Shown: in pieces, positions 1 through 64,000 of the stretch
Layout of the letters: every line of letters starts with the position of its first letter
How positions within the stretch are numbered: position 1 is the first letter of the stretch
DNA from: an uncultured Methanosarcinales archaeon
GTDB taxonomy: Archaea; Nanobdellota; Nanobdellia; Woesearchaeales; CAYVYK01
NCBI GenBank assembly: GCA_964455675.1
Contig: CAYVYK010000002.1
Coordinates: 133,791 to 197,790 of the forward strand
Length of the DNA: 64,000 nucleotides
Direction of reading: 5' to 3'
The notes under the pieces: generated by a model
Told to the model about the DNA's origin: nothing
What the model saw: only the letters and a program-made list of their open reading frames with translations
Database searches by the model: none
Program-made: the position numbers and the translations under genes

Positions 1-823
1 TTCCAGGAACTGTTTGCGACCAAAAGTCGCCAAGGCTTCCATGGTATGTCGCGACGAGGTTGTTGCCCGCATCGTATAATTTTACGTAGTCGTACCCTGT
101 TTCTGTGGCAAAGTCCGAGAAGTGCACAGAAATTTTCTGCCAGCCAGGTCGTGATATTTGGAATGAATAGGTGTGGCTGTTGAGGTAGGGATGTTCCGTT
201 TCCCGAGCAGGCAAAACGTTCTCGATTGTTCCATTCGCTACCCGAATGACTTGCTGCCCAACGCTGCTGCACCCGCCAAGGTTTGGATGCGTGTAATCAA
301 CGCCGGTGTCAACGACGCACACGACTTGCCCCGTCCCATTGATCCGCTCATTGCCCACGCGGTAATCCCAGACGTCGTTGGCATTGATGAGGGGAACGCT
401 CTGTGCAAGCAGTGTCTGGTACGTGTGCTTCTTGTACACTCCCTTAACGTGCGGATCCTGTGTAAGAATATTAAGACCTACTGCGGTTATTGTTCCGCTA
501 AAACCAGCGCTGGATCCCCTCTTGTACTCGAGATTGAAGTCAGAGGACGATCCAAACGTAATGGTTTCACCCGTGGAAACGCGAAGGTTTCGAAGCACTC
601 TGTCGCGTTGGCTGTTAAGCCATAAGAGTTCCTTGTCTTTTCGCATTAGCAATGAATCTGTGCTTGTTGTCTGCAATTGTTCTGGGGGAGATTCCTCATT
701 CACGACAACTTCCACGCGTGCCACGCCGTCTCGCAGAAGATCATCATGCACTTCATCGTCAACGTGCGCAGCGCTCGCAATTGGCAGCAGAGCTATGAAA
801 AAGGCTACGAATACTGTTCCCAC
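1..823 (-). CDS. Secreted subtilisin-like (S8) serine protease with CUB-like insertion; partial, runs off the left end
   Basis: Not in ORF track. Manual translation gives a hydrophobic N-terminus, a prodomain, then LAQSVPLINA...INGTGQVVCVVDTGVDYTHPNLGG (catalytic Asp region) and CUB-like ISVHFSDFATETGYDYVKLYD. Start codon (GTG 823) uncertain. Confidence 0.85.
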   Translation of the reverse strand, partial: MGTVFVAFFIALLPIASAAHVDDEVHDDLLRDGVARVEVVVNEESPPEQLQTTSTDSLLMRKDKELLWLNSQRDRVLRNLRVSTGETITFGSSSDFNLEYKRGSSAGFSGTITAVGLNILTQDPHVKGVYKKHTYQTLLAQSVPLINANDVWDYRVGNERINGTGQVVCVVDTGVDYTHPNLGGCSSVGQQVIRVANGTIENVLPARETEHPYLNSHTYSFQISRPGWQKISVHFSDFATETGYDYVKLYDAGNNLVATYHGSLGDFWSQTVPG

Positions 824-855
824 AAGATAGTGTGGGCTTCCCCCCGATGTATTCC

Positions 856-1221
856 TCATTTGGTTTTCAGCGCGTCTTGGATCACATGCGAGTCCCATCC
901 AAGGCCGAGGAGCGATACGGTGATTTCCTGGTCGCTCTTGCCATGGATTCGCATGTTGGATATCTCTGTCCGAAGGACGTCGATAACTTCGTATTGCCTG
1001 ATGAGTTCTTCGGATTTCTGTTTTTTCTTGACGTCGTCCTTGCTCCAGAGTTTTATGTTGCCGCTATGTACCCACAAGAGCACGACCCCTCCGGCAACGA
1101 TCATAAGGATTATCATTCCATAAAAGAGCATGTTTCCGCCCGCTGAGTCGGTGCCGCTCATCCAGTACAAGAATGCTAAGATAGGAATGAGCAACCCAAT
1201 CAGGTAATATTTTTTATCCAT
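856..1221 (-). CDS. Small 2-TM membrane protein with conserved C-terminal 'GW' helical tail
   Basis: Two hydrophobic segments; ends ISNMRIHGKSDQEITVSLLGLGWDSHVIQDALKTK. Confidence 0.75.
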   Translation of the reverse strand: MDKKYYLIGLLIPILAFLYWMSGTDSAGGNMLFYGMIILMIVAGGVVLLWVHSGNIKLWSKDDVKKKQKSEELIRQYEVIDVLRTEISNMRIHGKSDQEITVSLLGLGWDSHVIQDALKTK

Positions 1222-1317
1222 CTTCCCGTCGTAAACCGCCCTTCTGCCTATATATACTTTGCGATTCCGGTACGATGACCTTCATGTTTTTATACCAGCA
1301 ACCGATTTTGATACGGC

Positions 1318-1782
1318 ATGCTAAGTAAGGAATTTCGTGCCGCTCTGAATGTTCTTCATGACGCGCTTAGGAAGACGGGAATCTCTTGGACGGTCATTGG
1401 GAGCACAAACATGTGCCTCCAGGGCATGGACGTGACTCCCCATGATTTGGATATCGTGGTTTCTCTGAGTGACTTACGAAAACTGCCAGGTATCTTTTCG
1501 AAGTGTCAACCAAGCCCAATTCGGAAGCTCGATCCACTGGGTGACGATGAGCGATGGGAAGTGAAGTTCCACATCGGGGATGTTGAAATTCAGGCGATCG
1601 GTGAGAAGGATTCTGGCGGGTACTTGCGAAGGATTGCTGCAGGCCGCATAGTGAAACTCCCACTCGACAGAATTGTTCTGCAATGCTTCATGCTTGACGC
1701 GGAAGCTATGGCGTACGAAGAGATGAAGCGTGAGAGCAAGTCTCGCATGATTCGAGATTTCTTGAATATGCAGAACAGGTAA
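1318..1782 (+). CDS. Pol-beta superfamily nucleotidyltransferase (single domain)
   Basis: hGS and DxD motifs: VIGSTNMCLQGMDVTPHDLDIVV; TATA-like TTTTTATA upstream. Confidence 0.75.
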   Translation: MLSKEFRAALNVLHDALRKTGISWTVIGSTNMCLQGMDVTPHDLDIVVSLSDLRKLPGIFSKCQPSPIRKLDPLGDDERWEVKFHIGDVEIQAIGEKDSGGYLRRIAAGRIVKLPLDRIVLQCFMLDAEAMAYEEMKRESKSRMIRDFLNMQNR

Positions 1783-1845
1783 TCGAAAGATCTCTTTGTA
1801 AGAACCAATCAAGCATCAAGATAAGAGCGCATCGCATGATGCTAT

Positions 1846-2448
1846 CTAGATAAACAGCTTCACGAAAACAAGTGTGAAGAGCAGGCTGAGTACGACGATC
1901 GCAGCGATGAACCAGACCATGTTCTTGAATATTCTTGATGCCGCCTCTTGACTTATGGTATCGATCCGGTGGCCCATGTCCTCAAGCAGGTGGTTGTAGA
2001 AATTTACCATATTCTTGTTGAGGAGTGTCGTGTTCTTGTTGAGCGTATCAAGGTTTGTGAGCATTGTTCCAAGCCACTCTTTGTCCATCTTGGAAAGTGA
2101 TGTGATGACCTCGTTCAGCCGTTTGATCTCCTCTTGGAGCGCGTGCCGTTCCTGGGGCATGCCATCCATTGCTTGCTTGATCTGCAGGAACGCAGTTTTG
2201 AGGTCGCCCGCCCCCTGCATCATGCTTCGGCCGGTATTGGCTTGATTATTTCGTAGGTATTGCTCGAGCGCGTCAAGTTTTTGGATTGTATCAAGGAGCT
2301 GTTTCTTGATGAGCGCTTCTCCCGGTGTTATTGCGGCGTTCGGATCAGCAATAAGCTTCTGATTGAGAACTTCAATATTTGTCGCAAGGACGCGAATTTG
2401 CTCCTCAACGCCCGCTTCCACTGATACTTTTGATCCGAAAACCCCCAT
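1846..2448 (-). CDS. Coiled-coil protein with C-terminal TM anchor
   Basis: Heptad-rich body; hydrophobic C-terminus; divergent from the ATPase gene. Confidence 0.7.
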   Translation of the reverse strand: MGVFGSKVSVEAGVEEQIRVLATNIEVLNQKLIADPNAAITPGEALIKKQLLDTIQKLDALEQYLRNNQANTGRSMMQGAGDLKTAFLQIKQAMDGMPQERHALQEEIKRLNEVITSLSKMDKEWLGTMLTNLDTLNKNTTLLNKNMVNFYNHLLEDMGHRIDTISQEAASRIFKNMVWFIAAIVVLSLLFTLVFVKLFI

Positions 2449-2592
2449 GGTTACATGGATATTCCCCGCGTCCTAATAAAAGCATTTCTTACCATTATGG
2501 AATGAAAAAACAATTTTATTATACCTAATGGGTTACGAAGTTTTTTAAAGCAATTTCGGGGAGTACACGATGCAGAGTATGGGTGATAAGAC

Positions 2593-4326
2593 GTGATAGG
2601 GGAAGAAGACCAGCTCCTGATGGTGGACTGTGAGGCATGTCCCTATGATATTCCCCAGATGAGTGCGATTGGCGTCAACCCAAAGTGCATCGATTGCCCA
2701 TTCATCAAGAAGAAAAGTTTTGACCGCCTCAGGCTGCGGAATAGATATTTTACCAAGGAATATTCTGAGGATCGCAGACTGCTGCATATCGAGCCGTTCT
2801 TTATCGACGTCCGTTTTGGTTTTGCGCATGGTAATTACAAGGTCGTTTCTGAATATACTGTGTCCACGGGCGCGCGCGTCCGCATCCTGCAAAAGCCTGC
2901 TGAGGTTGGGTACATCTATGAGATTAACATTCCCGAGATCAATGTCTCATTCAGTAAATTGTGGGATATGTTTAAGGAAGTTGAGGAATTTAAGGAGACT
3001 GGGGAGACGACAAACCAGATCATCAAGCGCTGGTACCTTGAGTACGGTATCCTTGAGCACCTTTTGTTTGATGATAAGGTCCTTGAGATCAACGTGAATC
3101 CTCCCGCGTACAAGACAGCCATTCGCATTGTGCATTCTGAGTTTGATGAATGCGTCTCAAATATTTATCCGACTCCTGAATTCACGAATTACATCAGTAC
3201 GAGATTGAAGATTTCGACGGGCCGTCCGCTGAACAAGGCCCAGCCCCAGCTTGATGGTGAGATTGTGATCGGCACGCACAAAGGTCGCGTCGCGGCGACG
3301 ATCGAGCCATTCAGCGTCTTTGGCACGGGCTTTTCCATTAGGAAGCATCGTGAACGCCCGTGGACTGTTCCCTTGTTCATGAAGAATGGCGCCGTGAATA
3401 ATTGGTTTGCTGGAATCATGTCGCTCGCGATCACGCAAGGTAGATCGTTCCTCTGCGCCGGTCCTCGCGGATCAGGAAAGACGGCGCTCCTTGGTTCCAT
3501 GCTCCTTGAGATTCTGCCAAAGTACAGAATTATCACGATTGAGGATACCCAGGAGCTTCCGATCGATTCATACAAGCAGATGGGTTATGATATCTTGCCG
3601 CTGAAGGTTCGCTCAGCGCTCCTTGAGCATGGTATGGAGATGCCTTTTGACATGGGCCTTCGTACGACGCTGCGCCTCGGTGATTCATGCCTCATCGTTG
3701 GTGAGGTACGCAGCAAGGAAGCTCGTGTCCTCTATGAGGCCATGCGCGTCGGCGCGATGAGTAACGTCGTCGCGGGTACGATCCACGGTGACTCTCCCTA
3801 TGGTGTATTTGACCGTGTCGTCAACGATCTTGGCGTCCCCGCAGGATCCTTTAAGGTCACAGACCTCATCATCATCGTGAACCAGATCAAGAGCCCTACA
3901 GCGCTGAAGCGCCTGAGGCGTGTGCTTTCAGTTACGGAAGTCTTGAAACGCTGGCAGAATCCGAATGAGCCGGAATTCCAGGACTTGCTTGTGTACGATC
4001 CGAATCGTGATGTGCTCGTGCCAACGGATGCGTTCCTGAACGGCCGCTCGGTGTTCGTCAATAATATTCTTGAGCGCGCATCTGGCTATGGCAGTTACCA
4101 AGCGGTGATCCAGGACATTATTCTGAGAGGCCGCTGCAAGGAAATGTTTGTGCAGAAAGCGAAGAGTCCTGAGCAGCTCGAGGCTCCCTATAATGCGCGG
4201 GCGAATGTTCTGTATGCCGTGCTGTCCGAGAAATACCAGCCGCTGAAGTCGCCTGAGAACACGGAGCGCTTCATGATGGCGTACAGCAAGATGTTGGATT
4301 TGCTGTTCTCGTACAGGCCTGGCTAA
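2593..4326 (+). CDS. Type II/IV secretion / type IV pilus assembly ATPase (VirB11/CpaF/ArlI family)
   Basis: Walker A GPRGSGKT, Asp box ITIEDTQEL, Walker B LIVGEVR, His box GTIHG. Confidence 0.92.
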   Translation: MIGEEDQLLMVDCEACPYDIPQMSAIGVNPKCIDCPFIKKKSFDRLRLRNRYFTKEYSEDRRLLHIEPFFIDVRFGFAHGNYKVVSEYTVSTGARVRILQKPAEVGYIYEINIPEINVSFSKLWDMFKEVEEFKETGETTNQIIKRWYLEYGILEHLLFDDKVLEINVNPPAYKTAIRIVHSEFDECVSNIYPTPEFTNYISTRLKISTGRPLNKAQPQLDGEIVIGTHKGRVAATIEPFSVFGTGFSIRKHRERPWTVPLFMKNGAVNNWFAGIMSLAITQGRSFLCAGPRGSGKTALLGSMLLEILPKYRIITIEDTQELPIDSYKQMGYDILPLKVRSALLEHGMEMPFDMGLRTTLRLGDSCLIVGEVRSKEARVLYEAMRVGAMSNVVAGTIHGDSPYGVFDRVVNDLGVPAGSFKVTDLIIIVNQIKSPTALKRLRRVLSVTEVLKRWQNPNEPEFQDLLVYDPNRDVLVPTDAFLNGRSVFVNNILERASGYGSYQAVIQDIILRGRCKEMFVQKAKSPEQLEAPYNARANVLYAVLSEKYQPLKSPENTERFMMAYSKMLDLLFSYRPG

Positions 4327-4327
4327 C

Positions 4328-6196
4328 ATGGAAAAGAATCCTCTCTACGAGTTTTTCAAGATTGTTCCTGTCGGCTTTACGATACCTTCCGTCGACGAGA
4401 AGATGAAGTTTGTGGAGTACCCGTATAGGAGTAAGGAGATCACTGCCGCGGCTCTTGGAATCCTGATTGCTTCCCTCATCCTCACGCTTGTTTCCCTCTC
4501 AATTCACATGTTCTTCGTGTACTTGTTCCTGTTTGTCGGCTTGATCCTTGCAGTGTCGGTGTACATTTACCCTACAGGCATTGTCTATTCGCAGCGCCTC
4601 ATCCAGTACTCAGAGGAAATGCTGAAAGCAACACTGCGGATTTCGACGTACATTCTCATGAACCAGAGCATGGAGTACGCGATTCTGAATACGAAGGATC
4701 AGCTTCGTGGAACCCTTCGCACGCAATTTGAGGATATCGCGAACCGCCTGCATCGGCGTAAGAATAATACCCTTGGCGAAGTCATGGAGATATATACGCC
4801 CATCTGGAATAAGCATAATCCTGACTTCGTGAAGTCGCTGCGCCTGCTTGAGACCGCAGCCATGTCGCCTGATGAGGATAAGAAGAAGATTATAGAGGAG
4901 ACGCTGCAGACCCTGATCATTGGATATCATACGGCAGGAAAAAGATTTGCAGAGGAGCTCGCGAACAACGCAAAGACGCTCATCGCGTTTGGAGTGCTCT
5001 TCCCGATTATTTCCCTTATGCTTCTCCCTCTCGTGAGTGTCTTTTTGCCAAACGTCCTCAATCCGACGCTGCTCGCGTTCGTCTATAATGTCATTTTTCC
5101 CGCGATAATTCTGCTCATGGCGCTAAACTTTTCATCGAGGCGTGTGCAGGTCGACACGATCAGCTTGAAGGAGAGTCCTCAGCATAAAAGTGTCCCGATC
5201 TATATCTATGCGATCGCGATAGGGATTGTGGCTGTCCTCATTGGCCCAGCGCTCATCCACTTGCTCACGATCAACACGGCGACAGTTAAAACTGTCGAGC
5301 GTGAGTACCTCCTTTGGTCTGTTATTAAGATATGGTTCTTCCCTCTAGGCATTGCTCTCGCGATCTGGCTCGTGTCAACCTATTACTATTACGCGAATCG
5401 CAAGCTCTGGCTCGAGGTCGATGAGACCGAGCGCGATGTTCCGCATCTTCTGCAGTCAATTTCCACGTACCTCACGCTTAACATGTCTTTTGAGCGCATC
5501 GTTCCTGCGACGATCGATGATTATGTCACGCACGGATTCAGCGGTCACCCAACGGTAAAGTTTTTCAAGATATTGAACCACAAGTTGTACGTCACGAAAA
5601 AGTCCATCGAGGAACTGACGAACACAGTCCTTCCCAAGATCTGCCCCTCGAAGAAATTGACGGACATTCTGTCTCAGATTATCTCTTTTACGAATATTTC
5701 TTTAGAGAGCGCTGCTGAGGCGGCTAGCCTCATTCGCAAGCAGACGATTCTCGTCTACGAGCTTGATGACTATATCAAGACAATGCTCTCGGATACTGTT
5801 GCATTGATTGGTGTCACAGTCAACTTCCTCGCGCCAGTGCTATGCGCTGCGGCCGTTCTGATGTCGCTTGCGATTGTGAAGGCATTAACGTACATTTCCG
5901 AGACCCTGTCGAGGATTCAGTCAGCGCTCGGGACGGAAGGAACGCCCATGCAGCTTGTCAAGATTACTGAAATTATTCCGCCCACAGTCATCGAGCTTAT
6001 TGTCTCTCTCTACCTGCTTGAGCTCATTATTGTTCTTTCGCTCTTCTTAAACAATGTCAAGGTAGGGAACGACACGTTTCAATTGACGAGCCAACTGCGC
6101 TCCAATATGCTTGGCTTTGCCCTATTCAGCATAATTCTGATCATCGGCCATTATGTGATTGTCGGCCTCCTGTTCGTTGGATTTGGCGGTGCTTGA
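4328..6196 (+). CDS. Type IV pilus membrane platform protein (TadC/ArlJ-like)
   Basis: Multi-TM protein with two large soluble loops, starting 1 nt after the ATPase stop. Confidence 0.75.
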   Translation: MEKNPLYEFFKIVPVGFTIPSVDEKMKFVEYPYRSKEITAAALGILIASLILTLVSLSIHMFFVYLFLFVGLILAVSVYIYPTGIVYSQRLIQYSEEMLKATLRISTYILMNQSMEYAILNTKDQLRGTLRTQFEDIANRLHRRKNNTLGEVMEIYTPIWNKHNPDFVKSLRLLETAAMSPDEDKKKIIEETLQTLIIGYHTAGKRFAEELANNAKTLIAFGVLFPIISLMLLPLVSVFLPNVLNPTLLAFVYNVIFPAIILLMALNFSSRRVQVDTISLKESPQHKSVPIYIYAIAIGIVAVLIGPALIHLLTINTATVKTVEREYLLWSVIKIWFFPLGIALAIWLVSTYYYYANRKLWLEVDETERDVPHLLQSISTYLTLNMSFERIVPATIDDYVTHGFSGHPTVKFFKILNHKLYVTKKSIEELTNTVLPKICPSKKLTDILSQIISFTNISLESAAEAASLIRKQTILVYELDDYIKTMLSDTVALIGVTVNFLAPVLCAAAVLMSLAIVKALTYISETLSRIQSALGTEGTPMQLVKITEIIPPTVIELIVSLYLLELIIVLSLFLNNVKVGNDTFQLTSQLRSNMLGFALFSIILIIGHYVIVGLLFVGFGGA

Positions 6197-6441
6197 GAAG
6201 GCGTCGCATGCAGTTCACGATTGCCATGCTTGGTGCACGCTTCATCCTTGGCATTCTCGTTACTCGCAGCAAAACTTGAGAAATGGTTCTGCAATCACAG
6301 TGCATTCCGCAGAGTCTGACGGAGCTTGGCTGGAAGGCTAGAGACGGATGGGTTATTGGAATCCCAACCATCCTTGTTGGCTTAGCATTCTAGAGTGCGA
6401 TACCTAGATTGTGATATTTATGTGATGGCATCGTTTTAGAT

Positions 6442-6690
6442 TCAATACATGTAGTGCCCGCGACCGCGACGGTAACATCGCCTCGCGATCACAAGGAACA
6501 TCGTCGCGATGAAGTACTCAAGAATGGCTAGGTACAGGTTCTTCTGAGAAACATGTGTAATGATAGCCTGCACAAGCGAGATGAAGAAGAGAGGGACTGA
6601 CAGAATCATTCCTGCATAGTATAGATGCGCATGCTTGAAATGCTCAAGCTCATCATGCGGGGCAGACTCCACCTTATCATGCTTGTTCAT
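6442..6690 (-). CDS. Small 2-TM membrane protein
   Basis: Start MNKHDK preceded by AGGTGAGG RBS and TTTAAAT; two hydrophobic helices. Confidence 0.65.
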   Translation of the reverse strand: MNKHDKVESAPHDELEHFKHAHLYYAGMILSVPLFFISLVQAIITHVSQKNLYLAILEYFIATMFLVIARRCYRRGRGHYMY

Positions 6691-6776
6691 GACCTCACCT
6701 CTTTTCACTCGTATGTAACCAGGCATTACACTATTTAAATGTTTCCGATCAGAGTTCACAGATCGGAATCGACAGA

Positions 6777-7319
6777 TTAGAATTCGATCAGGGAGTATTC
6801 TTTGTACCCTTCTCTTCGCAGCTTTTCCCGTCCGCCAAGGTCGGGTCTGCAGATGATGAAGCAGCATTCAATGACTTCTCCTCCAAGGCGCTCAACAAGA
6901 CTGCACGCGGCAAGCGATGTTCCGCCAGTTGCGAGGAGATCATCGGCGATAAGGATGCGCATCCCTCGATTGATCGCATCAGTGTGAACTTCCATGTATC
7001 CGCGTCCGTACTCAAGGTGGTATGATGCTGATATGACTTCAGCGGGCAGTTTTCCGCGCTTTCGGAACGGAATGAATCCTGCCCCAAGCGCGTATGCAAG
7101 CGCCGACGCCGTGATGAATCCTCGTGATTCGATCCCGACAACGGCGTCAATCTTCATGGTTTTGTAGCGATCTGCGAGAGCTTTGGTCATGATGTGAAAG
7201 CCCTGCGGATCCTTGAGAAGCGTTGTGATGTCCTGGAATGCAACCCCTTTTTTGGGCCATCCCTTGATCGTACGGACAAGAGATTTCATGTACTTCACTT
7301 GCGCTTTGGTTGCGTCCAT
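6777..7319 (-). CDS. apt: Adenine phosphoribosyltransferase
   Basis: WPKKGVAFQDITTLL, GIESRGF, RKRGKLP, PRPP-binding loop IADDLLATGGT; start set at MDATK. Confidence 0.95.
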   Translation of the reverse strand: MDATKAQVKYMKSLVRTIKGWPKKGVAFQDITTLLKDPQGFHIMTKALADRYKTMKIDAVVGIESRGFITASALAYALGAGFIPFRKRGKLPAEVISASYHLEYGRGYMEVHTDAINRGMRILIADDLLATGGTSLAACSLVERLGGEVIECCFIICRPDLGGREKLRREGYKEYSLIEF

Positions 7320-7371
7320 GGATCTCTTGTCCAGAGCACGTTTTATATAGTTTTCCATCAATGAGGGAATT

Positions 7372-7821
7372 ATGGCATGCAAGTTTTGCGATTTTGCGAG
7401 CGGAAAAAGTTCTGTCCATGCGACCGGGTATCCGTTTATTGCACTTCACAAGACGAGGAATACGGTGTCATTTCTGTCGCAGGATATTCCCGAGCATGAG
7501 AACAGCCATATCCTGGTAATTCCAAAAAAGCATTATACCAAGCTCGAGGACCTTCCAAAGAGTCTGCTCCATGAGATTATGGATCATGTCGCTCTTGCCG
7601 CACGTGTCACGAAAAGGACGCACAAGGGATGCAATATCCTCGTGAATGAGGGTTCATGCGCACAGCAGTTTGTTCCCCATGTTCATGTGCATATCATTCC
7701 AAGGGACAAGCACGACCGTATCACCATCGAGAAATTCAAGAAGAAGCGCATGACGATCAAGCAGTTTCTCATGATGCATGAAAAGGTAAAAGCCGAGTTC
7801 AGCACATCGAAGCGCAAGTGA
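7372..7821 (+). CDS. HIT family nucleotide hydrolase
   Basis: N-terminal CKFC, HILVIPKKH, histidine triad HVHVHII. Confidence 0.93.
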   Translation: MACKFCDFASGKSSVHATGYPFIALHKTRNTVSFLSQDIPEHENSHILVIPKKHYTKLEDLPKSLLHEIMDHVALAARVTKRTHKGCNILVNEGSCAQQFVPHVHVHIIPRDKHDRITIEKFKKKRMTIKQFLMMHEKVKAEFSTSKRK

Positions 7822-8024
7822 TTCGATTTTTTATGAGTGCCATCGGGATGGTGGTTAAGTTTCAAGCTACCATGATACGAGCACAATAGTCATAGTCGGT
7901 TCCAACGCTGGAACCCTCCATGCGAGTACTACCCCGTGTTGTGGATCACTAAAGAACAAGATCTGCGTGTAGATAACAACTCCGGGAAATAATTCAAATA
8001 CAAAGCACGTCCATCCACCACGCT

Positions 8025-8313
8025 GCACAAAGGCATCATTCTTGCGTAGCAATGAAGATGCCGACCGATCCCCACCGACCAACGGGAGGTGGACCGTCCG
8101 ACAATGGTGTTATGACTCTATGCCGATGAGAGTTGATACCTATGTCATATATAGAGATATGTCACGCACAAAGGCATCATTCTTGCGTAGCAATGAAGAT
8201 GCCGACCGATCCCACCGACCAACGGGAGGTGGACCGTCCTACGATCTTAAGAATAAACAGAGAGCACGAGAGCATAGGACAATATATTTGACGGGAGGTG
8301 GACCGTCCTACGA
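8025..8313. repeat. Direct repeats of a ~75-bp structured element (8025-8099, 8166-8239; 3' fragment 8291-8313)
   Basis: Copies 1 and 2 differ by one C indel; ACGGGAGGTGGACCGTCC occurs three times; two hairpins per copy. Confidence 0.92.
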
Positions 8314-8412
8314 AGAGATAATGATTTCTTTGTCGGATCATGCGTCACAATAGGAGAGGTGAGAAGGTAATTAAACAACATCTTTATATCGTTCTTTTTC
8401 GTACCGTGCAGT

Positions 8413-9255
8413 ATGGAAGGGTTTATTCTGAAACGACCAATGTTTGGGAAGGATGTAGAGATCGTTTTGCAGGATGTCGAGGAATCACTTGGAATGGATA
8501 TCGGCATTCAAGCGTATGAGGAAGGCTTACGGCTCCAGTCCATCTTCAACCTCTATGATAAAAACAGCGAAATCTCGTTGCTCAATAGAAAGAGGGAGCT
8601 TACTGTCTCTCCTGAATTGGCATTCGTCTTGGTTAAAGCAAAGGAGCTTGCTGTCCTCTCAGGTCATGCATACGATGTGAGTCATGGCAGAAGATTTCTC
8701 GCAAGAAAACAGGGTGAGGCTGAACCCATTGTACATTGTACAAGCAATAATATCATCGTGAAGGGACGTAGGGTAGTCCTCGATCACGATGACGTAGTAG
8801 TTGACCTGGGGAGTATTGCCAAAGGCTACATCGTCGACCGTATAGCGGAGATTCTTATCGCCGAGGGAGTGGAAAATGGTCTCGTGAATGGTCGCGGCGA
8901 TATTCGCGTGTTTGGTACGAGCCAGCAGATTGATATCCAGCACCCTCGAAAAGACGCATGTATCTCCACCATAAATCTAGTAAACGCGGGTGTTGCAACA
9001 TCCGGTGATTATATGCAGTATCACGGTTCGCACAGCAACTCACATATTGTTGGACAAACCGACGCAGTATCAGTGACGGTTGTCGCCAAATCAGCCATGA
9101 TAGCGGACGCGATGGCGACAGTATTGTCGGTGATCACGCCGGCGAATCGTGAGGTGATCCTCGGGAAGTTCCCTGGAATTAGGGCGTTCATCGTTGACAC
9201 GAAATTGCGGTCCACATGTTTCAATTCGTTTGACAAGTTGGTGATGAGTCCATGA
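8413..9255 (+). CDS. apbE: FAD:protein FMN transferase (ApbE family), no obvious signal peptide
   Basis: SEISLLN, DLGSIAKGYIVD, VNGRGDI, IQHP, VATSGDY, SVTVVA..AMIADAMAT. Confidence 0.92.
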   Translation: MEGFILKRPMFGKDVEIVLQDVEESLGMDIGIQAYEEGLRLQSIFNLYDKNSEISLLNRKRELTVSPELAFVLVKAKELAVLSGHAYDVSHGRRFLARKQGEAEPIVHCTSNNIIVKGRRVVLDHDDVVVDLGSIAKGYIVDRIAEILIAEGVENGLVNGRGDIRVFGTSQQIDIQHPRKDACISTINLVNAGVATSGDYMQYHGSHSNSHIVGQTDAVSVTVVAKSAMIADAMATVLSVITPANREVILGKFPGIRAFIVDTKLRSTCFNSFDKLVMSP

Positions 9256-10550
9256 GAAAATTGCAGTACCTCGGATGGGGCGGTATCATCGTACTATGCC
9301 TGATTCCAGTCGCATTGTTGTTGAATGGACCTGCGTCAGGGTATGATCTGACCTATGGCAATCTCACACACATTTTTGGCCAGATCGCCGCCCTTGTCGG
9401 CTTGACGTTATTTGCTCTTGCGCTTCTCCTTGCGACCCGTTTCCGGGGGTTTGAAGACCTATTTGGCGGGCTTGACAAGGTGTACCGTGTCCATGCGATT
9501 ATCGGAGCGTTGTCACTCTGCATGCTTCTTCTCCATCCGATACTGCTCGTGATAAAATTCATTCCAAGTGACATATCTCGTGCAGCGATCTATCTACTGC
9601 CTGGAACGTACTGGTCCGTAAATTTTGGTTTTATTGCTCTCTTTGGATTGCTCCTTCTCATATTCATAACATTATTTACAGGCGTCAGGTACAATTACTG
9701 GAAGATCAGCCACACATTTCTTGGTATTGTATTCATCATCGCAACATTCCACGTGCTCATGGTAAGTGACGCCGCCCGTGATCCTGGTATATTCCCAGGG
9801 TATTTCATCTTCGCGAGCGCCATGGCGATTCTTGGTATATCATCATTTTTGGTTGTTCTATGGAACAAGCTTGCGCCAGGGTATCAGTACCAGATTGAGT
9901 CTATTAAACACGTCGGCGATCACATCGTTGATATCAAGCTTCGACCCCTTGGTAAACCGATGAGGTACCATGCTGGGCAATTTGCCATGCTGGAATTTCG
10001 AAATGCTGGATTGCCGACGGAATATCATCCTTTCTCGATTGCATCAGCAACAGATGCGAAGGATATACGCTGCGTCATTAAGGATCTTGGTGATTACACA
10101 GCAGGCCTAACAGTATTGCAGCCGGGCGATCGAGTAGCAGTCAAGGGCCCGTTTGGCCGCTTTCCTTCCTCGAATGGATCTTCACACCAGATATGGATCG
10201 CTGGAGGGATTGGCATCACTCCGTTCCTCGGAATGGCCGAAGATTTGCTTGGTGGCAAGAATCAGAGGGGGAGGATTGATCTCTATTATTGCGTTGCTTC
10301 GGCCGATCAGCTCATATCGCTTGAGCGACTGCGCCAGATCGAACGGCAGACTCCTGGATTTCACATCATACCATGGGTGAGCTCAAAGCAAGGTCGCCTC
10401 ACGTTAAACGCCATCAAATCGCTGGACATGCGTGATCTAGAAGTTTTTTTGTGCGGTCCAGAAAGTCTTAAGAATGCAATGCGTGATGCTTTCAGATCCG
10501 CGGGATTGTCAAGGTCTCACATTCACGCGGAGGAGTTTAGTTTCCGATGA
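9252..10550 (+). CDS. Ferric-reductase-like TM domain fused to FAD/NAD(P)-binding (FNR-type) oxidoreductase
   Basis: About 6 TM with putative heme His residues (GLDKVYRVH, LLLHP, WKISH, TFH); HPFSIAS, GPFGRF, IAGGIGITPF, FLCGP, HAEEFSFR. Confidence 0.93.
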   Translation: MRKLQYLGWGGIIVLCLIPVALLLNGPASGYDLTYGNLTHIFGQIAALVGLTLFALALLLATRFRGFEDLFGGLDKVYRVHAIIGALSLCMLLLHPILLVIKFIPSDISRAAIYLLPGTYWSVNFGFIALFGLLLLIFITLFTGVRYNYWKISHTFLGIVFIIATFHVLMVSDAARDPGIFPGYFIFASAMAILGISSFLVVLWNKLAPGYQYQIESIKHVGDHIVDIKLRPLGKPMRYHAGQFAMLEFRNAGLPTEYHPFSIASATDAKDIRCVIKDLGDYTAGLTVLQPGDRVAVKGPFGRFPSSNGSSHQIWIAGGIGITPFLGMAEDLLGGKNQRGRIDLYYCVASADQLISLERLRQIERQTPGFHIIPWVSSKQGRLTLNAIKSLDMRDLEVFLCGPESLKNAMRDAFRSAGLSRSHIHAEEFSFR

Positions 10551-11098
10551 TAAAAGCGATTACTGCTGCGGCGATGATTATTTCAGCATTCCTCGTCGGT
10601 AGTATTATCCTCATGGCCTTTGTGAAGTCACCATTCTTCGAGATTGGTTTCTTTCTCCTAACGCTTGCCTTGTTTCTGCTAACGATAGAGCGTATGCATT
10701 CTCGGTTATCGTCTCGTTCGGATGTCTTGCTGCTGATCATCGGTGGATTGGCATTCTGCGCTGCGCTCACGCTGTTTGCTCATTCCACGAATACGTACTG
10801 GAGAACAGAGACAATAACCATGGATGTCGCAAACGGAGATCTCGAGGGTAGATTGGATACGCTTCGAAGGGAGCTGGCAAGTGAACAGATGAAGACTTCC
10901 GAGCTGCTCCGCACAAGATCATTGTTGCCAAATCCCTCGCTGACTCCATCACCGACTCCTCCACCAATAATAATCCCAGATCCGGCAATCACGCCTTCGC
11001 CTACTCCGATTGAATGGGAAGAGGAGGATGAATCGGACGAGGATGAGAAGGAAGAGGAGAATGAATCGGAGGAAAATGAGGAGGAAGACGATGAGTAA
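10547..11098 (+). CDS. Membrane protein with Pro/Thr linker and extremely acidic tail
   Basis: 3 TM, short coiled coil, PSPTP repeats, tail almost all E/D; ATGA overlap with the reductase stop. Confidence 0.75.
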   Translation: MIKAITAAAMIISAFLVGSIILMAFVKSPFFEIGFFLLTLALFLLTIERMHSRLSSRSDVLLLIIGGLAFCAALTLFAHSTNTYWRTETITMDVANGDLEGRLDTLRRELASEQMKTSELLRTRSLLPNPSLTPSPTPPPIIIPDPAITPSPTPIEWEEEDESDEDEKEEENESEENEEEDDE

Positions 11099-11459
11099 AT
11101 TGAGAGTGTATATCGCGATTGCCTTGGTGCTCCTTATCGGGGGATTTGTCGCAGCAGCGTTCTCGCTCGAGAGAATGACGGCAAAAAAACAGGCTCTTGT
11201 CATATCAACAATCATGCAACAAGAGGCGGTGCGTCAGAAGGATGAACAGTTGGCAAACGCCATCAGCGAGCTTAGCCTTCTGATCGAAGAGGAGAAGCAA
11301 CGCCAGCAACAGATTATGGAGGAAGCTGTACCTTCGTCACAGCCGACTCCTTCACCAGTGGTTGTTCCCTCACCAACCATGACGCCTTCTCAAGCTCCCA
11401 CAAGGACGCCAACACCGATACCGAGAACCCCCCGACCGACGACGACTCGTGCGTCTTAA
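11091..11459 (+). CDS. Single-TM stalk protein ending in TTTRAS (candidate ApbE substrate)
   Basis: Start MSKLRV overlaps the previous stop and follows GAGGAGG; TM, coiled coil, P/T-rich linker, then PTTTRAS*. Confidence 0.75.
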   Translation: MSKLRVYIAIALVLLIGGFVAAAFSLERMTAKKQALVISTIMQQEAVRQKDEQLANAISELSLLIEEEKQRQQQIMEEAVPSSQPTPSPVVVPSPTMTPSQAPTRTPTPIPRTPRPTTTRAS

Positions 11460-11494
11460 CAACATTTTTATGCTCACAGAATATCCGATTCTTT

Positions 11495-12509
11495 ATGGAA
11501 TTGCCTCCGATCGGTAACTTAAAGCCTGAACATCCGTTTTTCCTCGCTCCGATGGAGGCAGTGAACTGCGCGTCATTTCGTCTGCTCTGCAGAATGCGTG
11601 GCGCGGCAGTTGTGTATACGCCGATGATTGACGCGGATCATTTCTGCCACATCCAGGATACCGAGAATACGAAAGCTGCGGTGCAGCGCCTCGTAAATCC
11701 GCAAACTGATGAGCAGCCGCTTGCAATCCAACTTGGCGGTTCAAAATCTGATTTTCTATGCAGGGCAGCAGAAGCTCTGCAAAAGCACGCGGCCATCATC
11801 GACCTGAATGCCGGGTGTCCGACGTCCGAGATCTTGGGACGCAAGGGCGGCGCGTACCTTGTGAAGCATCCTAATATGCTTGAGAAGCTCGCAACTGACC
11901 TGCGCGCGGCCGTGAAGATTCCTTTTACTGTGAAGATTCGCTCCGGATGGGACGAGGCATCGGTGAATGCGCTCGAGACAGCAAAGATGCTTGAGAGAAT
12001 TGGCGTGGATGCGATCGCGTTCCATCCGAGAACGAGGGCACAGAAGTACCGTGACCGAGCGGACTGGGTGCTTGCAAGGAAAGTGAAGTCTTCGCTGCAT
12101 ATTCCTGTTATNNNNNNNNNNTATTCTTTCAGGTGACGTAACAAATGTGTATATGGCGCACATGGCATTCGCCCACACAAAGTGTGATTATATCATGTGC
12201 GCTCGCGGCGCGAAGGCAAACCCTTCCCTTTTTTCTCATCTTGCGAGCTACTGGAAGAATCCTCTCCAGCCAAGGAAACCAGAAAAGCTCTATGGCAAGA
12301 CAACGGAAGAATCCCGCAAGGACTTTTTCGACTTTCTGGATTTGTACAGGAAGCGTGAAGAACGGTTTGAGTTCTCAGAGCTTCGCGACCATGCGTTGTG
12401 GACAGCGACAGAATGCGTTGGGAATAAGCGCATCACCCAGGAGATTCTTGCGTCAACGAGTGTTGAACAGCTATCCTCCATATTCAGTGCGATGAGATTC
12501 GCTCCGTGA
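11495..12509 (+). CDS. dus: tRNA-dihydrouridine synthase (Dus), interrupted by an assembly gap
   Basis: LAPME, IQLGG, IDLNAGCP, TVKIRSGW, FHPRT, MCARGA. Joining the gap flanks on their shared TAT gives in-frame IPVILSGDV. Confidence 0.9.
12112..12121. other. Assembly gap (10 N)
   Basis: Run of N in the sequence. Confidence 0.99.
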
Positions 12510-12552
12510 ACCTCCTGTAGGTTTATATAGGATAACGTTCCAGGATTCTTGC

Positions 12553-12927
12553 ATGGAGACTGTGGAGATTGTAGTATACATTATTGTTGCGCTCATCGCA
12601 GGTTCAATGATCCTGTATGTGTTGACCACAGTAAGAACTGATCGCAATCTAGCGGGCGATACTCAGTTCTCGTTTACTGAAGAGGAGTTTTACCCGAAGT
12701 TGATCACGCTCTGGAAGGAGTGCGGTCTTGGGACGCGGAACGCGACATACAGAGTGCATGTCAAGTCTGGATCAAACATCACAAAAGAGGAGGTCTTGCA
12801 GTACTTGCGCAAGTACAACCAGGAAGACCTGCTGAAAGAGGAAAATTTAAATATGTCGGATATGGATATACCTACCATTATACAGATTCGTTGCAAGGCA
12901 CACACGTTGACGCTATCAGGAGGATAG
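12553..12927 (+). CDS. Pilin-like protein (N-terminal hydrophobic helix)
   Basis: METVEIVVYIIVALIAGS plus a small Cys-containing domain; first of six tightly packed similar genes. Confidence 0.6.
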   Translation: METVEIVVYIIVALIAGSMILYVLTTVRTDRNLAGDTQFSFTEEEFYPKLITLWKECGLGTRNATYRVHVKSGSNITKEEVLQYLRKYNQEDLLKEENLNMSDMDIPTIIQIRCKAHTLTLSGG

Positions 12928-12931
12928 GAAC

Positions 12932-13315
12932 TTGGAATTACCGATACAGGTAGCAGTTGTTCTGCTGGTTACGGTTGCGGTAGCGGGAGCAGTTGTGTAT
13001 TTCTCTACAAGTGTCATCAGCGATGCGCAAAAGGAGATTCAGGAACCCTGGAAAGAGGAAAATCCCGAGCTCGTCATTGAGGTTGCGGACATCACGGATA
13101 ACGGCCTCAAGATTCTCGTGGAAGAGTGTTATCAGAGGAATGAACAGGAAGCGCTTTCCAAGGAATTGTGTTTTGTGGTGCATGGCCAGGCAAACCATGT
13201 AACTTTGGTATCAGGAATGATTAGCGGCATCAATGTCGAAGTTATTAATCCAGTCGGCAACACGCTTTACGTGTACTATGATCCTGCCGGCAGCAAGATT
13301 CAGATTACGAGTTAA
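12932..13315 (+). CDS. Pilin-like protein
   Basis: TTG start after GGAGG; MELPIQVAVVLLVTVAVAG. Confidence 0.65.
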   Translation: MELPIQVAVVLLVTVAVAGAVVYFSTSVISDAQKEIQEPWKEENPELVIEVADITDNGLKILVEECYQRNEQEALSKELCFVVHGQANHVTLVSGMISGINVEVINPVGNTLYVYYDPAGSKIQITS

Positions 13316-13331
13316 GAAAAGAGGTGATTGG

Positions 13332-13994
13332 ATGTACAAGTTGATCAGGCATCGGAGGGGTACTGACAAGCCCATCGAGATTTTCATCGCGCTGTTTATC
13401 ATTCTGGCTGTAGCGATGGTCATTTTGAAGATGTTTTCTGGACAGATCCAAGATAAGACTAAGGAGCTCCAGAAACTTGAGCAGAGGGAAAAATTCCAGC
13501 AGGCTCGAGGTGACGCCCAGCGTGAGTGTGAGGAAATCTGTACGATCTCGCTGCAGAACGACTGTGGCCTCCAGCAAAAGGCGCAGTATTGTCAGCATAA
13601 ACTCCAAACAGGGCTTGATATTGATCAGGACGGTGATTATTCCAGTTTCTCGCTTGACATGCTCGGTGGTATAGGTATTTGTGAAAGTGATATCTACTGC
13701 CCGTACGTTTCTGAGTGCAACTGCAAGGGTGACATGAGCATGAGCAATTGCGTTGATGTTCTCTGGCAGTTCTACAGGAGTGAAGATTATATGGGTTTGA
13801 AGTTCGACCAAGCCTGTGATCTGTTATACAAGCGTATCTATGGTAGTGAATGCAAGACACAGCTTGACGTCGGAGAGACCGCGTGGTGGACTGCGATTTA
13901 TAGAAAGATCGGCACCAAGAACAATGGAACCATGTCGTGCTTCCATCACTGCACGAACTCCTCGACCCTTCCTGACGATCAGTGTGTTAACTAA
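13332..13994 (+). CDS. Cys-rich class III signal peptide (pilin-like) protein
   Basis: GAGGTGA RBS; MYKLIRHRRG|TDKPIEIFIALFIILAVAMVIL with E in the hydrophobic helix. Confidence 0.75.
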   Translation: MYKLIRHRRGTDKPIEIFIALFIILAVAMVILKMFSGQIQDKTKELQKLEQREKFQQARGDAQRECEEICTISLQNDCGLQQKAQYCQHKLQTGLDIDQDGDYSSFSLDMLGGIGICESDIYCPYVSECNCKGDMSMSNCVDVLWQFYRSEDYMGLKFDQACDLLYKRIYGSECKTQLDVGETAWWTAIYRKIGTKNNGTMSCFHHCTNSSTLPDDQCVN

Positions 13995-13996
13995 GC

Positions 13997-14428
13997 ATGG
14001 AGCAGGCAGTCTGGGTGTACTTTGGTGTAGTCACGGTCATCCTTGCGTTCGGCATTGTCGGCAAGCTGATCATTGACTACCAGCATCAGCAGAAAGAGAG
14101 ACTTCTTGAGCCTGCGCTCCAGCGCCTTCAAGGTCAGTGCAATTTCGTCTGTGACTCGGCGATAGACACAAGGCTATCAGCTGACGTCGAACTTCCCTCA
14201 GGGGTAGTAATCACGACAGTCAATTCAGGGGTTGGAGGTAAGATTTGTGGTGATTATGGGGTTACTCGGCGTTGTCTTGTGTGCAACTGCCTTCTTGAGG
14301 ATTCCTTGGGAGGTGATTTTTCGCTGAACCTGAACACGACGACAGCGTTCCAGACATTCAGCACTCATGTGTATTCATGCTGGTTTACGAGGCTAGGGGA
14401 TGGCGCAAGGATTGAATGCCAAGGGTGA
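13997..14428 (+). CDS. Pilin-like Cys-rich protein
   Basis: MEQAVWVYFGVVTVILAFG; operonic spacing. Confidence 0.6.
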   Translation: MEQAVWVYFGVVTVILAFGIVGKLIIDYQHQQKERLLEPALQRLQGQCNFVCDSAIDTRLSADVELPSGVVITTVNSGVGGKICGDYGVTRRCLVCNCLLEDSLGGDFSLNLNTTTAFQTFSTHVYSCWFTRLGDGARIECQG

Positions 14429-14798
14429 AACGCCAACCGCCATCGTCATGTGGATTGGTAGTATTATGGCTGTTCTCATCATGGTGCTCTGGATCGGTAG
14501 GAATACCTATCCTTCGCACCAAGAGATCATGATGATCAACCAGGATCTGGAGGACCTTCAGTATCACATGAGTGATGCATGCTCAAGCTATACCATAGAC
14601 CTGGCATTTAATCCGAGGACTGAGCAGGGATACCTTATTCTGAACGGTAGTGTTGCTTGCATGAACACCTCGCACTTCCACCGCTGCAAATCCTTGATTT
14701 GTTCAGGAGGGTATCAGGCGTTTGATCTTGGAAATATGACCGAGCTTCGCATTACGCGTCCCCCAAATGGAACCGTGAGTTTTCGGGCGATCCCATGA
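14400..14798 (+). CDS. Class III signal peptide (pilin-like) protein
   Basis: NAKG|ETPTAIVMWIGSIMAVLIMVLW. Confidence 0.65.
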   Translation: MAQGLNAKGETPTAIVMWIGSIMAVLIMVLWIGRNTYPSHQEIMMINQDLEDLQYHMSDACSSYTIDLAFNPRTEQGYLILNGSVACMNTSHFHRCKSLICSGGYQAFDLGNMTELRITRPPNGTVSFRAIP

Positions 14799-15220
14799 GC
14801 AAGGGAATTTATGGAATCATGACGACATTTTTCTTCATTATCATGGCACTCATTGTCGCACTTGGTGTCGTCTATTACAATGTGATGATCGGAAGGATGA
14901 GCACGGATTTTGACAATGGGCTCGAGAAATATGTCCATGCGCAGAATGTACGTGACTCGCTCTTCTATTGCTATGGCGACGTTCTTGATGAACAGTTAGT
15001 GCAGATCGGGCAGTGCAGGAATGGGCAGATGGTGAACATCTCGCAGGATATTGCCAAAGGATACAGGATTCGAAGGCTGCCATTGCAGGGTTGCCCAGCG
15101 GCAAACTGGACGAATCCCTCATCGATTCCGCAGAAATACCGCGAGCAGTTCGTGTTTGCGGTGCCCGTGACGCATAATGCAACGCACTCTTGTCTGGGAT
15201 TACTAGAGGTCTATATCTGA
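14795..15220 (+). CDS. Class III signal peptide (pilin-like) protein
   Basis: MSKG|IYGIMTTFFFIIMALIVALG. Confidence 0.7.
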   Translation: MSKGIYGIMTTFFFIIMALIVALGVVYYNVMIGRMSTDFDNGLEKYVHAQNVRDSLFYCYGDVLDEQLVQIGQCRNGQMVNISQDIAKGYRIRRLPLQGCPAANWTNPSSIPQKYREQFVFAVPVTHNATHSCLGLLEVYI

Positions 15221-15281
15221 AATTGATTATATCCTCGTATTGAGGTTATCCGTATATGACATGTGCCACATTGCACGATTC

Positions 15282-15914
15282 CTAGTGCTTCTTTCTGCGC
15301 CGATGCATAAAATGCCGGTAACTCAAGAAGACGCATGCCGCAACGAGAAGCAGTGCAACTGCAATGGACAAAGGCTCAGTATAATGCCGCACGAGGTCCC
15401 AGTTCTTGCCGAGAAGGTATCCGAGGTATGCAAGGAATGTGTTCCACGCTGTTGCGCCAATGACGGTGTACGCGCTGAACTTGAGGAGGTCCATTTTTCC
15501 AATCCCTGCGGGGATCGATATAAGGTGGCGGACAACGGGGATGAGTCTCCCGATCAGAATGGTGATTTCTCCCCTCTTCATAAACCACTGTTCAGTCTTC
15601 CGCAGGTCCTCTTCATCAAGGAGCAGGTATTTTCCGAATCGTGTGACGAGCCTGTTGCCGCCAAAGTAACCGATATAGTATGACAAGAGTGACCCAACGA
15701 GACTGCCGAGCGTGCTTGCTATGATCACGAAGAGCATGCTTAATTCACCCCGTGATGCAGCAAATCCAGCAAATGGCATGACAAGTTCAGAGGGCATTGG
15801 GAAAATCATGCTCTCGAGGACCATGAGGATGAAGACGCCTGCGTACCCCATTTGAGTGATCAGATCTATGGAGAACGATCCTATCATCCCGAGTATTCCA
15901 GCGATAGCTGACAT
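15282..15914 (-). CDS. dedA: DedA family membrane protein
   Basis: LESMIFPMPSELVMPFAG, GRLIPVVRHLISIPAG. Confidence 0.93.
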   Translation of the reverse strand: MSAIAGILGMIGSFSIDLITQMGYAGVFILMVLESMIFPMPSELVMPFAGFAASRGELSMLFVIIASTLGSLVGSLLSYYIGYFGGNRLVTRFGKYLLLDEEDLRKTEQWFMKRGEITILIGRLIPVVRHLISIPAGIGKMDLLKFSAYTVIGATAWNTFLAYLGYLLGKNWDLVRHYTEPLSIAVALLLVAACVFLSYRHFMHRRRKKH

Positions 15915-16058
15915 AGGCTGGACCTGTTGCTTCTGGATATATATTACTTTCCCATTGAGAGATCAGTACGGAAAATTACGCGTTCCCTCCCCCCGACGCT
16001 ATGCGCGCTCTAGAAAAATCTTTATAGTCTCATGGTGTGGATGAAGGTAAAGAGGTGT

Positions 16059-16826
16059 ATGATGGATATCTTTGGGTATGCGTTAACGACAGTGATCATT
16101 TTCGTAGTCCTTGCCATGCTCCTCATGTTCATCATCAAGAGTATCCTCAAGGTTGTCGCGATCCTTATCATACTCGTGAGCGTTTTCCTTTTTGTTGGAG
16201 GATACCTCACGTATACGGATGCGCAGCGACTGTCAGAGGACATCAAAACCATGCCAAAACTTTTCCTGCTGGACATTGATGGTTACCTTGTGGCAGGCGC
16301 AGAGATTAGCTCCCTTTCCATGGTCAAGATTGGTACTGAATCATCACTGTCTCAGGTTGAACTCCAAAATCTGAGTGTAGCGTACATGAAAGAAGATTGG
16401 GATGGGATGACAAATGAGAAACGCCAAGTCTTCATCTATTCAAAGGACGCGTTTACTGATCTTCCGAACGATATTGTGATTGATAATCTTATGGGTAGGT
16501 ATGTGCTGTCACGTGATTTTGCATTTGGAATGATCGAGTCTCGTGATCCTGTGGGATTGTACGCTATTGACTATAATCTGCGAAGGAATCTGACAGGTGA
16601 GGAGGCAGCAATATCGACGGAGCGGATTCGCACACTCTATGCAGATTCGGCAGAGTTTAAGGGTATGATTTTTATGGCGCTGCTGAATGAGCTGTTCAAA
16701 GGTCAGCATCATGTATTCCTTGAATACAAACGAGGCACGGTGCAAATCTATCCCGAGACGATTGCGTTGAAGTTACTGAAGCTGTTTCCGAGTAGCATTG
16801 TGGAAAAATTAGGCGTGGTGGTATGA
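16059..16826 (+). CDS. Hypothetical membrane-anchored protein
   Basis: Two N-terminal TM helices and a soluble domain; GAGGTG RBS. Confidence 0.7.
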   Translation: MMDIFGYALTTVIIFVVLAMLLMFIIKSILKVVAILIILVSVFLFVGGYLTYTDAQRLSEDIKTMPKLFLLDIDGYLVAGAEISSLSMVKIGTESSLSQVELQNLSVAYMKEDWDGMTNEKRQVFIYSKDAFTDLPNDIVIDNLMGRYVLSRDFAFGMIESRDPVGLYAIDYNLRRNLTGEEAAISTERIRTLYADSAEFKGMIFMALLNELFKGQHHVFLEYKRGTVQIYPETIALKLLKLFPSSIVEKLGVVV

Positions 16827-17227
16827 TGGCAATCAAGGACAAGCTAATGTTTTGGAAAAAAACTGATGAGGGCGCTGATACCCCTCCTCCGCCAAGCGAT
16901 TGGAATCAGGGGTATGGTCTTGAGAATGATCCATATGCCGATCCTTTCGGGCAGCAGGAAATGCCTAGTGGCATGGGTTTCAAGCGTGAGGCAGCATACC
17001 CGCAGCAGAATCAACAGTATCCATCAAATCCGCCGTTTCAGGGAGGATACGCTCAACCTTCACCGCCGTTTGGGGGACGTGTCCAGCAGTTCGAACCGGC
17101 GAGTAACGATCGGAATATGGACTTGCTGATTAGCAAACTTGACCAGATCAAGCTCGTTTTGGAGTCCATAAATTCCCGTCTGCAGAACATTGAGCGCGGT
17201 CTTCACGAGTCTGATAAGCGATGGTAG
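16823..17227 (+). CDS. Hypothetical P/Q-rich protein with C-terminal coiled coil
   Basis: Overlaps both neighbours; ends DLLISKLDQIKLVLESINSRLQNIE. Confidence 0.7.
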   Translation: MMAIKDKLMFWKKTDEGADTPPPPSDWNQGYGLENDPYADPFGQQEMPSGMGFKREAAYPQQNQQYPSNPPFQGGYAQPSPPFGGRVQQFEPASNDRNMDLLISKLDQIKLVLESINSRLQNIERGLHESDKRW

Positions 17228-17682
17228 TCTTCTGGGACAAGAGAAGGTATCAGTATCTGCTGCTTGTTGTATGTGCAGTTGTGCTTGTTGACCAGAGTGT
17301 TAAGTATCTGGTTCGAGGTATGTCAGGGCCTGTTGACATTATTCCGGGCATTCTTGAGTTCACGTTCGTGCAAAATACTGGCACGTTGTGGGGCTTGTTT
17401 CCGAATACAAATATGCTGTTTGTCATTGTGTCCATCATGATCCTTAGTGTCGTCGTTGCCCTTCATAAGAGCCTCGCAAATGACACATGGAGCTTCGTAG
17501 GATTCTCCCTTGTCACCGGAGGGGCTCTTGGCAATATCATTGACAGGATCGCGCACGGTTTCGTGACTGATTTTATTAATGTCCACGTCTGGCCTGTGTT
17601 TAACCTCGCGGATAGTTGCATCACAGTCGGGGTAGTGTTTCTTGCGTATTCGATGTTGCGGGAAGAGTTTCAGAAGCGCTAG
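17221..17682 (+). CDS. lspA: Lipoprotein signal peptidase (signal peptidase II)
   Basis: VDQSVK, NTGTLWG, GGALGNIIDR, GFVTDFI, WPVFNLADSCI. Confidence 0.93.
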   Translation: MVVFWDKRRYQYLLLVVCAVVLVDQSVKYLVRGMSGPVDIIPGILEFTFVQNTGTLWGLFPNTNMLFVIVSIMILSVVVALHKSLANDTWSFVGFSLVTGGALGNIIDRIAHGFVTDFINVHVWPVFNLADSCITVGVVFLAYSMLREEFQKR

Positions 17683-17723
17683 CAGTACGAAGATTTTTAG
17701 CTTGCCTCGCGCTCGCGAACGGC

Positions 17724-18425
17724 ATGCATCGTGTAAACTGGATCTATGATATGAGTTATCATGTGGTAAAGGCGGCATTTCCCTGTTTTCTCGATCGTCG
17801 CTATGAGGATGCCGAGAACATTCCGAGGAATGGTCCGGTTATTATCCTTCCAAAACATCAATCGAATGTTGATATCCTTGTGGAGGGACTCATGCTGTAT
17901 GAAACCGCAGGGAGAAGAGGTTACTGGGTCATGAAGGACAAGCTCCCTGCCGCTTTGGGATTGATTGGTGGTATCAAGATCAAACGCCCCTCAGACCTCT
18001 ATCACATCCGCAACCGGAGCAAGAGGAAGCGCGCCGCCGAGGAGATGGATACGTACAACGCACGCGCGTTCCAGTTCATCCGGAACATGCTTCGGAACGG
18101 TGAACCTATCGTCATTCATCCCGAGGGAACTCGAAGCATGGGAAGGATGCGTCAACTAAAGTCTGAGTTGATCGGATATGCGACACAATGGGAGCGAGAT
18201 GATGGACTTATCATTCCCGTCGTTCCGATGGGGATAGAGTACCAGGAAAAAACAGTGATAGCTCGCGTAGGTCCTTCCCTTTTTCTTCGTCAGCAGGATT
18301 TGATGGGCGTAGTTGCTGAGGAGATAGCGAAATTGTCAGGCATTTCCCGGGAAACTGAACCGGGTCTACCCGACAAATGCGTGGAATGCGATCCAGCTTG
18401 CAGCGCCTACCACGATGATGAATAG
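17724..18425 (+). CDS. Lysophospholipid/glycerolipid acyltransferase (PlsC family)
   Basis: ENIPRNGPVII, HxxxxD motif KHQSNVD, HPEGTRS, IPVVPMGI; start uncertain. Confidence 0.85.
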   Translation: MHRVNWIYDMSYHVVKAAFPCFLDRRYEDAENIPRNGPVIILPKHQSNVDILVEGLMLYETAGRRGYWVMKDKLPAALGLIGGIKIKRPSDLYHIRNRSKRKRAAEEMDTYNARAFQFIRNMLRNGEPIVIHPEGTRSMGRMRQLKSELIGYATQWERDDGLIIPVVPMGIEYQEKTVIARVGPSLFLRQQDLMGVVAEEIAKLSGISRETEPGLPDKCVECDPACSAYHDDE

Positions 18426-18473
18426 GGCCATGAGGATGTGTTCATGATATTTGGCGACGATTACTTCTGCCAT
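18366..18473 (-). CDS. 35-aa single-TM peptide (below ORF track cutoff)
   Basis: MAEVIVAKYHEHILMALFIIVVGAASWIAFHAFVG*, with GAGG RBS and TTTAAAT upstream. Confidence 0.55.
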   Translation of the reverse strand: MAEVIVAKYHEHILMALFIIVVGAASWIAFHAFVG

Positions 18474-18498
18474 AGGTGAACCTCGTTAAACCAACGAC

Positions 18499-18530
18499 AG
18501 TATACACATTAGTATACTAGTATTTAAATC
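18499..18530. promoter_or_regulatory. Inverted repeat AGTATAC-N6-GTATACT next to a TATA-like box
   Basis: AGTATAC ACATTA GTATACT followed by AGTATTTAAATC. Confidence 0.5.
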
Positions 18531-18705
18531 TTTGCTTTCTGTAATCTTCCCATCGAGGAGAAATAACCATATCAGACAGGGAAAGTGCGGAGAATCCAGG
18601 GAAATTACACATGGGATAAAGCAGTGTTGTTAAGTTCAACCTGTATGGAAGTCAACAGAAGGTTTTTATAAATCGATACCAGGAAAGGAACTCGGGTGAT
18701 GATGT

Positions 18706-20121
18706 ATGGTGAATAAACACACAATGAATACTATGGTTATCGGAATAATTCTGGCAGGACTGCTCGTGTTTGGCGGCGTCACTGCATACAATGAGCTCGT
18801 GGAAAACAAGATGTCCATGGGCGATAACATGATGTCAGGTACAAAGATTACCGTCTACAACCAAGGACTTGGTCTTGTCAAGCAGGATTTCTCCAAGACG
18901 CTTCCTTCAGGTACGAGCCATCTGCTCATTGAGGATGTCGCTAGCCTCATTGACACTTCCTCCGTGAAGCTGTCAAGCAAGAACAATGAAGTTGAGCTTC
19001 TCGAGCAGAATTATCAGTATGATCTCGTCGATCAGTACCAGCTCATGCAGAAGTTTGTTGGTAAACAAGTGACGGTTCTCCTGAAAGATCCGCGCGAGGA
19101 AATGAGTGGTAGGCTCCTCAGCTATTCTGGCAGCCAGGCCATCATCGAGTCTGATGATGGTTCAATCAGGATTCTCGAGTCGGGTGAGTACGTTTTGCCT
19201 TCCATGAATACGTCTGAACTGTTGCTCAAGCCAACACTCGATTGGCTTGTTGATACCCCGGTAGCAAAGCAGTATGATATGTCGCTCATGTATCTGACCC
19301 AAGGCATGAGTTGGAATGCAGATTATATCATGGTGCTGAATGAGGCAGACACTGAGGGTGACTTCAAGGGATGGGTAACGGTCAACAATAATGCGGGCAC
19401 GACGTTTAAGAACGCCGAGCTCAAGCTCATGGCTGGTGACATCAATATTGTACAGGAACCTTCGCCCATGCTCTACGAGCGGATGTATGACGTGATGGCC
19501 ACAGGTGCTGAGGAGGGAAAAGGCTTTGTCGAAGAGGGAATGTTTGAGTACCACATGTACACGCTCCAGCGCCCAACTACTCTTCGCAACAATGAGCAAA
19601 AACAGATTAGCCTTCTTGAGGCAAAGCCAGTTGGGGTAAGCAAGCGCTTTGTATACAGTGGAGGCGACAAGGTTCTCGTCAAGGTTGCGTTTAACAACAG
19701 TGAGGCAAACAAGATGGGTATGCCGCTCCCGAAGGGAAAGGTAAAAGTCTTCAAGGAAGACTCGTCAAAGAGCCTTCAATTCCTCGGAGAGGACAGGATT
19801 GACCATACACCAAAAGACGAGGAACTTGATCTCTCTATAGGGAATGCGTTTGACATCACAGGAGAGAAGAGTCAGACCAATTACCAGACCACAAGTTCAT
19901 ACAACATGTATTCGTACGAGGTTACCCTGCGCAACCATAAGGATGAGGATGTGATAGTCCATGTCGAGGAGAGCCCCTCAGGCTATCGTGAATGGGACAT
20001 GATCTCTGAGAACTTCCCTCACGAGAAGGAAGCGCAGAACAAGATTGTGTGGAAAATCCCAGTTCCAAAGGACGGGGAGGTCAAGCTGACCTACACGATC
20101 AGGTACAAGGTCTATAGGTAA
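18706..20121 (+). CDS. DUF4139/DUF4140-like secreted protein
   Basis: Signal/TM; ITVYNQGLGLV, LEQNYQYDL, YLTQGMSWNADY, GMPLPKGKVKV, FLGEDRIDHTPKDE. Confidence 0.85.
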   Translation: MVNKHTMNTMVIGIILAGLLVFGGVTAYNELVENKMSMGDNMMSGTKITVYNQGLGLVKQDFSKTLPSGTSHLLIEDVASLIDTSSVKLSSKNNEVELLEQNYQYDLVDQYQLMQKFVGKQVTVLLKDPREEMSGRLLSYSGSQAIIESDDGSIRILESGEYVLPSMNTSELLLKPTLDWLVDTPVAKQYDMSLMYLTQGMSWNADYIMVLNEADTEGDFKGWVTVNNNAGTTFKNAELKLMAGDINIVQEPSPMLYERMYDVMATGAEEGKGFVEEGMFEYHMYTLQRPTTLRNNEQKQISLLEAKPVGVSKRFVYSGGDKVLVKVAFNNSEANKMGMPLPKGKVKVFKEDSSKSLQFLGEDRIDHTPKDEELDLSIGNAFDITGEKSQTNYQTTSSYNMYSYEVTLRNHKDEDVIVHVEESPSGYREWDMISENFPHEKEAQNKIVWKIPVPKDGEVKLTYTIRYKVYR

Positions 20122-20203
20122 TGAAGTGGTAGTGAAGTCGAAACGAAGTCGTAACGTATGGGTAACCATAAAGATTTTATATCCATGGCAGGATGGAGTG
20201 TGC

Positions 20204-20554
20204 ATGAGGTTATTGCCCTTCATCCTGCTTATTGTTCTTTTATCAGCTTGCGCGCAGGAGAAAGAGGTTGAGGTGGCCCCAGCGCCATCGTTCGATCTTT
20301 CAGTCTATAATCAATCGATCAATGCGATCCGTGACCTTCACGAACGCGGAGCCCTACTGCAGAGCGAGCTGAACGCAAATCCGAATGATCCTCGGAAGAT
20401 TGATGCGTATCGCGCCTGGCAAATGGAGTACAATAATGTTATGCGCGATTTCTCAAGCTTCATCGAGCATAACATGCAGGACTTGACGAATAACGGAGTT
20501 GATCCGGGTAAAGACCTTTCGCAGATTGTCAAAGAGGAGTATGGTACAGTATGA
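20204..20554 (+). CDS. Putative lipoprotein
   Basis: MRLLPFILLIVLLSAC lipobox. Confidence 0.7.
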   Translation: MRLLPFILLIVLLSACAQEKEVEVAPAPSFDLSVYNQSINAIRDLHERGALLQSELNANPNDPRKIDAYRAWQMEYNNVMRDFSSFIEHNMQDLTNNGVDPGKDLSQIVKEEYGTV

Positions 20555-21171
20555 GGGCGTTCATTCTCGGAATCATTATTGTCTCGTTCATCATCGCATT
20601 CATCGTGTTTCCTCATATGCCTGATACAATGGCTTCGCACTGGAACGCGCAAGGCATTGCTGATGGCAAGATGAGCAGGGGATGGGGCGTATTCTTCATG
20701 CCCTGTTTGATGCTCGCACTTGCGCTCCTCCTACTCGTGATTCCAAGGATTGATCCTCTTCAGAAGAATGTGAAGACATTTCAGAAGGAGTATGATCGTA
20801 TCGTCGCTGGAATACTCTTGTTTCTGCTCTATTTGTACACGCTCACGCTTGTGTGGAATAGTGGAGTGCAATTCAATATGATGAGGTTATTATCACCCGC
20901 ATTCGCCGCACTGTTCATATTGATTGGCGTCATGCTCCCTAAGACAAGGCGGAACTGGTTTATCGGTATTCGGACGCCTTGGACGCTCTCGAGCGATAAA
21001 GTATGGGAGAAAACCCATCATCAGGGGGGGTTGTGCTTCATTGCCGCAGGATTGCTCGCACTCGGCGGTGTGATTTTGCCTTCATATGCGATATGGTTCA
21101 TTCTCGCTCCGCCAGTTCTTGCTGCAGTGTACACGGTCGTGTATTCATACATTCTTTTCAGGAAAAGCTAG
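20551..21171 (+). CDS. SdpI/DUF1648 family membrane protein
   Basis: ASHWNAQGIADG, RNWFIGIRTPWTLSSDKVWEKTH. Confidence 0.9.
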   Translation: MRAFILGIIIVSFIIAFIVFPHMPDTMASHWNAQGIADGKMSRGWGVFFMPCLMLALALLLLVIPRIDPLQKNVKTFQKEYDRIVAGILLFLLYLYTLTLVWNSGVQFNMMRLLSPAFAALFILIGVMLPKTRRNWFIGIRTPWTLSSDKVWEKTHHQGGLCFIAAGLLALGGVILPSYAIWFILAPPVLAAVYTVVYSYILFRKS

Positions 21172-21202
21172 CTTTTTATACCCTGGAAGATATCCGAGAG
21201 AT

Positions 21203-21922
21203 ATGCATCTCATCATTCAAAATGAGTCTATCAAGGAATGCCTCATTGAGTCCGAAGAATCGATATTACTCGGTGAACACGCAAGACTGCTTAAAGCAGC
21301 GACAACCTTCTCGGAGTTTTGGAAGATCGTGTTCAAGCATGCGCTCTTTTTGCAGATCCCAACCCTCACGGTCACTCTCAACACGATGAACTGTTACTTC
21401 TGGCTCTGCCCGAAGCCCTATGGTGAAGATATGTTTATGAAAGCCGCCGAAAAGCTGTCTCAGATCTCGAAGGAAAATGACGTTGCTGGTCAGATCATTA
21501 TCCGGGAAGGAGGGAAAAAATACCTTCTACAGGAGGAACAGACGATCGCGGTCTTCAAGGAATTGGGCCGCAAGGCAGCGCAAGTCGAGATTGAGTTTGT
21601 GTCAGGGAGCGCTGAGTACACATGTCTTGCCTTCAATTCTGCTCGCAACCTTACGGCAGCGGTCACTGAATTTGATAATCCTTCATTTCCTGATACCATT
21701 GTGATGACAGGTCTTCTGACGAATGGAACGATTGTCAATATCCGTAAGGACCAACTGCATCTATTGACGCAAGACATGCTTAAGGGATTCATAACGATGC
21801 ATTTTCCGGGAAGCACGAATGAGGATCTTAGAAAGATTCAGCATGAATGGAGAAAGAAAATTCTGGAATGGAAATCTATTGAGGAGAAATCCACACAGAA
21901 GCAGAAAGCGCCGTCGAATTAA
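21203..21922 (+). CDS. Hypothetical protein
   Basis: Long ORF; TATA-like TTTTTATA about 25 nt upstream of MHLIIQ. Confidence 0.65.
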   Translation: MHLIIQNESIKECLIESEESILLGEHARLLKAATTFSEFWKIVFKHALFLQIPTLTVTLNTMNCYFWLCPKPYGEDMFMKAAEKLSQISKENDVAGQIIIREGGKKYLLQEEQTIAVFKELGRKAAQVEIEFVSGSAEYTCLAFNSARNLTAAVTEFDNPSFPDTIVMTGLLTNGTIVNIRKDQLHLLTQDMLKGFITMHFPGSTNEDLRKIQHEWRKKILEWKSIEEKSTQKQKAPSN

Positions 21923-23498
21923 CCTTCTGGCCGTAAACTCGCGCGCTGGAATAATCCACAATGCTACCTTCAGCAAGGATCTCTGTTGTCCCATCAACTT
22001 CGAGGGCGACGGTATTGCTCACAGCGCTCCCCTCAATGACTTTTAGCTGGATGGATTCGCCAAGGATCGTTGTAAGTATTCCCCACGAATCAACCATGAG
22101 AGATTTCGTTTGCAGTGATGCGAGCATGACGCTTGCGCTTTCTAGACCAATACTCATTGGATAGATGAGAAGATTGCCTGCGTGAATCATTTCCCCCTCG
22201 ATCACCTTTCGTTCATCTCCATCAACAATGATTGTCCCAGACCGTTCGCTAATATTGACGCTCGTGAGAGTCACATCATGAACTTCAGTGTAGAATTCCA
22301 ACCGCTGCAGTGCATGGATGGGAAGCGTCTGCTGGGCACTGACAGGTAATACGGTAAGTGCGGCGGTCGCCGTTGATTCATCCTTGACGTCGAGCATATG
22401 AAGGTAGAAGAGATTTTCCCCAAAAAGAACGCTTCCATTCACTGATATGGTATGGATCTCTCCATCGACCGATAGGGTTGCAGATTCAAGTTCCGGATTG
22501 ATACCAAAGAAGCTTACCGTGTGCCCACCATCCAAAGTGAGTAGTCTGCTCTCCCGCAGCCTAAGAAGTATCTCTTTCCATGCGTCGATCCTTCCTTGGA
22601 GGCATTGCCCATTGTGGCATCCGGCGAGGCAAGTGACATTCACGATTCCGGGTCTGTTGTCCGTTTGGCATACCGCCTCCTGAAGGGTATCTCCAACGCA
22701 AGCATCTGGAAGTTCTCCCGCGTAGGATCCCACTCCCTTCTGGCCACCGCAGTTCGTTCCATAGGTATAGTTTCGCAAGTATTTCACGATACTTGCGCGA
22801 TAATTATCGATACCATCGCTGTCTGTGCATCCAAAAAGTACATTGCTGCAATTTGAATAATCGATAGATGCACAATCAGAGCAGCAGCGGACAGTTCCAT
22901 CAGCAAATCCAAACGCCTGGCAAGTGAGGTTAACCGTCCCATCGCACGCTTCTTTTTCCTCCCGAAGATTGTTTCCACAGACGAGTCTCGGTATGCAGTT
23001 GCTCGCGTTAATTGCACATTCTGGAGTGCACGTGACGTTTCCCTTAAGGTATCCAAGGCTTGTACAGCTCGCTCCGGCGAGATCTTCTATATCACATTCT
23101 TCGGATAATTCCGCGATTCCATTCCCGCATGTTTGCGAGTAGCGAATGATGCAGCTGCCATTCGTGCAGCCGTGCGTACAGTTGATTCTGCTTTCCTTGC
23201 ATGCATACTCCACGCAGCCAAGAGACGAGATAGAGTAGTTTCCTTCGCACCGTGACGGGAAAGAACAGCGGGTTTGGTTTCCCCAAAGAGCGCACTCTCC
23301 AGCCATGCAGTATTCCATGATGGTTCCATTCAAGCAGTGAGTTCCACCCCACGTACACTCATCGTCGCATGAGATGTTTGTAGTCACATTGATGGGGGCC
23401 GTGACATTTGGAGTGACGTTTGTTGCATTCATTGGCGCATCATGCGAACATGCACTTAGGATCAGAATAAGTGCCAGGGCCGCAATAAGTAGACGCAT
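21876..23498 (-). CDS. Cys-rich surface lipoprotein
   Basis: LSAC lipobox; CGNG..E..E.CD repeats; CTDSDG motif; beta-rich C-terminal repeats. Confidence 0.8.
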   Translation of the reverse strand: MRLLIAALALILILSACSHDAPMNATNVTPNVTAPINVTTNISCDDECTWGGTHCLNGTIMEYCMAGECALWGNQTRCSFPSRCEGNYSISSLGCVEYACKESRINCTHGCTNGSCIIRYSQTCGNGIAELSEECDIEDLAGASCTSLGYLKGNVTCTPECAINASNCIPRLVCGNNLREEKEACDGTVNLTCQAFGFADGTVRCCSDCASIDYSNCSNVLFGCTDSDGIDNYRASIVKYLRNYTYGTNCGGQKGVGSYAGELPDACVGDTLQEAVCQTDNRPGIVNVTCLAGCHNGQCLQGRIDAWKEILLRLRESRLLTLDGGHTVSFFGINPELESATLSVDGEIHTISVNGSVLFGENLFYLHMLDVKDESTATAALTVLPVSAQQTLPIHALQRLEFYTEVHDVTLTSVNISERSGTIIVDGDERKVIEGEMIHAGNLLIYPMSIGLESASVMLASLQTKSLMVDSWGILTTILGESIQLKVIEGSAVSNTVALEVDGTTEILAEGSIVDYSSARVYGQKVNSTALSASVWISPQ

Positions 23499-23559
23499 TG
23501 CAACGGTATCCAGAATTCTCCTATAAAAAAGTTGTTAAAAAAAAATAAAAATAGGATTC

Positions 23560-23937
23560 TTACTGAGAATCCTCTTCACCGAACTCTTCGTCATCTGAGG
23601 AGTCTTCGGTTGGTTGATCCTCTTCAGCTTGCGGTTCCTTTGGCTCTTCACCGAAGTCTTCACTTGCTGTCTCTTCAGTTTCGCTTGATTCTGTTTCGGA
23701 CTTTGCTCCGAGAACCTCGGCAAATCCTACTTTTCTGAAGACTTTCGTGACACGGATGCGTACTTCGTCTCCTTCCTTTGTGTTAGGAACGAAGAGAACG
23801 AATCCATTCTTCTTGGCGATGCCGTCTCCCTTTTCGCCGACCGCTTCAATCTTGACTTCCAATTCTTCTCCGACTCTTACTGGGGACATTGGTCGTCCGC
23901 GAAAGCGGCCACCTTGACTTGACTCATTTCCATACAT
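23560..23937 (-). CDS. Single TRAM-domain RNA-binding protein with acidic tail
   Basis: PVRVGEELEVKIEAVGEKGDGIAKKNGFVLFVP...VGFAEV. Confidence 0.92.
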   Translation of the reverse strand: MYGNESSQGGRFRGRPMSPVRVGEELEVKIEAVGEKGDGIAKKNGFVLFVPNTKEGDEVRIRVTKVFRKVGFAEVLGAKSETESSETEETASEDFGEEPKEPQAEEDQPTEDSSDDEEFGEEDSQ

Positions 23938-24072
23938 ATGTATTCACCTACTAATCGTGTACGCATGAACGCGTACCTAGACAGCGAGATTGAGTTCTGT
24001 TTATAAAGGTACCCTTTTTATCGCTCGTAAAGGGAGCAAATCCTATATAGGGGATGGCTCTAAAACGTATGA

Positions 24073-24870
24073 ATGGCAGTCATAGATTCGGAGGTTCGTT
24101 TCATATGGAGAATACTACTCGATATTCTCCTCCTTCCCATTACCTTGATCCAGGTCCTGATGGGTAGAAAGGAAGCGTCAGCACTTGTAAAACCACTGAG
24201 TGACGCTGGAGCATTCTTCCTCCAACCGAAGTGTACGGTAGCTCTGATTGTTGTGAATGTGGGTGTTTTTCTCATTACCCTTCTGCTGGGTCCTGAGAAG
24301 GTTGCTCCCTTTGTGCACTTTCCCACAAATATCCTTGATGCTGGGAAGCTGTACACGATCATCACGGCAGGATTTCTTCATCAGAACTTGACACATCTTG
24401 GACTCAACATGCTTGCCTTGTTCATTTTTGGGAGAATTGTGGAGCGCAAGCTTGGCATCCTGAAGATGGCGATGGTATACTTTGGCGCTCTTGTCATTTC
24501 GATGGTTTTTCATTCAGGTATCTATCTCCTCATGGGAGAGAATGTGGGGGGCGTAGGCGCGAGTGGCGCCATCATGGGTCTTGTGTCGACTGCGATGCTG
24601 ATCGATCCGCTGTATGTGACGTTTGAGCTCATTATTCCCTTGCCTGTTATGGTTGTTGGATGGCTGACAATCATTCTCGACCTTGTTGGTGTCTTGAATC
24701 CAGTGCCAGGAGTGGGCCATCTCGCACACCTAGGGGGATTTTTCTCGATTGCGCTCATCATGTATCTCCTTCCGTCGAGCAATAGGGCTCAGCTGAAAAT
24801 GGGGCTCGTGGTGAACATGATCTCCCTTGCGATTGGTCTAACACTGTATTTTGGGTTACGATTCATATAG
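24073..24870 (+). CDS. Rhomboid intramembrane serine protease
   Basis: FLHQNLTHLGLNM, GASGAI catalytic Ser, HLAHLGG catalytic His. Confidence 0.93.
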   Translation: MAVIDSEVRFIWRILLDILLLPITLIQVLMGRKEASALVKPLSDAGAFFLQPKCTVALIVVNVGVFLITLLLGPEKVAPFVHFPTNILDAGKLYTIITAGFLHQNLTHLGLNMLALFIFGRIVERKLGILKMAMVYFGALVISMVFHSGIYLLMGENVGGVGASGAIMGLVSTAMLIDPLYVTFELIIPLPVMVVGWLTIILDLVGVLNPVPGVGHLAHLGGFFSIALIMYLLPSSNRAQLKMGLVVNMISLAIGLTLYFGLRFI

Positions 24871-24937
24871 CAACGCGCACGAGAGACGGTTTCATGGAGA
24901 AGATGTGCCTAGGACAGGAAGGCATCAGTTAAAAATC

Positions 24938-25252
24938 TTAGCTGCGATACATGAAGCATCTGCACCGCATGTTATCATTCACTCTATATGGCTCGCACGC
25001 TCTCCTTCCTCGCGTGGGCTGATCGCAGCTGAAGTCAAGGTCTGTCATCCAATCCTGCTCTATTTCGCAATCCTCGCCGTCGCCCGGGACGATTGTTGTG
25101 CACTTATCATACCCATCACCTGATGTGATTCTATCAACAGCAGTGTAAAGAGCGAATCCCGTCCCTTCGGATGGACCCCCACCAGTCGTGAATGCAGCCA
25201 CAGTCCCAAGAAGAACAATTACAAATATCATGAGCCCGATTTGCCGGTGCAT
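24938..25252 (-). CDS. Small secreted Cys-rich protein
   Basis: Signal-like N-terminus, TGFA motif, 6 Cys; TTTAAAT upstream. Confidence 0.6.
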   Translation of the reverse strand: MHRQIGLMIFVIVLLGTVAAFTTGGGPSEGTGFALYTAVDRITSGDGYDKCTTIVPGDGEDCEIEQDWMTDLDFSCDQPTRGRRACEPYRVNDNMRCRCFMYRS

Positions 25253-25287
25253 GTCCTAATTCTGGACGGTGAGGTATTTAAACGTTT

Positions 25288-25488
25288 CTAGTGGTGCCGC
25301 ACAAGATGCAGTGTGGATTGCGTGATTCCGACAAACGAAAGCACCATGATAAGCCCGTTCGTAAGGGATGTGTCAAGGCCAATGGCAAGTACGCTGCTGC
25401 CTCGCGTCCATGCGTAGAATGCAATGAAGAATATGCAGCTGAAGAGCACAAGCAGCGTGAGTTGCACGATGGTTTTCTGGTGCATCAT
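25288..25488 (-). CDS. Small 2-TM membrane protein
   Basis: Two hydrophobic helices; TTTATA upstream. Confidence 0.55.
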   Translation of the reverse strand: MMHQKTIVQLTLLVLFSCIFFIAFYAWTRGSSVLAIGLDTSLTNGLIMVLSFVGITQSTLHLVRHH

Positions 25489-25613
25489 GGATAGGAGGAA
25501 GTTCTTCTATAAATATCTACGGAGCACAGATGATGTACAGATACATACGGAACCCTGAATGGTGGATCAGGGAAAATGTATTTATAAGAGGTGCAAATCT
25601 TCATCACTCAAAT

Positions 25614-26630
25614 ATGGTAACAGATAAGTATTTTGAGCGGATGCGTGAGACATCAGCTAGAGCTGATACGATTATTGCTCACTATGTGGAGGGTGCACAT
25701 AAGCCTGCCGCCGCGCTGCCTTTGCGCCGTATTGGCCGTCCAAGGCTGAGAGACAATGCGGTCCGGCTTGGATATGAGATATCGGGCGGCGATGATTGGC
25801 ACGATGTCGCTCCGGTGTGTGCAAGCTATGAACTCCTCAATTGCTCAACATATGTGATCAATTGGATTTTTGACAAGAAGAATGGTGATCGCTCGGATGC
25901 TGAAGTAAATGATCTTATCATGGCAGGATTTCATCTGCGGGAGCTTGCTGAGCGGGTGTTGTATGATTATGGTCATGTGAGGCTCGTGGCGTCAATCAGC
26001 CGGATAAATGAGGCAGTCTACGAAGGCCAGCACCTCGACATGAACGTGCTCAGAGTTGGAAACGCAAGGCAATTCCCGACCATTGATGAGTTTCTCAAGG
26101 TGTATGAAAGGAGATGCATGATGCTTTCAGGTGTGTTCTATGGATCGGCGCTGTGGGCTGGTTCTGTTGTGGCCAAAGTGCCAAATGAGAATCTCTATAG
26201 TATTGCATCACGCATGGGACAGGATGGACAGGCCGCCAATGATCTAGGTGATTTCGCAGTTCCTGATCCAGGAATAACGGTTATCGAAAAGCCGTACAAG
26301 GACCAGCTATCCGACTTACGGCAGGGCAAGCTCACGCTTCCATTGTTTCTCATGTTGACCAGGGCATCTTCGCAAGATCGTATGATCCTCGAGGATATGG
26401 CGTGCGAGAGTGCTCCTGTTGCATACGAAGAGGTTACCAGAATCATGAGGAGTACAGGAGCCCTTGATACTTGCCTTACATACCTTCGAACTCAGCATGA
26501 CGCCATGAAACAATCGCTGTATGGATTATTTCCTCCATCTCCAGCGCGGGATGCGATCGCGGAGATGTTTGTGCATACTGCGCATAATAAATTTATAGCA
26601 AGACTTCGAAAAGTGGTTGAGGGATCGTAA
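25614..26630 (+). CDS. Divergent trans-isoprenyl diphosphate synthase-fold protein
   Basis: YEGQHLD, QAANDLGD (second Asp-rich motif), SDLRQGKLTLPL; first DDxxD motif degenerate (INWIFDKK). Confidence 0.8.
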   Translation: MVTDKYFERMRETSARADTIIAHYVEGAHKPAAALPLRRIGRPRLRDNAVRLGYEISGGDDWHDVAPVCASYELLNCSTYVINWIFDKKNGDRSDAEVNDLIMAGFHLRELAERVLYDYGHVRLVASISRINEAVYEGQHLDMNVLRVGNARQFPTIDEFLKVYERRCMMLSGVFYGSALWAGSVVAKVPNENLYSIASRMGQDGQAANDLGDFAVPDPGITVIEKPYKDQLSDLRQGKLTLPLFLMLTRASSQDRMILEDMACESAPVAYEEVTRIMRSTGALDTCLTYLRTQHDAMKQSLYGLFPPSPARDAIAEMFVHTAHNKFIARLRKVVEGS

Positions 26631-26662
26631 GCATTTTATATCTCGGGCAAACCGTCAAGTGT

Positions 26663-27499
26663 ATGAAGAAGATCGGCGGGCAGGCAGTCATTGAAGGTGT
26701 CATGATCCGCTGCGAGAACAAGCTTTCTATCGCGACGATAAATGGCAACCGTATCAAGGTAAAGAAGGAGCGACTGAAGCTATGGAGCGATACGCGTCCA
26801 TGGTTGAAGTGGCCTCTCATCCGTGGTGTGGTTGGCATGGTGGAGATGCTTATCGTCGGCATGCGCGCTCTCATGTATTCTGCATCTGTTGCAGGCGAGG
26901 AGGATGAGAAGCTTTCGACGCGCGATTTGGTCCTTACGATGGCATTCGCTGTTGTCGTCACGATAGGCGTGTTCATTCTGCTTCCGTTGTACTTGACGAA
27001 GATTCTCACTTCTGATCGTGGCATAGTCTTCAATGCGATCGATGGTCTGCTGCGAGTCATATTCTTTGTAGTATATATTATGATTATTTCGCTCTCGAAG
27101 GATGTGCGAAGAATATTTGAATTTCATGGAGCAGAACACATGACGATTCACTGCTATGAGCATGGCAAGCCCCTGACGGTGCAGAATGTGGAGAAATTCC
27201 GGACCCAGCACCTACGCTGTGGTACGTCGTTTCTCATCATTGTCGTCCTTATCAGTATTGTGGTATTCTCATTGATCATCAGCCCAAATTTCTGGGTCAA
27301 GTTCGTTGGCCGCATTATCTTAATTCCAGTCATTGCGGGAATATCGTACGAGTTGCTGCAGCTCTCCCATAAGTATGAACGTGTGCGTTTTTTCCGCATC
27401 ATCAGCGCTCCGGGGGTATGGCTCCAGTATATCACAACGAAGAAGCCAAATAAGGCTCAGATTCGCACGGCGATCGCAGCCGTGAAAGCAGTTCTGTGA
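26663..27499 (+). CDS. DUF1385 family membrane protein
   Basis: IGGQAVIEGVM, FEFHGAEH, HLRCGTSF, LQYITTKKP. Confidence 0.92.
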   Translation: MKKIGGQAVIEGVMIRCENKLSIATINGNRIKVKKERLKLWSDTRPWLKWPLIRGVVGMVEMLIVGMRALMYSASVAGEEDEKLSTRDLVLTMAFAVVVTIGVFILLPLYLTKILTSDRGIVFNAIDGLLRVIFFVVYIMIISLSKDVRRIFEFHGAEHMTIHCYEHGKPLTVQNVEKFRTQHLRCGTSFLIIVVLISIVVFSLIISPNFWVKFVGRIILIPVIAGISYELLQLSHKYERVRFFRIISAPGVWLQYITTKKPNKAQIRTAIAAVKAVL

Positions 27500-27664
27500 A
27501 AAACCTTCAGGAATGCAGCCTGAAACCCTGATCTTGAAGAAAATGCACGTATAACCCTTATAAATGGCAAAATGGGGGGTATAGTCCTCAGCTGACAAAG
27601 ATTTATATAGAGAAATAAAGAACCTAGGAGGTATTCTTATTATGGCAGTATGGAGGTCAATCGT

Positions 27665-27811
27665 ATGGTACAAGGAAGATGCATGAAGTGCAAGATGGGC
27701 GTCGAAATCAAGAACGGCAAAGAGACAACGATGAAGAACGGAATGAAGGCAATGAAGGGCGAATGCCCAAAATGCGGTACGAAGGTCTTCAGAATTCTCG
27801 GTAAAGCGTAA
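27665..27811 (+). CDS. 48-aa basic Zn-ribbon protein (DUF5679-like)
   Basis: Not in ORF track; MVQGRCMKCK...MKNGMKAMKGECPKCGTKVFRILGKA*, GGAGG RBS. Confidence 0.85.
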   Translation: MVQGRCMKCKMGVEIKNGKETTMKNGMKAMKGECPKCGTKVFRILGKA

Positions 27812-27856
27812 ACATCATTTTCACGAGTATTTTTATTATCTTTTTCATTCTCATTC

Positions 27857-28960
27857 ATGATGAATGAATTCTATGTTTCAGAAGGTTCGCGCATCCTTAT
27901 TCACAGTATCAGAAGGAAGATTCAAGGCCATAAGAGATATCATGGTTCCGATAGTGAGATCTGCCAGCAGATCATCAGGGACTGCTGGAATGGGAGATAT
28001 TTCCAAACGAGCGCAGGTCACTTCAATGAGTTTTATTCCCGTGATTTTGGTTGGTGTGCAGAAAGTCTTGTGAAGCTTGGGTATGGAAAGCAGGTGCAGG
28101 CAAGCCTTGAATATGCGCTCAGAGCCTTCGAAAAGACGAGGAGGGTGACAACAACGATTACGCCAAAGGGCATGCCCTTTGACTTTCCAACATTTGCCGT
28201 TGACTCCTTGCCCTGGATCATCCATGGCCTTGCCACTGTGAAGAATCAGTCTCTCGTGGAGAGACACCGCGCGTTTCTCGAGCTGCAGATTAGGATTTGG
28301 GCGAGGACAGTGCTTGGATCTAGAGGTCTTGTGCGAAAGGACAGGTTCTTCTCCTCGATTAAGGATCACGCGGAAAGGAGAAGCAGCTGCTATGACAATT
28401 GCTGCGCTGGAATGCTCGCCCGTGATGCATCAGCTTTGGGGCTCGATAATCCTCTTGAGAAGAATAACTACGATCAGCTCATCCGCAATACGTATTGGAA
28501 CGGACAGTATTTTTTTGACGATTGCCAAAAAAAGCCTTATGTTGCGGGAGATGCAAATATTGCCCCGTTCTGGATGGGCATCATTAGCGATAAGAAGATA
28601 CAAACGCAGGCATTCCAGGCGATGAGTGATGCAGGTCTTGATGATCCTTTTCCTTTACGATATACTGCAAAGGGCGCTCCCGTGAACTTTATTGGTTTAT
28701 CGTTCCTAGCGCGGGATTATGAACGCAGCGCCATCTGGCCGCATATGGGGATACCCTATATTGAGCTGCTGTCAAAGATAGATAAGAGACAGGCGATAAG
28801 GCATGTACAGTCATATAGGGAATTAATCATAAAATATCAAAATTTCCTTGAAGTGTTTCGTGAGCGAAGACCTTTCTCCACACTCCTCTATGAGGCTGAC
28901 GAGGGAATGCTCTGGTCCGCCAACTATCTCGTGCTCAAGAAGGATCTGAACAATCAGTAG
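27857..28960 (+). CDS. Probable (alpha/alpha)6-barrel glycoside hydrolase-like protein
   Basis: YSRDFGW, aromatic-rich helices, IWPHMG, FLEVF, LWSANY resemble six-hairpin glycosidases. Confidence 0.6.
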   Translation: MMNEFYVSEGSRILIHSIRRKIQGHKRYHGSDSEICQQIIRDCWNGRYFQTSAGHFNEFYSRDFGWCAESLVKLGYGKQVQASLEYALRAFEKTRRVTTTITPKGMPFDFPTFAVDSLPWIIHGLATVKNQSLVERHRAFLELQIRIWARTVLGSRGLVRKDRFFSSIKDHAERRSSCYDNCCAGMLARDASALGLDNPLEKNNYDQLIRNTYWNGQYFFDDCQKKPYVAGDANIAPFWMGIISDKKIQTQAFQAMSDAGLDDPFPLRYTAKGAPVNFIGLSFLARDYERSAIWPHMGIPYIELLSKIDKRQAIRHVQSYRELIIKYQNFLEVFRERRPFSTLLYEADEGMLWSANYLVLKKDLNNQ

Positions 28961-29066
28961 ATTCCGCGGTAGATATTCTCCAGTAGTGACGACGAGAAGG
29001 AGACAGATAGGAATATGGAAAATGGCTCAGAGAATTGTAAGGAAGAGAACAATAACGGTATATGGA

Positions 29067-29246
29067 TTATTTGAATACGGAGATGATATTCTCGAAATGC
29101 TCCGCAAGCGTTCGTTCTGGCGGCCCCCCGAAGATCATGATAAAAAATCCCATGAGGAGTCCAATGAACACAAGTCCCATGACAACGAGCATAGGGGTGA
29201 TGTAGTCCGGCCGGGTTTCCGTGAAGTATAGGGAATCATTTTGCAT
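29067..29246 (-). CDS. Small single-TM protein
   Basis: Overlaps the upstream gene; one hydrophobic helix. Confidence 0.55.
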   Translation of the reverse strand: MQNDSLYFTETRPDYITPMLVVMGLVFIGLLMGFFIMIFGGPPERTLAEHFENIISVFK

Positions 29247-29547
29247 GATTTTCCCTCGCGTTTGTAGCCATGATTGACGTACGCTGGAAGAGTACAACAT
29301 AGATGAAGAGGCAGATAATGATCATCTCAAAGATGCCGTTCACAACTCTGGGCATGTTGAAAACCTGCAAGTTCCGGAGCATAGTGAAGATTGTTTCAAC
29401 AACGAAGATGAGGACTCCGATAAGGATCAGTCGCCAGGAGAAGAGTATTGGCTTGCCTTTTCCTGTTCTGAAGAGTTGATAAAAGTAGTAAAGGCTCACC
29501 GCGACAAGGAGGAGGTTCAAGATAAGCACGATAGTTACGCCGTTCAT
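29236..29547 (-). CDS. Small 3-TM membrane protein
   Basis: GGAGG RBS; SWRLILIGVLIF; resembles the upstream gene. Confidence 0.7.
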   Translation of the reverse strand: MNGVTIVLILNLLLVAVSLYYFYQLFRTGKGKPILFSWRLILIGVLIFVVETIFTMLRNLQVFNMPRVVNGIFEMIIICLFIYVVLFQRTSIMATNARENHAK

Positions 29548-29840
29548 GGTGTTCCTCCCTTCCACCCGCGGAGTTGTATGTGCTGGGCGTAAATGAGTAG
29601 TAGCATGATGACCGTGGCGAGCAGGTGTGTGAGGTAGGGATTTTCATACAACCCAAAACTTCGGAAGGCACCAACGATGAGGAGGATATCAAAAACAAGA
29701 AGGCCAAGCAGAACATATTTCCAAGGTCTAAGATCCGGATGGCCGTAGTGCTTAAGCATTGGTATGATGATGAAGATGGCAACAATAGAAAGGAATACGT
29801 TTGCAATCTGGAACATTCCCTCGAGGAATTGTATGGCCAT
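29544..29840 (-). CDS. Small 3-TM membrane protein
   Basis: PWKYVLLGLLVF; 4-nt overlap with the next gene. Confidence 0.7.
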   Translation of the reverse strand: MAIQFLEGMFQIANVFLSIVAIFIIIPMLKHYGHPDLRPWKYVLLGLLVFDILLIVGAFRSFGLYENPYLTHLLATVIMLLLIYAQHIQLRGWKGGTP

Positions 29841-29873
29841 GTTCAAGTTTCTGCAGTACAACTATAAAAAGTT

Positions 29874-32800
29874 TTAGGTGCGCTTCAGTTGATCACGGAT
29901 CGCATCATCTGTCCACCCTGTACGGTGGAGCTCATCGCGAATGCTTTTTTCAGAAAATCCTCGGCTTCTCATCTTTCGCATATAGAGGTCAAGTTCTGAC
30001 ATGATCAGTTGATGTTCGATCTTTTCCGCCTTATGGCTATGGAATGCGATGACAAGAAGGATGATTGCTGCAAAGAGGCATAGACCAATTGCGGCAGGGA
30101 TGAGGTATACTGAAGTAGTTGACACTTCAATGACTGGAAGATTCCATGAGAGTGGCATCTGCTCGCATGGTGCAGGACAGCTCCCGCCGCAGTCAATACC
30201 TTCTTCATCTCCATCCTGAACTCCATTAATGCAGGTATCGGTTACGTTTCCTCCTGAACAGGACTGCCATTCAATTCGCACTTCGCCCCCGATTTGGCAG
30301 TGATTGGAGTCCGTGCATGTTCGAGTTTGGTTTCCATCAATGCACGTCGTCCACGAGGTGCATGTCCAATTGAATACACAGGTTGGTGTTGTGGTTGGTG
30401 TTGGGGGAATCCATCCTCCGATACCACCGCCTCCTCCGCCACCACTGCCGCCGCCGCCACTGTCATCGTCGCCATCTCCGCCAGGCGCTGGGCAGTCTGC
30501 AGGACATAGTGCATTGGTTTCTAAAGGATCACAAACCCCATTACCGCACAGGCAGTCTGCTGGACAGCTTGCGTGCGTTTCCGCGCCATTGCAGACATTG
30601 TCCCCGCACACGCTGCAGTCTTGCTCCGTTGCAGGCATTGCACCGCCGCATCCGCTCAGGTCTTGATATGACCTGTTCATCCATCCGTTCGAGCATGAAC
30701 TCCAAGGGAATAGGATGATGTCTGGATCGCATTCTGGAGGGATTATGGATGCTTCGTAGATATAGACCTCGTATGGTTCCTCGGTTCCTGGATGATCTGG
30801 AATAGTGATTGGTATCATGGATCCATGGAATCTTATCGTGACTTCTGTATGTTTGAGCGGATTGTCAATCGTAAAGAGATGAACGCCGTTCTTGTCGACA
30901 AACCGACGGATGTCCATGGTTTCGTCGCTGACAAAGGATATTCCTCGTGTATCGTAGTACCGAGGTTCCCGCTCCCACCATTCGAGCGCGTCCCATTGCT
31001 CGATGGTTCTGTTCATGATTTTATCAAGTACTGTTGGAGTATCATATCGGTCTTCAATGTGCCATGCGTCGAATTTTCCACCGAAGAGGAAAGCCTGGCG
31101 CTCGAGCCAGTACCAGCAGAGGTCTGGTTCCGGCGTGCAGTATGGTAAGAAGTAGTCCCATACAAGCGCGCGATTTGTACCAACCATTGTTTTCACGGTT
31201 CCCCAGAGGTAGTGATCCCAGTTGCTTTCACCAATGAACATGATTCTGTCATCGAAGAGGTATCTTCCAACATTGGGGAATGTGGTATTCTCATAATCAC
31301 CAGGAGAAATACCTGGACCCCCAAGGATCTGGTGGCTGTTTCCTTCAAATGATCCTCCGGTAAGATACGCAGTCGGATAGATATCCACGGGCCACTCGAT
31401 CACGTTTCCTTCGGGAAAGATGTGTGAAGGTGTTTGTGCAAGGAATTGCTGTGCCATCCAAAGCGGATCACCGAGGTAGACTGCTCCGACGACGTCGAGA
31501 TAGTAAGCGTTTGCGCCCCATTGTGTTGTGCGCTGCATCCACGTTTCTAGCCACTGCCGTGATGTTTCTGACGTTCCATCGTCAGGTGCAGTGATTGTTT
31601 GAGGATCATCAAGGGGTACATACTGGCTCGTGTATATCGGTCGTTGGTAGAAGCTGGCATGTCCTCCTTGATTTCGGACTGTCTGCATGAAGTCCAGTAG
31701 ATCGTCCGTCGTTTCTGATAAGTACCGCTCGTGGATGTGCCGGTTCATGAGGCAGCAGCCCGTACCAGGCGTATTGTCTTGGTAATAGTAATTTCTCCAG
31801 CCGCTCATCTGCCCCCACATTTGCACCATTGGAAGATAATCGTTCCAGAGGTCCCATCGCTGCAAAAGTTCCGCAGCGTCGAAGGGAACATCATTCAAAC
31901 TTGGATCTGCGGCTGGTTGGGGCATCATTTCAAGCGGTACATGGATCCACCCGTTTGCAGATTGCATCCAGCTAGGGTATTCAATCGGCCACAATCCCGC
32001 AGAGTTCATATTGGGAACGAGCCAACGTTTGTAATCGTCTGCTGCCGCTTGCCATGCAGCTATCCCGGCATTCATGTTATAATTCCGGATAAGAGCGGAG
32101 TATTGATAGGATGTCCCTACGTGGTGTGTGAAGTTGTACTGGAGTGCCATACGATTCTTTCGGTAGAGTGGAGTGACTGGTTTTGGAGGCCAGTTTTGAG
32201 CTGCAACCATTCGAGCTTTGTTCTCATTGTAATGGATGAGGATGGGCGCACTAACCTGTCCAGGGTACGTCGCGTTGAATCCCCTGACGCTTCCAAGCCA
32301 TTCATCGTCTAGATCTGCGACGCGATGTGCAATGCCGAGGCGTACCATCTGTATGATATTGCCCTCGCTTCCGTACGGATCAAGGATACGTTCATCCTCC
32401 TCGTATGGGAACCACACGGACCGGATGGGTACCTTTGGTGTGAGGGAAAGCGTATAAATTCCGTCACTTCCGCTGATTATCGCGGTTACATAGTCGTCGT
32501 CAAACTGTGCAGGAATGGTATCGGGAGAATATATGAGTGTATCCCGATTTTGTAGCATGATCTGGAATGATATGTCTCCCTCTGCGCAATCCTGCGGACA
32601 ATTGGCGAGCTTTTCGCCCTCGCCACAGAGGAGATCTCCGCAGTATGCGGGGCAATCATTCGGACAATTGCAGTTGGTTTCGTGCGGTTCGCAGTTTCCG
32701 TTTCCACACGCTGTACAGTAAAAGCTGCCGTCATAGTAATTGATGCATCCTGGTCGTGCAGGGAAGATAAGTTCCGTTTTCGTCAAGCCCGGAGCGCAGT

Positions 32801-35800
32801 TATCATTAAACCGTCGCTGTCCGAGCCCTCCATAAGGGATGTCAGGACAGTCAACTTCGCAATTGTTGTTGTTCTCACCGTCCACATACTCACAAGTTCC
32901 GTCTTCATCGCAGACATCGCAGCGAGTGGCTGGTCCAGTACATGGTCGCTCAAATTCGCACAGGATTTGGCCTGGAGGTGTAAACTCAAGATCTGTAATT
33001 TCGTATGGAGTGAACGTCACGATTTTATTCCCAACGTACACATCGTCACATGCTTGGTCTTTGATTCTCTCAGGGCCGCTGTTGATGAAATAGTTCTCGA
33101 TGAAATAATTCTTTTCGGATAAGTACATAGACCTCACTTCATACATTTGGGGATAGTAGCTTATCCGCATGTCATATGGTGTGCTCGTATAGATGGATTC
33201 GTATCTGCCGATGATGTTATGGTAAAAGGTGTGATTGACTTGGTTGTTTCGCAGTTCTACTTCCATGCCGTTGCTCTGGCACCAATAGTTCGTGAAGATG
33301 GGATATCCGTTTTCCGTGCGCAGGTATGGGTAATGCACAAAGCCCGGACGGTTATCCATGTAATCATCCTCGATGCTTTGCTGCGGGCTCCAGCAGTCAT
33401 AGTAATACGGCCGATCAAGTTTGTTGTTGTCTATGGCGATGTTATCGATGAGCGTGGCATTATAGGTGTAGCCATAGAGGTTTATTCCCACGAGGTGGTT
33501 TTCAAAGAACAGATTGTGGATAATGCGCACTCCTTGCGACGTTTCTACCCTCACGCCCGAGATATTCACATTCCGCGCAATGTTGTTGTAGATTGTCGCG
33601 TTAAACACGCATAACAGATTGATGCCCTGGTAGGTTCCCGAGAGATAATTGCCGCTGATCGTGATGTTCTCAAGCTTTCGCTCGCATGAGGGGAGTGCTG
33701 GGAAACGCGCCCCCCCGACGCGCAGCGTGTAGTAATTATTGTCAAAGAAGTAGTTGCCAGTGACATTGATGTGCTTGCTGGTATATGATGCGGTCGCGCT
33801 CACATAGAATGACCAGTCAAAGTTTATGAAGACAGAGTTTGATACTTCGAGGTTTCTGCCCCTCATGTAGAGACCGACATGGTCTTTGTCCTTGTCGCCA
33901 TAGAAGATGATGTTCTGGAATTTCACACCATTCCTCTCAAGTACTTCAATCATGTCATCTCCTATTCCATGAGCTTCAAGAATCACTTGGCCTAGCTCAC
34001 CGGATTTTATAATCACATTATCCTTATTGATGCTGGTGTATGTGCTAAGGTAGTATCTTCCTGGCGGTATCGTGATCACGCCTCCGCTCGGCGGCAGCGC
34101 TGCGATCATCGCCCGGAGTGTCGGCCCATAGTCCTCCCCGTCATTCCATGGTTGTTGTGATTCCCGCAGCGCGATGACGGTGTCCCTCATGTCCTCTTTC
34201 TGCTCAGCTTCTGCGAGTCGTTGCTCGATATAAACATCGACGGGACAGTCCGCCTCGCAGTTCCATGTTGTTTCTCCTACTTCGCATATGCCATCGCCGC
34301 ATTGCAGTGTGCAGTCGTGTGGGCATGAGGCATAATCTTCAGGATTGATACAGTACTCATCACCGCATACCGTGGGGCAATCAGCCTGGCACGTTTCGGG
34401 TGTTTCTGCGATGCTGCATATGGAATCTCCACATATCGGCTCGCAGTCTGTTGGGCACGTTGAGTGGGATTCAAATGCATCGCACACTCCATTCCCGCAG
34501 CCGCTGCTCCGTTCGATAATTACAATTCCAGGATTGGATTGGATATGGACATAGCTTGCCCCGTTCATCGTGACAATTTCCGTCGGAATGGGTGATGGAA
34601 CTCCATTCCATGCATAGGTATGAATAGTCATTCCGGACGTATCACCCCACCCAAAGTAACCCCGTTTGCTAGTAATTATCCTTGTGTCACCGATGATGGT
34701 ACCGTCATATATGGCGATTGGTGTGATGGGATATATCCTCTGATAAATGTCGCTTTGCTGATAGAGTTCGGATATATGCTGCGTACTAAAGTAGTGCAGA
34801 CCGCCAAAGTGCAGTGCGGCATGGATGTATCGTGAATCATCATTGACTTCATCAGTGTTGTAGATGATCGGGCTGGTCAGGTGCATTCGGGAAAGCGTGT
34901 TTGCGTAGTTGAGGCATCCCACTTCTCCAAATCGCTCGATTGGTAGAGCGCTGAATGATCGTGTTATAGGCGGATAGTTTGCAGCTGCGTTCAGATTTTC
35001 ACCAAGCAGTTCTGTGACATAGTTAACTCGATAATCATTGCTGAGAAGGATGATATTGCCGATTCTTTTGACTATTGCGCCCTCGACCGGATTGTTTTGG
35101 AAGCTATGGCCATCCCAATATTCTGGTGCATATGTGAATCGTGATATGGAGTGCGTTGACTCGTCAAAGTAGATTCCGTCGAGATTAAAGCGGTCGATGT
35201 ACTCTGTCTTGAATTCCTGCATCTTCTGCCCGAAGCTGTTCGTTGTTGTGGGAAAATATCCATATACTCCTGTTGTGTATGCGGCATGTTCTCCTTGTTC
35301 ATTGATGATTTTAGAGTCGGGATACTGTTCGGTATCCGTCTCTGACGAGAGGAAGAGGTCAATATACAGTAATTGCTTGATATCAAGTCCGGTTTCATCT
35401 ACCTTTCCGATAAAAATATTCTGTATGAAGCTTGCAATGTCAGCGGGAACTTCAGGTTCCCAGAGCGCTGGTCCATGCCTGCTGCTTGATGGTTGTGATA
35501 GCGCTTGCTCGGTGGAAAGACTGTCAAAGAGAAGAGTCCGTTCGGGTATCTCCTTGTTCGCCCAGGAGTTTGGAGACGGGTATCCAAGTGCAACCATGTT
35601 TTGGATAGGATAGTTGAAGTTGATGTGGTATCGCAGGACGTTGATGAAGTCGTAGTAGTCTGGGCTTGATAGCGGATAGATTTCCCAAACGACTGTGTAT
35701 GTGTCCTGTGCGCCAAGCCCAAAGTATTCGTTGTTAATGCGCATGAAACGGTCCCATAAGTTAGGGTTCCTTCCCCCTCCAACCTGGGTCCGAAAGACAT

Positions 35801-38402
35801 CATCTTTCACGTATATTCCTAGTCCTGCGTTTGAGAATGAAACAAATGTTGTTGGATTCCCCGGATCAATGGTTGATGCATTGGGATATCCTGAGTAGTA
35901 ATAGTTGAGCCATGGTGCTTGCGCGTTGACGTCGATGTAGAAAGGGATTCCCACATCTTCTGACATCTTGTTTGTGATCCTGTCCTCTACGCTGATTCGG
36001 TCTGTGAGGATGTCGATCGTTCGTTCAATCCTGTAGTAGGTTCCTTCGCCAATGACAGTTCGATGATTCTCATCACCAGTGATGGTCACAGCCCATGTTG
36101 GTTCAGCACTGCCAGGTATTGGATTTCCGAGATGGTTTCTTGGATGGGCGGCCTCGATCCGCGGGTGATAGTAGTACGAGTCAAGATGCACGGTGTTTCC
36201 GTTGACAGTGATTGTTATTCTCCCGTTATCGCTAACGGATAGAGAGTACGGAACTGGGAACTCATACTCTGGCCGGATGATTCCGGCATCATCATCTTGC
36301 AGTCCGTCCTCATCGGAATCAGAATCGAGTGGATCGTTATGGCTGAGGTACTCGTCATAGTTGTGCATCTCGTCACCGTCGGGATCATCAGTAAATCCGT
36401 AGATGAGAGATCCGAAGCTGCTGAGCTCCCAGTTGTCAGGAAGACCATCTATATCGACATCAATGTCGGAAGGACAGCAGTCCTGGATGCAGGTAAACTC
36501 ATCTTCTCCTGATTCGCATATGCCATTGCCGCATATTGATGACATCCCTGAGCCCACTTGTCGTGTCAAGGAAGTGATATCCCCAACATAATCGTTCCTA
36601 ATGGTGAGAGTTACTGTATATGTTCCGGGATTTGCATACAGATGGCTAATGATCATTCCGCTCCCTTGCGTTCCATCTCCAAAATCCCATTCGTATTCGA
36701 GGATGGGTCCGCGTCCGGGGGTGCTTTCTGACGCATCAAACAATACCTCATGGGTCTCACTCACCGTTGCACTAAATGATGCTCTTAGATCGCCAAGACG
36801 CTGCTCAACAATGAGACTTTTCCAGTCCTCCATCGTCAATCCGTTCTGATAGTCGAGGGTGTTCTCACGCACGTCAGAGTAGGTGTAGAACATGAGGTTT
36901 TTTGCCCCAAGCCATTTGTGAAGGTTAATCTCTTGGCGCATTTCCTCTGCCGTTGGCAGGCGAAAATCTCCCCATTCAAACGCCTGCACCACAGGTTCGA
37001 TGTCGATTCCGTCTGGTGCAGAGTACTGAGCGACTGTTGCGTAATTGTTTTCGATGCGTTCAGGATAGCTTCCGCCGACTCTCCATGGGTACACGTACAT
37101 GGCAAGCTGATCCTGATGTGTGTAATCCACGGTACCCGGAAGCAACCATAGAGACTCGGCAAGCATTGACGATCCAATAGCGTAAATAATTGGGCGGGTA
37201 GTGTCAGCGTCATACGCGCGTACGACACTTTCCACGATCTGTGCAAGGCCTCGATAGTCTGTCTCAAAATAAAACGCTGGTGGATCGTCGATAGAGTAAT
37301 ATGCTAAGATCGCATCCTTGATTGTATCTTGGGATAAATATTCCATCTCTTCTATGAGACGTTCCTTGTTCACGGGAACGCTGCCGATCGCGTGCGTTTC
37401 GGGTGCTGTACCCTCGCATCCGCGGATGACGTTCGAAAACGTGAACCGATAGTATGTGGAACCATGCGCTGAGAATGGTTCCGCTTCCGGCAAGATGGAA
37501 AACTGCATGCACTCATCATCAAGCCACAGGGTTTTGTACGAGGGATCGTCATACTGCGAGTTGATGAACCATCCAAATGTTGTGCTTGCCTTACCAATAA
37601 ATGATAGGGTGGTTGCTGTGTCGCTAATGTCCTCCTCGAGGACTCCGCCATGGTATGGTAAGGTTACCCATAGTTTCTGTTTGTTTGCGCGCAGTGTCTG
37701 TCCTGACACGTGTGTTGGGTCGAGCATTTCCCTGCTGTTTCCTGGGTCATAGAATTGCAGCCCAGTAAACCCATACTCCGCTGCGTTGTTGGAGCACTCG
37801 GCCATTCGTTCATATGGCTCGCCTCCCTCCGCGCATTCGTCCATCGTGAATATCCCTTTGTATCCCCAAATGTACGGAGGACAGTCTTCCGGACAGTTCA
37901 AGTGGTCTTCATCCTTGTCGCACGCTCCGTTGCCGCACATCTCCCCATCCATGATGGTTAGGTCTTCATTTTCCGGGGGTTCCTCGTCATTGCGAGGATT
38001 GTCCTCAATACGCTCGCACTCCTGTGTCTCGGTTCGTTGCTCGGATCGTAGTCCACAGTATGTTGTGCTCACGCAGAATCGTTCTTGAATTCCGTTAACA
38101 CATTCTCCCCATTCATCACATGTGTCACTCCGCGCGCAGTCGAGGCACTCCCTGCGTTCCACAGGCTTAAACACGCTGCTTTCGCAGCTATTCACATCCT
38201 TGCATTCGCGGAACTGCATCGTTTTCTCGCACGCTGTCCAGTCGGTGCATACCCATCGTTCCTGGCATGATGTCGCATAGTCCCGGGTATCCTTTACTGA
38301 CATTGCGGCAGGCGCAAAGGTTGTGCATGATCCGATAATGAGAAGGGCAAGGAAGCCTATCAGTGCAACTACAAACGCTCTGCCATTCCCCCTATGCTTC
38401 AT
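29874..38402 (-). CDS. Giant (2842 aa) membrane-anchored surface protein: Cys-rich linkers, PKD domain, beta-helix, several putative glycoside-hydrolase-like domains
   Basis: Signal peptide; many CGxGxC...CPxDC repeats; PKD YEWDFGDG..HLYANPGTYTVTLT; DxDGD Ca-binding motifs; beta-helix after GGVITIPPGRY; C-terminal TM and 'GW' tail. Confidence 0.85.
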   Translation of the reverse strand: MKHRGNGRAFVVALIGFLALLIIGSCTTFAPAAMSVKDTRDYATSCQERWVCTDWTACEKTMQFRECKDVNSCESSVFKPVERRECLDCARSDTCDEWGECVNGIQERFCVSTTYCGLRSEQRTETQECERIEDNPRNDEEPPENEDLTIMDGEMCGNGACDKDEDHLNCPEDCPPYIWGYKGIFTMDECAEGGEPYERMAECSNNAAEYGFTGLQFYDPGNSREMLDPTHVSGQTLRANKQKLWVTLPYHGGVLEEDISDTATTLSFIGKASTTFGWFINSQYDDPSYKTLWLDDECMQFSILPEAEPFSAHGSTYYRFTFSNVIRGCEGTAPETHAIGSVPVNKERLIEEMEYLSQDTIKDAILAYYSIDDPPAFYFETDYRGLAQIVESVVRAYDADTTRPIIYAIGSSMLAESLWLLPGTVDYTHQDQLAMYVYPWRVGGSYPERIENNYATVAQYSAPDGIDIEPVVQAFEWGDFRLPTAEEMRQEINLHKWLGAKNLMFYTYSDVRENTLDYQNGLTMEDWKSLIVEQRLGDLRASFSATVSETHEVLFDASESTPGRGPILEYEWDFGDGTQGSGMIISHLYANPGTYTVTLTIRNDYVGDITSLTRQVGSGMSSICGNGICESGEDEFTCIQDCCPSDIDVDIDGLPDNWELSSFGSLIYGFTDDPDGDEMHNYDEYLSHNDPLDSDSDEDGLQDDDAGIIRPEYEFPVPYSLSVSDNGRITITVNGNTVHLDSYYYHPRIEAAHPRNHLGNPIPGSAEPTWAVTITGDENHRTVIGEGTYYRIERTIDILTDRISVEDRITNKMSEDVGIPFYIDVNAQAPWLNYYYSGYPNASTIDPGNPTTFVSFSNAGLGIYVKDDVFRTQVGGGRNPNLWDRFMRINNEYFGLGAQDTYTVVWEIYPLSSPDYYDFINVLRYHINFNYPIQNMVALGYPSPNSWANKEIPERTLLFDSLSTEQALSQPSSSRHGPALWEPEVPADIASFIQNIFIGKVDETGLDIKQLLYIDLFLSSETDTEQYPDSKIINEQGEHAAYTTGVYGYFPTTTNSFGQKMQEFKTEYIDRFNLDGIYFDESTHSISRFTYAPEYWDGHSFQNNPVEGAIVKRIGNIILLSNDYRVNYVTELLGENLNAAANYPPITRSFSALPIERFGEVGCLNYANTLSRMHLTSPIIYNTDEVNDDSRYIHAALHFGGLHYFSTQHISELYQQSDIYQRIYPITPIAIYDGTIIGDTRIITSKRGYFGWGDTSGMTIHTYAWNGVPSPIPTEIVTMNGASYVHIQSNPGIVIIERSSGCGNGVCDAFESHSTCPTDCEPICGDSICSIAETPETCQADCPTVCGDEYCINPEDYASCPHDCTLQCGDGICEVGETTWNCEADCPVDVYIEQRLAEAEQKEDMRDTVIALRESQQPWNDGEDYGPTLRAMIAALPPSGGVITIPPGRYYLSTYTSINKDNVIIKSGELGQVILEAHGIGDDMIEVLERNGVKFQNIIFYGDKDKDHVGLYMRGRNLEVSNSVFINFDWSFYVSATASYTSKHINVTGNYFFDNNYYTLRVGGARFPALPSCERKLENITISGNYLSGTYQGINLLCVFNATIYNNIARNVNISGVRVETSQGVRIIHNLFFENHLVGINLYGYTYNATLIDNIAIDNNKLDRPYYYDCWSPQQSIEDDYMDNRPGFVHYPYLRTENGYPIFTNYWCQSNGMEVELRNNQVNHTFYHNIIGRYESIYTSTPYDMRISYYPQMYEVRSMYLSEKNYFIENYFINSGPERIKDQACDDVYVGNKIVTFTPYEITDLEFTPPGQILCEFERPCTGPATRCDVCDEDGTCEYVDGENNNNCEVDCPDIPYGGLGQRRFNDNCAPGLTKTELIFPARPGCINYYDGSFYCTACGNGNCEPHETNCNCPNDCPAYCGDLLCGEGEKLANCPQDCAEGDISFQIMLQNRDTLIYSPDTIPAQFDDDYVTAIISGSDGIYTLSLTPKVPIRSVWFPYEEDERILDPYGSEGNIIQMVRLGIAHRVADLDDEWLGSVRGFNATYPGQVSAPILIHYNENKARMVAAQNWPPKPVTPLYRKNRMALQYNFTHHVGTSYQYSALIRNYNMNAGIAAWQAAADDYKRWLVPNMNSAGLWPIEYPSWMQSANGWIHVPLEMMPQPAADPSLNDVPFDAAELLQRWDLWNDYLPMVQMWGQMSGWRNYYYQDNTPGTGCCLMNRHIHERYLSETTDDLLDFMQTVRNQGGHASFYQRPIYTSQYVPLDDPQTITAPDDGTSETSRQWLETWMQRTTQWGANAYYLDVVGAVYLGDPLWMAQQFLAQTPSHIFPEGNVIEWPVDIYPTAYLTGGSFEGNSHQILGGPGISPGDYENTTFPNVGRYLFDDRIMFIGESNWDHYLWGTVKTMVGTNRALVWDYFLPYCTPEPDLCWYWLERQAFLFGGKFDAWHIEDRYDTPTVLDKIMNRTIEQWDALEWWEREPRYYDTRGISFVSDETMDIRRFVDKNGVHLFTIDNPLKHTEVTIRFHGSMIPITIPDHPGTEEPYEVYIYEASIIPPECDPDIILFPWSSCSNGWMNRSYQDLSGCGGAMPATEQDCSVCGDNVCNGAETHASCPADCLCGNGVCDPLETNALCPADCPAPGGDGDDDSGGGGSGGGGGGGIGGWIPPTPTTTPTCVFNWTCTSWTTCIDGNQTRTCTDSNHCQIGGEVRIEWQSCSGGNVTDTCINGVQDGDEEGIDCGGSCPAPCEQMPLSWNLPVIEVSTTSVYLIPAAIGLCLFAAIILLVIAFHSHKAEKIEHQLIMSELDLYMRKMRSRGFSEKSIRDELHRTGWTDDAIRDQLKRT

Positions 38403-38471
38403 AGGCGTTTCTTCCGCCTTAGAGTATATAAATCTTGTAGTCAGGCGCCGTCAATGATCCGTAGAATCCGT

Positions 38472-39605
38472 CTATTCGACAGTTGCCCATTCACTTCGGG
38501 TTTCTTCAGAGACTGCATCCTCGCTGAACGCTCGGAGTGCTACACGGAATGTCTGCTTACGTGGTACTTTGAGGTCATAGAATCGCTGCAGTACTGACGA
38601 TTCTCGCGGAACGTTAAGGTTCTGCACAAGTCGTTCATCAAAGAGGGCGGTTTCATTCCGTGCCTGTATTGCAACATACAAGCTGACATTTCGTGCTTCC
38701 TTGCTGCCGAGGTTCCTAATGGCAGCATCAATGTTGACATGGGCCTTTGTATCGAGCATGCGATAACTGTAGCTGGAATTGAACGTTACCTGAAGATATT
38801 CTCTTTCCTTGACATCGAGGATGCGTGCCTCTTCTGTCACATACTCATCAGGTATTTTGCCAATAGGCCAGTTTGCTCCGGTCGTCTCAAGATAGCAGTA
38901 CTGTTTGCCATTGTGTGTGTAATATGCCCCTTCAATCGTGTTTCCGCACTCGACTCCAGCCGCCATGTGATCAGGCAAGAGTATGAGGACCGCGTCATAG
39001 CCAAGTTCCTGGAGCATGGATACGACAAGAATTGAGGTGTCTTCGCAATCCCCGCCATTATCATAGAGTGTTTCGTAGGGGTAGCGTGCGTACTCGTCAA
39101 ACCCTGCTGTGACCTTGTCGCTCGTGTACGGAAGGGATTGCACAAAAGATGCTATGATTCTTGGGAAGTCTTCCGCAGGGTATCCTCGATCGATCGCTTG
39201 TTCTCGTATCCATCCTGTGATTTCAGATATTGCCGCATCATCTCCAGGGTCGGATGCAAAGAGGTCGTAGTCGCGGTGCCGGTTTCGTTCCTTATAATTC
39301 TGGTAGATTCCGTTGTAGAGCCTTAAGGCAAACTCCCATTGGTATTCGTCGTATTCCCATTCATACTTTCTCCAGAAATTTTCTCCTTCGATGAGCGAAC
39401 CCCATTCTTGCGGCGTATCATTCAAGTGGATGGTCTGATCCGTCGGTGTGCTTTGTGGCAGGGTTGCCTGCGGGGTTGTGCTCAAGGGTACTCGTGTTGC
39501 CTGCGGCGACGGCGTAGGTGTTTGAATGTTCTCTCGCGGCGATTCATTTGTGCACGCAACGAATAGAATGATTGCCATGAAGAGGAAAAGCAGAGCATGA
39601 CGCAT
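38472..39605 (-). CDS. Transglutaminase-like (Cys protease fold) lipoprotein
   Basis: FVAC lipobox, P/T linker, FVQSLPY, YPYETL..GGDCEDTS, DHMAAG, YLETT. Confidence 0.85.
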   Translation of the reverse strand: MRHALLFLFMAIILFVACTNESPRENIQTPTPSPQATRVPLSTTPQATLPQSTPTDQTIHLNDTPQEWGSLIEGENFWRKYEWEYDEYQWEFALRLYNGIYQNYKERNRHRDYDLFASDPGDDAAISEITGWIREQAIDRGYPAEDFPRIIASFVQSLPYTSDKVTAGFDEYARYPYETLYDNGGDCEDTSILVVSMLQELGYDAVLILLPDHMAAGVECGNTIEGAYYTHNGKQYCYLETTGANWPIGKIPDEYVTEEARILDVKEREYLQVTFNSSYSYRMLDTKAHVNIDAAIRNLGSKEARNVSLYVAIQARNETALFDERLVQNLNVPRESSVLQRFYDLKVPRKQTFRVALRAFSEDAVSEETRSEWATVE

Positions 39606-39699
39606 ATGCTATCCTGAATATCCTCTGGTTATATACTTTTCTGGCAATACCTCGGAATGATAACAAATGTTCTTATACTTAGAAACAAGGTACGGTTGC

Positions 39700-40605
39700 A
39701 TGGCGGTGCTGCGTGACATCAAGATCGTACTGCTTGTTGGGATTCTCCTCGGGCTTTTGTTTCCTCAAGGTGGCAGGTTTTTGTATCCGCTCTTCATTCC
39801 AGGATTGATCGTTTTGCTCACGCTCTCCCTCAAGCATGTTGCAGTATATCATGTGAAGAAATCACATTTCTCGACGATAGCTAAGCTTGTCATTATCAAT
39901 CTTGGGTTCGTGACAGTCTGTTACATAATTGCCGCGAGGTACTTCACGGATGTTGTGGTGCATAGGCAGGGCTTGCTCATTTTGGCGTTTATGCCTCCCG
40001 CATTAACGATTGTGTCACTCACGTATCTTCTCCATGGTAATGTGCTTGAGAGCCTGCTTGCGGAATGGTTTGGATATGTGGTTTCTCTGTTCCTCATGCC
40101 GATGATGATTTCGACGTTGGATAAGGAGGTATCACCGGTCGTTCTGCTCTGGATCATCGTGCTCATGCTCGTTGCTCCTCTTGTTCTGTCACGAGTAATT
40201 CATCACCTTGAGCGTTCATTCGAACAGATTAGGCATAAGTATTCTCCGGAGATCGTCAATGTGTGCTGGGGTTTTTCGACGTGGGTCCTTGTGAGCCTCA
40301 ACCATGATATGCTCATTCCGGGTTTTATCCTGCCGCTTGTTGTCATCTTTCTCGTGCTGAAATTTGGTATTGGGACGCTTGTGTTTTTGGTCCTGAAGAG
40401 GACGATCAGCAGGTCTGAGGATGTCGAGTATCTGCTCTTCGCGACGATGAAAAACGAAGCTGCGGGTGTCGGCATTGCGGTCCTCGCGTTTGGAATTCCA
40501 GGGACGATGCCTTTCGCGATCAGTGCGATCCTTGCGCCGTTCTATATCGGGTATGTGGAGTGGCTGACACATTCAAGGATTATTGACAGTAAAGATATCC
40601 GATAG
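39700..40605 (+). CDS. Bile acid:sodium symporter (BART/SBF)-like transporter
   Basis: About 10 TM; AFMPPAL, LLHGNV, MKNEAAG motifs. Confidence 0.7.
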   Translation: MAVLRDIKIVLLVGILLGLLFPQGGRFLYPLFIPGLIVLLTLSLKHVAVYHVKKSHFSTIAKLVIINLGFVTVCYIIAARYFTDVVVHRQGLLILAFMPPALTIVSLTYLLHGNVLESLLAEWFGYVVSLFLMPMMISTLDKEVSPVVLLWIIVLMLVAPLVLSRVIHHLERSFEQIRHKYSPEIVNVCWGFSTWVLVSLNHDMLIPGFILPLVVIFLVLKFGIGTLVFLVLKRTISRSEDVEYLLFATMKNEAAGVGIAVLAFGIPGTMPFAISAILAPFYIGYVEWLTHSRIIDSKDIR

Positions 40606-40677
40606 GTCAAATTATCGGGATGCTGAGGCGTAGCTAAAGCGGATAGCATAGAAAAAATAGAATCAACCTTTTTTGAT

Positions 40678-42540
40678 TCAATAGTTCAGCAGGACTTCAA
40701 CGTTCTTTCCGAACAGCTTTTTCAGGTTTTCGAGGATGCGTTCATGGATGAAGACTTTCGGAGGAATTTCCACTTTCGCGATGAATTCTTCCATTTCCTC
40801 AAAGCTTGATTTCTCGATTGCTTCAAGACTGCCATCCTTCACCGTTGCCTTCTGCACTTCCTTTTCTTGCGCATCAAGGTCGGGGATGATGAACGCTGTC
40901 GTTTCGAAGAGCAGTACTTCCGCATACTTCTCGCCGTACTTGCACCGGATGCGCGCGCGATCCACTTCGCGGCCGCGTTTTCTCTGCATGTACTCGATCA
41001 TGAACTTGATGAACTCGTGGCTGTTCTTTTTTGCCTTCTCGACTTCAGGTTTTGTGAGTTTCTTCTTGTCAAAGCTTTCTTTTGCTTCGATGATTTCACC
41101 GAGCACCCGCAGGTACTTTGCGGGTATCCTTCCTTTCGTGATGAGCTCATCTTCGAATAGCTTGATTAGTTTTGATTCTTCAGCTTGTTCGATTCCTTCT
41201 AGTCGCAGAACGTCCCTGATGACTGTAACGACGGTATCGTACATGTTAAGGACATCCTCTTCCTGCTTGCGCGTCTCGATCTGCTCAAACAGCTTCTTTA
41301 CCCGCTTGAGGTAGTCTTCCGCGTCTTTCAGGAGTTCATCGATTTCTTTTCCTGTGATTTCCTTTTTCGTACCGTGCTCGATGTCTTTCCTGATCTTGAT
41401 GACGCGTTCGAGTATCTTGATATAGGATTCCTCGATAAGTGCGTGCTTCTGGACGAAGACCTCTCGCATGATTTCAGGCGTTTCTCGTGGTGCTGGCGGC
41501 GCAAGGCCAAAGAGCATGAGCGCTGCCTGTGACGGTGTCAGGAGTGCGTAGTAGATATCTTCCATTCCGATATCTTTAAGCTTGAAGTGAACTCGCTCGA
41601 GCATCTGGTCTCCTGAGTTCATGAACATGTCGATCGCTTCAGCGCTCGGTTTGATCCTTCCCATTTTAAGGAGCTGTTTCCAGGGCATGAAGATTCCCCG
41701 GTCGAAGAATGGTACGCCATCGCGCAGGAGCGTGAAGATAACTGGGTTTGCTTCTTTCAGGCTGTCCCAGAAGTCCGTGAGGATATAGACTTGGATATTG
41801 ATCTTGTTCCTTATGCCGGTGATTTGGCCGGCTTCCATGCCCATCCCGATGATGATCGCACGGAGCTTGTCTTTGAGTTCAGCGCGCGTCATCTTCTTGA
41901 CGTCGGTGTCATCGATAACGATCCATACGTCGATATCTGACGTTGGCGTCGCGCGTCCTTGCGTAAGAGATCCGGCAAGAACGTAGCTGACGATATATTT
42001 TTCAAATTTCTTGAGTACCATCTGCTTATGGACTTCCGCGATCTTGATTGCGGATACCATGCCGGTCTCATAGATAGGCGCTGAGAGCGCGATCGTCTGG
42101 AGAAGGTCGTACTTTTGGTCAAAGCAGCTCTGCCACAATTCCGAAAGGAGAAGGACTTGCGGTGTGAGATTTTTGTCAACATTAGTTGCCATCGATATGA
42201 TGATGTCCGTAAGCTTGACTTTGAGCTCGTCCTTCGTCATCTTCTTGCTGTCAAGATCATCGATGAGGACGAGTATATGGACTGCGTCCTTGTTGTCTCC
42301 TTCCTTCAAATCTTCGGGCTTTGGCGGGGGAAGGAGTGTAATTCCAAAAATGTATTTATCGAATTTATCAACGACTTGTTTCTTGAAGTCATCGAGTTTT
42401 GCCTTGAGCGCAGTAAGTTTTTCCTCGAGTTCTCGTGGGATTGCAGGCATCGGTCCTGGAGGAGCAGCTTGTGGGCTGCCCGGGACGTAGTTGTCCTTCA
42501 GAACATCATCTGCTTGTTCTTTCTTCTTGCGCTTGGGCAT
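40678..42540 (-). CDS. Tandem nucleotidyltransferase-domain protein with HEPN-like C-terminal helical domains
   Basis: Intact VLAGS..G...SDIDVWIVIDD; degenerate first copy AVHILVLIDD; YYALLTPSQAAL and RKDIEH (Rx4H). Confidence 0.8.
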   Translation of the reverse strand: MPKRKKKEQADDVLKDNYVPGSPQAAPPGPMPAIPRELEEKLTALKAKLDDFKKQVVDKFDKYIFGITLLPPPKPEDLKEGDNKDAVHILVLIDDLDSKKMTKDELKVKLTDIIISMATNVDKNLTPQVLLLSELWQSCFDQKYDLLQTIALSAPIYETGMVSAIKIAEVHKQMVLKKFEKYIVSYVLAGSLTQGRATPTSDIDVWIVIDDTDVKKMTRAELKDKLRAIIIGMGMEAGQITGIRNKINIQVYILTDFWDSLKEANPVIFTLLRDGVPFFDRGIFMPWKQLLKMGRIKPSAEAIDMFMNSGDQMLERVHFKLKDIGMEDIYYALLTPSQAALMLFGLAPPAPRETPEIMREVFVQKHALIEESYIKILERVIKIRKDIEHGTKKEITGKEIDELLKDAEDYLKRVKKLFEQIETRKQEEDVLNMYDTVVTVIRDVLRLEGIEQAEESKLIKLFEDELITKGRIPAKYLRVLGEIIEAKESFDKKKLTKPEVEKAKKNSHEFIKFMIEYMQRKRGREVDRARIRCKYGEKYAEVLLFETTAFIIPDLDAQEKEVQKATVKDGSLEAIEKSSFEEMEEFIAKVEIPPKVFIHERILENLKKLFGKNVEVLLNY

Positions 42541-42544
42541 GGGT

Positions 42545-42739
42545 TCACTTCTTTGCCTTTTTGGCTTCTGCTTCAAGGTCAACGCCGAGGTCCTTGAGCG
42601 CTTTGACGTGCAGCTGCATGAGCTGTTCGACAATCTTGAGAATGCGCATGAGTTCGTCGCGTTCTTTTGCTAACGTGGAGAGTGCTCCCTTGTGAAATCC
42701 GATTTGCTCTTCATTGCTAACATCTTTCTTTTCTGCCAT
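42545..42739 (-). CDS. Small conserved-looking helical protein
   Basis: MAEKKDVSNEEQIGFHKGALSTLAKERDEL...; GGAGG RBS; ends 4 nt before the NTase gene. Confidence 0.75.
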   Translation of the reverse strand: MAEKKDVSNEEQIGFHKGALSTLAKERDELMRILKIVEQLMQLHVKALKDLGVDLEAEAKKAKK

Positions 42740-42989
42740 GTAACTCGCCTCCAATTGGTCACAACTCAGGAGTAAAATACCACCCATTTATAAAGAAATT
42801 GGGCATCCAAGCGATAAATGTGTGACATTTTGATCATATTCTTGGATCCGTAATATGCACAGGATACAAGCGTTCAAGTTACCCTGATCATTGCGCTGTC
42901 TCTCCCGCGCTTTCGTCGAGAACCTGCTGGAATGAGGAGTGTTTGTCAAAGGGGAATACCGAGGAGAGTGTGGACCATTGTGCCGCACT

Positions 42990-43025
42990 GCAGACGTGAG
43001 CGCAGACGTGAACGCAGACGTGAAC
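42990..43025. repeat. 12-bp tandem repeat x3 (GCAGACGTGA[G/A]C)
   Basis: gcagacgtgagc gcagacgtgaac gcagacgtgaac in an intergenic region. Confidence 0.9.
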
Positions 43026-43052
43026 GTATACATAGAGGTATACGTTTTTAAG
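43023..43052 (+). promoter_or_regulatory. 9-bp inverted repeat AACGTATAC-N6-GTATACGTT abutting TATA-like TTTTTAAG
   Basis: Perfect inverted repeat ending 30 nt upstream of ATG 43076. Confidence 0.55.
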
Positions 43053-43075
43053 CTACCAAGGAGTTACAACACCCT

Positions 43076-44029
43076 ATGGCCATTGATCTCCATATCGAGC
43101 CAGGAAAGGAGTACGCATGGTCGGATTTCAAGAGGGAGAAACCCCTGTATTCTATAGCACTTGACGGATTTGTGAGCGCCGCAACAAGGAGAGATCCGTC
43201 CGGTCCCTATGCCAATTTTGACCATCATGCGAGATCAGATCGGATTGCGACAAGGTCAACAGCTGAGCAGGTCCATATGGAGGTGAACCTGGGACTTTTT
43301 GAGACGTTCCGTGAGCGTGGGATCCCGACGGCGCATGTGTATGTGAATGATCCTGACGAGGACACTTGCCTTGCGTGGTGGCTCCTCAAGAATCACGAGC
43401 TCGTCACAAATCATGCAGAACCGAGGATCAACCGTTTGGTGTATTGTGAGGATCGCCTTGATTGTACCGCCGGAGCGTATCCTTTTGGGGATATATCCAT
43501 GCGCAGGAAAATGGCGTGGATATTCCAGCCCTACAATGATGCGCGATTCCATGGAAGAATTGCAGAAATGGCAGAGCCTGAGATGCGCTCCGTCATGGAG
43601 TCTGTGGAATCCCGCATCAGTGAGCATGTGTTCGGGCGTGGTGAGGAGATTCCATTGGAGGGGCACTACGAGAGGATTGGTGGTGGCAAAGGCTGGCTCC
43701 TCACGAGGGAGACAGGTCCAGCCTCGCGCATGGCGATGTATAATGATGGAGTAAGCGCATTTGTAGCTCTCGTGACGCAAAAGACTGACGGTTCGTATGT
43801 ATACTCGATCGGGAGGCGTTCAGTCTGGATTCCGTTCAATCTCCCTGCGATATATAACGCGCTTAACAGAGAGGATCGGGCGATTGTGACAAAGTCGAAC
43901 AAATGGGGCGGCAGTGATACGATTGGGGGTTCGCCGAGGGGTACGGGAAGCAGGATTCCTCCAGGCCGGCTGCAGGAGATTGTGACAGCCGTCGCAGGCA
44001 TGAGTGTCCAGAAAAAACAAGGGGCCTGA
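43076..44029 (+). CDS. Putative DHH-like phosphoesterase
   Basis: IALDG, NFDHH, NDPDED, C-terminal WGGS..IGGSPR. Confidence 0.55.
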   Translation: MAIDLHIEPGKEYAWSDFKREKPLYSIALDGFVSAATRRDPSGPYANFDHHARSDRIATRSTAEQVHMEVNLGLFETFRERGIPTAHVYVNDPDEDTCLAWWLLKNHELVTNHAEPRINRLVYCEDRLDCTAGAYPFGDISMRRKMAWIFQPYNDARFHGRIAEMAEPEMRSVMESVESRISEHVFGRGEEIPLEGHYERIGGGKGWLLTRETGPASRMAMYNDGVSAFVALVTQKTDGSYVYSIGRRSVWIPFNLPAIYNALNREDRAIVTKSNKWGGSDTIGGSPRGTGSRIPPGRLQEIVTAVAGMSVQKKQGA

Positions 44030-44117
44030 AGCGCTAGGCAAGAAAAACCTTATATATACGTCATCATTAGTCTTCTTAATAAATCGTCATTGATAAATGG
44101 TAGTTGGGGGCTAGTAC

Positions 44118-45908
44118 ATGAAAGTGGCAAATGAACCCGAAGTGATCCGCAGTTTTTCGCAAGTGGCAAGGGACCTCGAGGACGTCCGTAAATCTATCAA
44201 GGATATCCGCGGCAGCATGAACAAGCTTGAGTCCAAAACACTCGAATTTCCTGAGCGAGCCGAGCTTTTTGAATACATCAACAGACTCGATAAAAGCCTT
44301 AACGAGATTTCTGAAAAAGTGGTGAGCAAGGTCCTTCTCGACAAATTCCAGATTGAGACAAAGCAGAGGTTTGCGTTTGTCATTCGGCGGATCAACGACC
44401 AGGAGGACATGTCAATCCAAGCTGCGCGCGTTCGAAAGTTCCAGGAACAGATTGAGGAATTCTCTGGACGCCTTGAATCGTTTGAGAAAAAATATTCTGA
44501 GAAGTCTCTCTATAGTGATGAGCAGCATAAGAAACTCTTGTCTGAGATCACTCTGCTCAATAAGAAAGTCGAATCATTTACGCTGGCTATTGAGAAGGCA
44601 CAAGGCAAGTTCGAGGCAAGTGTTGATAGATTGCTCGATAAACAGTTGGCGAAATATGACTCGCAGATAGCGAGTTCCCTGCAGGCAAGCGAAAAGAAGC
44701 TTGAGAAGAGCATTTCCATGATTGCCCTAAAGCAGGAAGAGTCACAGGATGCGATGAGTGACCAGATGACCTCTGCGTCCGAGAAGCTTCGGAAGGACTA
44801 CGAGACGGATATCGCTTCGCTCCGCTCAGAGCTTGCGAAGGCGAAGAAAGCGCTTTCGGAAGACAAGAGCCTATTTGCCGAGAGAAACAAGGTTGAGATT
44901 CTCGAGCGGGAAATTGAGGAAGTCCGTTTGAACTATATTCGCGATATCGATTTTAACAAGGATTTGACGAAGATCAATATCGAGCTCCAGGACATGCATG
45001 ATAAGCTCGACCAGATTAATTCTCTCGTCAAAAAAGAGGATTTGGAGACGCTAAAGAATCAGCTCAGCGAACAGTTTCTCGAGCAGAAACGCCATAGCGT
45101 TGAGCTTGAAGCGCTCAAGGCTCGCATTCGTGAGGACATTGCGACTAATCAGGTAGCATACAAGGAGATGGTCCAGCTTAATGAGAGGCTCACGAAAGGG
45201 AAGATGATGCCAAAAGCGCTGCTCGAGCAAAAGATGATGGGGTATGAGCATGGCCAGGGGAGAAAGGTCCGGACTGTGCTCTATTCAGTATTTGCATCAA
45301 TCATGGTCATCGCGATACTCGCGATAATTTATAATTGGTTCACTGGAGGTATTCCTGCCCTCAACACAGCACTGTGGATTGCTGCGATCGGCGCGATTGT
45401 TATGCTCATCCTCTTGTCGCTGCCATACGAGCGCATGATGTCAAGTATGCGCGCAGATCGTGTGGAAAAAGAGCAGGTTAGTGTGGTGAAGGAGCAAAAG
45501 AAACAGAAAGTTGTGAAGGAGGCTGTAGCAAAGCGATCGAAACAAAAAACGAGCGGCTTAGGAATTTTTTCCACCGTGCTCAACTGGATATTTGTAATTC
45601 TTCTCCTGGCGTTTGTCCTGCTGATTATTGCGAATGAGTTTGTTCCTGTTCCGTATGTGAACTTTACTTATCTCTTGATCGCGCTTGCGGTCGTTGGCCT
45701 GATCGCATATCTGTTTCAGGATCCTGCCAAGAAGTACAAGAAGTCGCGCGAGTATGTGAGTCTCCTGCTCGGTATCGGGTGCGCATTCTATATTTACACA
45801 AGGATTCGGGACCTTGGCTGGATAGCGTACCTCTTAACCGTGGTAAGCTTTGTCATTATCGTCCTCTTGGCGATGTTTTTCTTGAGCTCAGAAGACGATA
45901 AGGAATAG
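44118..45908 (+). CDS. Long coiled-coil protein with C-terminal multi-TM domain
   Basis: About 380 aa of heptad-rich sequence followed by about 6 TM. Confidence 0.75.
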   Translation: MKVANEPEVIRSFSQVARDLEDVRKSIKDIRGSMNKLESKTLEFPERAELFEYINRLDKSLNEISEKVVSKVLLDKFQIETKQRFAFVIRRINDQEDMSIQAARVRKFQEQIEEFSGRLESFEKKYSEKSLYSDEQHKKLLSEITLLNKKVESFTLAIEKAQGKFEASVDRLLDKQLAKYDSQIASSLQASEKKLEKSISMIALKQEESQDAMSDQMTSASEKLRKDYETDIASLRSELAKAKKALSEDKSLFAERNKVEILEREIEEVRLNYIRDIDFNKDLTKINIELQDMHDKLDQINSLVKKEDLETLKNQLSEQFLEQKRHSVELEALKARIREDIATNQVAYKEMVQLNERLTKGKMMPKALLEQKMMGYEHGQGRKVRTVLYSVFASIMVIAILAIIYNWFTGGIPALNTALWIAAIGAIVMLILLSLPYERMMSSMRADRVEKEQVSVVKEQKKQKVVKEAVAKRSKQKTSGLGIFSTVLNWIFVILLLAFVLLIIANEFVPVPYVNFTYLLIALAVVGLIAYLFQDPAKKYKKSREYVSLLLGIGCAFYIYTRIRDLGWIAYLLTVVSFVIIVLLAMFFLSSEDDKE

Positions 45909-45946
45909 GGAGGGTCGCCGAGATTTGTAGATGTTGCACAGCCAGT

Positions 45947-46291
45947 CTACTTTTGATCCATATTCTCGTGGGAATCCGCTTTCGTGAATTCAGCGGCCTC
46001 TTTTCTTGCCAGTGTAATGATTAGATTAAGATCGTGCACAAGCATGTCGGGATTGATACCGTGGATAATCCCTGCATCCTGAACAGTATCATATACGTTT
46101 AGCCTGCATCCAATGCAGTGAAGTCCATACGCTGCAAAGACCTCCCATGTTTCAGGGTAGCGGTTGATGACCTCTGAGAATAGCATCGTTTTGTGAACAT
46201 ATGTTTCTACATGTTCAGCTTGGGGTTTACGATCGTCGTTTTCTGGTACTTTTTCCCGTACTGTTTCTTCAGGAGGGTCTTTGATATTCAT
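45947..46291 (-). CDS. DUF1858 (HCP-associated redox disulfide) domain protein
   Basis: EVINRYPE..EVF..YGLHCIGC...YDTVQDAG..HGI. Confidence 0.85.
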   Translation of the reverse strand: MNIKDPPEETVREKVPENDDRKPQAEHVETYVHKTMLFSEVINRYPETWEVFAAYGLHCIGCRLNVYDTVQDAGIIHGINPDMLVHDLNLIITLARKEAAEFTKADSHENMDQK

Positions 46292-46414
46292 GACTTAGTG
46301 GTTGTTTGCCTAAATAATAAAGCTATCCCTTAAGCCCCCACGTACAGGCACAAGTAACTACGGCGCCAAGTGTAACCATAATTAATTTATACAAATGATC
46401 GCTACCTTTGCCGC

Positions 46415-46867
46415 ATGGGGAAGATATTGCATAGGAGGCAAAAAACAGCCCGTCGATCATACGTGAATCTAGTTTCCTTTGAGGCCAAGGTCGTAGCCGT
46501 TCTGGTTGCATGCGCAATCGTTCTGAGCTTGGTACTCTCTCTCGTGCTCCGAAGGGGCATGCTCTCCGTCCTTGCCTCAATCCTTGGATTTGCGTATATC
46601 TTATTCATTCCGGGTTACGTGTTCGTTCGCTCATTCCTTCACCATCATGATCCTGTCGAGAAGATCGCCTTAAGTTTCGGGATGAGTATTCTCTTTGTCA
46701 TCGCTGCATTGATGTTTTCGAACCTTGTGTTGAGGATTTCGATTTCTCCGACGGCGAATTTTTTGATTATTTTTGTCGTGATCGCGCTCATCCTTGCGGT
46801 TAAGATGTTCGAGCGGCATATTTGCCGCGCGCTCAACTTGAAGCGTAAGGATCTTGTCATTGACTGA
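46415..46867 (+). CDS. DUF1616-like membrane protein
   Basis: LFIPGY...DPVEKIALSFGMSI. Confidence 0.75.
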   Translation: MGKILHRRQKTARRSYVNLVSFEAKVVAVLVACAIVLSLVLSLVLRRGMLSVLASILGFAYILFIPGYVFVRSFLHHHDPVEKIALSFGMSILFVIAALMFSNLVLRISISPTANFLIIFVVIALILAVKMFERHICRALNLKRKDLVID

Positions 46868-46902
46868 AAAGGTTTTTATAGCACTCTTCCTTGGGTGTTC
46901 GT

Positions 46903-47361
46903 ATGAAGACAGTCGCTTCGCAGAGGCCGCTCGCCAGTGTTACACTAAGAAAGTACGAGCAGCCAATGAACCTTGAGGGCTGGGAGCTCACTAAAAAGTT
47001 TTGTCTGTCGCTTGGCTTGCTCAATCCAGGTGACTCAAGGGATGTTATTGTGGATATTCTTCACGTGATTTTGTATAGCCCTACTGCTCTCACCGCTGCG
47101 GAGATCAAAGATCGTGTGGAATCACTTCGTGAAAAGATGGGCCGTCCGCTGAATGGTTGCGCGATGTCAAATGTTCTTCGTCAGATTAGAAGGCTCAAAG
47201 ACGCGATGCTTGTCGAGAAGCATTTGAATTCGTATCGCGTGTCTGAAGGAGAGTCTCTGCAACAGGTTCTGACGGACAAAGTGTTGAAATACCGTCTTGA
47301 AGGGATCATTTCGCGTGTTAGGGAGTATGCGGCAACGATTGATGAGCGTCGGTCACGATGA
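46903..47361 (+). CDS. Winged-helix-like hypothetical protein
   Basis: VTLRKYEQP, CLSLGLLNPGDSRDVIVDIL, SNVLRQIRRLKDAMLVEK...YRV. Confidence 0.7.
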   Translation: MKTVASQRPLASVTLRKYEQPMNLEGWELTKKFCLSLGLLNPGDSRDVIVDILHVILYSPTALTAAEIKDRVESLREKMGRPLNGCAMSNVLRQIRRLKDAMLVEKHLNSYRVSEGESLQQVLTDKVLKYRLEGIISRVREYAATIDERRSR

Positions 47362-47894
47362 TCTATGAGCCAAGGGAAGATTCGTTTCTTCTTGTTCGCG
47401 CTGCCCGGAAAGCTCTCTTGGATAGCGGCTGCGTCTCCGCTCTTGACATGGGATGCGGTTCTGGTATCGTGACGCAGGAATTGGTGCTTCACGTTAAGGA
47501 CGTGGTCGGTGCGGATATCTCTCCCCATGCTGTCGAGTATTGCAGAACGCATGTCCTCGGGAGTGGAGGCCACACTGTCCGCTTTGTTCAGTCGGACTTG
47601 TTCCAGAAGATCAGGGGGAAGTTTGATCTGATAACATTCAATCCTCCCTACCTTCCGGACGATCCGGAATTCAATGATCCTGCGCTTCATGGTGGGCCGC
47701 TTGGTTGTGAGGTTATCAGAAGGTTTTTGCGCGCCGCGCCTTCGCATCTGTCAAAGCATGGAAGAATTCTTCTCTTGCTCTCAAGCGTGAATGATCCTCC
47801 CAATTTACAGAAGGAATTCGCCTCATACTCCTGGAAGTGCGTGGCAAAGGAGTCCTTGTTCTTTGAGGCACTGAGTGTGTTTGAGCTCTCCTGA
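47358..47894 (+). CDS. HemK2/PrmC-type SAM-dependent (release factor glutamine) methyltransferase
   Basis: IYEPREDSFLL, LDMGCGSG, SDLF, FNPPYL. Confidence 0.9.
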   Translation: MIYEPREDSFLLVRAARKALLDSGCVSALDMGCGSGIVTQELVLHVKDVVGADISPHAVEYCRTHVLGSGGHTVRFVQSDLFQKIRGKFDLITFNPPYLPDDPEFNDPALHGGPLGCEVIRRFLRAAPSHLSKHGRILLLLSSVNDPPNLQKEFASYSWKCVAKESLFFEALSVFELS

Positions 47895-47959
47895 TGCGAC
47901 AATGGTATGTGGTAACCGTATCTGATGCTGTAATTAAATTCAAGATGTGCTGATCGCAG

Positions 47960-48646
47960 TTAGATAGGTGTGCAGAACCTGCGATGGCACGTGGGATCGC
48001 AGAATGAAGCAGGGTCATTGTTGATGACATAACCTGCATCGCACTCTTCTCCTTCCTCAAGGATTGCGTTACCACACTCGGGTCCCGATGGCGGCGACGT
48101 CGGCCTGCAGCATCGTGCGATGGGGTAGTCTGTGTCCGTGTTGATGCAGGCTCGCATGTGCGCATTCGTCCAGTTGGAGAGCTGAACGACACAACTGAAT
48201 TCGTCTGGGCAGAAGTAGTTGCTTGGTCCAATGATGCTCGCGTTGCATTCAGTGTTTCTCGCGTCACATGATATGCACTCGATGTCGCCATAGCAGACTT
48301 GGAAGTTTTCGTCGTACGTTCCACCGCTGTAGTTGTCCGGATCCTGACCATGCGCGTCCGTGATGCTGGAGAGGTTAATAACGCAGTTCGCGCCATTGTC
48401 CATGGGGTATCGCTGCTGGATGTCAAGGTCAACAGGTCGATACCAGCAGATTTCGTGGTCATAGTTCTTCGTGACATTTGTTCCGTCCGGATAGTAGGCC
48501 ATTTCTCCGTGCGCGTTTGCCGCGTCAGAAAGCCGAAAGATGATGCGATCGTTGATCGGGCAGTAATGCGCTGCTGCGCCGCCAATGGCAAGCGTACTAA
48601 AGATCATGATCACTGCAAGACTGAAGAATGTATCCCTGGCCTCCAT
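47960..48646 (-). CDS. Secreted Cys-rich protein with internal repeats
   Basis: Signal peptide; three LS..tNAH/TDAH repeats; CGNAILEEGEECD. Confidence 0.75.
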   Translation of the reverse strand: MEARDTFFSLAVIMIFSTLAIGGAAAHYCPINDRIIFRLSDAANAHGEMAYYPDGTNVTKNYDHEICWYRPVDLDIQQRYPMDNGANCVINLSSITDAHGQDPDNYSGGTYDENFQVCYGDIECISCDARNTECNASIIGPSNYFCPDEFSCVVQLSNWTNAHMRACINTDTDYPIARCCRPTSPPSGPECGNAILEEGEECDAGYVINNDPASFCDPTCHRRFCTPI

Positions 48647-48890
48647 GAAAGTCCTACCCTGGTTTGAGAATTATTAAATCTTTCTATTTATTGTATAACA
48701 GTATCCCAAATTGGTATATTAGACGCCACCAATTCTGACGCATTTTCTGGAAATTCGCCTTTGGCATTCTCCCTTCACTGACGAATATGGTGGACTTGAG
48801 AAAAGATTTATAAATCACGAGGCCTGGAATTGGCATATTATAGCAATTAGGGGGATGCAGCCTGCAGGGCTGGAATAAAGAGGGGCGATA

Positions 48891-51800
48891 GTGACACATC
48901 CGGGGAAGATTAAACCAGTCATGAAGCTAGATCGGAATGTTATTCTCATGGTTATAGTGTGCGCGCTCCTTATCGCGGTGCTCTACCGATCAGGTATAGT
49001 CTCACAGATTGGCTTTGCCGTCCGTAGCGTACAGTTGCAAAACCAGCCCGATATCATCAAGGGAGGCTTGCAGGTTCCCGAGGAACAGCTTGGTTCTCCG
49101 GATGGAATTGGAATAATTATCCCGGAAGAAATTCCCGAGGAAATAATAAAGTGCCATGATCTGGACGAGGATGGGTACAGTGATACTGGCGCGATGGTCA
49201 CTGAGCGCGGCAAGTCGTGCTGTTATTCTGGGAGCCGGCCATGCGATAGCACTGAACCAGATTGCGACGACACGAATCCTTTCATCAATCCAGACATCCG
49301 GGAAGTCTGCACGAATACATGGGATGATAATTGCAACGGATTGACGGACTGTCAGGAACTCGCCTGCTGTGAGGATGAGGTTTGCAGGGGCTTTGAGGGT
49401 TGCACTGGACTCATTGGGTGTCTTGATAATGATGCTGACGGCTACGGTGTCGGTGATACGTCCGCCTGCCCGTTTTCTGAGCATGATTGTGATGATGAGA
49501 ACCAGTATATTCATCCGACGGCGGAAGAGCAGTGCGGAAACGCGCTTGATGATGATTGTGACGGCTTGCTGGATTGTGATGATGATGAGTGTGCGCTTCA
49601 CGAGAATTGCCAGGAGGAGCTGGAGTTCTTCCTCGGTAGTACGTGTGGTGATGGAATTCTAGACGGTGATGAGATCTGTGATCCAGGTAGCGTTGAGAAG
49701 TTCGATGGCTGCCTTCCTCAAGAGACAAAGATCGGCGGCGTATGCTATGACAACAGTCACTGGTGCGGAGCTGCTGCATGCGCTGCAGACTGCACATGTG
49801 ACGGGTGTTACTATTGGGATTGCGGCGACGCCATCCTCCAGATGCCTCCCGAGGAGTGCGATCTTGGAAAATTATGTAGTGATCTCGTGACGGACTGCAC
49901 TGCTGATCCTCTCATTTGCTCAGGGTTCCCAGACCCGAGTTGCGTTGTCCGTGATGGAATTGGGTGCACAGCAGAGTGCTTGTGTGAAGACCTCGATGGT
50001 GACGGGTTCTTCCCGCTTTCTATTTGCGTTCCTTCAGGAGGAGCGGCAGACTGTAATGATCTTGACCCGAATATCAAGCCCGGAGCCATCGAGAATTGTG
50101 GGGATAGTATTGACAATGACTGCGACGGTTTCACTGATGATGCGGATCCGGATTGCGGATCGAGCGGCGGTGATGATGACGATGATGATACTTGCGAGGA
50201 CGAGTGCGATGCGGGTGATCGTCGCTGCAGCGGTAGTGGTGTTGAGTCCTGCGGAGACTTTGATGAGGATTCGTGCCGCGAGTGGGGTATTACGGATTCG
50301 TGCCTCTATGGCTGCTATGACGGAGAATGCATAGATGAACCATGCACTGACGAGTGCATTCCAGGCGCTCTCAGGTGCATTTCAGATTCACAGTTCCAGA
50401 TTTGTGAGAATGATATTATCGACGGCCGCTGTGACGGATGGAGCGACGCTGAATCGTGCGGCGCTCTGGAATTCTGCGATGACGGTTACTGTTACCCTGA
50501 TGATTGCACGTACCAGTGTAGTTTAGGTGAGTCGGTGTGTGTATCGCAGTATGATTATCACCTCTGCATGCCTCCCTCAGCGCCTGGTGAGTGTAACGAG
50601 TGGGGATCAAGCATCACGTGCCCTTCGGGCGATATTTGCGAGGATGGCATATGCATTGATAGCCCGACATGTACTGACCAGTGCGATGATGGCGAACGAA
50701 GGTGCCAGGGATCGAAAGCGTACCAGCTTTGCGGGCAGTCAACAACGCCGCCGTTCTGCAATGTCTGGGATTCCCCACAGTCCTGCGAAGATGATGAGGT
50801 ATGCGATCGCGGCTCCTGCATTACGGAGCAGTGTTCCCCTGAGTGCAGTGAGCCAAGGAAGTGGTGTATCTCAACATGGATGGCTGCGGAATGCCGTGTC
50901 GGCAGCGCTGGCTGCTTTGTGCAGGCCCGCACCCAGTGTACATTTGGTGAGGAATGCGTAGATGGCACTTGTGCTCCAATTGAGTTTACTCTCGCTCCTG
51001 GAGAGGCGAGGGATCAGATTCGGTGCAATGCGAGTGAGACCACGGTAAGATATCTCAATCCAAATGAGCTTCCAGTCCGACTGCTTGTGCCAGAGGGATA
51101 CATCCAGGTAGTACCACCATTCTCTGTTGATTGTGCCTTCTCTAACCAAGTCACGTTTAACGTTCCGGGGAATTTAAGGGACATCCGATTGCTCTACTGT
51201 ACTGGCGATAGCTGTACTCAAGCTTCGATGCGGACGACGAAATATGTCGACTGCCCGGAGTATGATGAGGAGACCATTATTGTCGCTGGAGACCTCGCAG
51301 CATCCTCAAAGTCGCTTGCAATTTCAGAGATTGTTGCACGGGAGAATCTTGCGCGTGTCATTCGCATGGTGGAAAACCGTGAATTTGACATTAGCGAGTC
51401 CATAATGCTTTCCGGTACGATGATTGAAGTGGACGTTGGGGAGTCTCGAGGTACGACTCTGCTCACTGTTCCATATCTTGGGGAGAATGTCACTAAGATC
51501 GCCGTGTATGCAAAGTCCGTCGATCCCTCCCTTCCAAAATGGTCCTACCAGGGCGGTAGCCTGAACAGGGAAAAGCACACGATCACGATGACGATCAGCG
51601 ATATTGAGAAGTATGTTTCTGACGGCAGCATCCAGCTGGCTGTTATTCCAGTTGGGTGTGTGGACTGCGAAGGGAACGTCCTGCATAAAGTATACGAGCC
51701 AACTAAGCCGGTGAGGAGGGCGCTCATTCTCGTCCATGGATGGGGTGTCTCATCGCGAAGGTTCACGCAACTGATCGATGAGATGAGAGTTACGGATCAG

Positions 51801-54209
51801 CCTTGGCAGATCTGGACGTTTGATTATCCAAAGGACCAGAATATTGACGTGACAGTTACTGAGTTCATGAACGCTGTCGAATCCGCGAGCGGCGAGTTTG
51901 ATGATGTGGTTATCGTCGCCCATAGTCTTGGAGGTATTGTTGCTCAGCAGTCGGTCACGAGCGCATATAATGCCGCAAAATCTCAGGAGAGGGTGTATGG
52001 ATTCCTTCCGAAAGTGAGGAAGATGATCCTCGTTGCGGTGCCAAATGATGGGCTCATCCGAAGCGACATGTACCAACTGTTAAAGGCAAAATCTTCACAA
52101 TTGCCTCTTGTGGAGGACTTCTTCGACATTCCGTACATGATTCTTGAGGAGCTGAAGGATGGAAGGGTTACGCCGCGAGTTCCCGGCATCGACTATTATG
52201 TTGTTGCGGGCACGAGGGATTACTTCTTCACGAAAAGCCTTGGAGTGAACGTGAAGAACGATGGGCTTGTTTCCGTCAGGAGTGCGCAGCATATCGGTGA
52301 TGATTACGTAGAGGATCGCTGTGTGAACTATTATGAACTCGACGTGAGCCACACCGATCTTCTTGATAATGTGGAGTCCGTGCGCATCATTGCCCGTCTT
52401 GCGGCAAAAGACTTGCTCGAGACACAGAACAGCGCTCTCCTCGGGTATAACCAAATCGTGAACATTGACATTCCCGAATGCGATCCATCAGGGTATTACT
52501 GGGTTGTGGGCAAGATTGTGGATGCTGACGAAACGGACGATCCATGTAATTGCGGAAACAAGATCTGTGGTGCTGGAGAAGATGAGATGACATGCCCCGA
52601 GGATTGTGCAGCGTTCCATTCAAATGAGGAAGCATGTTTCCTCCTGAAGGGAATGAAGGTATCCACATGGGCGATGCTTGCAGTTCTCATTCTCATCGTG
52701 CTCGCAAGTATTGCGGTCTTCCGTATTGATTCTAAGAATGCGCTTGTCCTCCTGACGTTCATGGTGTTTGCGGCAGCGACTGCGATGACGGTCATTGAGT
52801 TTTTCAACTGCGTATACCCGATAAATATGACGAATCCATTCCTGAAGATCCTGCAGGGCCTTGGCCTCATCCTCGAATTTGTCGTCGCTGCGGGAATATT
52901 CTTCCTGTATCGTTTCCAAATAATGTTAAAGGAGCGCCACGTTTTCGTCAAAGCTCTTGGCATTCTGTCATCATCCATCGTGATCGTACTCCTGACATTC
53001 CTATTCGCTCCCTGGAATGAATGGCTCGCGGGCTTTGTTATATTCTATGGCCTTGTTCTGCTTCACGTGTGTATTTTCCATCATGTGAAGGATCTTGCTC
53101 CCGATGAGGTGAGCCGAAGGCGTATCCGTGACTTGCATCACATTGGTGAGCGCGTCCATGAGATTTGGAAGTCCGCCGTAAGGTCCTTTTGTTCGTCGGA
53201 TATCAAGGCGGTCAAAGACTCGTTTGCCGCAATACTCACGGTGCACAATTCTCTCAAAGCCATGGATGATGAGGCGGTGAAGATACTGAGTGCTGTCCAT
53301 AAACCTCTGGAGAGTATTATCGCTTTTGCCGCGAGGGCCATTGAGATCCGGATGATGCTGGCTGGCGTGTCAGGTGATAAGAAGAAAGCTATTAAAGAGA
53401 TCCTTGATGCTTATGAGCGCCTGCTTGATGATCCTCCAAGTGATGCGCTGACGATTGCGCGGTATGGAAGGATTGACCGCCTTCGCGCGAAAGAAGCCTC
53501 CGCAAAAGTGCTCCTTGCTCGTGCCAGGTCCCTCTATGCGTCAGGTGACATGGATGAGTGTGAGAAGCTTTGCGGCAAATTATCCTCCGCCGTCGATGAA
53601 ATCGTCGAGGAATCATTCCTTGCGATCGAACTGTTCCATGATGCCCTTATTGCCCAGTCGATCCGTGCCTGGAGCTATCATGGTATTGGTGCTCTTCCAG
53701 AAAGGAAGCGTCGCATGCTTCATGAGCGCGCCATGCACGCTCGTGATCTTCTTATGCGAGCGAGGAGGGCGTATTTCAAGCACGATTTACTCTCTGCCTT
53801 CGACTTGTACAAGCAGCTAGAAGTGATGTATGATTCGCTTCTGTATGATGATAAGAAGGATGTGTATGGAGAGATGGTGTTCCTGTATAACGATCTTGAT
53901 GTGGCAAGACACCAGCTCACGGAGAACTTCGCCCGCAAGAATGAAGCGAGTTCCCATCACAAGCAGTATTTGATGCACCGATGGCTGCGCCTTGCTTCAT
54001 GGCGTCAGAAACAGGGCATCGTGAATTCGGAATCAGTGCAGCAGCTCATGCGTGTCGGGGATAAGATTGCGGATATCAGGTCTCGCCCGCGTCAGGAGGC
54101 CCACGATCTGTACAAGGAAGCCATCGGACTGTATTCCAAACTGCCCGATGAATTGAAAGCAATATGTTATCGGGATCTTATGAGATCCTACCATATGTTG
54201 TCAAGGTGA
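48891..54209 (+). CDS. 1772-aa surface protein: Cys/Asp-rich repeats, alpha/beta-hydrolase (lipase-like) domain, multi-TM segment, cytoplasmic helical domain
   Basis: DCDD...INP...E.C....DDNCNG repeats; LVHGW, AHSLGG, NDGLV, SHTDL; about 5 TM. Start may be ATG 48921. Confidence 0.85.
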   Translation: MTHPGKIKPVMKLDRNVILMVIVCALLIAVLYRSGIVSQIGFAVRSVQLQNQPDIIKGGLQVPEEQLGSPDGIGIIIPEEIPEEIIKCHDLDEDGYSDTGAMVTERGKSCCYSGSRPCDSTEPDCDDTNPFINPDIREVCTNTWDDNCNGLTDCQELACCEDEVCRGFEGCTGLIGCLDNDADGYGVGDTSACPFSEHDCDDENQYIHPTAEEQCGNALDDDCDGLLDCDDDECALHENCQEELEFFLGSTCGDGILDGDEICDPGSVEKFDGCLPQETKIGGVCYDNSHWCGAAACAADCTCDGCYYWDCGDAILQMPPEECDLGKLCSDLVTDCTADPLICSGFPDPSCVVRDGIGCTAECLCEDLDGDGFFPLSICVPSGGAADCNDLDPNIKPGAIENCGDSIDNDCDGFTDDADPDCGSSGGDDDDDDTCEDECDAGDRRCSGSGVESCGDFDEDSCREWGITDSCLYGCYDGECIDEPCTDECIPGALRCISDSQFQICENDIIDGRCDGWSDAESCGALEFCDDGYCYPDDCTYQCSLGESVCVSQYDYHLCMPPSAPGECNEWGSSITCPSGDICEDGICIDSPTCTDQCDDGERRCQGSKAYQLCGQSTTPPFCNVWDSPQSCEDDEVCDRGSCITEQCSPECSEPRKWCISTWMAAECRVGSAGCFVQARTQCTFGEECVDGTCAPIEFTLAPGEARDQIRCNASETTVRYLNPNELPVRLLVPEGYIQVVPPFSVDCAFSNQVTFNVPGNLRDIRLLYCTGDSCTQASMRTTKYVDCPEYDEETIIVAGDLAASSKSLAISEIVARENLARVIRMVENREFDISESIMLSGTMIEVDVGESRGTTLLTVPYLGENVTKIAVYAKSVDPSLPKWSYQGGSLNREKHTITMTISDIEKYVSDGSIQLAVIPVGCVDCEGNVLHKVYEPTKPVRRALILVHGWGVSSRRFTQLIDEMRVTDQPWQIWTFDYPKDQNIDVTVTEFMNAVESASGEFDDVVIVAHSLGGIVAQQSVTSAYNAAKSQERVYGFLPKVRKMILVAVPNDGLIRSDMYQLLKAKSSQLPLVEDFFDIPYMILEELKDGRVTPRVPGIDYYVVAGTRDYFFTKSLGVNVKNDGLVSVRSAQHIGDDYVEDRCVNYYELDVSHTDLLDNVESVRIIARLAAKDLLETQNSALLGYNQIVNIDIPECDPSGYYWVVGKIVDADETDDPCNCGNKICGAGEDEMTCPEDCAAFHSNEEACFLLKGMKVSTWAMLAVLILIVLASIAVFRIDSKNALVLLTFMVFAAATAMTVIEFFNCVYPINMTNPFLKILQGLGLILEFVVAAGIFFLYRFQIMLKERHVFVKALGILSSSIVIVLLTFLFAPWNEWLAGFVIFYGLVLLHVCIFHHVKDLAPDEVSRRRIRDLHHIGERVHEIWKSAVRSFCSSDIKAVKDSFAAILTVHNSLKAMDDEAVKILSAVHKPLESIIAFAARAIEIRMMLAGVSGDKKKAIKEILDAYERLLDDPPSDALTIARYGRIDRLRAKEASAKVLLARARSLYASGDMDECEKLCGKLSSAVDEIVEESFLAIELFHDALIAQSIRAWSYHGIGALPERKRRMLHERAMHARDLLMRARRAYFKHDLLSAFDLYKQLEVMYDSLLYDDKKDVYGEMVFLYNDLDVARHQLTENFARKNEASSHHKQYLMHRWLRLASWRQKQGIVNSESVQQLMRVGDKIADIRSRPRQEAHDLYKEAIGLYSKLPDELKAICYRDLMRSYHMLSR

Positions 54210-54763
54210 TGATGATGGCACGGAAAAAAGCGAAAAAAAGTGATGATGATCTCCTGAATTTGCCAAAGGACGAGGGCGTGGCGATGCGCGCATCGATATG
54301 GAGAAGGATCGCGGCAGTGATCATTGATCTGTTTCTTGTCTATGGGCTAGGTTCTGCAGTGTTATCGCTCCTCCCGATTACAAAGCAGATTCAAAGTGAT
54401 ATTCCAAAGAATGCGACTTTTCTGCAGCTTCAGGACCATTTTCTGAGCAATCCTGATCTCGTCCAGTGGTCGACGGCAATGACAATCCTCTTCTCCGCGC
54501 TCTTCCTGCTCTATTTTTCCATCGCAGAGTTCAAGTTTGGTCAGACTGTGGGAAAGAACATTCTGAATATCAGGATCGAAGCGATTGCAGGAAAGCTCTC
54601 GCTTGGAAAGTGTATGGTGCGAAGCTTGTGGAGCGTTGTCTTCGTTCCGGTCTATCTCTTATGGATCATCGACATCATGTATATGTTCTTTAACAAGGAC
54701 CAGCAGAGGCTCCTTGAGAAATTGAGCAAAACAAGGACCATCCAGAAGGTGCGTATCACATGA
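54209..54763 (+). CDS. RDD family membrane protein
   Basis: ASIWRRIAAVIID, GQTVGKNILNIRI, QQRLLEKLSKT. Confidence 0.9.
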   Translation: MMMARKKAKKSDDDLLNLPKDEGVAMRASIWRRIAAVIIDLFLVYGLGSAVLSLLPITKQIQSDIPKNATFLQLQDHFLSNPDLVQWSTAMTILFSALFLLYFSIAEFKFGQTVGKNILNIRIEAIAGKLSLGKCMVRSLWSVVFVPVYLLWIIDIMYMFFNKDQQRLLEKLSKTRTIQKVRIT

Positions 54764-57700
54764 AAAAGCTCTCCATCGCAGTGCTGCTCGCAGTGCTTGT
54801 AGCCAGCGTTGCGATCTATTCAGAGAGCAATGGTACAAACGAGTCGGGGAACTGGAGTAACAGCTCTTTTGGATTACCAAACATCGAACCTACCGAACTG
54901 CCCGATGTTATCATCACTCCGAGGGCTATCCTCACACCAGAACCTGATATTCCTCCGACAAGTGTGGAAGTTGAGGAGATTGCCGCGTTATCTGAAGAGG
55001 ACGAATATGTGCAAGTGACGATCTGGCTTGATGAGTCCGATCGCGCGCTGAATTCACCAACAGAGATTCAACAGGCGACGGAAAATGTGCTGTCCGCGAT
55101 GGATGCTCGCGCGCTTGTTGATCTGAAGAACGCGATTCTGACAGAGAATGAAGAGGGAATGATGCTTTCCGCTACCTCCCTGCCTGATTTTGTTGTGACA
55201 AATTCGTATTCTCACTTGCCAGCGGTCTCCGGCCTCATCCGGGCGTCGATGCTTGACGAGATTGGAAACCTTCCTGGCGTTGATAGCGTGATGCCCTCGG
55301 AGAGAGTGTATGCGAGCCTCGTTCAAAGTAATCCTATGATAAACGCGACGCTCGCGAATATGATAGAGGTCGGAACGACGAACATTACGGGCGCTCAAGT
55401 TGCCGTGTGCGTTCTTGACACGGGTGTCCGCTCGGATCACGCGTACCTTGGCGGGAGGGTGATCGCTGAGAAGTGTTATCTCACGAGCAGCGAATGCCCG
55501 AATGATCTGACGGAGGATGATGACGCAACCGATGATCACGGGCACGGTACGCATGTGGCTGGGATCATCGCATCGGAATCTACGACCTATAAGGGTGTTG
55601 CTCCTGCTGTGAATATTGTTGCAGTGAAGGTCTTGAACTCTGCTGGTAGTGGAATTGGCTCTGATGTCATATCAGGTATTGATTACTGCATTGCCCAGAA
55701 GAATGTGTATAACATCACCGCAATCGTGATGAGTCTTGGTAGTGCTCACATGTTTGCGACGGAAGCCGAATGCGATCCAAATTCTGCCACTGCTCGTGCG
55801 GCAAATGATGCGCACGTTGCGGGCATCTTTGTTGTGGCTGCTGCAGGTAATTATGGTAACGCAAGCGGAGTTTCCCCTCCTGCGTGCGGTACGAATGTGA
55901 CAGCAGTTGGGGCAGTGTATGATTTTACGGCCACATCGATCATAACATATACCCTGGCATCCTGCACGGATGATGCAGAGACAAAGGGTAATGTGACATG
56001 TTTTTCAAATAGCGCTCCAGCCCTTGACCTCCTCGCGCCTGGCGCGAACATCACTAGTTCTTGGTACACGAGTACATCTGCCATCGGGCGTGTTGCGGGA
56101 ACGTCGCAGGCAGCGCCGCATGTTGCTGCCGCGGGTGCTCTTCTAGCCCAGTATGGTAGGCTCTACAGTGGTCGCAACCTCACGCCTAGTGAGATCAAGC
56201 AGGCGCTGATTGATGGCGGTGTTGACTATACCGATCCGAGAAACAGCATTGAGACCCCGATCCTGAATGTCTATCAAGCAATGCAGATGATTAATGATGG
56301 CGTCGCTGTCAATGTGACATACCCAATTACGACGGGTAATAGGCTAGTCACAAACCATTCCTGGACAATTGTGAATGTAAGCACGTCAGATCGCGCATCA
56401 GAGGTTGTCCTGCAGGTATGGTCTAATCCAAATAATGTAAGAAACATGACCATGCGGAAACTGAATGACACGAGGTTTACGATTAACATTTCTCGCAATG
56501 CGACGAATTATTCAAGGCTCGGCCTTGAGCGTCTCTCCCTGAACATATCAAAGGGCTGGGACACGAACGATTACGTTGTGGATTATATCAACGCGACAGC
56601 GATCAGCACGAACGCTCTTGGCATCGTGAATCACTCCTCAAGCTTCCGGATATACCTTGAGAACAGGAACTTCACGAACCTCTCATACCTTCCAGCGGGC
56701 AACACATCCACGGATGAAGGGTTGAATGTCACATTCAATGTCACGTTTTATGATTATCACGCCATGAATACTACGCTGCTCCTGATTGTCGACGGTGACA
56801 TTGTATCTCGCTTTGGGCATGATTCATATCAAGGAGGCGTTCATGTACAGAATGTAACACTAGGCAACTGGAGCGAGATGTGCTCTCTGAATTTCAGCGT
56901 CCCAAGGATTAACCGCACGTATGACATGTTCAACGCTACGTGGAATAACGCGACGGTGAATGTTGCGGGATATGGTAATTACACGTTCTACCGCAATAGT
57001 GAGATCCAGTTTATGGGCTGCCAGGTACGCGTGCAGAACTTCTCGAACGTGTCAGGTGTGCACAAAGTTGAGTTTTGGTATCGCGAGGGCGCGTTCAGCA
57101 CCGAGGCTAATTTCAGCGATAATAGCGCAAATTATCATAATGTTTCTGTAAATTATACCGATGGAGAATATTCATTCCTCATCAATTGGACGGTCCTTGT
57201 GAATGAGAGCAATGATATCCCTGATGTGAGTAATGTGAATATCACGAGCGGCACAAGGGGAAATTATTCAAATGGGTCCATCCGCTGCAATTTTTCATTC
57301 ATTGACAATGATTATGATAGCACAACGCCAATGAATGAGACACGGTGGTATAAGAATAACGTGAGCCAGGCGTGGACGAACGTGAGCACGATTCTTGCGG
57401 GAAATCTTTCAAAGTATGATGTCTGGATCTGCTCGGTGCGGGTGCATGATGATTATGACTGGAGTAATTTCACGAACGGTTCGATCACGATAAGGAATGC
57501 GCCTCCAACAAGGGAACTGATCGACGACTATTTCATGCCGAGGGGTACGAACCGGACGAATGTGATTAACCTTTCCGAGTACTTCACGGATATTGACAAC
57601 GCGACGCTGAACTTCAGCGCAAGGACAAACACGTCAATCAACAATTTCACGGTGATCTTGCGGGGCGCGAATGTCTCATTCAATACGAGTCACAGGTTTG

Positions 57701-58881
57701 CGGGCAGCGTCCGAGTGACGTTTAATGCATCTGATGAGTCGTCGTGGGTTACCGATGTCATTATTGTTAAAGCGTATTACTGCGGTGATGACGAGTGCGA
57801 CCCAGCCGAGAGCTCCTCGAATTGCGAGGAGGACTGCGGCTCGAGTGATGATGACAGTTCTGGCGGTGATGATGACGATGGGGGAGGCGGCCTTCCTGGT
57901 GGAACGACGACGCCTTCGCTTGCTTCAGAGGTTGTCCAGATTGCGTCCATTGCCGCTGGTGCAACAGGGAATTTCCGGTTTGTCTCAACGAGCCTCCCAA
58001 TCACGAATATCCAGGTACGCGTAAAGACTGCTGTGGAGGAACCAAAGATAACAGTAAAACAGGTTGATCCAGCATCGCTTGGAACAATGATGCTCTCAAC
58101 ACTTGCGGGAGGAACGTATCAGTATCTCGACATGTCCGCGGTGAAGCTGACGTCAACAAACATTGACACGGTCACGATCGATTTCAAGATCCCGCGCTCC
58201 TGGTTCCAGGGTTACATCGAGAATTCTCTTGTGATGAAGCGATACGTGAACAGTCAGTGGGTTGACCTTCCGACGACGAAGGTTGCGACAGAGTCAACGT
58301 GGGCCCACTACCGTGCGACATCCCCGGGATTCTCGATTTTCGCGCTCTATGCGCAAAAGCCTGAAATTATGCTGACGGCATCCCCATCGCAAAATCTGAC
58401 ATTGAACGCCACGCAGAATCTCACAAATCAGTCCACCCCAACGCCTACTCCGACAGAAACGCCGCCAGCGGATGCGACGCAAAGCAGGGGGAGCGGAATT
58501 GTGGGAAAGGTCATTGCTCTTATTCTCGTGCTATGTGCAGTAGGTCTTGGTGTATTTATCTATCTCCATAAGAGGAAAAAGCCTATTGGACAGAAAAAGG
58601 AAGAAACCCCTGAGCGTTCTGAGATCATGAGCACAGTCTCGGAATTCGTGAAGGAAAGAAAGCAGAAGAGGGAGATAGTTAAGGAGGAGAAAAAGCACCA
58701 AGAAATAGTCTCCTCAGTTGCGGAGCCTGCTGACACGTCGTTCGAGAATCTTCCAGAGGTGCTGAGATTCGTCGCCAAAATGCGCAGCAATGGAGAGTCC
58801 GATACAGTAATTCGAAAGAAACTGATTGATGCAGGTTGGCCTGAGAAACTGGTGACGAGGGCATTATCAAAGCAGAAGTAA
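54760..58881 (+). CDS. Membrane-anchored subtilisin-like S8 protease with PGF-pre-PGF-like domain
   Basis: Triad VLDTG / HGTHVAG / GTSQAAPHV; N-x-S/T-rich Ig-like region; YQYL..FKIPRSW..ATSPGFSIFA; TM and 'GW' tail. Confidence 0.92.
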   Translation: MKKLSIAVLLAVLVASVAIYSESNGTNESGNWSNSSFGLPNIEPTELPDVIITPRAILTPEPDIPPTSVEVEEIAALSEEDEYVQVTIWLDESDRALNSPTEIQQATENVLSAMDARALVDLKNAILTENEEGMMLSATSLPDFVVTNSYSHLPAVSGLIRASMLDEIGNLPGVDSVMPSERVYASLVQSNPMINATLANMIEVGTTNITGAQVAVCVLDTGVRSDHAYLGGRVIAEKCYLTSSECPNDLTEDDDATDDHGHGTHVAGIIASESTTYKGVAPAVNIVAVKVLNSAGSGIGSDVISGIDYCIAQKNVYNITAIVMSLGSAHMFATEAECDPNSATARAANDAHVAGIFVVAAAGNYGNASGVSPPACGTNVTAVGAVYDFTATSIITYTLASCTDDAETKGNVTCFSNSAPALDLLAPGANITSSWYTSTSAIGRVAGTSQAAPHVAAAGALLAQYGRLYSGRNLTPSEIKQALIDGGVDYTDPRNSIETPILNVYQAMQMINDGVAVNVTYPITTGNRLVTNHSWTIVNVSTSDRASEVVLQVWSNPNNVRNMTMRKLNDTRFTINISRNATNYSRLGLERLSLNISKGWDTNDYVVDYINATAISTNALGIVNHSSSFRIYLENRNFTNLSYLPAGNTSTDEGLNVTFNVTFYDYHAMNTTLLLIVDGDIVSRFGHDSYQGGVHVQNVTLGNWSEMCSLNFSVPRINRTYDMFNATWNNATVNVAGYGNYTFYRNSEIQFMGCQVRVQNFSNVSGVHKVEFWYREGAFSTEANFSDNSANYHNVSVNYTDGEYSFLINWTVLVNESNDIPDVSNVNITSGTRGNYSNGSIRCNFSFIDNDYDSTTPMNETRWYKNNVSQAWTNVSTILAGNLSKYDVWICSVRVHDDYDWSNFTNGSITIRNAPPTRELIDDYFMPRGTNRTNVINLSEYFTDIDNATLNFSARTNTSINNFTVILRGANVSFNTSHRFAGSVRVTFNASDESSWVTDVIIVKAYYCGDDECDPAESSSNCEEDCGSSDDDSSGGDDDDGGGGLPGGTTTPSLASEVVQIASIAAGATGNFRFVSTSLPITNIQVRVKTAVEEPKITVKQVDPASLGTMMLSTLAGGTYQYLDMSAVKLTSTNIDTVTIDFKIPRSWFQGYIENSLVMKRYVNSQWVDLPTTKVATESTWAHYRATSPGFSIFALYAQKPEIMLTASPSQNLTLNATQNLTNQSTPTPTPTETPPADATQSRGSGIVGKVIALILVLCAVGLGVFIYLHKRKKPIGQKKEETPERSEIMSTVSEFVKERKQKREIVKEEKKHQEIVSSVAEPADTSFENLPEVLRFVAKMRSNGESDTVIRKKLIDAGWPEKLVTRALSKQK

Positions 58882-58930
58882 TCGATTTTCCCCGTCAGTT
58901 TTATATATTTTTACTACTCACCAGGTATAT

Positions 58931-61216
58931 ATGGAGAGGATGCAGGTCAGGGTTCAGGATATTGGCACGCTGTGGGTAGAAAATCAAGTGATGATTGTTC
59001 TGTATGCAAAGACGAGCGCTAATCGCAGGATTTGCCTCATCGATCGTTTTGAACCATACTTCTTTGTTTTTCCTCGTGTTGGGGCTGACGTTATCCCGCG
59101 TCTTGAGTCTGTTCGTGTCGCGCTCCCGCAGGGCAAGTTTGGGAGAGTGACGCATATCGAGAGCGAAGTGCTTGTCCGCGACGGAGAGGAAATCCCATGC
59201 CTCAAAGTCTCAGTGAATATTCCCGAGGCGAGTGTTGAGATCGCAAAGCTTGCTCGGGAATGGGAAGAAATTGAAGGATTGAGTTATCATGATGTTGGTT
59301 TTCTCGCATTGTATGCGTTTGAGCGGCAGATCGTCCCGTTCACGATTTACGACGCTGAGATGGAAGCATCCGGAACGCACAAGGGATTGCCGATGTATAA
59401 CCTTGTGTCCATCAAGCCAACTATTGATGTCGTAACCGAGAATAAAGTGTCCTCCATGTATTTCAGCGCAGAATTTCTTGAGCCATTCATGGGGAGGCTG
59501 AGCGAGGATCGCCCGCTTGTGGCATACACGATCATCGATCCTGAGCGCACGAAGACAAGGACATGGAAGCTGTTTCGCCAGGATACGCAGAAGATGCCGT
59601 TCCGTGTGGACTTTGTCCGTAGCGAGATTGAATTAATCGAGGCGCTCAAGCGCGATCTTGAATCGGTAAACATGGATGTCATGTGGGGATTCTATTCTGA
59701 TTTCTTCGAGATTCCCTGGATACTGAGGCGTTGTAGGCATTACCGTATGACGCTCAATGTAGAATGGGATGGATCTCCGCTTCGGGAACCACGGAGCAGA
59801 AAAAGAATGCCGAAGTGGAACGGCCTCGTGCACATTGATATTTTCAGGACTCTTCGAAAGCTTCTTGGATCCACCTCACCTGAGGACATGACGGTTGGTT
59901 CTGCTTCGCTCCTCGATGTGAGCCGGGATGCGGAAGGGCTGAAGTATTGCATGAAGAGCTTTGAGGGCTGTTCATCGATTGAAAAGTACGCAAAGACTCT
60001 CTGGCCATTGTATGAGGAGTTGCTGCATCTGACATCACTCCCGCTCTTCTACGTCAGCCGCATGACGAGAAATCAGGTCATGGAAGCGTTCATGACCAAG
60101 CGGGCGGTTGAAAAGCGGCAGTCCCTTCCAGCAAGGCCCATGAAGGGCGAGCTTGGGTATCGCGTGTCCCACTCCTATCCGCAGGCCCCAGTTCGTGAGG
60201 CAATTCCCGCGTTACATTCTGATGTGATCGTTCTTGATTATCGCCAGTTGTATGCGTATTTGATTCGTACGCATAATCTGTCGCATGAGACATTCTGCTG
60301 CTCCTGCTGCCGCGAGAAGAGCATCTCGCTTGGTGATGAGGAAGTGTGGATGTGTGCCCGCCGTCAGGGTTTCCTTGCAGATGTCGTTGCGGATTTGGAA
60401 GCAAGAGGCGAGAAATCTAGACTTCGTCATATTCTGCTTGCAGGTATGCTTGAGTATCTGAAGTATCCGAAATCACGCTGGTTCTCTCCAGCTCTCAGCA
60501 ATGTTCTCGAAAAGCTCGCACGCCGCGACCTTGAGCCTGTGCTAGGAAAGATTGAAGAGCTTGGCGCAAAGATCCTTTTTGTGAATCACCAGTATGTATT
60601 TCTCTCGTCCAAGGATGCAGACCAGTTGGTGCGAGGTATCACTGAGTTGTCAATCCCGTTTCCGATCGTTGTACGTGGAACCTACACCCGAGCGCTCTTT
60701 GCTCCAAGCCGCACGGGTAAAGGCAGCAGGAAATACGCGCTTCTGAGTGCATCTGGAGATCTTGAATTGATGGGTTTTGAGATCACCCATCAGAATTATT
60801 GTGAGTTTGCACGGAGGATTCAGAAGGAAGTTATTACAAGAATCCTCAAGACCGGCGATCCTGCTCTTGCATTTTCGTATGTGGAAGCGCAGATCGTCAA
60901 GCTGAGATCCCGGCAAGTCCTGTTCGAGTCACTTATCATCCGCAACCGGCTCGCGAAGGATCCGCAAAAATATGAGGTCAAGCTTCCGCACGTTCGTGTT
61001 GCTGAGTCGCTGCAAAGCCAGGGGTATGATCTGCCCCCAGGATCGACTGTTCCCTACGTTATTCGCGAGGGTCCTGGAAAGTTGAGCGATCGTGCCGTGT
61101 ACTCGAGGGACGCGACGCTGGCAGATATTGATACTGAGTATTACATTGCTGGTCAAGTGCTCCCGCTCATCAATCCGCTCTTTCAGTTGTTCGGAAAAGA
61201 AGTACGTGAGGGTTAG
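58931..61216 (+). CDS. Family B DNA polymerase homolog, predicted catalytically inactive
   Basis: PolB architecture (FEPYFFV, KYALL..GFE, PHVRVA, DTEYYI..QVLP) but motif A reads DYRQLYAY and motif C YGDTDS is replaced by FVNHQY. Confidence 0.85.
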   Translation: MERMQVRVQDIGTLWVENQVMIVLYAKTSANRRICLIDRFEPYFFVFPRVGADVIPRLESVRVALPQGKFGRVTHIESEVLVRDGEEIPCLKVSVNIPEASVEIAKLAREWEEIEGLSYHDVGFLALYAFERQIVPFTIYDAEMEASGTHKGLPMYNLVSIKPTIDVVTENKVSSMYFSAEFLEPFMGRLSEDRPLVAYTIIDPERTKTRTWKLFRQDTQKMPFRVDFVRSEIELIEALKRDLESVNMDVMWGFYSDFFEIPWILRRCRHYRMTLNVEWDGSPLREPRSRKRMPKWNGLVHIDIFRTLRKLLGSTSPEDMTVGSASLLDVSRDAEGLKYCMKSFEGCSSIEKYAKTLWPLYEELLHLTSLPLFYVSRMTRNQVMEAFMTKRAVEKRQSLPARPMKGELGYRVSHSYPQAPVREAIPALHSDVIVLDYRQLYAYLIRTHNLSHETFCCSCCREKSISLGDEEVWMCARRQGFLADVVADLEARGEKSRLRHILLAGMLEYLKYPKSRWFSPALSNVLEKLARRDLEPVLGKIEELGAKILFVNHQYVFLSSKDADQLVRGITELSIPFPIVVRGTYTRALFAPSRTGKGSRKYALLSASGDLELMGFEITHQNYCEFARRIQKEVITRILKTGDPALAFSYVEAQIVKLRSRQVLFESLIIRNRLAKDPQKYEVKLPHVRVAESLQSQGYDLPPGSTVPYVIREGPGKLSDRAVYSRDATLADIDTEYYIAGQVLPLINPLFQLFGKEVREG

Positions 61217-61237
61217 GATATATCCCCTTATCGTGTT

Positions 61238-61627
61238 CTAGCGCTTCTTGCGTGCTTTCCCTTTGGTCTCCTGCTTTGGTAATGGCGGCAGATCAGGAGG
61301 TACTTCTGTCTCTTTCCAGAGGACTGAAAAGAGGAATAGCATCGCGGCAGGTATGAAGCCAAGGAAAAAGAGCAGAAGATCCTGGAGGGCCAGAAGGAAG
61401 ATGACTGATTGGAGTGCCATCGCAAGCGTGAGATAAGAGCCTGATGCGATGACGTCGGGTTCTTCGCTCACAACGCCACTGATGAACCAGAACGTGAGAA
61501 TGATGAAGAGGACCGTGATGAGGAGCAGCACAAGGACGCTCGATGGAGCGGTTAAGAGTTGGATAATGTGCGTAATGTAATACATGCAAAGCAGGAGGAG
61601 AATTCCGTAGATCGTGCTCGTCCGCAT
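61238..61627 (-). CDS. Small multi-TM membrane protein
   Basis: About 4 hydrophobic helices, basic tail; TTTAAAT upstream. Confidence 0.65.
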   Translation of the reverse strand: MRTSTIYGILLLLCMYYITHIIQLLTAPSSVLVLLLITVLFIILTFWFISGVVSEEPDVIASGSYLTLAMALQSVIFLLALQDLLLFFLGFIPAAMLFLFSVLWKETEVPPDLPPLPKQETKGKARKKR

Positions 61628-61779
61628 GGCACAGTACGAGGAGGGTATTTATTTAAATTTTTTTATTCTAAAGTAGTAGCAAAAGTGAAAAACCTCGGCC
61701 TAAAGGGGAGAAATTGTCTGTCAAGAAATCCGGTCTGATCATGTTCCAAAGAAGGAAGTATTGATCAAAATTCTTTGCA

Positions 61780-62109
61780 TCAGAATTCTTCAAATTCGTC
61801 GAGCTTGTTAAGGTACCCTTTTTTTCGTAGGAATTCGACTTGGAGCGGTCGGTACTTGAATACGATGTCGCCTTTTTCGTCGCCGCCAAACTCCCATGGC
61901 TCAACGATGACAATATCTCCCTCGCGCACCCAGAGTTTTCTCTTGAGTCTTCCGGGGATGCGGCAGACTCTTGTTTTTGCGTCAAGGCATTTTACTTTCG
62001 TGCGTGATGCTCCATAGCGCTGCTCAAGGACACCAAATACTTCCCGCCCCCGCGGCAGGCGGACTCGTGTAAGCTCAGACAGTTCATCTTCGGTATCCCT
62101 TGGATTCAT
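61780..62109 (-). CDS. eif1a: Translation initiation factor aIF-1A
   Basis: RVRLPR, CLDAKTRVCRIPGRLKRKLWVREGDIVIVEPW, KGDIVFKY. Confidence 0.96.
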   Translation of the reverse strand: MNPRDTEDELSELTRVRLPRGREVFGVLEQRYGASRTKVKCLDAKTRVCRIPGRLKRKLWVREGDIVIVEPWEFGGDEKGDIVFKYRPLQVEFLRKKGYLNKLDEFEEF

Positions 62110-62229
62110 GATTCAAGCGAGAGGAGTATCGTATTTAAATGTTCCTGCTTCTCGGTTACGCGGCACACGTGTAAAAATTTAAGGCGGAGAGAATTACTTT
62201 TAAATACCCGAACTGTCAGGACTGCTTGT

Positions 62230-63057
62230 ATGGCAGTCCTCGCGCTTGACATCGGCGGCACTAATATCAAGTCTGCACTGATTGTCAATGGAAGGGTAAC
62301 AAAATACACGTCCCGTCCGACGTATGCCGGAAAGGGAAGAGCGGAAGTGATTTCTCAGATTGACGCGGCCGTTCGCGAGCTGTGCTCGCCCTCTGTCACA
62401 AGGATCGGCATCTCGATGGCTGGCCCTGCTGATTATGTGAGGGGAGTGTTCACAAAACCCACGAGTCTTCCGCTCGACAAATTCAATATCAAGGAGTATC
62501 TCAAGAGGAAGTATAAGGTTCCTGTTTTCTGCCAGAACGACGCGCGTTGTTTCGCGCTTGGCGAAGCATACTATGGAACTGGTAAGAAAGCGAAGAATCT
62601 TGTGGGCATCACTCTTGGTACCAGTGTCGGTTTTGGCATTGTGATTGGTCGCAAGGCGTATGATGGTCGTGGCAACGCAGGAGAGCTTGCGCACTCGATT
62701 GTGAATTTTGATGATGGTCGGCCTTCGGTCCACGATGTTCTCGGCACAGCATTCATTATTGACGGATTTCCCAAGAGGACGCCAAAAGATGTCTTTTTGC
62801 TTGCGCGTCATGGCAATAGCAAGGCTAAACGTCGCTGGGAGGAGTTTGGCAGGAATCTTGGTGTTGCCATCGCAAATACGGTGCACGGTCTTGATCCTGA
62901 CATCGTTGTGATTGGTGGTAATGTCGCGAACGCGTTCCCCTTCTTCCGCCAAAGCATGCAGCGCGAACTTTCTGCCCGCATGGTATTCCCTCCCTGTCCT
63001 ATCACACAGAGCAAGCTCGATCACGCGATTCTTCTTGGCGCATCCGTCTTGGAATAG
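62230..63057 (+). CDS. ROK family sugar kinase
   Basis: LDIGGTNIK, QNDARCFALGE, ITLGTSVG, GNAGELAH, LDPDIVVIGG. Confidence 0.93.
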   Translation: MAVLALDIGGTNIKSALIVNGRVTKYTSRPTYAGKGRAEVISQIDAAVRELCSPSVTRIGISMAGPADYVRGVFTKPTSLPLDKFNIKEYLKRKYKVPVFCQNDARCFALGEAYYGTGKKAKNLVGITLGTSVGFGIVIGRKAYDGRGNAGELAHSIVNFDDGRPSVHDVLGTAFIIDGFPKRTPKDVFLLARHGNSKAKRRWEEFGRNLGVAIANTVHGLDPDIVVIGGNVANAFPFFRQSMQRELSARMVFPPCPITQSKLDHAILLGASVLE

Positions 63058-63120
63058 ATGCCCGCAGTACGTCCCCAGACGTTTAATTACGCACCGCAAG
63101 GAGAGAACGGCTTACTACAA

Positions 63121-63194
63121 CACGCAAAGGATTTTTCTCCCCGAAGAGAAAAAAGCCGTCCGAAACCAGCCGACCAAAGGGAGGCTGACCGTCC
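63121..63194. repeat. Diverged copy of the two-hairpin element at 8025-8239
   Basis: CACGCAAAGG-hairpin-GCCGTCCGA..CAGCCGACCAAAGGGAGGCTGACCGTCC. Confidence 0.8.
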
Positions 63195-63326
63195 CACTCT
63201 ACTTCCATTGAGAAGGAAGAGATAGTCTCAAATCGCGGATTGATCCTTCTCCGCAACTCCACGAAAACGAGCTTTGTGAGCCCACCAAACGATAGCTTTT
63301 TAAATGGCCTCCTTTTCCTCTGCCGC

Positions 63327-63758
63327 ATGCCAACAATGTTTGACGTTCATCCAAATAAGCTCATTCCTCGTATCGCAGAGGAGCTCAAGAAGGACAGCAA
63401 TATCCACCCACCTCGGTGGGCGGAGTTTGTGAAGACGGGAGCGCACGCTGAACGCCCGCCTGTAGATCCAGACTGGTGGTTTGTGCGCTGTGCGTCCGTC
63501 CTGCGAACATTGAAGACGAGAGGCCCCATCGGTGTCTCAAAGCTTCGGGTGAAGTATGGAGGCAAGCGCAACAGGGGCATGAAGCCCGAAGAATTCCGCA
63601 AGGCTTCCGGTAACATCATCAGAAAAGTGCTGCAGCAGCTTGAGAAGGGCGGCTATGCAAAGTCGGTTGAGAAGAGCCAGAAGAAGGGACGGATTATTAC
63701 ACCAAAGGGTGTCGCCCTGCTCGACAAAACAGCCGCGAAGATCCTGAAAAATGGATGA
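63327..63758 (+). CDS. rps19e: 30S ribosomal protein S19e
   Basis: PPRWAEFVKTGAHAERPP..PDWWFVRCASVLR, GPIGVSKLRVKYGG, ASGNIIRKVLQQLE. Confidence 0.97.
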   Translation: MPTMFDVHPNKLIPRIAEELKKDSNIHPPRWAEFVKTGAHAERPPVDPDWWFVRCASVLRTLKTRGPIGVSKLRVKYGGKRNRGMKPEEFRKASGNIIRKVLQQLEKGGYAKSVEKSQKKGRIITPKGVALLDKTAAKILKNG

Positions 63759-64000
63759 AGACGATTATCGCAGAGAGCTTGACGAGCAAGCGCGACTGGA
63801 GCAGCAGATCCAGCAACTTGAGATGCTTGTTCGTTCACGGTTCACGAAAGGCGCCCTTGAAAGGTTTGGCGCGCTGAAAAGCGCTCATCCCGAGAAGGCG
63901 GTGCAGGTCCTGCTCATCCTGGGCCAGCTGATCGACGCTGGTAAGGCTAAGACCGTGGATGAGAACCAGCTTCGGGAACTGCTTTCGCATATCAGCCCAA
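63751..64000 (+). CDS. PDCD5/TFAR19-like DNA-binding protein; partial, runs off the right end
   Basis: Not in ORF track; FTKGALERFGALKSAHPEKAVQV...VDENQLRELL; usual position downstream of rps19e in archaea. Confidence 0.88.
   Translation, partial: MDEDDYRRELDEQARLEQQIQQLEMLVRSRFTKGALERFGALKSAHPEKAVQVLLILGQLIDAGKAKTVDENQLRELLSHISP

Follow-up and report, generated by a model that had tools for sequence, protein, structure and literature searches.

A small three-helix domain predicted to lie just inside the membrane is common to giant surface proteins, surface proteases and a pilus-motor-associated coiled-coil protein of Woesearchaeota-type archaea

Introduction

Several described modules resemble, in placement or in size, the protein tails that are the subject of this work. 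Archaeal sorting signals of the PGF-CTERM class, which are recognised by archaeosortases, consist of a signature motif, a transmembrane (TM) helix and a short basic cluster; they end a few residues past the TM helix and are cleaved. With the tails analysed here they share the position at the C-terminus of surface proteins and the succession of a TM helix and basic residues, whereas here a folded domain is carried on a tail that extends 47-111 aa past the TM helix. UBA domains, which are marked by an MGF/MGY loop, and the UBA-like modules (UBA PF00627, UBA_6, CUE, RuvA_C) are similar in size, in their helix-turn-helix-turn-helix order and in the glycine at each turn. The N-terminal domain of the membrane-anchored protein Pex14 is also a small three-helix bundle and, according to the titles of its PDB entries (5aon, 3ff5, 2w84), forms part of a docking complex and is shown bound to Pex5. 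However, Pex14 is eukaryotic and the sequence identity amounts to 11-16%, so that it provides a functional analogy only.

The closest described fold appears to be that of RecX. According to the excerpted text of PMC2500204, RecX is a tandem of three bundles, each of three helices and about 50 aa, the RecX repeat resembles the helix-turn-helix (HTH) of homeodomains, and the protein acts on the RecA filament via basic residues of its concave face and binds DNA in vitro. The domain described below is modelled as a three-helix bundle of similar length (about 45-50 aa) and is likewise capable of forming tandem arrays; RecX provides the best structural matches to the model, at scores that are generic for small helical models, and weak sequence matches to RecX occur in its relatives. 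RecX itself, however, is soluble, bacterial and contains exactly three repeats, whereas the present domain is archaeal, membrane-proximal and nearly neutral in charge, and occurs as a single copy per protein in the genome studied here.

The starting point was a stretch of 64,000 nt (the window). In the original prediction, three unrelated membrane-anchored proteins encoded in the window were proposed to end in a common small helical tag, probably cytoplasmic, for the docking or sorting of surface enzymes, perhaps at host-contact sites; the 121-aa protein, which comprises little more than the tag, was put forward as a possible adaptor. Here we compare this module with the described systems and follow it through the genome to which the window belongs (G000; 1.72 Mb in 25 contigs, searched as 22,748 six-frame open reading frames), through related genomes and through public protein collections.

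Results

Three homologous tails in the window

The C-terminal tails of the 121-aa, 2842-aa and 1373-aa proteins (Table 1) constitute a homologous domain of about 40 aa, as judged by alignment and hidden Markov model (HMM) comparison. Over the last ~45 residues the three tails are pairwise 28-29% identical, and nine columns (M, R, G, S, I, L, G, W, L) are invariant among them. In a hydropathy scan each tail is preceded by a hydrophobic segment, from which it is separated by a K/R-containing linker of 21-65 aa; the linker of the 1373-aa protease is rich in K, R and E. Both large proteins follow the same layout of an N-terminal hydrophobic segment, a long ectodomain, a single TM helix, the linker and the tail. 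Thus, a tail common to three otherwise unrelated membrane proteins, located at the C-terminal end after a TM helix and basic residues, was found as had been predicted.

Table 1. Coordinates of features in the window and elsewhere in genome G000 (positions refer to the window unless a contig is named)
Feature	Position	Strand	Remarks
1812-aa S8 subtilase, N-terminal 286 aa	2..859	-	ATG 859-857; rest beyond the left edge of the window
121-aa membrane protein	856..1221	-	two predicted TM helices (aa 6-24, 31-49), long linker helix, tail domain
Tail domain of the 121-aa protein (aa 79-120)	862..987	-	HMM match
200-aa coiled-coil protein	1849-2448	-	C-terminal TM helix (tail-anchored); neighbour of the 121-aa gene
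577-aa short-form type-IV-pilus-type ATPase (T2SSE) and 622-aa 10-TM putative platform protein	2593..6196	+	context
2842-aa surface protein with PKD and beta-helix domains	29874..38402	-	N-terminal hydrophobic segment, one C-terminal TM helix
Tail domain of the 2842-aa protein	29877..30005	-	21 aa past its TM helix (about 30048-30104)
1772-aa protein	48891-54209	+	MopE-type metal-binding motifs, alpha/beta-hydrolase domain
RDD-family membrane protein	54164-54763	+
1373-aa Peptidase_S8 surface protease	54760..58881	+	PF00082, E 2.7e-39; N-terminal hydrophobic segment, one C-terminal TM helix
Tail domain of the 1373-aa protease	58750..58878	+	65 aa past its TM helix (about 58510-58566)
C-terminal end of the 1812-aa subtilase	G000:C2 from 129214		TM helix, 111-aa tail, divergent domain copy
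ABC-transporter ATPase	G000:C2:41043-42323 (L007)		no predicted TM helix; N-terminal copy
213-aa soluble coiled-coil carrier	G000:C11:45112-45753	-	no predicted TM helix; best-conserved domain copy, near the N-terminus
RadA	G000:C11 (L010) 13195-14241	-	0.6 kb from the 327-aa N-terminal carrier
Long pilus-type ATPase and platform protein	G000:C7 62000-80000 (L032)
Coiled-coil carrier and three 5-TM paralogues	G000:C11 38000-56000 (L010)
Carriers with a C-terminal copy after a TM helix			3479, 2842, 2539, about 1812, 1373, 474, 265 and 121 aa
Carriers with an N-terminal copy before TM helices			328, 249, 207, 161 and 150 aa

Copies elsewhere in the genome

In a word-based search the 121-aa protein retrieved itself as the sole match. 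The HMM built on the three tails alone, by contrast with its reversed-frame control (best E 0.25), detected four additional proteins of the same genome at E 1.7e-9 to 4.9e-4. Thus, the similarity of the three tails exceeds chance. Iterated searching of the genome with this HMM converged at eight members. A broader HMM, derived from 258 domain instances of 132 public proteins and independent of our own alignment, identified 14 proteins at E<=1e-4 and two marginal ones at E 0.01 and 0.39, the best match among reversed frames having an E-value of 4.2. The copy number of three, as originally given, was therefore an underestimate. The C-terminal location holds for the three window proteins, but the domain also occurs at the N-terminus of small membrane proteins and on two proteins devoid of TM helices (Table 1).

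Every carrier in the genome contains a single copy of the domain; in the anchored proteins this copy lies, according to the hydropathy scan, 15-65 aa from the TM helix. The 2539-aa carrier is a stop-to-stop reading frame that measures 2484 aa from its first Met. The about 1812-aa carrier represents the marginal match at E 0.01; in its divergent copy GH replaces GW. The presence of a copy at the N-terminus of an ABC-transporter ATPase is consistent with a cytoplasmic location of the domain.

In a crude census of C-terminally anchored candidates, 6 of 49 were found to carry the domain, among them all four of the largest (3474, 2842, 2484 and 1825 aa), and the smaller candidates mostly finish in short basic tails. 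With 6 of 49 candidates the domain is no general tag of surface proteins. The size trend fits a role that is tied to very large surface proteins.

Neighbourhood of the window genes

The stop codon of the 121-aa gene overlaps the start codon of the 1812-aa subtilase gene as ATGA (window 856-859), which suggests that both genes are co-transcribed and translationally coupled. The product of the latter is a Peptidase_S8/PKD protein (PF00082, E 3.8e-41). Similarly, the gene of an RDD-family membrane protein overlaps the start of the 1373-aa protease gene (54760) by four bases, and these two genes are therefore probably co-transcribed. In the 1772-aa protein encoded just upstream of this protease the tail domain was not found by any HMM.

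The short ATPase and its putative platform protein are encoded on the strand opposite to the 121-aa gene, 1.4 kb away. The 622-aa platform protein has no Pfam match and is homologous to the protein encoded beside the long form of the ATPase (see below). Orthologues of the short ATPase are present in only 3 of 40 relatives (G029, G037, G040), as against 39 of 40 for the long form, and among the matches listed there is no domain match on the contigs of these three orthologues. The proximity of the 121-aa gene to the short ATPase as a meaningful arrangement is thus unsupported.

The neighbouring 200-aa coiled-coil protein has neither a match in the 40 relatives nor a Pfam match. Its first residues are similar to those with which the proteins of the coiled-coil carrier family (see below) begin. 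The idea that the 121-aa and the 200-aa proteins represent a split version of this carrier was dropped, given an hhalign probability of 1% (E 0.054) and the missing counterparts of the 200-aa protein in the relatives.

Fold of the domain

AlphaFold2 modelling on a 12-sequence domain alignment (A2) resulted in three helices (positions 2-18, 23-32 and 37-45) with a mean pLDDT of 90.2. When the full 121-aa protein was modelled without an alignment (mean pLDDT 73.6; helices 4-21, 27-52, 61-92, 97-106 and 111-119), a TM hairpin and a long helix led into the same three-helix unit. The small and helical nature of the tail was thereby borne out. The family consensus reads L..YI......G(Y/F/H)S...I(R/K)..L...GW....(I/V)...L, and the conserved positions belong mainly to the hydrophobic core and the turn glycines.

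A Foldseek search of the PDB with the modelled bundle returned nothing at E<=0.001; its weak rows included the RecX entry 3dfg (E 7.4). A Cpl-7 CW_7 repeat (32% identity over 37 columns, E 3.5) was rejected, as this entry is a cell-wall-binding module and does not fit the cytoplasmic placement. In a VIA-align comparison with 48,161 chains the best match was RecX 3e3v (Z 6.0, rmsd 1.7 over 46 residues), and further RecX chains (3d5l, 3c1d and 3dfg) were obtained at Z 5.6, 5.4 and 5.1, respectively, together with the Rpa2 winged helix (Z 5.8) and the Pex14 N-terminal domain (Z 5.3-5.7). Because, according to the note of the tool, Z 5-6 (below 8) is the generic range for small helical models, the assignment stops at the fold class, for which the model indicates a right-handed three-helix bundle of HTH-like or UBA-like type.

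Comparison with known families

No Pfam model reached its cut-off on the window tails, the best being DUF7626 (E 8.4e-4, 19.5 bits as compared to 27 required), and no NCBIfam model fitted at threshold. In line with the original expectation, the tail is thus not a known domain as far as both collections are concerned, and the literature searched contained no description of the module. Among described modules the RecX repeat and UBA-like domains come closest, although neither reaches threshold. Multi-copy relatives gave recurrent weak matches to RecX_HTH1/2, UBA, UBA_6, RuvA_C, DUF494, RepB_primase_C and DUF7626; a few of these sum past the cut-off, and in almost all of them no single stretch passes it. 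A profile search of PDB sequences yielded repeat proteins, designed helical proteins, CBL UBA chains (E 0.037-0.14) and RecX (E 0.075). In a protein atlas search with the domain alone, scores were at most 0.87 and the matches were without names or taxa.

With regard to RecX, the models PF21982, PF02631 and PF21981 did not match the three window proteins even at E<=10, nor the other carriers of the genome at E<=0.01. In relatives, the NCBIfam RecX model (PRK00117) scored 17-29 bits against cut-offs of 146-351, and some multi-repeat relatives exceed the 26-bit Pfam RecX cut-off only by their summed repeats. The carriers of the genome do not have three tandem repeats in one elongated soluble protein. 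A RadA gene lies close to one of the N-terminal carriers (Table 1), an adjacency that deserves mention because RecX, which gives the best fold matches, binds RecA; a RadA homologue is absent from the 16-18-kb clusters of the four relatives inspected.

The tails do not conform to an archaeosortase-type sorting signal either: a PGF motif was not seen before the TM helices of the 2842-aa protein and the 1373-aa protease.

Placement in public proteins

When 1.84 billion cluster representatives were searched with the profile, 3027 of them matched at E<=1e-3, and 159 did so at E<=1e-10. Placement was counted in the best 150 of the 3027 public clusters, with TM helices and topology called by a simple hydropathy scan and not by a trained predictor. 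All copies are located after the last TM helix in 103 of the 150 proteins, of which 60 have an N-terminal hydrophobic segment and one TM helix, 34 one TM helix only and nine several. In 15 of the 150 all copies precede the first TM helix; the remainder comprises 26 proteins with no predicted TM helix, four with copies on both sides of TM helices and two without a domain call. The final copy ends not more than 10 aa from the C-terminus in 87 of the 103. Within 15 aa of the flanking TM helix, K+R residues are more numerous on the side of the domain in 76 of 118 proteins and less numerous in 13. The ectodomains on such tails (beta-helix/NosD, PKD, Ig-like, CBM96, laminin-G) are typical surface modules.

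The domain is therefore on the predicted cytoplasmic side, near the membrane: it follows type-I anchors or precedes first TM helices, the K+R bias points the same way, and one copy is fused to an ABC ATPase. Both the cytoplasmic placement and the enrichment of matches at post-TM termini, which had been proposed as a check of the original prediction, agree with these counts.

Among the 148 proteins of the best 150 that have a domain call, 139 contain 2-9 copies, the usual tandem array consisting of two or three. This list was ranked by summed score and hence favours multi-copy proteins and arrays. It also includes false positives, e.g. DotG-like decapeptide-repeat proteins (P0139, P0052), and proteins of the window's own genome, at least P0128.

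Distribution in the lineage

The A2 profile matches 39 of 41 genomes of the window's order, each relative having been taken from a different family. A domain match (E<=1e-4) was obtained in 139 of 151 sampled genomes of the phylum, all of which belong to the window's own class; the split is 109 of 116 for the same order and 29 of 34 for other orders of the class. Bacterial-type domains are found on some of the top public matches, namely BlaR1 M56 (P0072) and DKNYY (P0041, P0086), and hint at a range wider than this class. Related loci mostly come from records titled Candidatus Woesearchaeota or Nanoarchaeota. The Woesearchaeota-type coiled-coil carrier is encoded on many public contigs whose title reads 'uncultured Methanosarcinales archaeon' (L034, L036, L037, L042 and others), and on one with the title 'Candidatus Aminicenantes bacterium'; all of these appear to be mislabelled bins.

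A coiled-coil carrier in a pilus-type motor gene cluster

In the 213-aa coiled-coil carrier, detected by the 258-instance HMM at E 6.9e-6, a short motif at the N-terminus is followed by the domain, a linker rich in P and Q, and a C-terminal region that is helical and conserved. Members of its family (alignment A3) occur in 41 of 41 genomes of the order, and an atlas search placed the carrier in Nanobdellota/Woesearchaeota clusters. In 23 of 40 relatives it is encoded on the same contig as the long (~760-aa) T2SSE-type ATPase at a distance of less than 5 kb; in one relative both genes share a contig 20 kb apart, in 15, mostly fragmented assemblies, they are on different contigs, and in one the ATPase was not found. 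Of 80 public loci, 55 have the ATPase within 4 kb upstream in divergent orientation (45 of the 59 with full flanks), and a 5-TM paralogue is present in the 4-kb flanks of 66. All four relatives inspected have the same gene order, i.e. platform protein and ATPase, followed in divergent orientation by a small protein, the carrier and three 5-TM paralogues. One carrier of the domain thus belongs to a pilus-type motor gene cluster. In the window's own genome the cluster is split between contigs C7 and C11 (Table 1), with the ATPase and the carrier both away from contig ends. Complex prediction for A3 with A2 gave 'no answer' (score 0.00) and weighs neither way on binding.

Discussion

Because the domain is common to surface proteins and to a helper protein of a pilus-type motor, it is probably an internal docking handle. 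We infer that the domain binds protein, and on our best explanation, to which we assign a probability of about 0.55, the tails belong to an undescribed family of three-helix domains of ~40 aa that are membrane-proximal inside the cell and serve in protein-protein docking. In Woesearchaeota-type DPANN archaea this domain sits on the predicted inner side of the cytoplasmic membrane: it ends the largest of their type-I surface proteins, which are adhesin-like giants and S8 proteases, it opens small membrane proteins, and it is part of the conserved soluble coiled-coil protein of the pilus-type motor cluster. The handle would link membrane proteins that are otherwise unrelated, either with one another or with a single cytoplasmic partner common to all, and the most concrete candidate for such a hub is the machine of pilus type or the coiled-coil protein accessory to it. 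Of the original interpretation this retains a small, helical, cytoplasmic and TM-adjacent module without a known family. Counting against the explanation, the carrier and the ATPase of the window's own genome are on separate contigs (C11 and C7), as they are in 15 of the 40 relatives.

In a more far-reaching form, the domain would be the inside handle of an archaeal surface-to-motor coupling, with adhesins and proteases docking on the coiled-coil accessory protein or on the motor, which we consider unlikely. One cytoplasmic ATPase complex could in that case position, cluster or pull host-contact proteins, functionally comparable to the coupling of adhesins to motors or of integrins to adaptors. 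To our knowledge, no comparable surface-to-motor coupling has been described for archaea.

The tandem arrays in public proteins raise the question whether the domain associates with itself. Repeats would pack in the manner of RecX, whose three repeats are packed in tandem according to the excerpted text of PMC2500204, and single-copy tails would pair in trans and thereby cluster surface proteins, the 121-aa and the coiled-coil proteins optionally acting as bridges. The 2-9 copies in 139 of 148 public proteins, next to the single copy in every carrier of the window's genome, argue for this possibility, which we regard as a tentative one; the share of arrays is, however, inflated by the multi-copy bias of the best-150 list. 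Self-association would moreover overlap with the docking explanation, with which it is compatible. If the domain were instead a partnerless knob that fixes the N-out/C-in topology of long load-bearing proteins and resists their extraction from the membrane, its presence on all four of the largest anchored proteins as compared to 6 of 49 overall, and its distance of only 15-65 aa from the TM helix, would be readily understood. Such a passive anchor leaves the N-terminal copies on small multi-pass proteins, on the ABC ATPase and on the soluble coiled-coil protein unexplained, as well as arrays of up to nine copies, and appears improbable.

Each of the two fold types to which the bundle was likened suggests a function of its own. 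An HTH in this place would anchor DNA or RNA at the membrane or make the tails membrane-bound regulators; the three-helix topology is HTH-like, many of the weak fold matches are DNA-binding domains, and the RecX repeat, itself similar to the homeodomain HTH, comes from a protein that binds DNA in vitro (PMC2500204, excerpted text). Nevertheless, a basic recognition helix with a positive DNA-facing surface was not found. The third helix is net acidic to neutral (-0.32 to +0.19 per column at positions 32-41 of the 258 instances), the mean net charge of the whole domain is +0.8 in the same set, the best-conserved copy, that of the coiled-coil protein, contains two basic and five acidic residues by letter count, and conservation resides mainly in the core and the turn glycines. 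We therefore judge nucleic-acid binding to be as improbable as a passive anchor.

As a UBA-type reader, the domain would recognise a ubiquitin-like modifier of the SAMP/Urm1 type by which membrane proteins are marked for turnover. Matches to UBA, UBA_6, CUE and RuvA_C in relatives, a few of them above the cut-off and the others below it, the CBL UBA chains found with the A2 profile and the G-(Y/F/H)-S loop after helix 1, which recalls the MGF/MGY loop, speak for such a reader. The window tails, however, lack a match to any UBA-type model even at E<=10, and the invariant GW turn is, as far as we know, not a UBA feature, so that this function seems very far-fetched.

DPANN archaea live attached to host cells.

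Judged from the sequences, the tails appear to define a new domain family that is widespread in this lineage and that has been left without a family model despite thousands of public protein clusters; defining it would improve genome annotation. A single 40-aa domain could also serve as bait for the internal partner. A single cytoplasmic module common to the largest adhesin-like proteins, to surface proteases and to an accessory protein of a pilus-type motor would provide a concrete handle on how the huge surface proteins of DPANN archaea are organised, anchored and controlled from inside.

Follow-up and report, generated by a model that had tools for sequence, protein, structure and literature searches.

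A dispersed family of two-hairpin repeats with near-uniform strand polarity in a Woesearchaeales genome

Hairpin repeats of the REP type, and their single-stranded DNA (ssDNA) enzymes, have been well studied in bacteria but hardly in archaea. The usual substrate of HUH-type nucleases is a hairpin followed by a conserved single-stranded motif, a position that CGTCC occupies in the repeats described here. According to extracts of PMC5027513, the lagging-strand template is the strand from which the insertion sequences IS608 and ISDra2 excise and into which they insert, and the orientation of other IS200/IS605 members in genomes is biased to match. Extracts of Quentin et al. 2018 (PMC6006769) indicate that the IS200 type was the sole TnpA-Y1 subclass observed in archaea and that RAYT was not seen there. 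The CGTC-tagged palindromic repeats of Di Nocera et al. 2013 are described, in extracts of PMC3733652, as having stems of 8-9 bp that begin in A-T pairs, loops of 4-5 nt and a CCA tail, as forming mostly head-to-head dimers and as occurring in five bacterial phyla. Our search of the literature on archaeal and DPANN hairpin repeats found none for Woesearchaeota; two MITE surveys (PMC11602168, PMC13343696) may bear on this point.

We analysed a 64,000-nt stretch of DNA (the window), which is C2:133791-197790 of a 1.72-Mb, 99%-complete genome in 25 contigs (G000). The genome carries a full archaeal SSU rRNA and is placed in an order of more than 130 families of small genomes. A first-pass annotation had reported two near-identical copies of a two-hairpin element, together with a 3' fragment, upstream of a flavinylation operon, and closer comparison bears this out. 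The repeat units at 8025-8100 and 8166-8240 are ~75 nt long, contain two hairpins each and are about 96-97% identical. Identity is complete between 8025-8072 and 8166-8213 (48/48 positions) and 94% between 8071-8105 and 8211-8245, with an extra C at 8070 in copy 1; the fragment lies further downstream (Table 1). Hairpin 1 of both copies reads GGCATC-A-TTC(T)TGC-GTA-GCA(A)TGAA-GATGCC, and hairpin 2 reads CCACC-GA-CC-AAC-GG-GA-GGTGG and is followed by ACCGTCC, just as had been annotated. The core pattern of the element, CGACCNNNGGGAGNNNGACCGTCC, has three matches in the window against 0 in 100 shuffles, and ssDNA folding of the two copies gives z = -2.3 and -3.5 relative to shuffled sequences.

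That the pair might be an assembly artefact had been raised at the outset. In two sludge-metagenome runs, Logan unitigs extend over 7845-8099, 8043-8213 and 8216-8700, and the second of these crosses the unique spacer between the copies with 0 differences. The bridged spacer indicates that the tandem pair is not an artefact of assembly, with the proviso that the assembly may derive from the sample of these runs, which are thus not fully independent. Among the unitigs of three runs there was no joint that skips a copy; one joint 'goes back', but this reflects cross-matching to copies elsewhere in the family. Just upstream of copy 1, 7848-7998 is matched without difference by a 151-nt unitig (run X3, depth 2) that comes from another study, of a freshwater metagenome.

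Table 1. Features of the repeat family and its surroundings. Positions are those of the window unless a contig is named.
Feature	Position	Strand	Remarks
Accessory upstream module 'B'	7898..7945	+	Hairpin GGTTCCA-ACGC-TGGAACC, then CCCCGTGTTGTGGA
Copy 1, 5' flank motif	8006..8031	+	Family consensus ACGnnCAAnCACGCnCA-GCAAAG; from alignment of family copies
Copy 1, hairpin 1	8032..8062	+	6 bp, bulged A, inner stem, C-GTA-G triloop
Copy 1, hairpin 2	8072..8092	+	Variable 5-bp stem, invariant tandem G.A/A.G, CC/GG, triloop
Copy 1, conserved 3' tail ACCGTCC(G)AC(A)AT	8093..8107	+	
Unique spacer between copies 1 and 2	8108..8157	+	No repeat detected there; unitig spans spacer
Copy 2, shortened 5' flank motif TGTCACGCACAAA	8158..8172	+	
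Copy 2, hairpin 1	8173..8203	+	
Copy 2, hairpin 2	8212..8232	+	
Copy 2, 3' tail ACCGTCCTACGAT	8233..8247	+	
5'-truncated 3' fragment, repeats GACGGGAGGTGGACCGTCCTACGA	8290..8313	+	3' half of hairpin 2 plus ACCGTCCTACGA
Degenerate inverted copy of the element's 5' end, AATGATGCCTTTGT	8320..8333	+	12/14 match, p~0.05
TATA-box-like CTTTATAT	8383..8390	+	~25 nt 5' of ApbE ATG at 8413; read from sequence
ApbE-family flavin transferase gene	8413..9255	+	Pfam PF02424, E=1.8e-41; neighbour, outside element
Third family member in window	63142..63196	+	5'-truncated, without hairpin 1; 44 nt 5' of ribosomal protein S19e gene; pattern match 63171-63194
~170-nt repeat piece	C4:78344-78511		
~170-nt repeat piece	C4:93207-93380		
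~170-nt repeat piece	C19:30590-30687		Contig end
~170-nt repeat piece	C24:1-74		Contig start

The window copies belong to a dispersed family. Looking for further copies, as the first-pass annotation had advised, an iterated nhmmer search of the genome returned 43 matches (28 near-full copies and 15 fragments), which group into 29 intergenic loci on 11 contigs. A covariance model of the family (R1) has 31 matches in the genome, and the core pattern has 25, against 0 for a reversed control. An alignment of 27 copies (A1) yields a consensus in which ACGnnCAAnCACGCnCA-GCAAAG is followed by hairpin 1, CGTCCG, nnn, hairpin 2 and ACCGTCCTAC-GATnnTATnATGA. Mean identity among the copies is 75%; the window pair is the youngest and the only young one, and the family may be extinct, given that its copies are otherwise old. 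The loci are unevenly spread, with eight in 44 kb of contig C4 and none on C3, C7 or C10. Mobility of the family is suggested by this scatter only: reading the flanks of the copies disclosed no target-site duplication, and no empty site or insertion polymorphism was seen.

The genomic settings of the 29 loci are as varied as their positions. They comprise 11 spacers between divergent genes, eight tandem in sense, five tandem in antisense (antisense to both neighbours) and four convergent, and the element is oriented as the next gene at 19-20 of the 29. The adjoining genes are unrelated and encode a wyosine synthase, epimerases, S19e, FtsZ, TIM, PTA, Rad50, Spt5, GARS, glycosyltransferases, ApbE and many unknowns. 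At the loci read from sequence, boxes resembling the archaeal TATA consensus stand between the element and leaderless start codons. Next to the window pair, the TATA-like box precedes the ApbE start codon, which places the ApbE promoter downstream of the repeats. Given the unrelated neighbours, the full range of spacer types and the downstream TATA boxes, the element serves the flavinylation operon neither as a leader nor as a riboswitch; it differs from such elements in having no fixed place in a 5' UTR. The element has no special tie to the ApbE operon, and a false lead, the element as a regulator of flavinylation, is removed. The suggestion of the first-pass annotation that the operon may have been acquired finds no echo in its ordinary base composition (GC 0.47-0.52 across 8-13 kb, the same as in the remaining genome). 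The gene that follows ApbE, at 9252-10550, specifies a membrane domain of the ferric-reductase type joined to FAD- and NAD-binding domains; this NOX/FRE-type architecture is unusual company for a DPANN archaeon.

Partial copies are an integral part of the family. Full copies are often followed, 53-83 nt downstream, by one to three fragments on the same strand; these are nested 5' truncations with the common end GACCGTCCTAC(GAT), and arrays reach at most ~3 units. The shortest, solitary fragments are at C4:112907 and C5:13551. In nine of the 12 arrays read, the first fragment has the same letters in its variable stem as the adjacent full copy, which indicates that most fragments arose locally. 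Some of the 'spacers' within an array are near-identical (at C4_93206 and also on C14) and others are diverged. The repeated insertion that the first-pass annotation had pictured is one way to account for the partial copies; tandem duplication followed by deletion fits them equally well. Runs of N interrupt arrays at C14:~15310-15410 and C14:~35830-35930, with the same array unit on both sides of the gap, and the C14 arrays are probably longer than assembled.

The 5' side varies too. Fragments of the 5' end, ACGnTCAATnACGnnnAGCAAA, lie upstream of some full copies (C9_43948, C14_35719, C8_29147), and hairpin 1 is missing or replaced in C2_109671 and C2_196932. Directly 5' of several copies stands a ~170-nt repeat with the hairpin GGTTCGC-TGAC-GCGAACC followed by ACCACCCCCGCGTTGTGGAA; module 'B' of the window is related to it, its similarity being weak (E~0.3-0.9). 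The missing or replaced hairpin, the 5' fragments and this additional module together show that the family is modular. Pieces of the ~170-nt repeat occur at two contig ends, so that the repeat is a probable cause of assembly breaks. Downstream of the element, its 5' end recurs in inverted form with significance (p~0) in only two of 28 copies, C4_74645 (12/12) and C4_85842, with weaker matches in both window copies.

The alignment gives strong evidence that the hairpins have been maintained. RNAalifold recovers both of them, and a 20-pair structure is paired in 95.3% of 533 pair cells. Double changes occur in 10 of the 20 pairs (66 cells), a degree of covariation that 0 of 500 shuffles reach, and sliding the 3' partners by 1-3 columns lowers pairing to 25-47%. 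Four variable pairs of hairpin 2 appear as CACC/GGTG, AGCC/GGCT, CGGC/GCCG, CTGC/GCAG, GGCC/GGCC and GGGC/GCCC, while the hairpin core GACC...GGGAG, including the tandem G.A, and the ACCGTCC tail are invariant. Among the 27 apices of hairpin 1, 10 are C-GNA-G triloops and 11 are GCG-AA/CA-CGC. The pair cells divide into 504 Watson-Crick, 4 G.T, 3 A.C and 22 other, and such near-pure Watson-Crick pairing, read from the alignment, looks like that of DNA and not of RNA. Two features are specific to one strand: the C-GNA-G triloops and the GA/GA core of hairpin 2, which never varies. Extracts of PMC3201870 and PMC13037366 describe d(GNA) triloops, like GCGNAGC mini-hairpins, as very stable in DNA. 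Nearest-neighbour DNA folding rates the strands equal (-17.0 vs -17.1 kcal/mol) under a model that ignores stabilisation by sheared GA pairs, and the nearest-neighbour energies show no difference between DNA and RNA either.

Several further structures were considered and set aside. A third hairpin, ACCGTC-CTAC-GATGGT, was dropped when its pairing proved not to be kept in other copies. Although ATGATGA follows some copies, they lack the D box of a C/D-box sRNA and the 3-nt bulge of a K-turn. For a tRNA-derived element, ARAGORN detects no tRNA beside family copies. The Rfam scan that had been proposed matched no described RNA family at the gathering threshold in the whole window; relaxed to E<=10 over 7000-9500, it gave only an irrelevant snoRNA-like match at 7227-7298.

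The copies share an orientation with respect to strand composition. In every contig of the genome the GC skew is uniform, at +/-0.04-0.10, and the AT skew is opposite in sign. We scored polarity against the skew of the local 10 kb, calculated after removing the elements. The strand that carries the GA core and GNA triloops is the strand with G>C and T>A at 27 of the 29 loci (binomial p=1.6e-6); the two exceptions are on the 4-kb contig C24 and at C4_78537. Counted by contig, 10/11 agree (p=0.012). Genes of at least 150 aa (621/1213) and tRNAs (15/25) show no bias relative to the skew strand, and the local gene-strand fraction at the loci ranges from 0.11 to 0.91. These observations argue against an effect of gene orientation. 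As a rule, the strand rich in G and T is the leading-strand sequence, and hence the lagging-strand template, which is left single during replication. From this rule, which is uncalibrated in the present genome, we infer that the GA/GNA strand of the family is the lagging-strand template. The Orc1/Cdc6 gene (C1:172057-172341) lies in uniform skew without a skew switch and is thus uninformative for calibrating an origin. An orientation shared relative to replication suggests that the element spreads as single-stranded DNA.

A second, unrelated hairpin family in the same genome likewise has 29 loci, none of them in the window (examples are C17:19558-19618, C10:6634-6692 and C11:5090-5149). Its units consist of a GCCCTGTCC-(~20 nt)-GGACAGGGC hairpin, a mini-hairpin GCC-GAA-GGC or GCC-GTCA-GGC, and TAATAAT(T)n, and they are often joined to a GCGGGGAATACTGG...GGTTCCCCAGCCCCTTGTGGAA module. 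The 3' part of the ~170-nt repeat resembles one of the modules of this second family. The second family is polarised in the same direction at 27/29 loci and on 13/15 contigs.

A linked HUH nuclease or recombinase, which the first-pass annotation had considered, was sought in the whole genome. Y1_Tnp (PF01797) has 0 matches there, with a control that was positive in six of 14 genomes, and neither the TnpB zinc-ribbon domain nor RVT_1 is matched. There is no Y2_Tnp match either, a blank that is uninformative because the control was silent in every genome. One tyrosine recombinase is encoded. Y1_Tnp is found in 55 of 150 other genomes of the order, with up to seven matches each, and one relative (G043) carries two 100%-identical 544-nt IS200-like copies with the hairpin CGGGGC-TCT-GCCCCG at both ends. 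The enzyme class thus exists in the lineage and is absent from the present assembly. Many Woesearchaeales Y1_Tnp open frames are 190-230 aa long (such as G148:C6:24320-24697 and G130:C14:23349-23729), which exceeds the ~150 aa of the IS200 type.

The family itself appears to be restricted to its lineage. Model R1 has 0 matches in 40 genomes (one per family) and 0 in 150 genomes of the order, and the core pattern has 0 in 400 other genomes of the phylum, each at least 90% complete. In viral contigs the core pattern has eight single matches, in DNA of ~68% GC, of which three match R1 weakly (E 0.14-0.49); we read these as chance. Wide scans that took in metagenome contigs and all GTDB genomes used the pattern CGACCNNNGGGAGNNNNGACCGTCC, which has one N too many and cannot match the family, so that they are uninformative on its distribution. 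They returned single, chance-like matches in high-GC bacteria and, besides these, an element family of low GC with 4-N spacing. This latter element, AAAGGGGGCGGGGGG-TTGAC-nn-CGACCGAAGGGAG-nnnn-GACCGTCC, occurs at 12 metagenome loci (L107, L113, L114, L117, L118, L121, L124, L126, L131, L133, L137 and L139). In the form AAAGGGGGCGGGGGG(A)TTGACnnCGACCGAAGGGAGnnnnGACCGTCCG it lies on contigs of ~30% GC, beside TATA-like boxes and gene starts, and two copies are 1.5 kb apart on contig Ga0209086_10000056. It has no Rfam match; its core resembles hairpin 2 and the tail of the family, but with one extra base, giving another spacing, and a poor stem. In addition, TTCAATCACG of the family is similar to TTCAATCCG, which starts one hairpin-cassette family of another Woesearchaeota genome, although no sequence match to such families was found.

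How does the family compare with described systems? Closest are the ends of IS200/IS605 elements and their non-autonomous derivatives, moved by the 'peel and paste' activity of Y1 HUH TnpA, which likewise have short hairpins beside conserved single-stranded motifs and no coding capacity. They are alike also in that their orientation follows the replication fork and its lagging-strand template (extracts of PMC5027513), the strand identity in our case coming from the skew rule, and in that the Y1 enzyme family is frequent in the same archaeal order. However, hairpins 1 and 2 of the family differ in sequence and shape, whereas the LE and RE hairpins of IS200/IS605 are alike; moreover, the genome is without tnpA or tnpB, and the family has many nested partial copies. 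IS200/IS605 elements insert 3' of a fixed tetra- or pentanucleotide without duplicating it. With bacterial REP, BIME and REPIN-RAYT systems it shares a many-copy, intergenic, species-specific hairpin with compensatory changes and clustered copies. It differs from them in the lack of GTAG at the foot of either hairpin, in clusters that are all direct and not inverted doublets, in the absence of a RAYT from the genome and in a longer unit (75-120 nt) with two unlike hairpins. CGTC-tagged repeats are comparable in their unpaired CGTC-type motif beside a palindrome (here CGTCC follows both hairpins) and in having no dedicated transposase gene. Yet none of the stem, loop, tail, dimer or phylum traits given in the extracts of PMC3733652 is found here, and the tag sits on the 3' side of the hairpin, read on the structured strand. 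As for the terminal inverted repeats and target-site duplication of a classical MITE, the former are significant in two of 28 copies and the latter was not noticed in the flanks that were read.

On balance, we consider it probable that the window copies represent a lineage-specific, non-coding, modular hairpin repeat of the REP or IS200-IS605-MITE kind, selfish and processed as ssDNA at the replication fork. This is in essence the REP/MITE-like ssDNA element proposed by the first-pass annotation, and it is the reading best supported by the 29-locus family, the compensatory covariation and the strand polarity. Alternatively, the repeats may not be selfish. They could be a DNA signal kept by the host. 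Lying on the lagging-strand template, the hairpins could then signal priming, pause or block the fork, act as a recombination site or orient segregation. The equal polarity of two unrelated hairpin families is in line with this, as are the invariance of the GACC-nnn-GGGAG core and ACCGTCC tail beside variable stems and the lack of a detected transposase. Nevertheless, we regard a host signal as unlikely: ~29 loci are few and unevenly distributed, many copies are decayed or truncated, and a core replication signal would be expected to be conserved, whereas the family is absent from the 150 and 400 relatives searched. An explanation at the level of RNA seems to us quite improbable as well. The element might be the gene of a small RNA, or it might be transcribed with its neighbours as a leader acting in cis or as a module that binds protein; either would account for the strong covariation and for the majority of loci being oriented as the next gene. 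Tandem G.A motifs, moreover, are common protein-binding sites in archaeal RNAs. Against this stand the unrelated neighbouring genes, the loci that are convergent or antisense to both neighbours, the TATA-like boxes downstream of the element, the failure to match any Rfam family and the rarity of G.U (4/533 pair cells), together with a polarity that tracks replication skew where genes and tRNAs do not.

Two explanations remain. One to three partial repeats following full copies at 53-83 nt spacing bring to mind a miniature CRISPR-like or cassette array, with hairpin 1 as leader, repeats of the form GGGAG...ACCGTCCTAC... and ~40-nt spacers. We hold this to be very unlikely, as the supposed spacers of one array often turn out to be copies of each other, whether near-identical or diverged, arrays never exceed ~3 units, the loci are scattered and differ in their repeat letters, and no CRISPR family was found at the Rfam threshold. 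A local duplication or assembly artefact of no wider meaning might be suspected from the scaffold gaps in some arrays, such as those on C14; with 29 loci on 11 contigs and unitigs that bridge the window pair, it can hardly be entertained.

Returning to the reading as a selfish ssDNA repeat, a possible sequence of events can be outlined. The unit runs from the 5' motif ACGnnCAATCACGCnCA-GCAAAG through hairpin 1, CGTCCG and hairpin 2, with its invariant tandem G.A core, to ACCGTCCTAC-GATnnTAT. Copying or insertion would take place as ssDNA at the replication fork, and processing there would explain the near-uniform polarity of the copies. Judging from their layout, hairpin 2 and the single-stranded ACCGTCC|TAC may be the recognition and nick module, with ACCGTCC|TAC the likely processing end. 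Local tandem duplication, accompanied by deletions that hairpins promote, could then give rise to partial copies and arrays. The enzyme, not encoded in the assembled genome, may have been lost, may be unassembled, may be supplied in trans or may be of an unrecognised type. More speculatively, and we think this rather doubtful, Woesearchaeales among the DPANN may possess an undescribed ssDNA-moving system, with an enzyme that is not a recognisable Y1 or Y2 HUH, TnpB or RT protein and that writes several unrelated hairpin-cassette families onto the lagging-strand template; or the host may have taken the cassettes over as replication-polar signals. In that scheme, too, recognition and nicking would take place at the GACC-nnn-GGGAG / ACCGTCC core.

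For hairpin repeats of Woesearchaeota, the replication polarity appears to be a new property. Two families oriented alike at 27/29 loci each, in a genome whose genes and tRNAs are unbiased, point to replication-coupled processing of ssDNA in a tiny symbiotic archaeon. The 25-nt invariant core is a possible bait for the enzyme. The repeats also offer an explanation for contig breaks and gaps in assemblies of this type, and the family provides a polarity marker for the replichores of uncultured DPANN genomes.

Follow-up and report, generated by a model that had tools for sequence, protein, structure and literature searches.

A small anchored protein ending in Thr-Arg-Ala-Ser as a candidate domain-less flavin carrier of an ApbE-reductase operon in a DPANN archaeon

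ApbE substrates are now recognised by folded domains, namely FMN_bind, DUF2271, NqrB/RnfD, Flavodoxin_4, and FMN_red. An operon at positions 8413-11459 of the window, a 64,000-nt stretch of contig CAYVYK010000002.1 (assembly GCA_964455675.1, positions 133,791-197,790), encodes an ApbE homologue together with a small protein that ends in Thr-Arg-Ala-Ser, which raises the question of what this enzyme modifies. The tail of the small protein is, most probably, a minimal and so far undescribed site at which an electron-exporting flavin is attached. The initial annotation had read the terminal TRAS as a variant flavinylation motif on a flavin swinging arm, and this reading is supported, each of the computational tests put forward with it having favoured it.

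The operon and its products

Four plus-strand ORFs overlap successively by 4, 4, and 8 nt. Their coordinates and Pfam assignments confirm the four overlapping genes proposed initially (ApbE, a ferric-reductase-like protein, an acidic-tail protein, and a protein ending in TTTRAS). Since a TATA-like box, TTTATATC (8383..8390, plus strand), can be read in the sequence about 23-30 nt 5' of the apbE ATG, it suggests a putative promoter of a leaderless archaeal operon transcript. The spacer upstream of the operon carries repeats; tRNA and Rfam scans of this spacer and of the operon gave no match.

The apbE gene (8413..9255, plus strand), the single copy in the genome, encodes a leaderless FAD:protein FMN transferase homologue of 280 aa (Pfam PF02424, E 1.8e-41, 142.9 bits, cut-off 25.6). 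It aligns with the solved ApbEs 1VRM and 6NXI over DLGSIAKGY, ATSGDY, the SHI histidine, and ADA..AT, and residues D131-G138, R161-D163, A195-Y200, H211, S220, A231, and D232 are invariant among 45 sequences of the ApbE clade. Judged from these alignments, the FAD/Mg-binding and catalytic motifs are intact, and ORF1 is by family and motifs a candidate FAD-to-protein FMN transferase. The N-terminal signal peptide or lipobox, which like an extracytosolic location is typical of ApbE though not strictly defining, is missing from the window protein, a point that the initial annotation did not raise: the ORF begins 10 residues ahead of the first conserved strand, which leaves no space for a signal peptide, and in 57 of 65 complete ApbE ORFs of the clade the IFNFYD motif is preceded by at most 50 residues, too few to accommodate a leader. 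Cytosolic members of the ApbE family have been described (review PMC12052999). A lipoprotein-type leader is present in seven of nine canonical ApbEs from genomes of the same order.

The second gene (9252..10550, plus strand) encodes a 432-aa ferric-reductase/NOX/MsrQ-like protein comprising a six-TM two-haem domain and FAD- and NAD(P)-binding domains (Ferric_reduct PF01794, 1.1e-11; FAD_binding_8 PF08022, 4.4e-8; NAD_binding_1 PF00175, 4.6e-10). It has the features that define the NOX/ferric-reductase superfamily, that is, four His on two TM helices together with FAD and NAD(P) domains, and the haem-ligand residues H81, H95, H154, and H167 are kept in 69/69 ApbE-linked and 51/51 ApbE-less homologues. 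ALAD is absent from the genome, which counts against the proposed function since two haems need a source.

The third and fourth genes gave no Pfam match at E≤0.01 and nothing further in NCBIfam; the profiles of FMN_bind (PF04205), DUF2271 (PF10029), and NqrB/RnfD (PF03116) match neither product. P3 (10547..11098, plus strand, 183 aa) is a predicted three-TM adaptor, in which the sequence and a 13-sequence family alignment show three hydrophobic segments, a helical stalk region, a Pro/Thr stretch, and an acidic C-terminal tail. Its N-terminus matches that of type-A tail proteins (hhalign probability 96.3%, E 1.6e-9, 30 columns), and this profile similarity identifies the first of its TM helices as the anchor that single-gene tail proteins and cytochrome b5 partners also have. 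P4 (11091..11459, plus strand, 122 aa from the ATG), the candidate flavin carrier, combines a TM helix, a stalk, and a disordered tail; an AlphaFold2 model built on a 16-sequence alignment predicts a single helix over residues 2-79 (pLDDT >90) followed by disorder over residues 80-122, and the Ala-Ser end is invariant in that alignment. The P3 stop/P4 start junction reads GATGAGTAA, with GGAGGA just 5' of it. The last seven codons of P4 (11436..11456, plus strand) encode P-T-T-T-R-A-S, the ApbE recognition and flavinylation site proposed from conservation and co-folding, with Ser122 as the putative acceptor; the final codons read ACG ACG ACT CGT GCG TCT TAA (TTTRAS and stop).

The terminal motif and its association with ApbE

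From genome and metagenome collections, 160 loci with reductase homologues were gathered, 81 of which have ApbE directly upstream. A small anchored ORF ending in [ST]xAS lies just 3' of the reductase in 65 of the 70 ApbE-linked loci assessable by at least 450 nt of downstream DNA, whereas an ORF with this ending occurs in 3 of the 55 ApbE-less loci with room for one, and these counts are not independent events because the loci share kinship. One of the three proved to be a spurious overlapping frame; the remaining pair is real and near-identical, and the one searchable genome has ApbE on another contig. The terminal motif is thus conserved in small downstream ORFs, as the initial annotation would have it, and takes the form T-[R>S,G,M,H]-A-S (65/70 against 2 real in 55).

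Altogether 68 distinct tails were counted, one of which, the sole tail with Asp at position -3, is spurious, leaving 67. Numbered back from the last residue (-1), the 68 tails have Ser at -1 and Ala at -2 (68/68 each) and Thr (66) or Ser (2) at -4, three positions whose counts are fixed because the ORFs were picked by their [ST]xAS ending; position -3 and the residues upstream of -4 were free, and -3 is Arg in 56, Ser in 4, Gly in 4, Met in 2, His in 1, and Asp in 1. TRAS ends 55 of the 67 real tails, and four end in the canonical TGAS or SGAS. One further homologous locus, outside the 68, ends in ARAS, so position -4 is not strictly Ser/Thr. Only 13 of 8185 ORFs of at least 60 aa in this genome end in [ST]xAS, among which ORF4 alone ends in TRAS in a gene-like context; the terminal motif is far beyond chance. 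The tail genes, found in archaeal lineages and in three operon architectures, show conserved N-terminal anchors and ATGA-type translational coupling. Covariation of the -3 residue with ApbE columns gave nothing clear, there being only 8 non-Arg cases among 45, and a homologue search with residues 1-40 of one type-A tail protein returned just four proteins at E≤0.001, too few for a non-circular test of the C-terminus.

The tails share part of the canonical motif D-x-x-[S/T]-G-A-[S/T], namely a putative acceptor Ser after Ala and a Ser/Thr three residues before this acceptor. In the window tail, Arg stands at the position of the canonical Gly and Pro at that of the canonical Asp. The tails have no conserved Asp, and 55 of 67 have no Gly, both of which count against flavinylation; a G-to-A substitution in the motif is described as halving flavinylation (review PMC12052999).

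Co-folding of ApbE with the last 40 residues of P4, FAD, and Mg scored 0.94, against 0.02 for the best of three controls, and the co-fold of ApbE with the C-terminal peptide, envisaged from the outset, thereby passes its controls. Among solved complexes 116 of 157 attain the same mark, as do 2 of 215 mismatched pairs, a calibration that is only rough here because our own alignments were used and small molecules were included. The runs share at least 58% of contacts, with partner pLDDT of at least 49. The confident interface places tail residues 34-40 (PTTTRAS) against ApbE residues 161-164, 171-176, 178, 194-202, 220, and 222, which take in the invariant RGD and ATSGDY motifs, and the model supports binding of the P4 tail end to the active-site motifs of ApbE.

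The absence of an FMN-binding-domain protein from the operon, noted initially, holds in Pfam and NCBIfam and extends to the whole genome: profile searches for FMN_bind, DUF2271, and NqrB/RnfD found none at E≤1 in this 99.02%-complete genome, which favours the initial reading over a canonical substrate family elsewhere that would account for ApbE. FMN_bind above the cut-off is also missing from four of five other tail-bearing genomes. A scan for canonical D..[ST]GA[ST] in 22,748 six-frame stretches gave seven matches, two of them in long ORFs, a 681-aa orphan starting MNAFLDDGTGAT and a 3057-aa secreted giant with DVPSGAS. By our estimate, a proteome of this size would yield roughly two such matches by chance. 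Neither ORF contains a Pfam family, and a search of 60 same-order genomes, among them the four others with the same ApbE clade, gave no homologue of the orphan. Both motif matches are at chance level, and the two ORFs are possible extra substrates. The reductase itself is an improbable substrate, as its soluble loops contain no clade-specific Ser/Thr, the only such residue, T52, lying within a TM helix.

Sister loci, proposed electron path, and competing explanations

In ApbE-less relatives, the protein downstream of the reductase carries cytochrome b5 (PF00173) in 10 of 10 tested, and hhalign matches the anchor helix of these partners to the one in the tail proteins (93.7%). ApbE was not found in any of three searched genomes with the cytochrome b5 form. 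A rearranged, split operon is present in two same-order genomes, encoding in this order a ferredoxin, an FNR-like protein, ApbE, a TM-only reductase, and a TM-coiled-coil tail protein that finishes in KPRTRAS or RRRRTRAS.

Our preferred reading, to which we give a probability of roughly 0.65, is a minimal NOX/'MsrQ-like' electron-export chain in which a domain-less flavin tail replaces the FMN-binding-domain protein. NAD(P)H would reduce FAD in the cytoplasmic dehydrogenase domain, and electrons would pass the membrane via two b haems (His81/His154 and His95/His167) to an FMN that the leaderless ApbE would have attached as a phosphoester to the hydroxyl of Ser122, the last residue of P4. P-T-T-T-R-A-S-COOH would then be a natural non-canonical 'flavin tag', with T-R-A-S in place of [S/T]-G-A-[S/T] and no upstream Asp. 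The P4 stalk of about 8 nm and its 43-residue Pro/Thr tail would let the tip flavin move back and forth from the outer haem to distant acceptors; P3 would provide the anchor helix that simpler loci build into the tail protein and probably hold P4 via its own stalk. We infer the flavinylation, the assembly of P3 and P4 with the reductase, the outward flow of electrons, and an acceptor outside the cell.

The membrane side of the tail is where the strongest competing explanation arises. In an unlikely arrangement, the P4 tail and its FMN would be cytoplasmic and serve as a tethered mediator carrying electrons from the FAD/NAD(P) domain, or from the FNR-like protein or ferredoxin of the split form, to the inner haem or a soluble partner. 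It would suit the lack of an export signal in the ApbE of this clade, unlike other same-order ApbEs, and the soluble FNR-like protein and ferredoxin of the split operon, which need a link to the membrane haems; reduction of cytochrome b5 by an FNR-fold reductase on the cytoplasmic face is, moreover, a textbook pairing in eukaryotes. However, the positive-inside analysis predicts an extracytoplasmic tail, since 52 of 63 tails have an N-flank with more positive charge than their C-flank. An N-x-T sequon is kept in 15 of 16 stalk proteins, the tail linkers are rich in Thr/Pro/Gln/Asn and resemble archaeal surface linkers, and, in one same-order genome, a cytochrome b5 protein encoded next to a reductase bears a cleavable-looking signal peptide. 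The residues conserved solely in ApbE-linked reductases (Y35, V100, K102, F103, A112, I180, F181, G183, and Y184) likewise map to predicted outer-face loops near the outer haem, and in NOX-type enzymes electrons pass from FAD to the inner haem with no need of a mediator.

Whether the tail is flavinylated at all is the point on which the remaining explanations differ from the electron-export chain. The TRAS end could bind ApbE or another factor as a docking, sorting, processing, or stability signal, with ApbE serving the reductase through flavin trafficking or FAD hydrolysis, activities described for some family members; the departure of the motif from the canonical one (Arg for Gly, no Asp) would allow this, and the co-fold gives binding geometry only. 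We consider it improbable, since the four tails that are exactly [S/T]GAS and the invariant Ala-Ser (filter-fixed in the 68) are more in keeping with a transferase site than with a sorting signal, ApbE retains its catalytic His and its metal and FAD motifs, and the tail is present or absent together with ApbE, a haem carrier substituting where ApbE is missing. Less probable still is that the reductase or an unrecognised protein, such as the orphan or the giant, is the true substrate and the TRAS proteins are unrelated accessory subunits. The exact motif in two long ORFs and the possibility that a novel substrate fold escapes Pfam speak for it; the chance expectation, the lack of families and homologues, and the lack of a soluble-loop Ser/Thr in the reductase speak against it, and the tracking of ApbE by the tail motif would be left unaccounted for. 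That the tails are functionless low-complexity ORFs, a chance or annotation artefact, has practically negligible probability: they are of low complexity and without a family match, but 67 real and distinct tails showing invariant ends, conserved anchors, coupled starts, and three architectures stand against the low background given above.

Returning to the export chain, a leaderless ApbE and a predicted outside tail would be separated by the membrane unless the tail is modified before it is exported, and how a cofactor-bearing terminus crosses the archaeal membrane becomes a sharp question. A more far-reaching version, which we advance tentatively as possible rather than probable, is 'flavinylate, then export': cytoplasmic ApbE would load the C-terminal Ser of the disordered tail and the tail would cross the membrane last, giving genome-reduced DPANN archaea an extracellular flavin at the end of a stalk and line, a 'fishing rod' that would take NAD(P)H electrons, by way of the NOX-like two-haem protein, to host-cell, mineral, or oxygen acceptors. 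Such a minimal extracellular electron-transfer device would be evolutionarily interchangeable with an anchored cytochrome b5 and would be the founding natural domain-less flavin tag, with T-R-A-S-COOH as its code.

Relation to known flavinylation and electron-export systems

If the electron-export reading is correct, 'orphan' leaderless ApbE genes would be explained, and the recognition rules of ApbE would be widened, which would be of use to flavin-tagging technology. The redox carrier of a NOX-like conduit would prove exchangeable, a haem domain in one system and a bare flavin in another, and DPANN archaea, regarded as fermentative symbionts with few redox options, would gain a concrete way of shedding NAD(P)H electrons to the exterior. 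In NOX enzymes the outer haem reduces O2 directly; unlike them, the window system has a dedicated tethered carrier gene that always follows the reductase. In the flavin-based extracellular electron transfer of Listeria, FmnB works outside the cytosol on FAD that must be exported, PplA carries FMN-binding domains, and electrons arrive via quinones, not via a NOX-like protein. The Listeria pair nevertheless offers a parallel, in that an ApbE-type enzyme likewise makes a surface-tethered flavoprotein for outside acceptors (PMC9973259).

The closest described systems are the 'MsrQ-like' flavinylation clusters, for which a path from NAD(P)H to an extracytosolic flavin is likewise proposed (Meheust et al., 2021, eLife, PMC8238504). 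By the definition given there, adjacent ApbE and PF01794 genes, the window operon belongs with them, its two genes being adjacent and overlapping. The clusters described usually contain an FMN-binding-domain protein, passed a filter for components with signal peptides, and are mainly actinobacterial (PMC8238504), whereas the window system has no FMN_bind in the operon or genome, a leaderless ApbE, a TRAS tail, and DPANN hosts. The reductase resembles the NOX/FRD superfamily, which includes bacterial NOX-like proteins and MsrQ (PMC8238504), in its six TM helices, its four haem His spaced 13-14 residues apart on two helices, its HPF[ST] FAD motif, and its NAD(P) domain.

According to the review PMC12052999, a 7-residue motif is sufficient for ApbE and works best at a protein terminus, and in the engineered 'flavin-tag' (Tong et al., cited there) a seven-residue terminal peptide suffices, with no flavin-binding fold. 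That tag is an artificial D-x-x-[S/T]-G-A-[S/T], whereas the natural tail has no Asp, Arg for Gly, and a Ser end, always at the extreme C-terminus. In FMN_red proteins, the flavinylation site likewise lies on a disordered C-terminal extension, which was flavinylated in vitro; the motifs of this extension are canonical-like, and it bends back onto a flavin-binding domain (Huang et al., 2024, PMC11334425), whereas P4 has no such domain. Supplementary file 1 of PMC8238504, which may list archaeal MsrQ-like clusters, aside, we found no published description of a TRAS-tail system; new here are the four-gene stalk form, the split form, and the swap between cytochrome b5 and the flavin tail. The cytochrome b5 sister systems, which occur in CPR, other bacteria, and some archaea, share the gene position, the kind of N-terminal anchor, and sometimes an acidic C-terminal end, and differ in that the carrier is a haem domain and the locus is without ApbE. 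Two full-length reductase paralogues of the same-order genome G020, which are not ApbE-linked and were used only as a contrast, adjoin a cytochrome b5 protein, a CcdA-like protein, and metal-handling genes.

The four-gene operon and its surroundings

The candidate flavinylation operon lies at 8413-11459 of the window on the plus strand and comprises four ORFs that overlap by 4, 4 and 8 nt. ORF1 (8413-9255, 280 aa) belongs to the ApbE family (Pfam PF02424, E 1.8e-41), and ORF2 (9252-10550, 432 aa) contains a transmembrane domain resembling ferric reductases (PF01794) and, after it, domains that bind FAD (PF08022) and NAD (PF00175). ORF3 (10547-11098, 183 aa; P3) has three hydrophobic segments and a helical region, together with a Pro/Thr stretch and an acidic end of 25 residues, while ORF4 (11091-11459, 122 aa from the ATG at 11091; P4) terminates in PRPTTTRAS. 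Because the ORF layout, the Pfam domains, the features of P3 and P4 and the P4 terminus all match, the description of the operon in the initial annotation is correct, and the observation of an operon ending in a TRAS-tailed protein is real. Neither P3 nor P4 matched any family in Pfam or NCBIfam. P4 is modeled as a single long helix (residues 2-79, TM segment and stalk, pLDDT >90) followed by a disordered Pro/Thr tail (residues 80-122). A TATA-like element read from the sequence, TTTATATC, is located 23-30 nt 5' of the ATG start codon of apbE, and the stop codon of P4 is followed by a run of T; a single leaderless transcript is plausible.

The 590-nt spacer 5' of apbE contains direct repeats (8025-8314), namely an exact 48-nt repeat (8025-8072 and 8166-8213) followed by three copies of a 35-nt unit (8071, 8211 and 8280; common sequence GGGAGGTGGACCGTCC). 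This spacer gave no tRNA or Rfam match, and its repeats could represent a regulatory site or a remnant of a small mobile element. Directly 3' of the operon is a dus ORF (11495-12136) encoding dihydrouridine synthase, an FMN enzyme (PF01207), which is broken at about 12100-12140 by an XXXX run where the scaffold has an assembly gap (N run). Further downstream (12553-14798) is a series of proteins of small size (about 124-253 aa) that resemble archaeal pilin-like or surface proteins; in several of them, a hydrophobic helix comes after a short N-terminus.

Conservation of the terminal motif and its predicted recognition by ApbE

A close full-length reductase homolog (45% identity) was found in 1 of 60 genomes of the same order, where ApbE precedes the reductase and a 107-aa TM/Thr-rich protein ending in FRARAS follows it. 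Scanning of genome and metagenome collections with reductase alignments yielded 80 + 80 loci, in records labeled Woesearchaeota, Pacearchaeota, Nanoarchaeota and Micrarchaeia. A phmmer search of the six-frame ORFs of these loci, with the window's ApbE as query, placed ApbE immediately upstream and on the same strand in 81 loci and found none in 62; the other 17 had too little upstream DNA for a decision. The initial annotation had proposed testing whether the terminal motif is conserved in such neighborhoods, and it was: an ORF ending in [S/T]-x-A-S and starting within 900 nt downstream was present in 65 of the 70 ApbE-linked loci in which at least 450 nt follow the reductase, these being counts of related loci and not independent trials. 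As to the five exceptions, the contig stops after the acidic-tail gene in L036, the tail ends in ARAS in L044, and the reductase gene is broken in L160 and L165; in the metagenomic locus L130 (3793-4167) the tail reads VVVHHQRRT and continues for 21 more residues with no terminal RAS, pointing to an indel, or an error in sequencing, at the motif. Only three of the 55 ApbE-less loci with sufficient room scored, namely L084, a spurious overlapping frame, and L074 and L162, which carry near-identical real tails; an ApbE of the L074 genome is encoded on a separate 1.8-kb contig. For comparison, 13 of 8185 ORFs of at least 60 aa in the genome containing the window end in [ST]xAS.

The last four positions of 68 distinct tails, including the spurious L084 frame (D at -3), were T66/S2, R56/S4/G4/M2/H1/D1, A68 and S68; the [ST]xAS pattern by which the tails were picked fixes positions -1, -2 and -4, so that -3 and the upstream residues alone are independent. 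TRAS ends 55 tails, and the canonical [S/T]GA[S/T] form (TGAS or SGAS) ends four. Arg, Val, Pro and His are enriched further upstream, where no conserved Asp was seen.

The window's ApbE aligned with the solved ApbEs 1VRM and 6NXI over DLGSIAKGY, ATSGDY, the His of the SHI motif and the A-D..AT segment, and these motif residues were invariant across 45 members of its clade (ApbEs related to that of the window). ApbE was co-folded with the last 40 residues of P4, FAD and Mg, using 45-row alignments for both proteins (44 rows used for P4). The proposed binding of the C-terminal peptide scored 0.94 in three runs compared with 0.02 for the best of three controls. The mark was attained by 116 of the 157 solved complexes and by 2 of the 215 mismatched pairs, counts that apply only roughly to this job, since it had its own alignments and included small molecules. 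Contact agreement between runs was at least 58% and partner pLDDT at least 49. The confident interface consisted, on the P4 side, of exactly the seven C-terminal residues (PTTTRAS, fragment positions P34-S40), the same length as the minimal flavinylation tag described in PMC12052999, and on the ApbE side of residues 161-164, 171-176, 178, 194-202, 220 and 222, including the invariant RGD and ATSGDY. As a prediction, the modeled complex supports binding of the P4 tail to ApbE. The phrase "in complex with" is absent from a 2025 review, and a solved ApbE-substrate complex may exist.

The genome (1.72 Mb, 25 contigs, completeness 99.02%, contamination 0.44%) encodes exactly one ApbE. A canonical substrate elsewhere in the genome had been named as a possible explanation for this enzyme; searches for FMN_bind, DUF2271 and NqrB/RnfD yielded no match at E<=1, while control genomes did give matches. 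Cytochrome b5 was not found either, and an archaeal CTP-dependent riboflavin kinase is present. Among 22,748 six-frame stretches, a D..[ST]GA[ST] regular-expression scan returned seven matches, two of them in long ORFs, a 681-aa orphan (G000:C4:108997-111048) and a 3057-aa secreted giant, neither belonging to a Pfam family. By estimate, chance alone would yield about two such matches. Both are possible extra ApbE substrates, but cannot account for the family-wide tail pattern. The N-terminus of the orphan, MNAFLDDGTGAT, is an exact canonical flavinylation motif, and no homolog was found in 60 genomes of the order, those that carry the same ApbE clade among them; its motif probably arose by chance, although the protein could be a second ApbE target. 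Of five further genomes with the tail, one encodes a canonical FMN_bind protein (65 bits) elsewhere (L195, G068:C4:12817-16056); therefore, tail and domain substrates can coexist.

The proposed carrier position after the reductase

Operons with the tail occur in three forms. In form A, ApbE and the reductase are followed by one small protein with an N-terminal anchor (consensus M..KLK..VGIAL..F.LV..NIIAFG), a T/P/Q/N/S-rich linker of 50-110 residues and a terminal TRAS. The window represents form B, with the three-TM, acidic-ended P3 (13 aligned sequences) followed by the TM-stalk-tail protein P4 (16 aligned sequences), which ends in VTRAS or TTRAS. Since the first helix of P3 matches the form A anchor (hhalign 96.3%, E 1.6e-9, 30 columns, a score that TM profiles can inflate), form B looks like form A divided into an anchor/adaptor and a tail carrier, and P3 and P4 would be linked through their stalks, the TM1 anchor of P3 being predicted to pack against the reductase. 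Form C, found in two same-order genomes, is split into a ferredoxin, an FNR-like protein (214-219 aa), ApbE, a TM-only reductase (294-298 aa) and a TM-coiled-coil protein ending in KPRTRAS or RRRRTRAS. The ending therefore survives rearrangement of all other parts. Ahead of both split operons lies a gene for a secreted Asp/His-rich protein (L008 665-1252, genome G021; L005 2420-3115, genome G003) with repeats such as EDDHEDDHEDDH and a hydrophobic C-terminal end, possibly a metal-binding surface protein tied to the electron conduit.

Among ApbE-less loci chosen for an N-terminally hydrophobic ORF after the reductase, many others having no such ORF, all ten tested ORFs encode an anchored cytochrome b5 (PF00173, above cut-off), several with acidic runs at the C-terminus, and in the anchor helix they match the tail proteins (93.7%, E 1.9e-7, 27 columns). 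No ApbE was found in the three genomes with a cytochrome b5 partner that were searched. In the same-order genome G020, a reductase paralog adjoins a protein of 604 aa whose signal peptide looks cleavable and whose C-terminal part is a cytochrome b5. The position after the reductase therefore serves a tethered electron carrier with a single cofactor, whose domain is replaced by a bare tail when ApbE is present; this swap is the strongest argument for a redox cofactor on the tail. Locus L032 (G020:C4:12000-31000) carries two ApbE-less reductase paralogs beside a secreted DUF5667/cytochrome b5 protein, a CcdA/DsbD-like membrane protein, thioredoxin-like proteins, a copper-type P-ATPase and a cysteine desulfurase, and is another use of the same conduit, in envelope thiol or metal redox.

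Relation to known systems and side of the membrane

The system falls under the operational definition of "MsrQ-like" flavinylation-associated clusters (PF01794 adjoining apbE), which often include PF00175; unlike those clusters as described in PMC8238504, it has neither an FMN-binding-domain protein nor signal-peptide-bearing components. Short terminal tags are known to be flavinylated only in engineered systems (PMC12052999), and an unstructured C-terminal extension is flavinylated in FMN_red proteins, which still possess a flavin-binding fold (PMC11334425). Full-text searches, subscription journals excluded, found no paper linking ApbE to DPANN, Woesearchaeota, Pacearchaeota, Nanoarchaeota or Micrarchaeota, and none on an archaeal flavinylation system with a ferric reductase. 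All available computational tests favor the earlier interpretation of a candidate flavinylated tail, and the system would represent ApbE-linked NOX/MsrQ-like electron transfer with a new class of substrate.

ApbE occurs in 16 of 61 same-order genomes. The clade of the window's ApbE is leaderless, with no export signal, although the tail is predicted outside: at most 50 residues precede the IFNFYD motif in 57 of 65 5'-complete ORFs, and in the longer ORFs an internal Met stands at the usual position. Leaderless ApbEs are not general in these archaea: seven of nine high-scoring same-order ApbEs begin with a hydrophobic leader that ends in Cys. The tail might remain in the cytoplasm, its FMN working inside the cell, or it would be modified there and translocated afterwards. 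Charge counts place the tail outside, since positive charge is higher in the N-flank than in the C-flank for 52 of the 63 tails; an N-x-T sequon is kept in 15 of 16 stalk proteins (the window's P4 has none), and the tail linkers are similar to archaeal surface linkers. Modification before translocation might account for the invariable position of the site at the very C-terminus, which crosses last. We judge the odds at roughly 4:1 in favor of a tail outside the cell.

ALAD (PF00490) was not found in the 99%-complete genome, though the reductase requires two haems, so haem would have to be scavenged or produced by an unrecognized route. The four His residues of the reductase (81, 95, 154 and 167), spaced as in the NOX/FRD pattern, are kept in 69/69 ApbE-linked and 51/51 ApbE-less homologs. 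Conserved (>=90%) in ApbE-linked reductases only are Y35, T52, V100, K102, F103, A112, I180, F181, G183, Y184, F199, A264, G327, W375 and K407. A docking site for the flavin, predicted at Y35/F103/F181/Y184, may be formed by nine of these (within 35, 100-103, 112 and 180-184), which a six-TM, N-in topology locates in outer loops adjacent to the outer haem pair.
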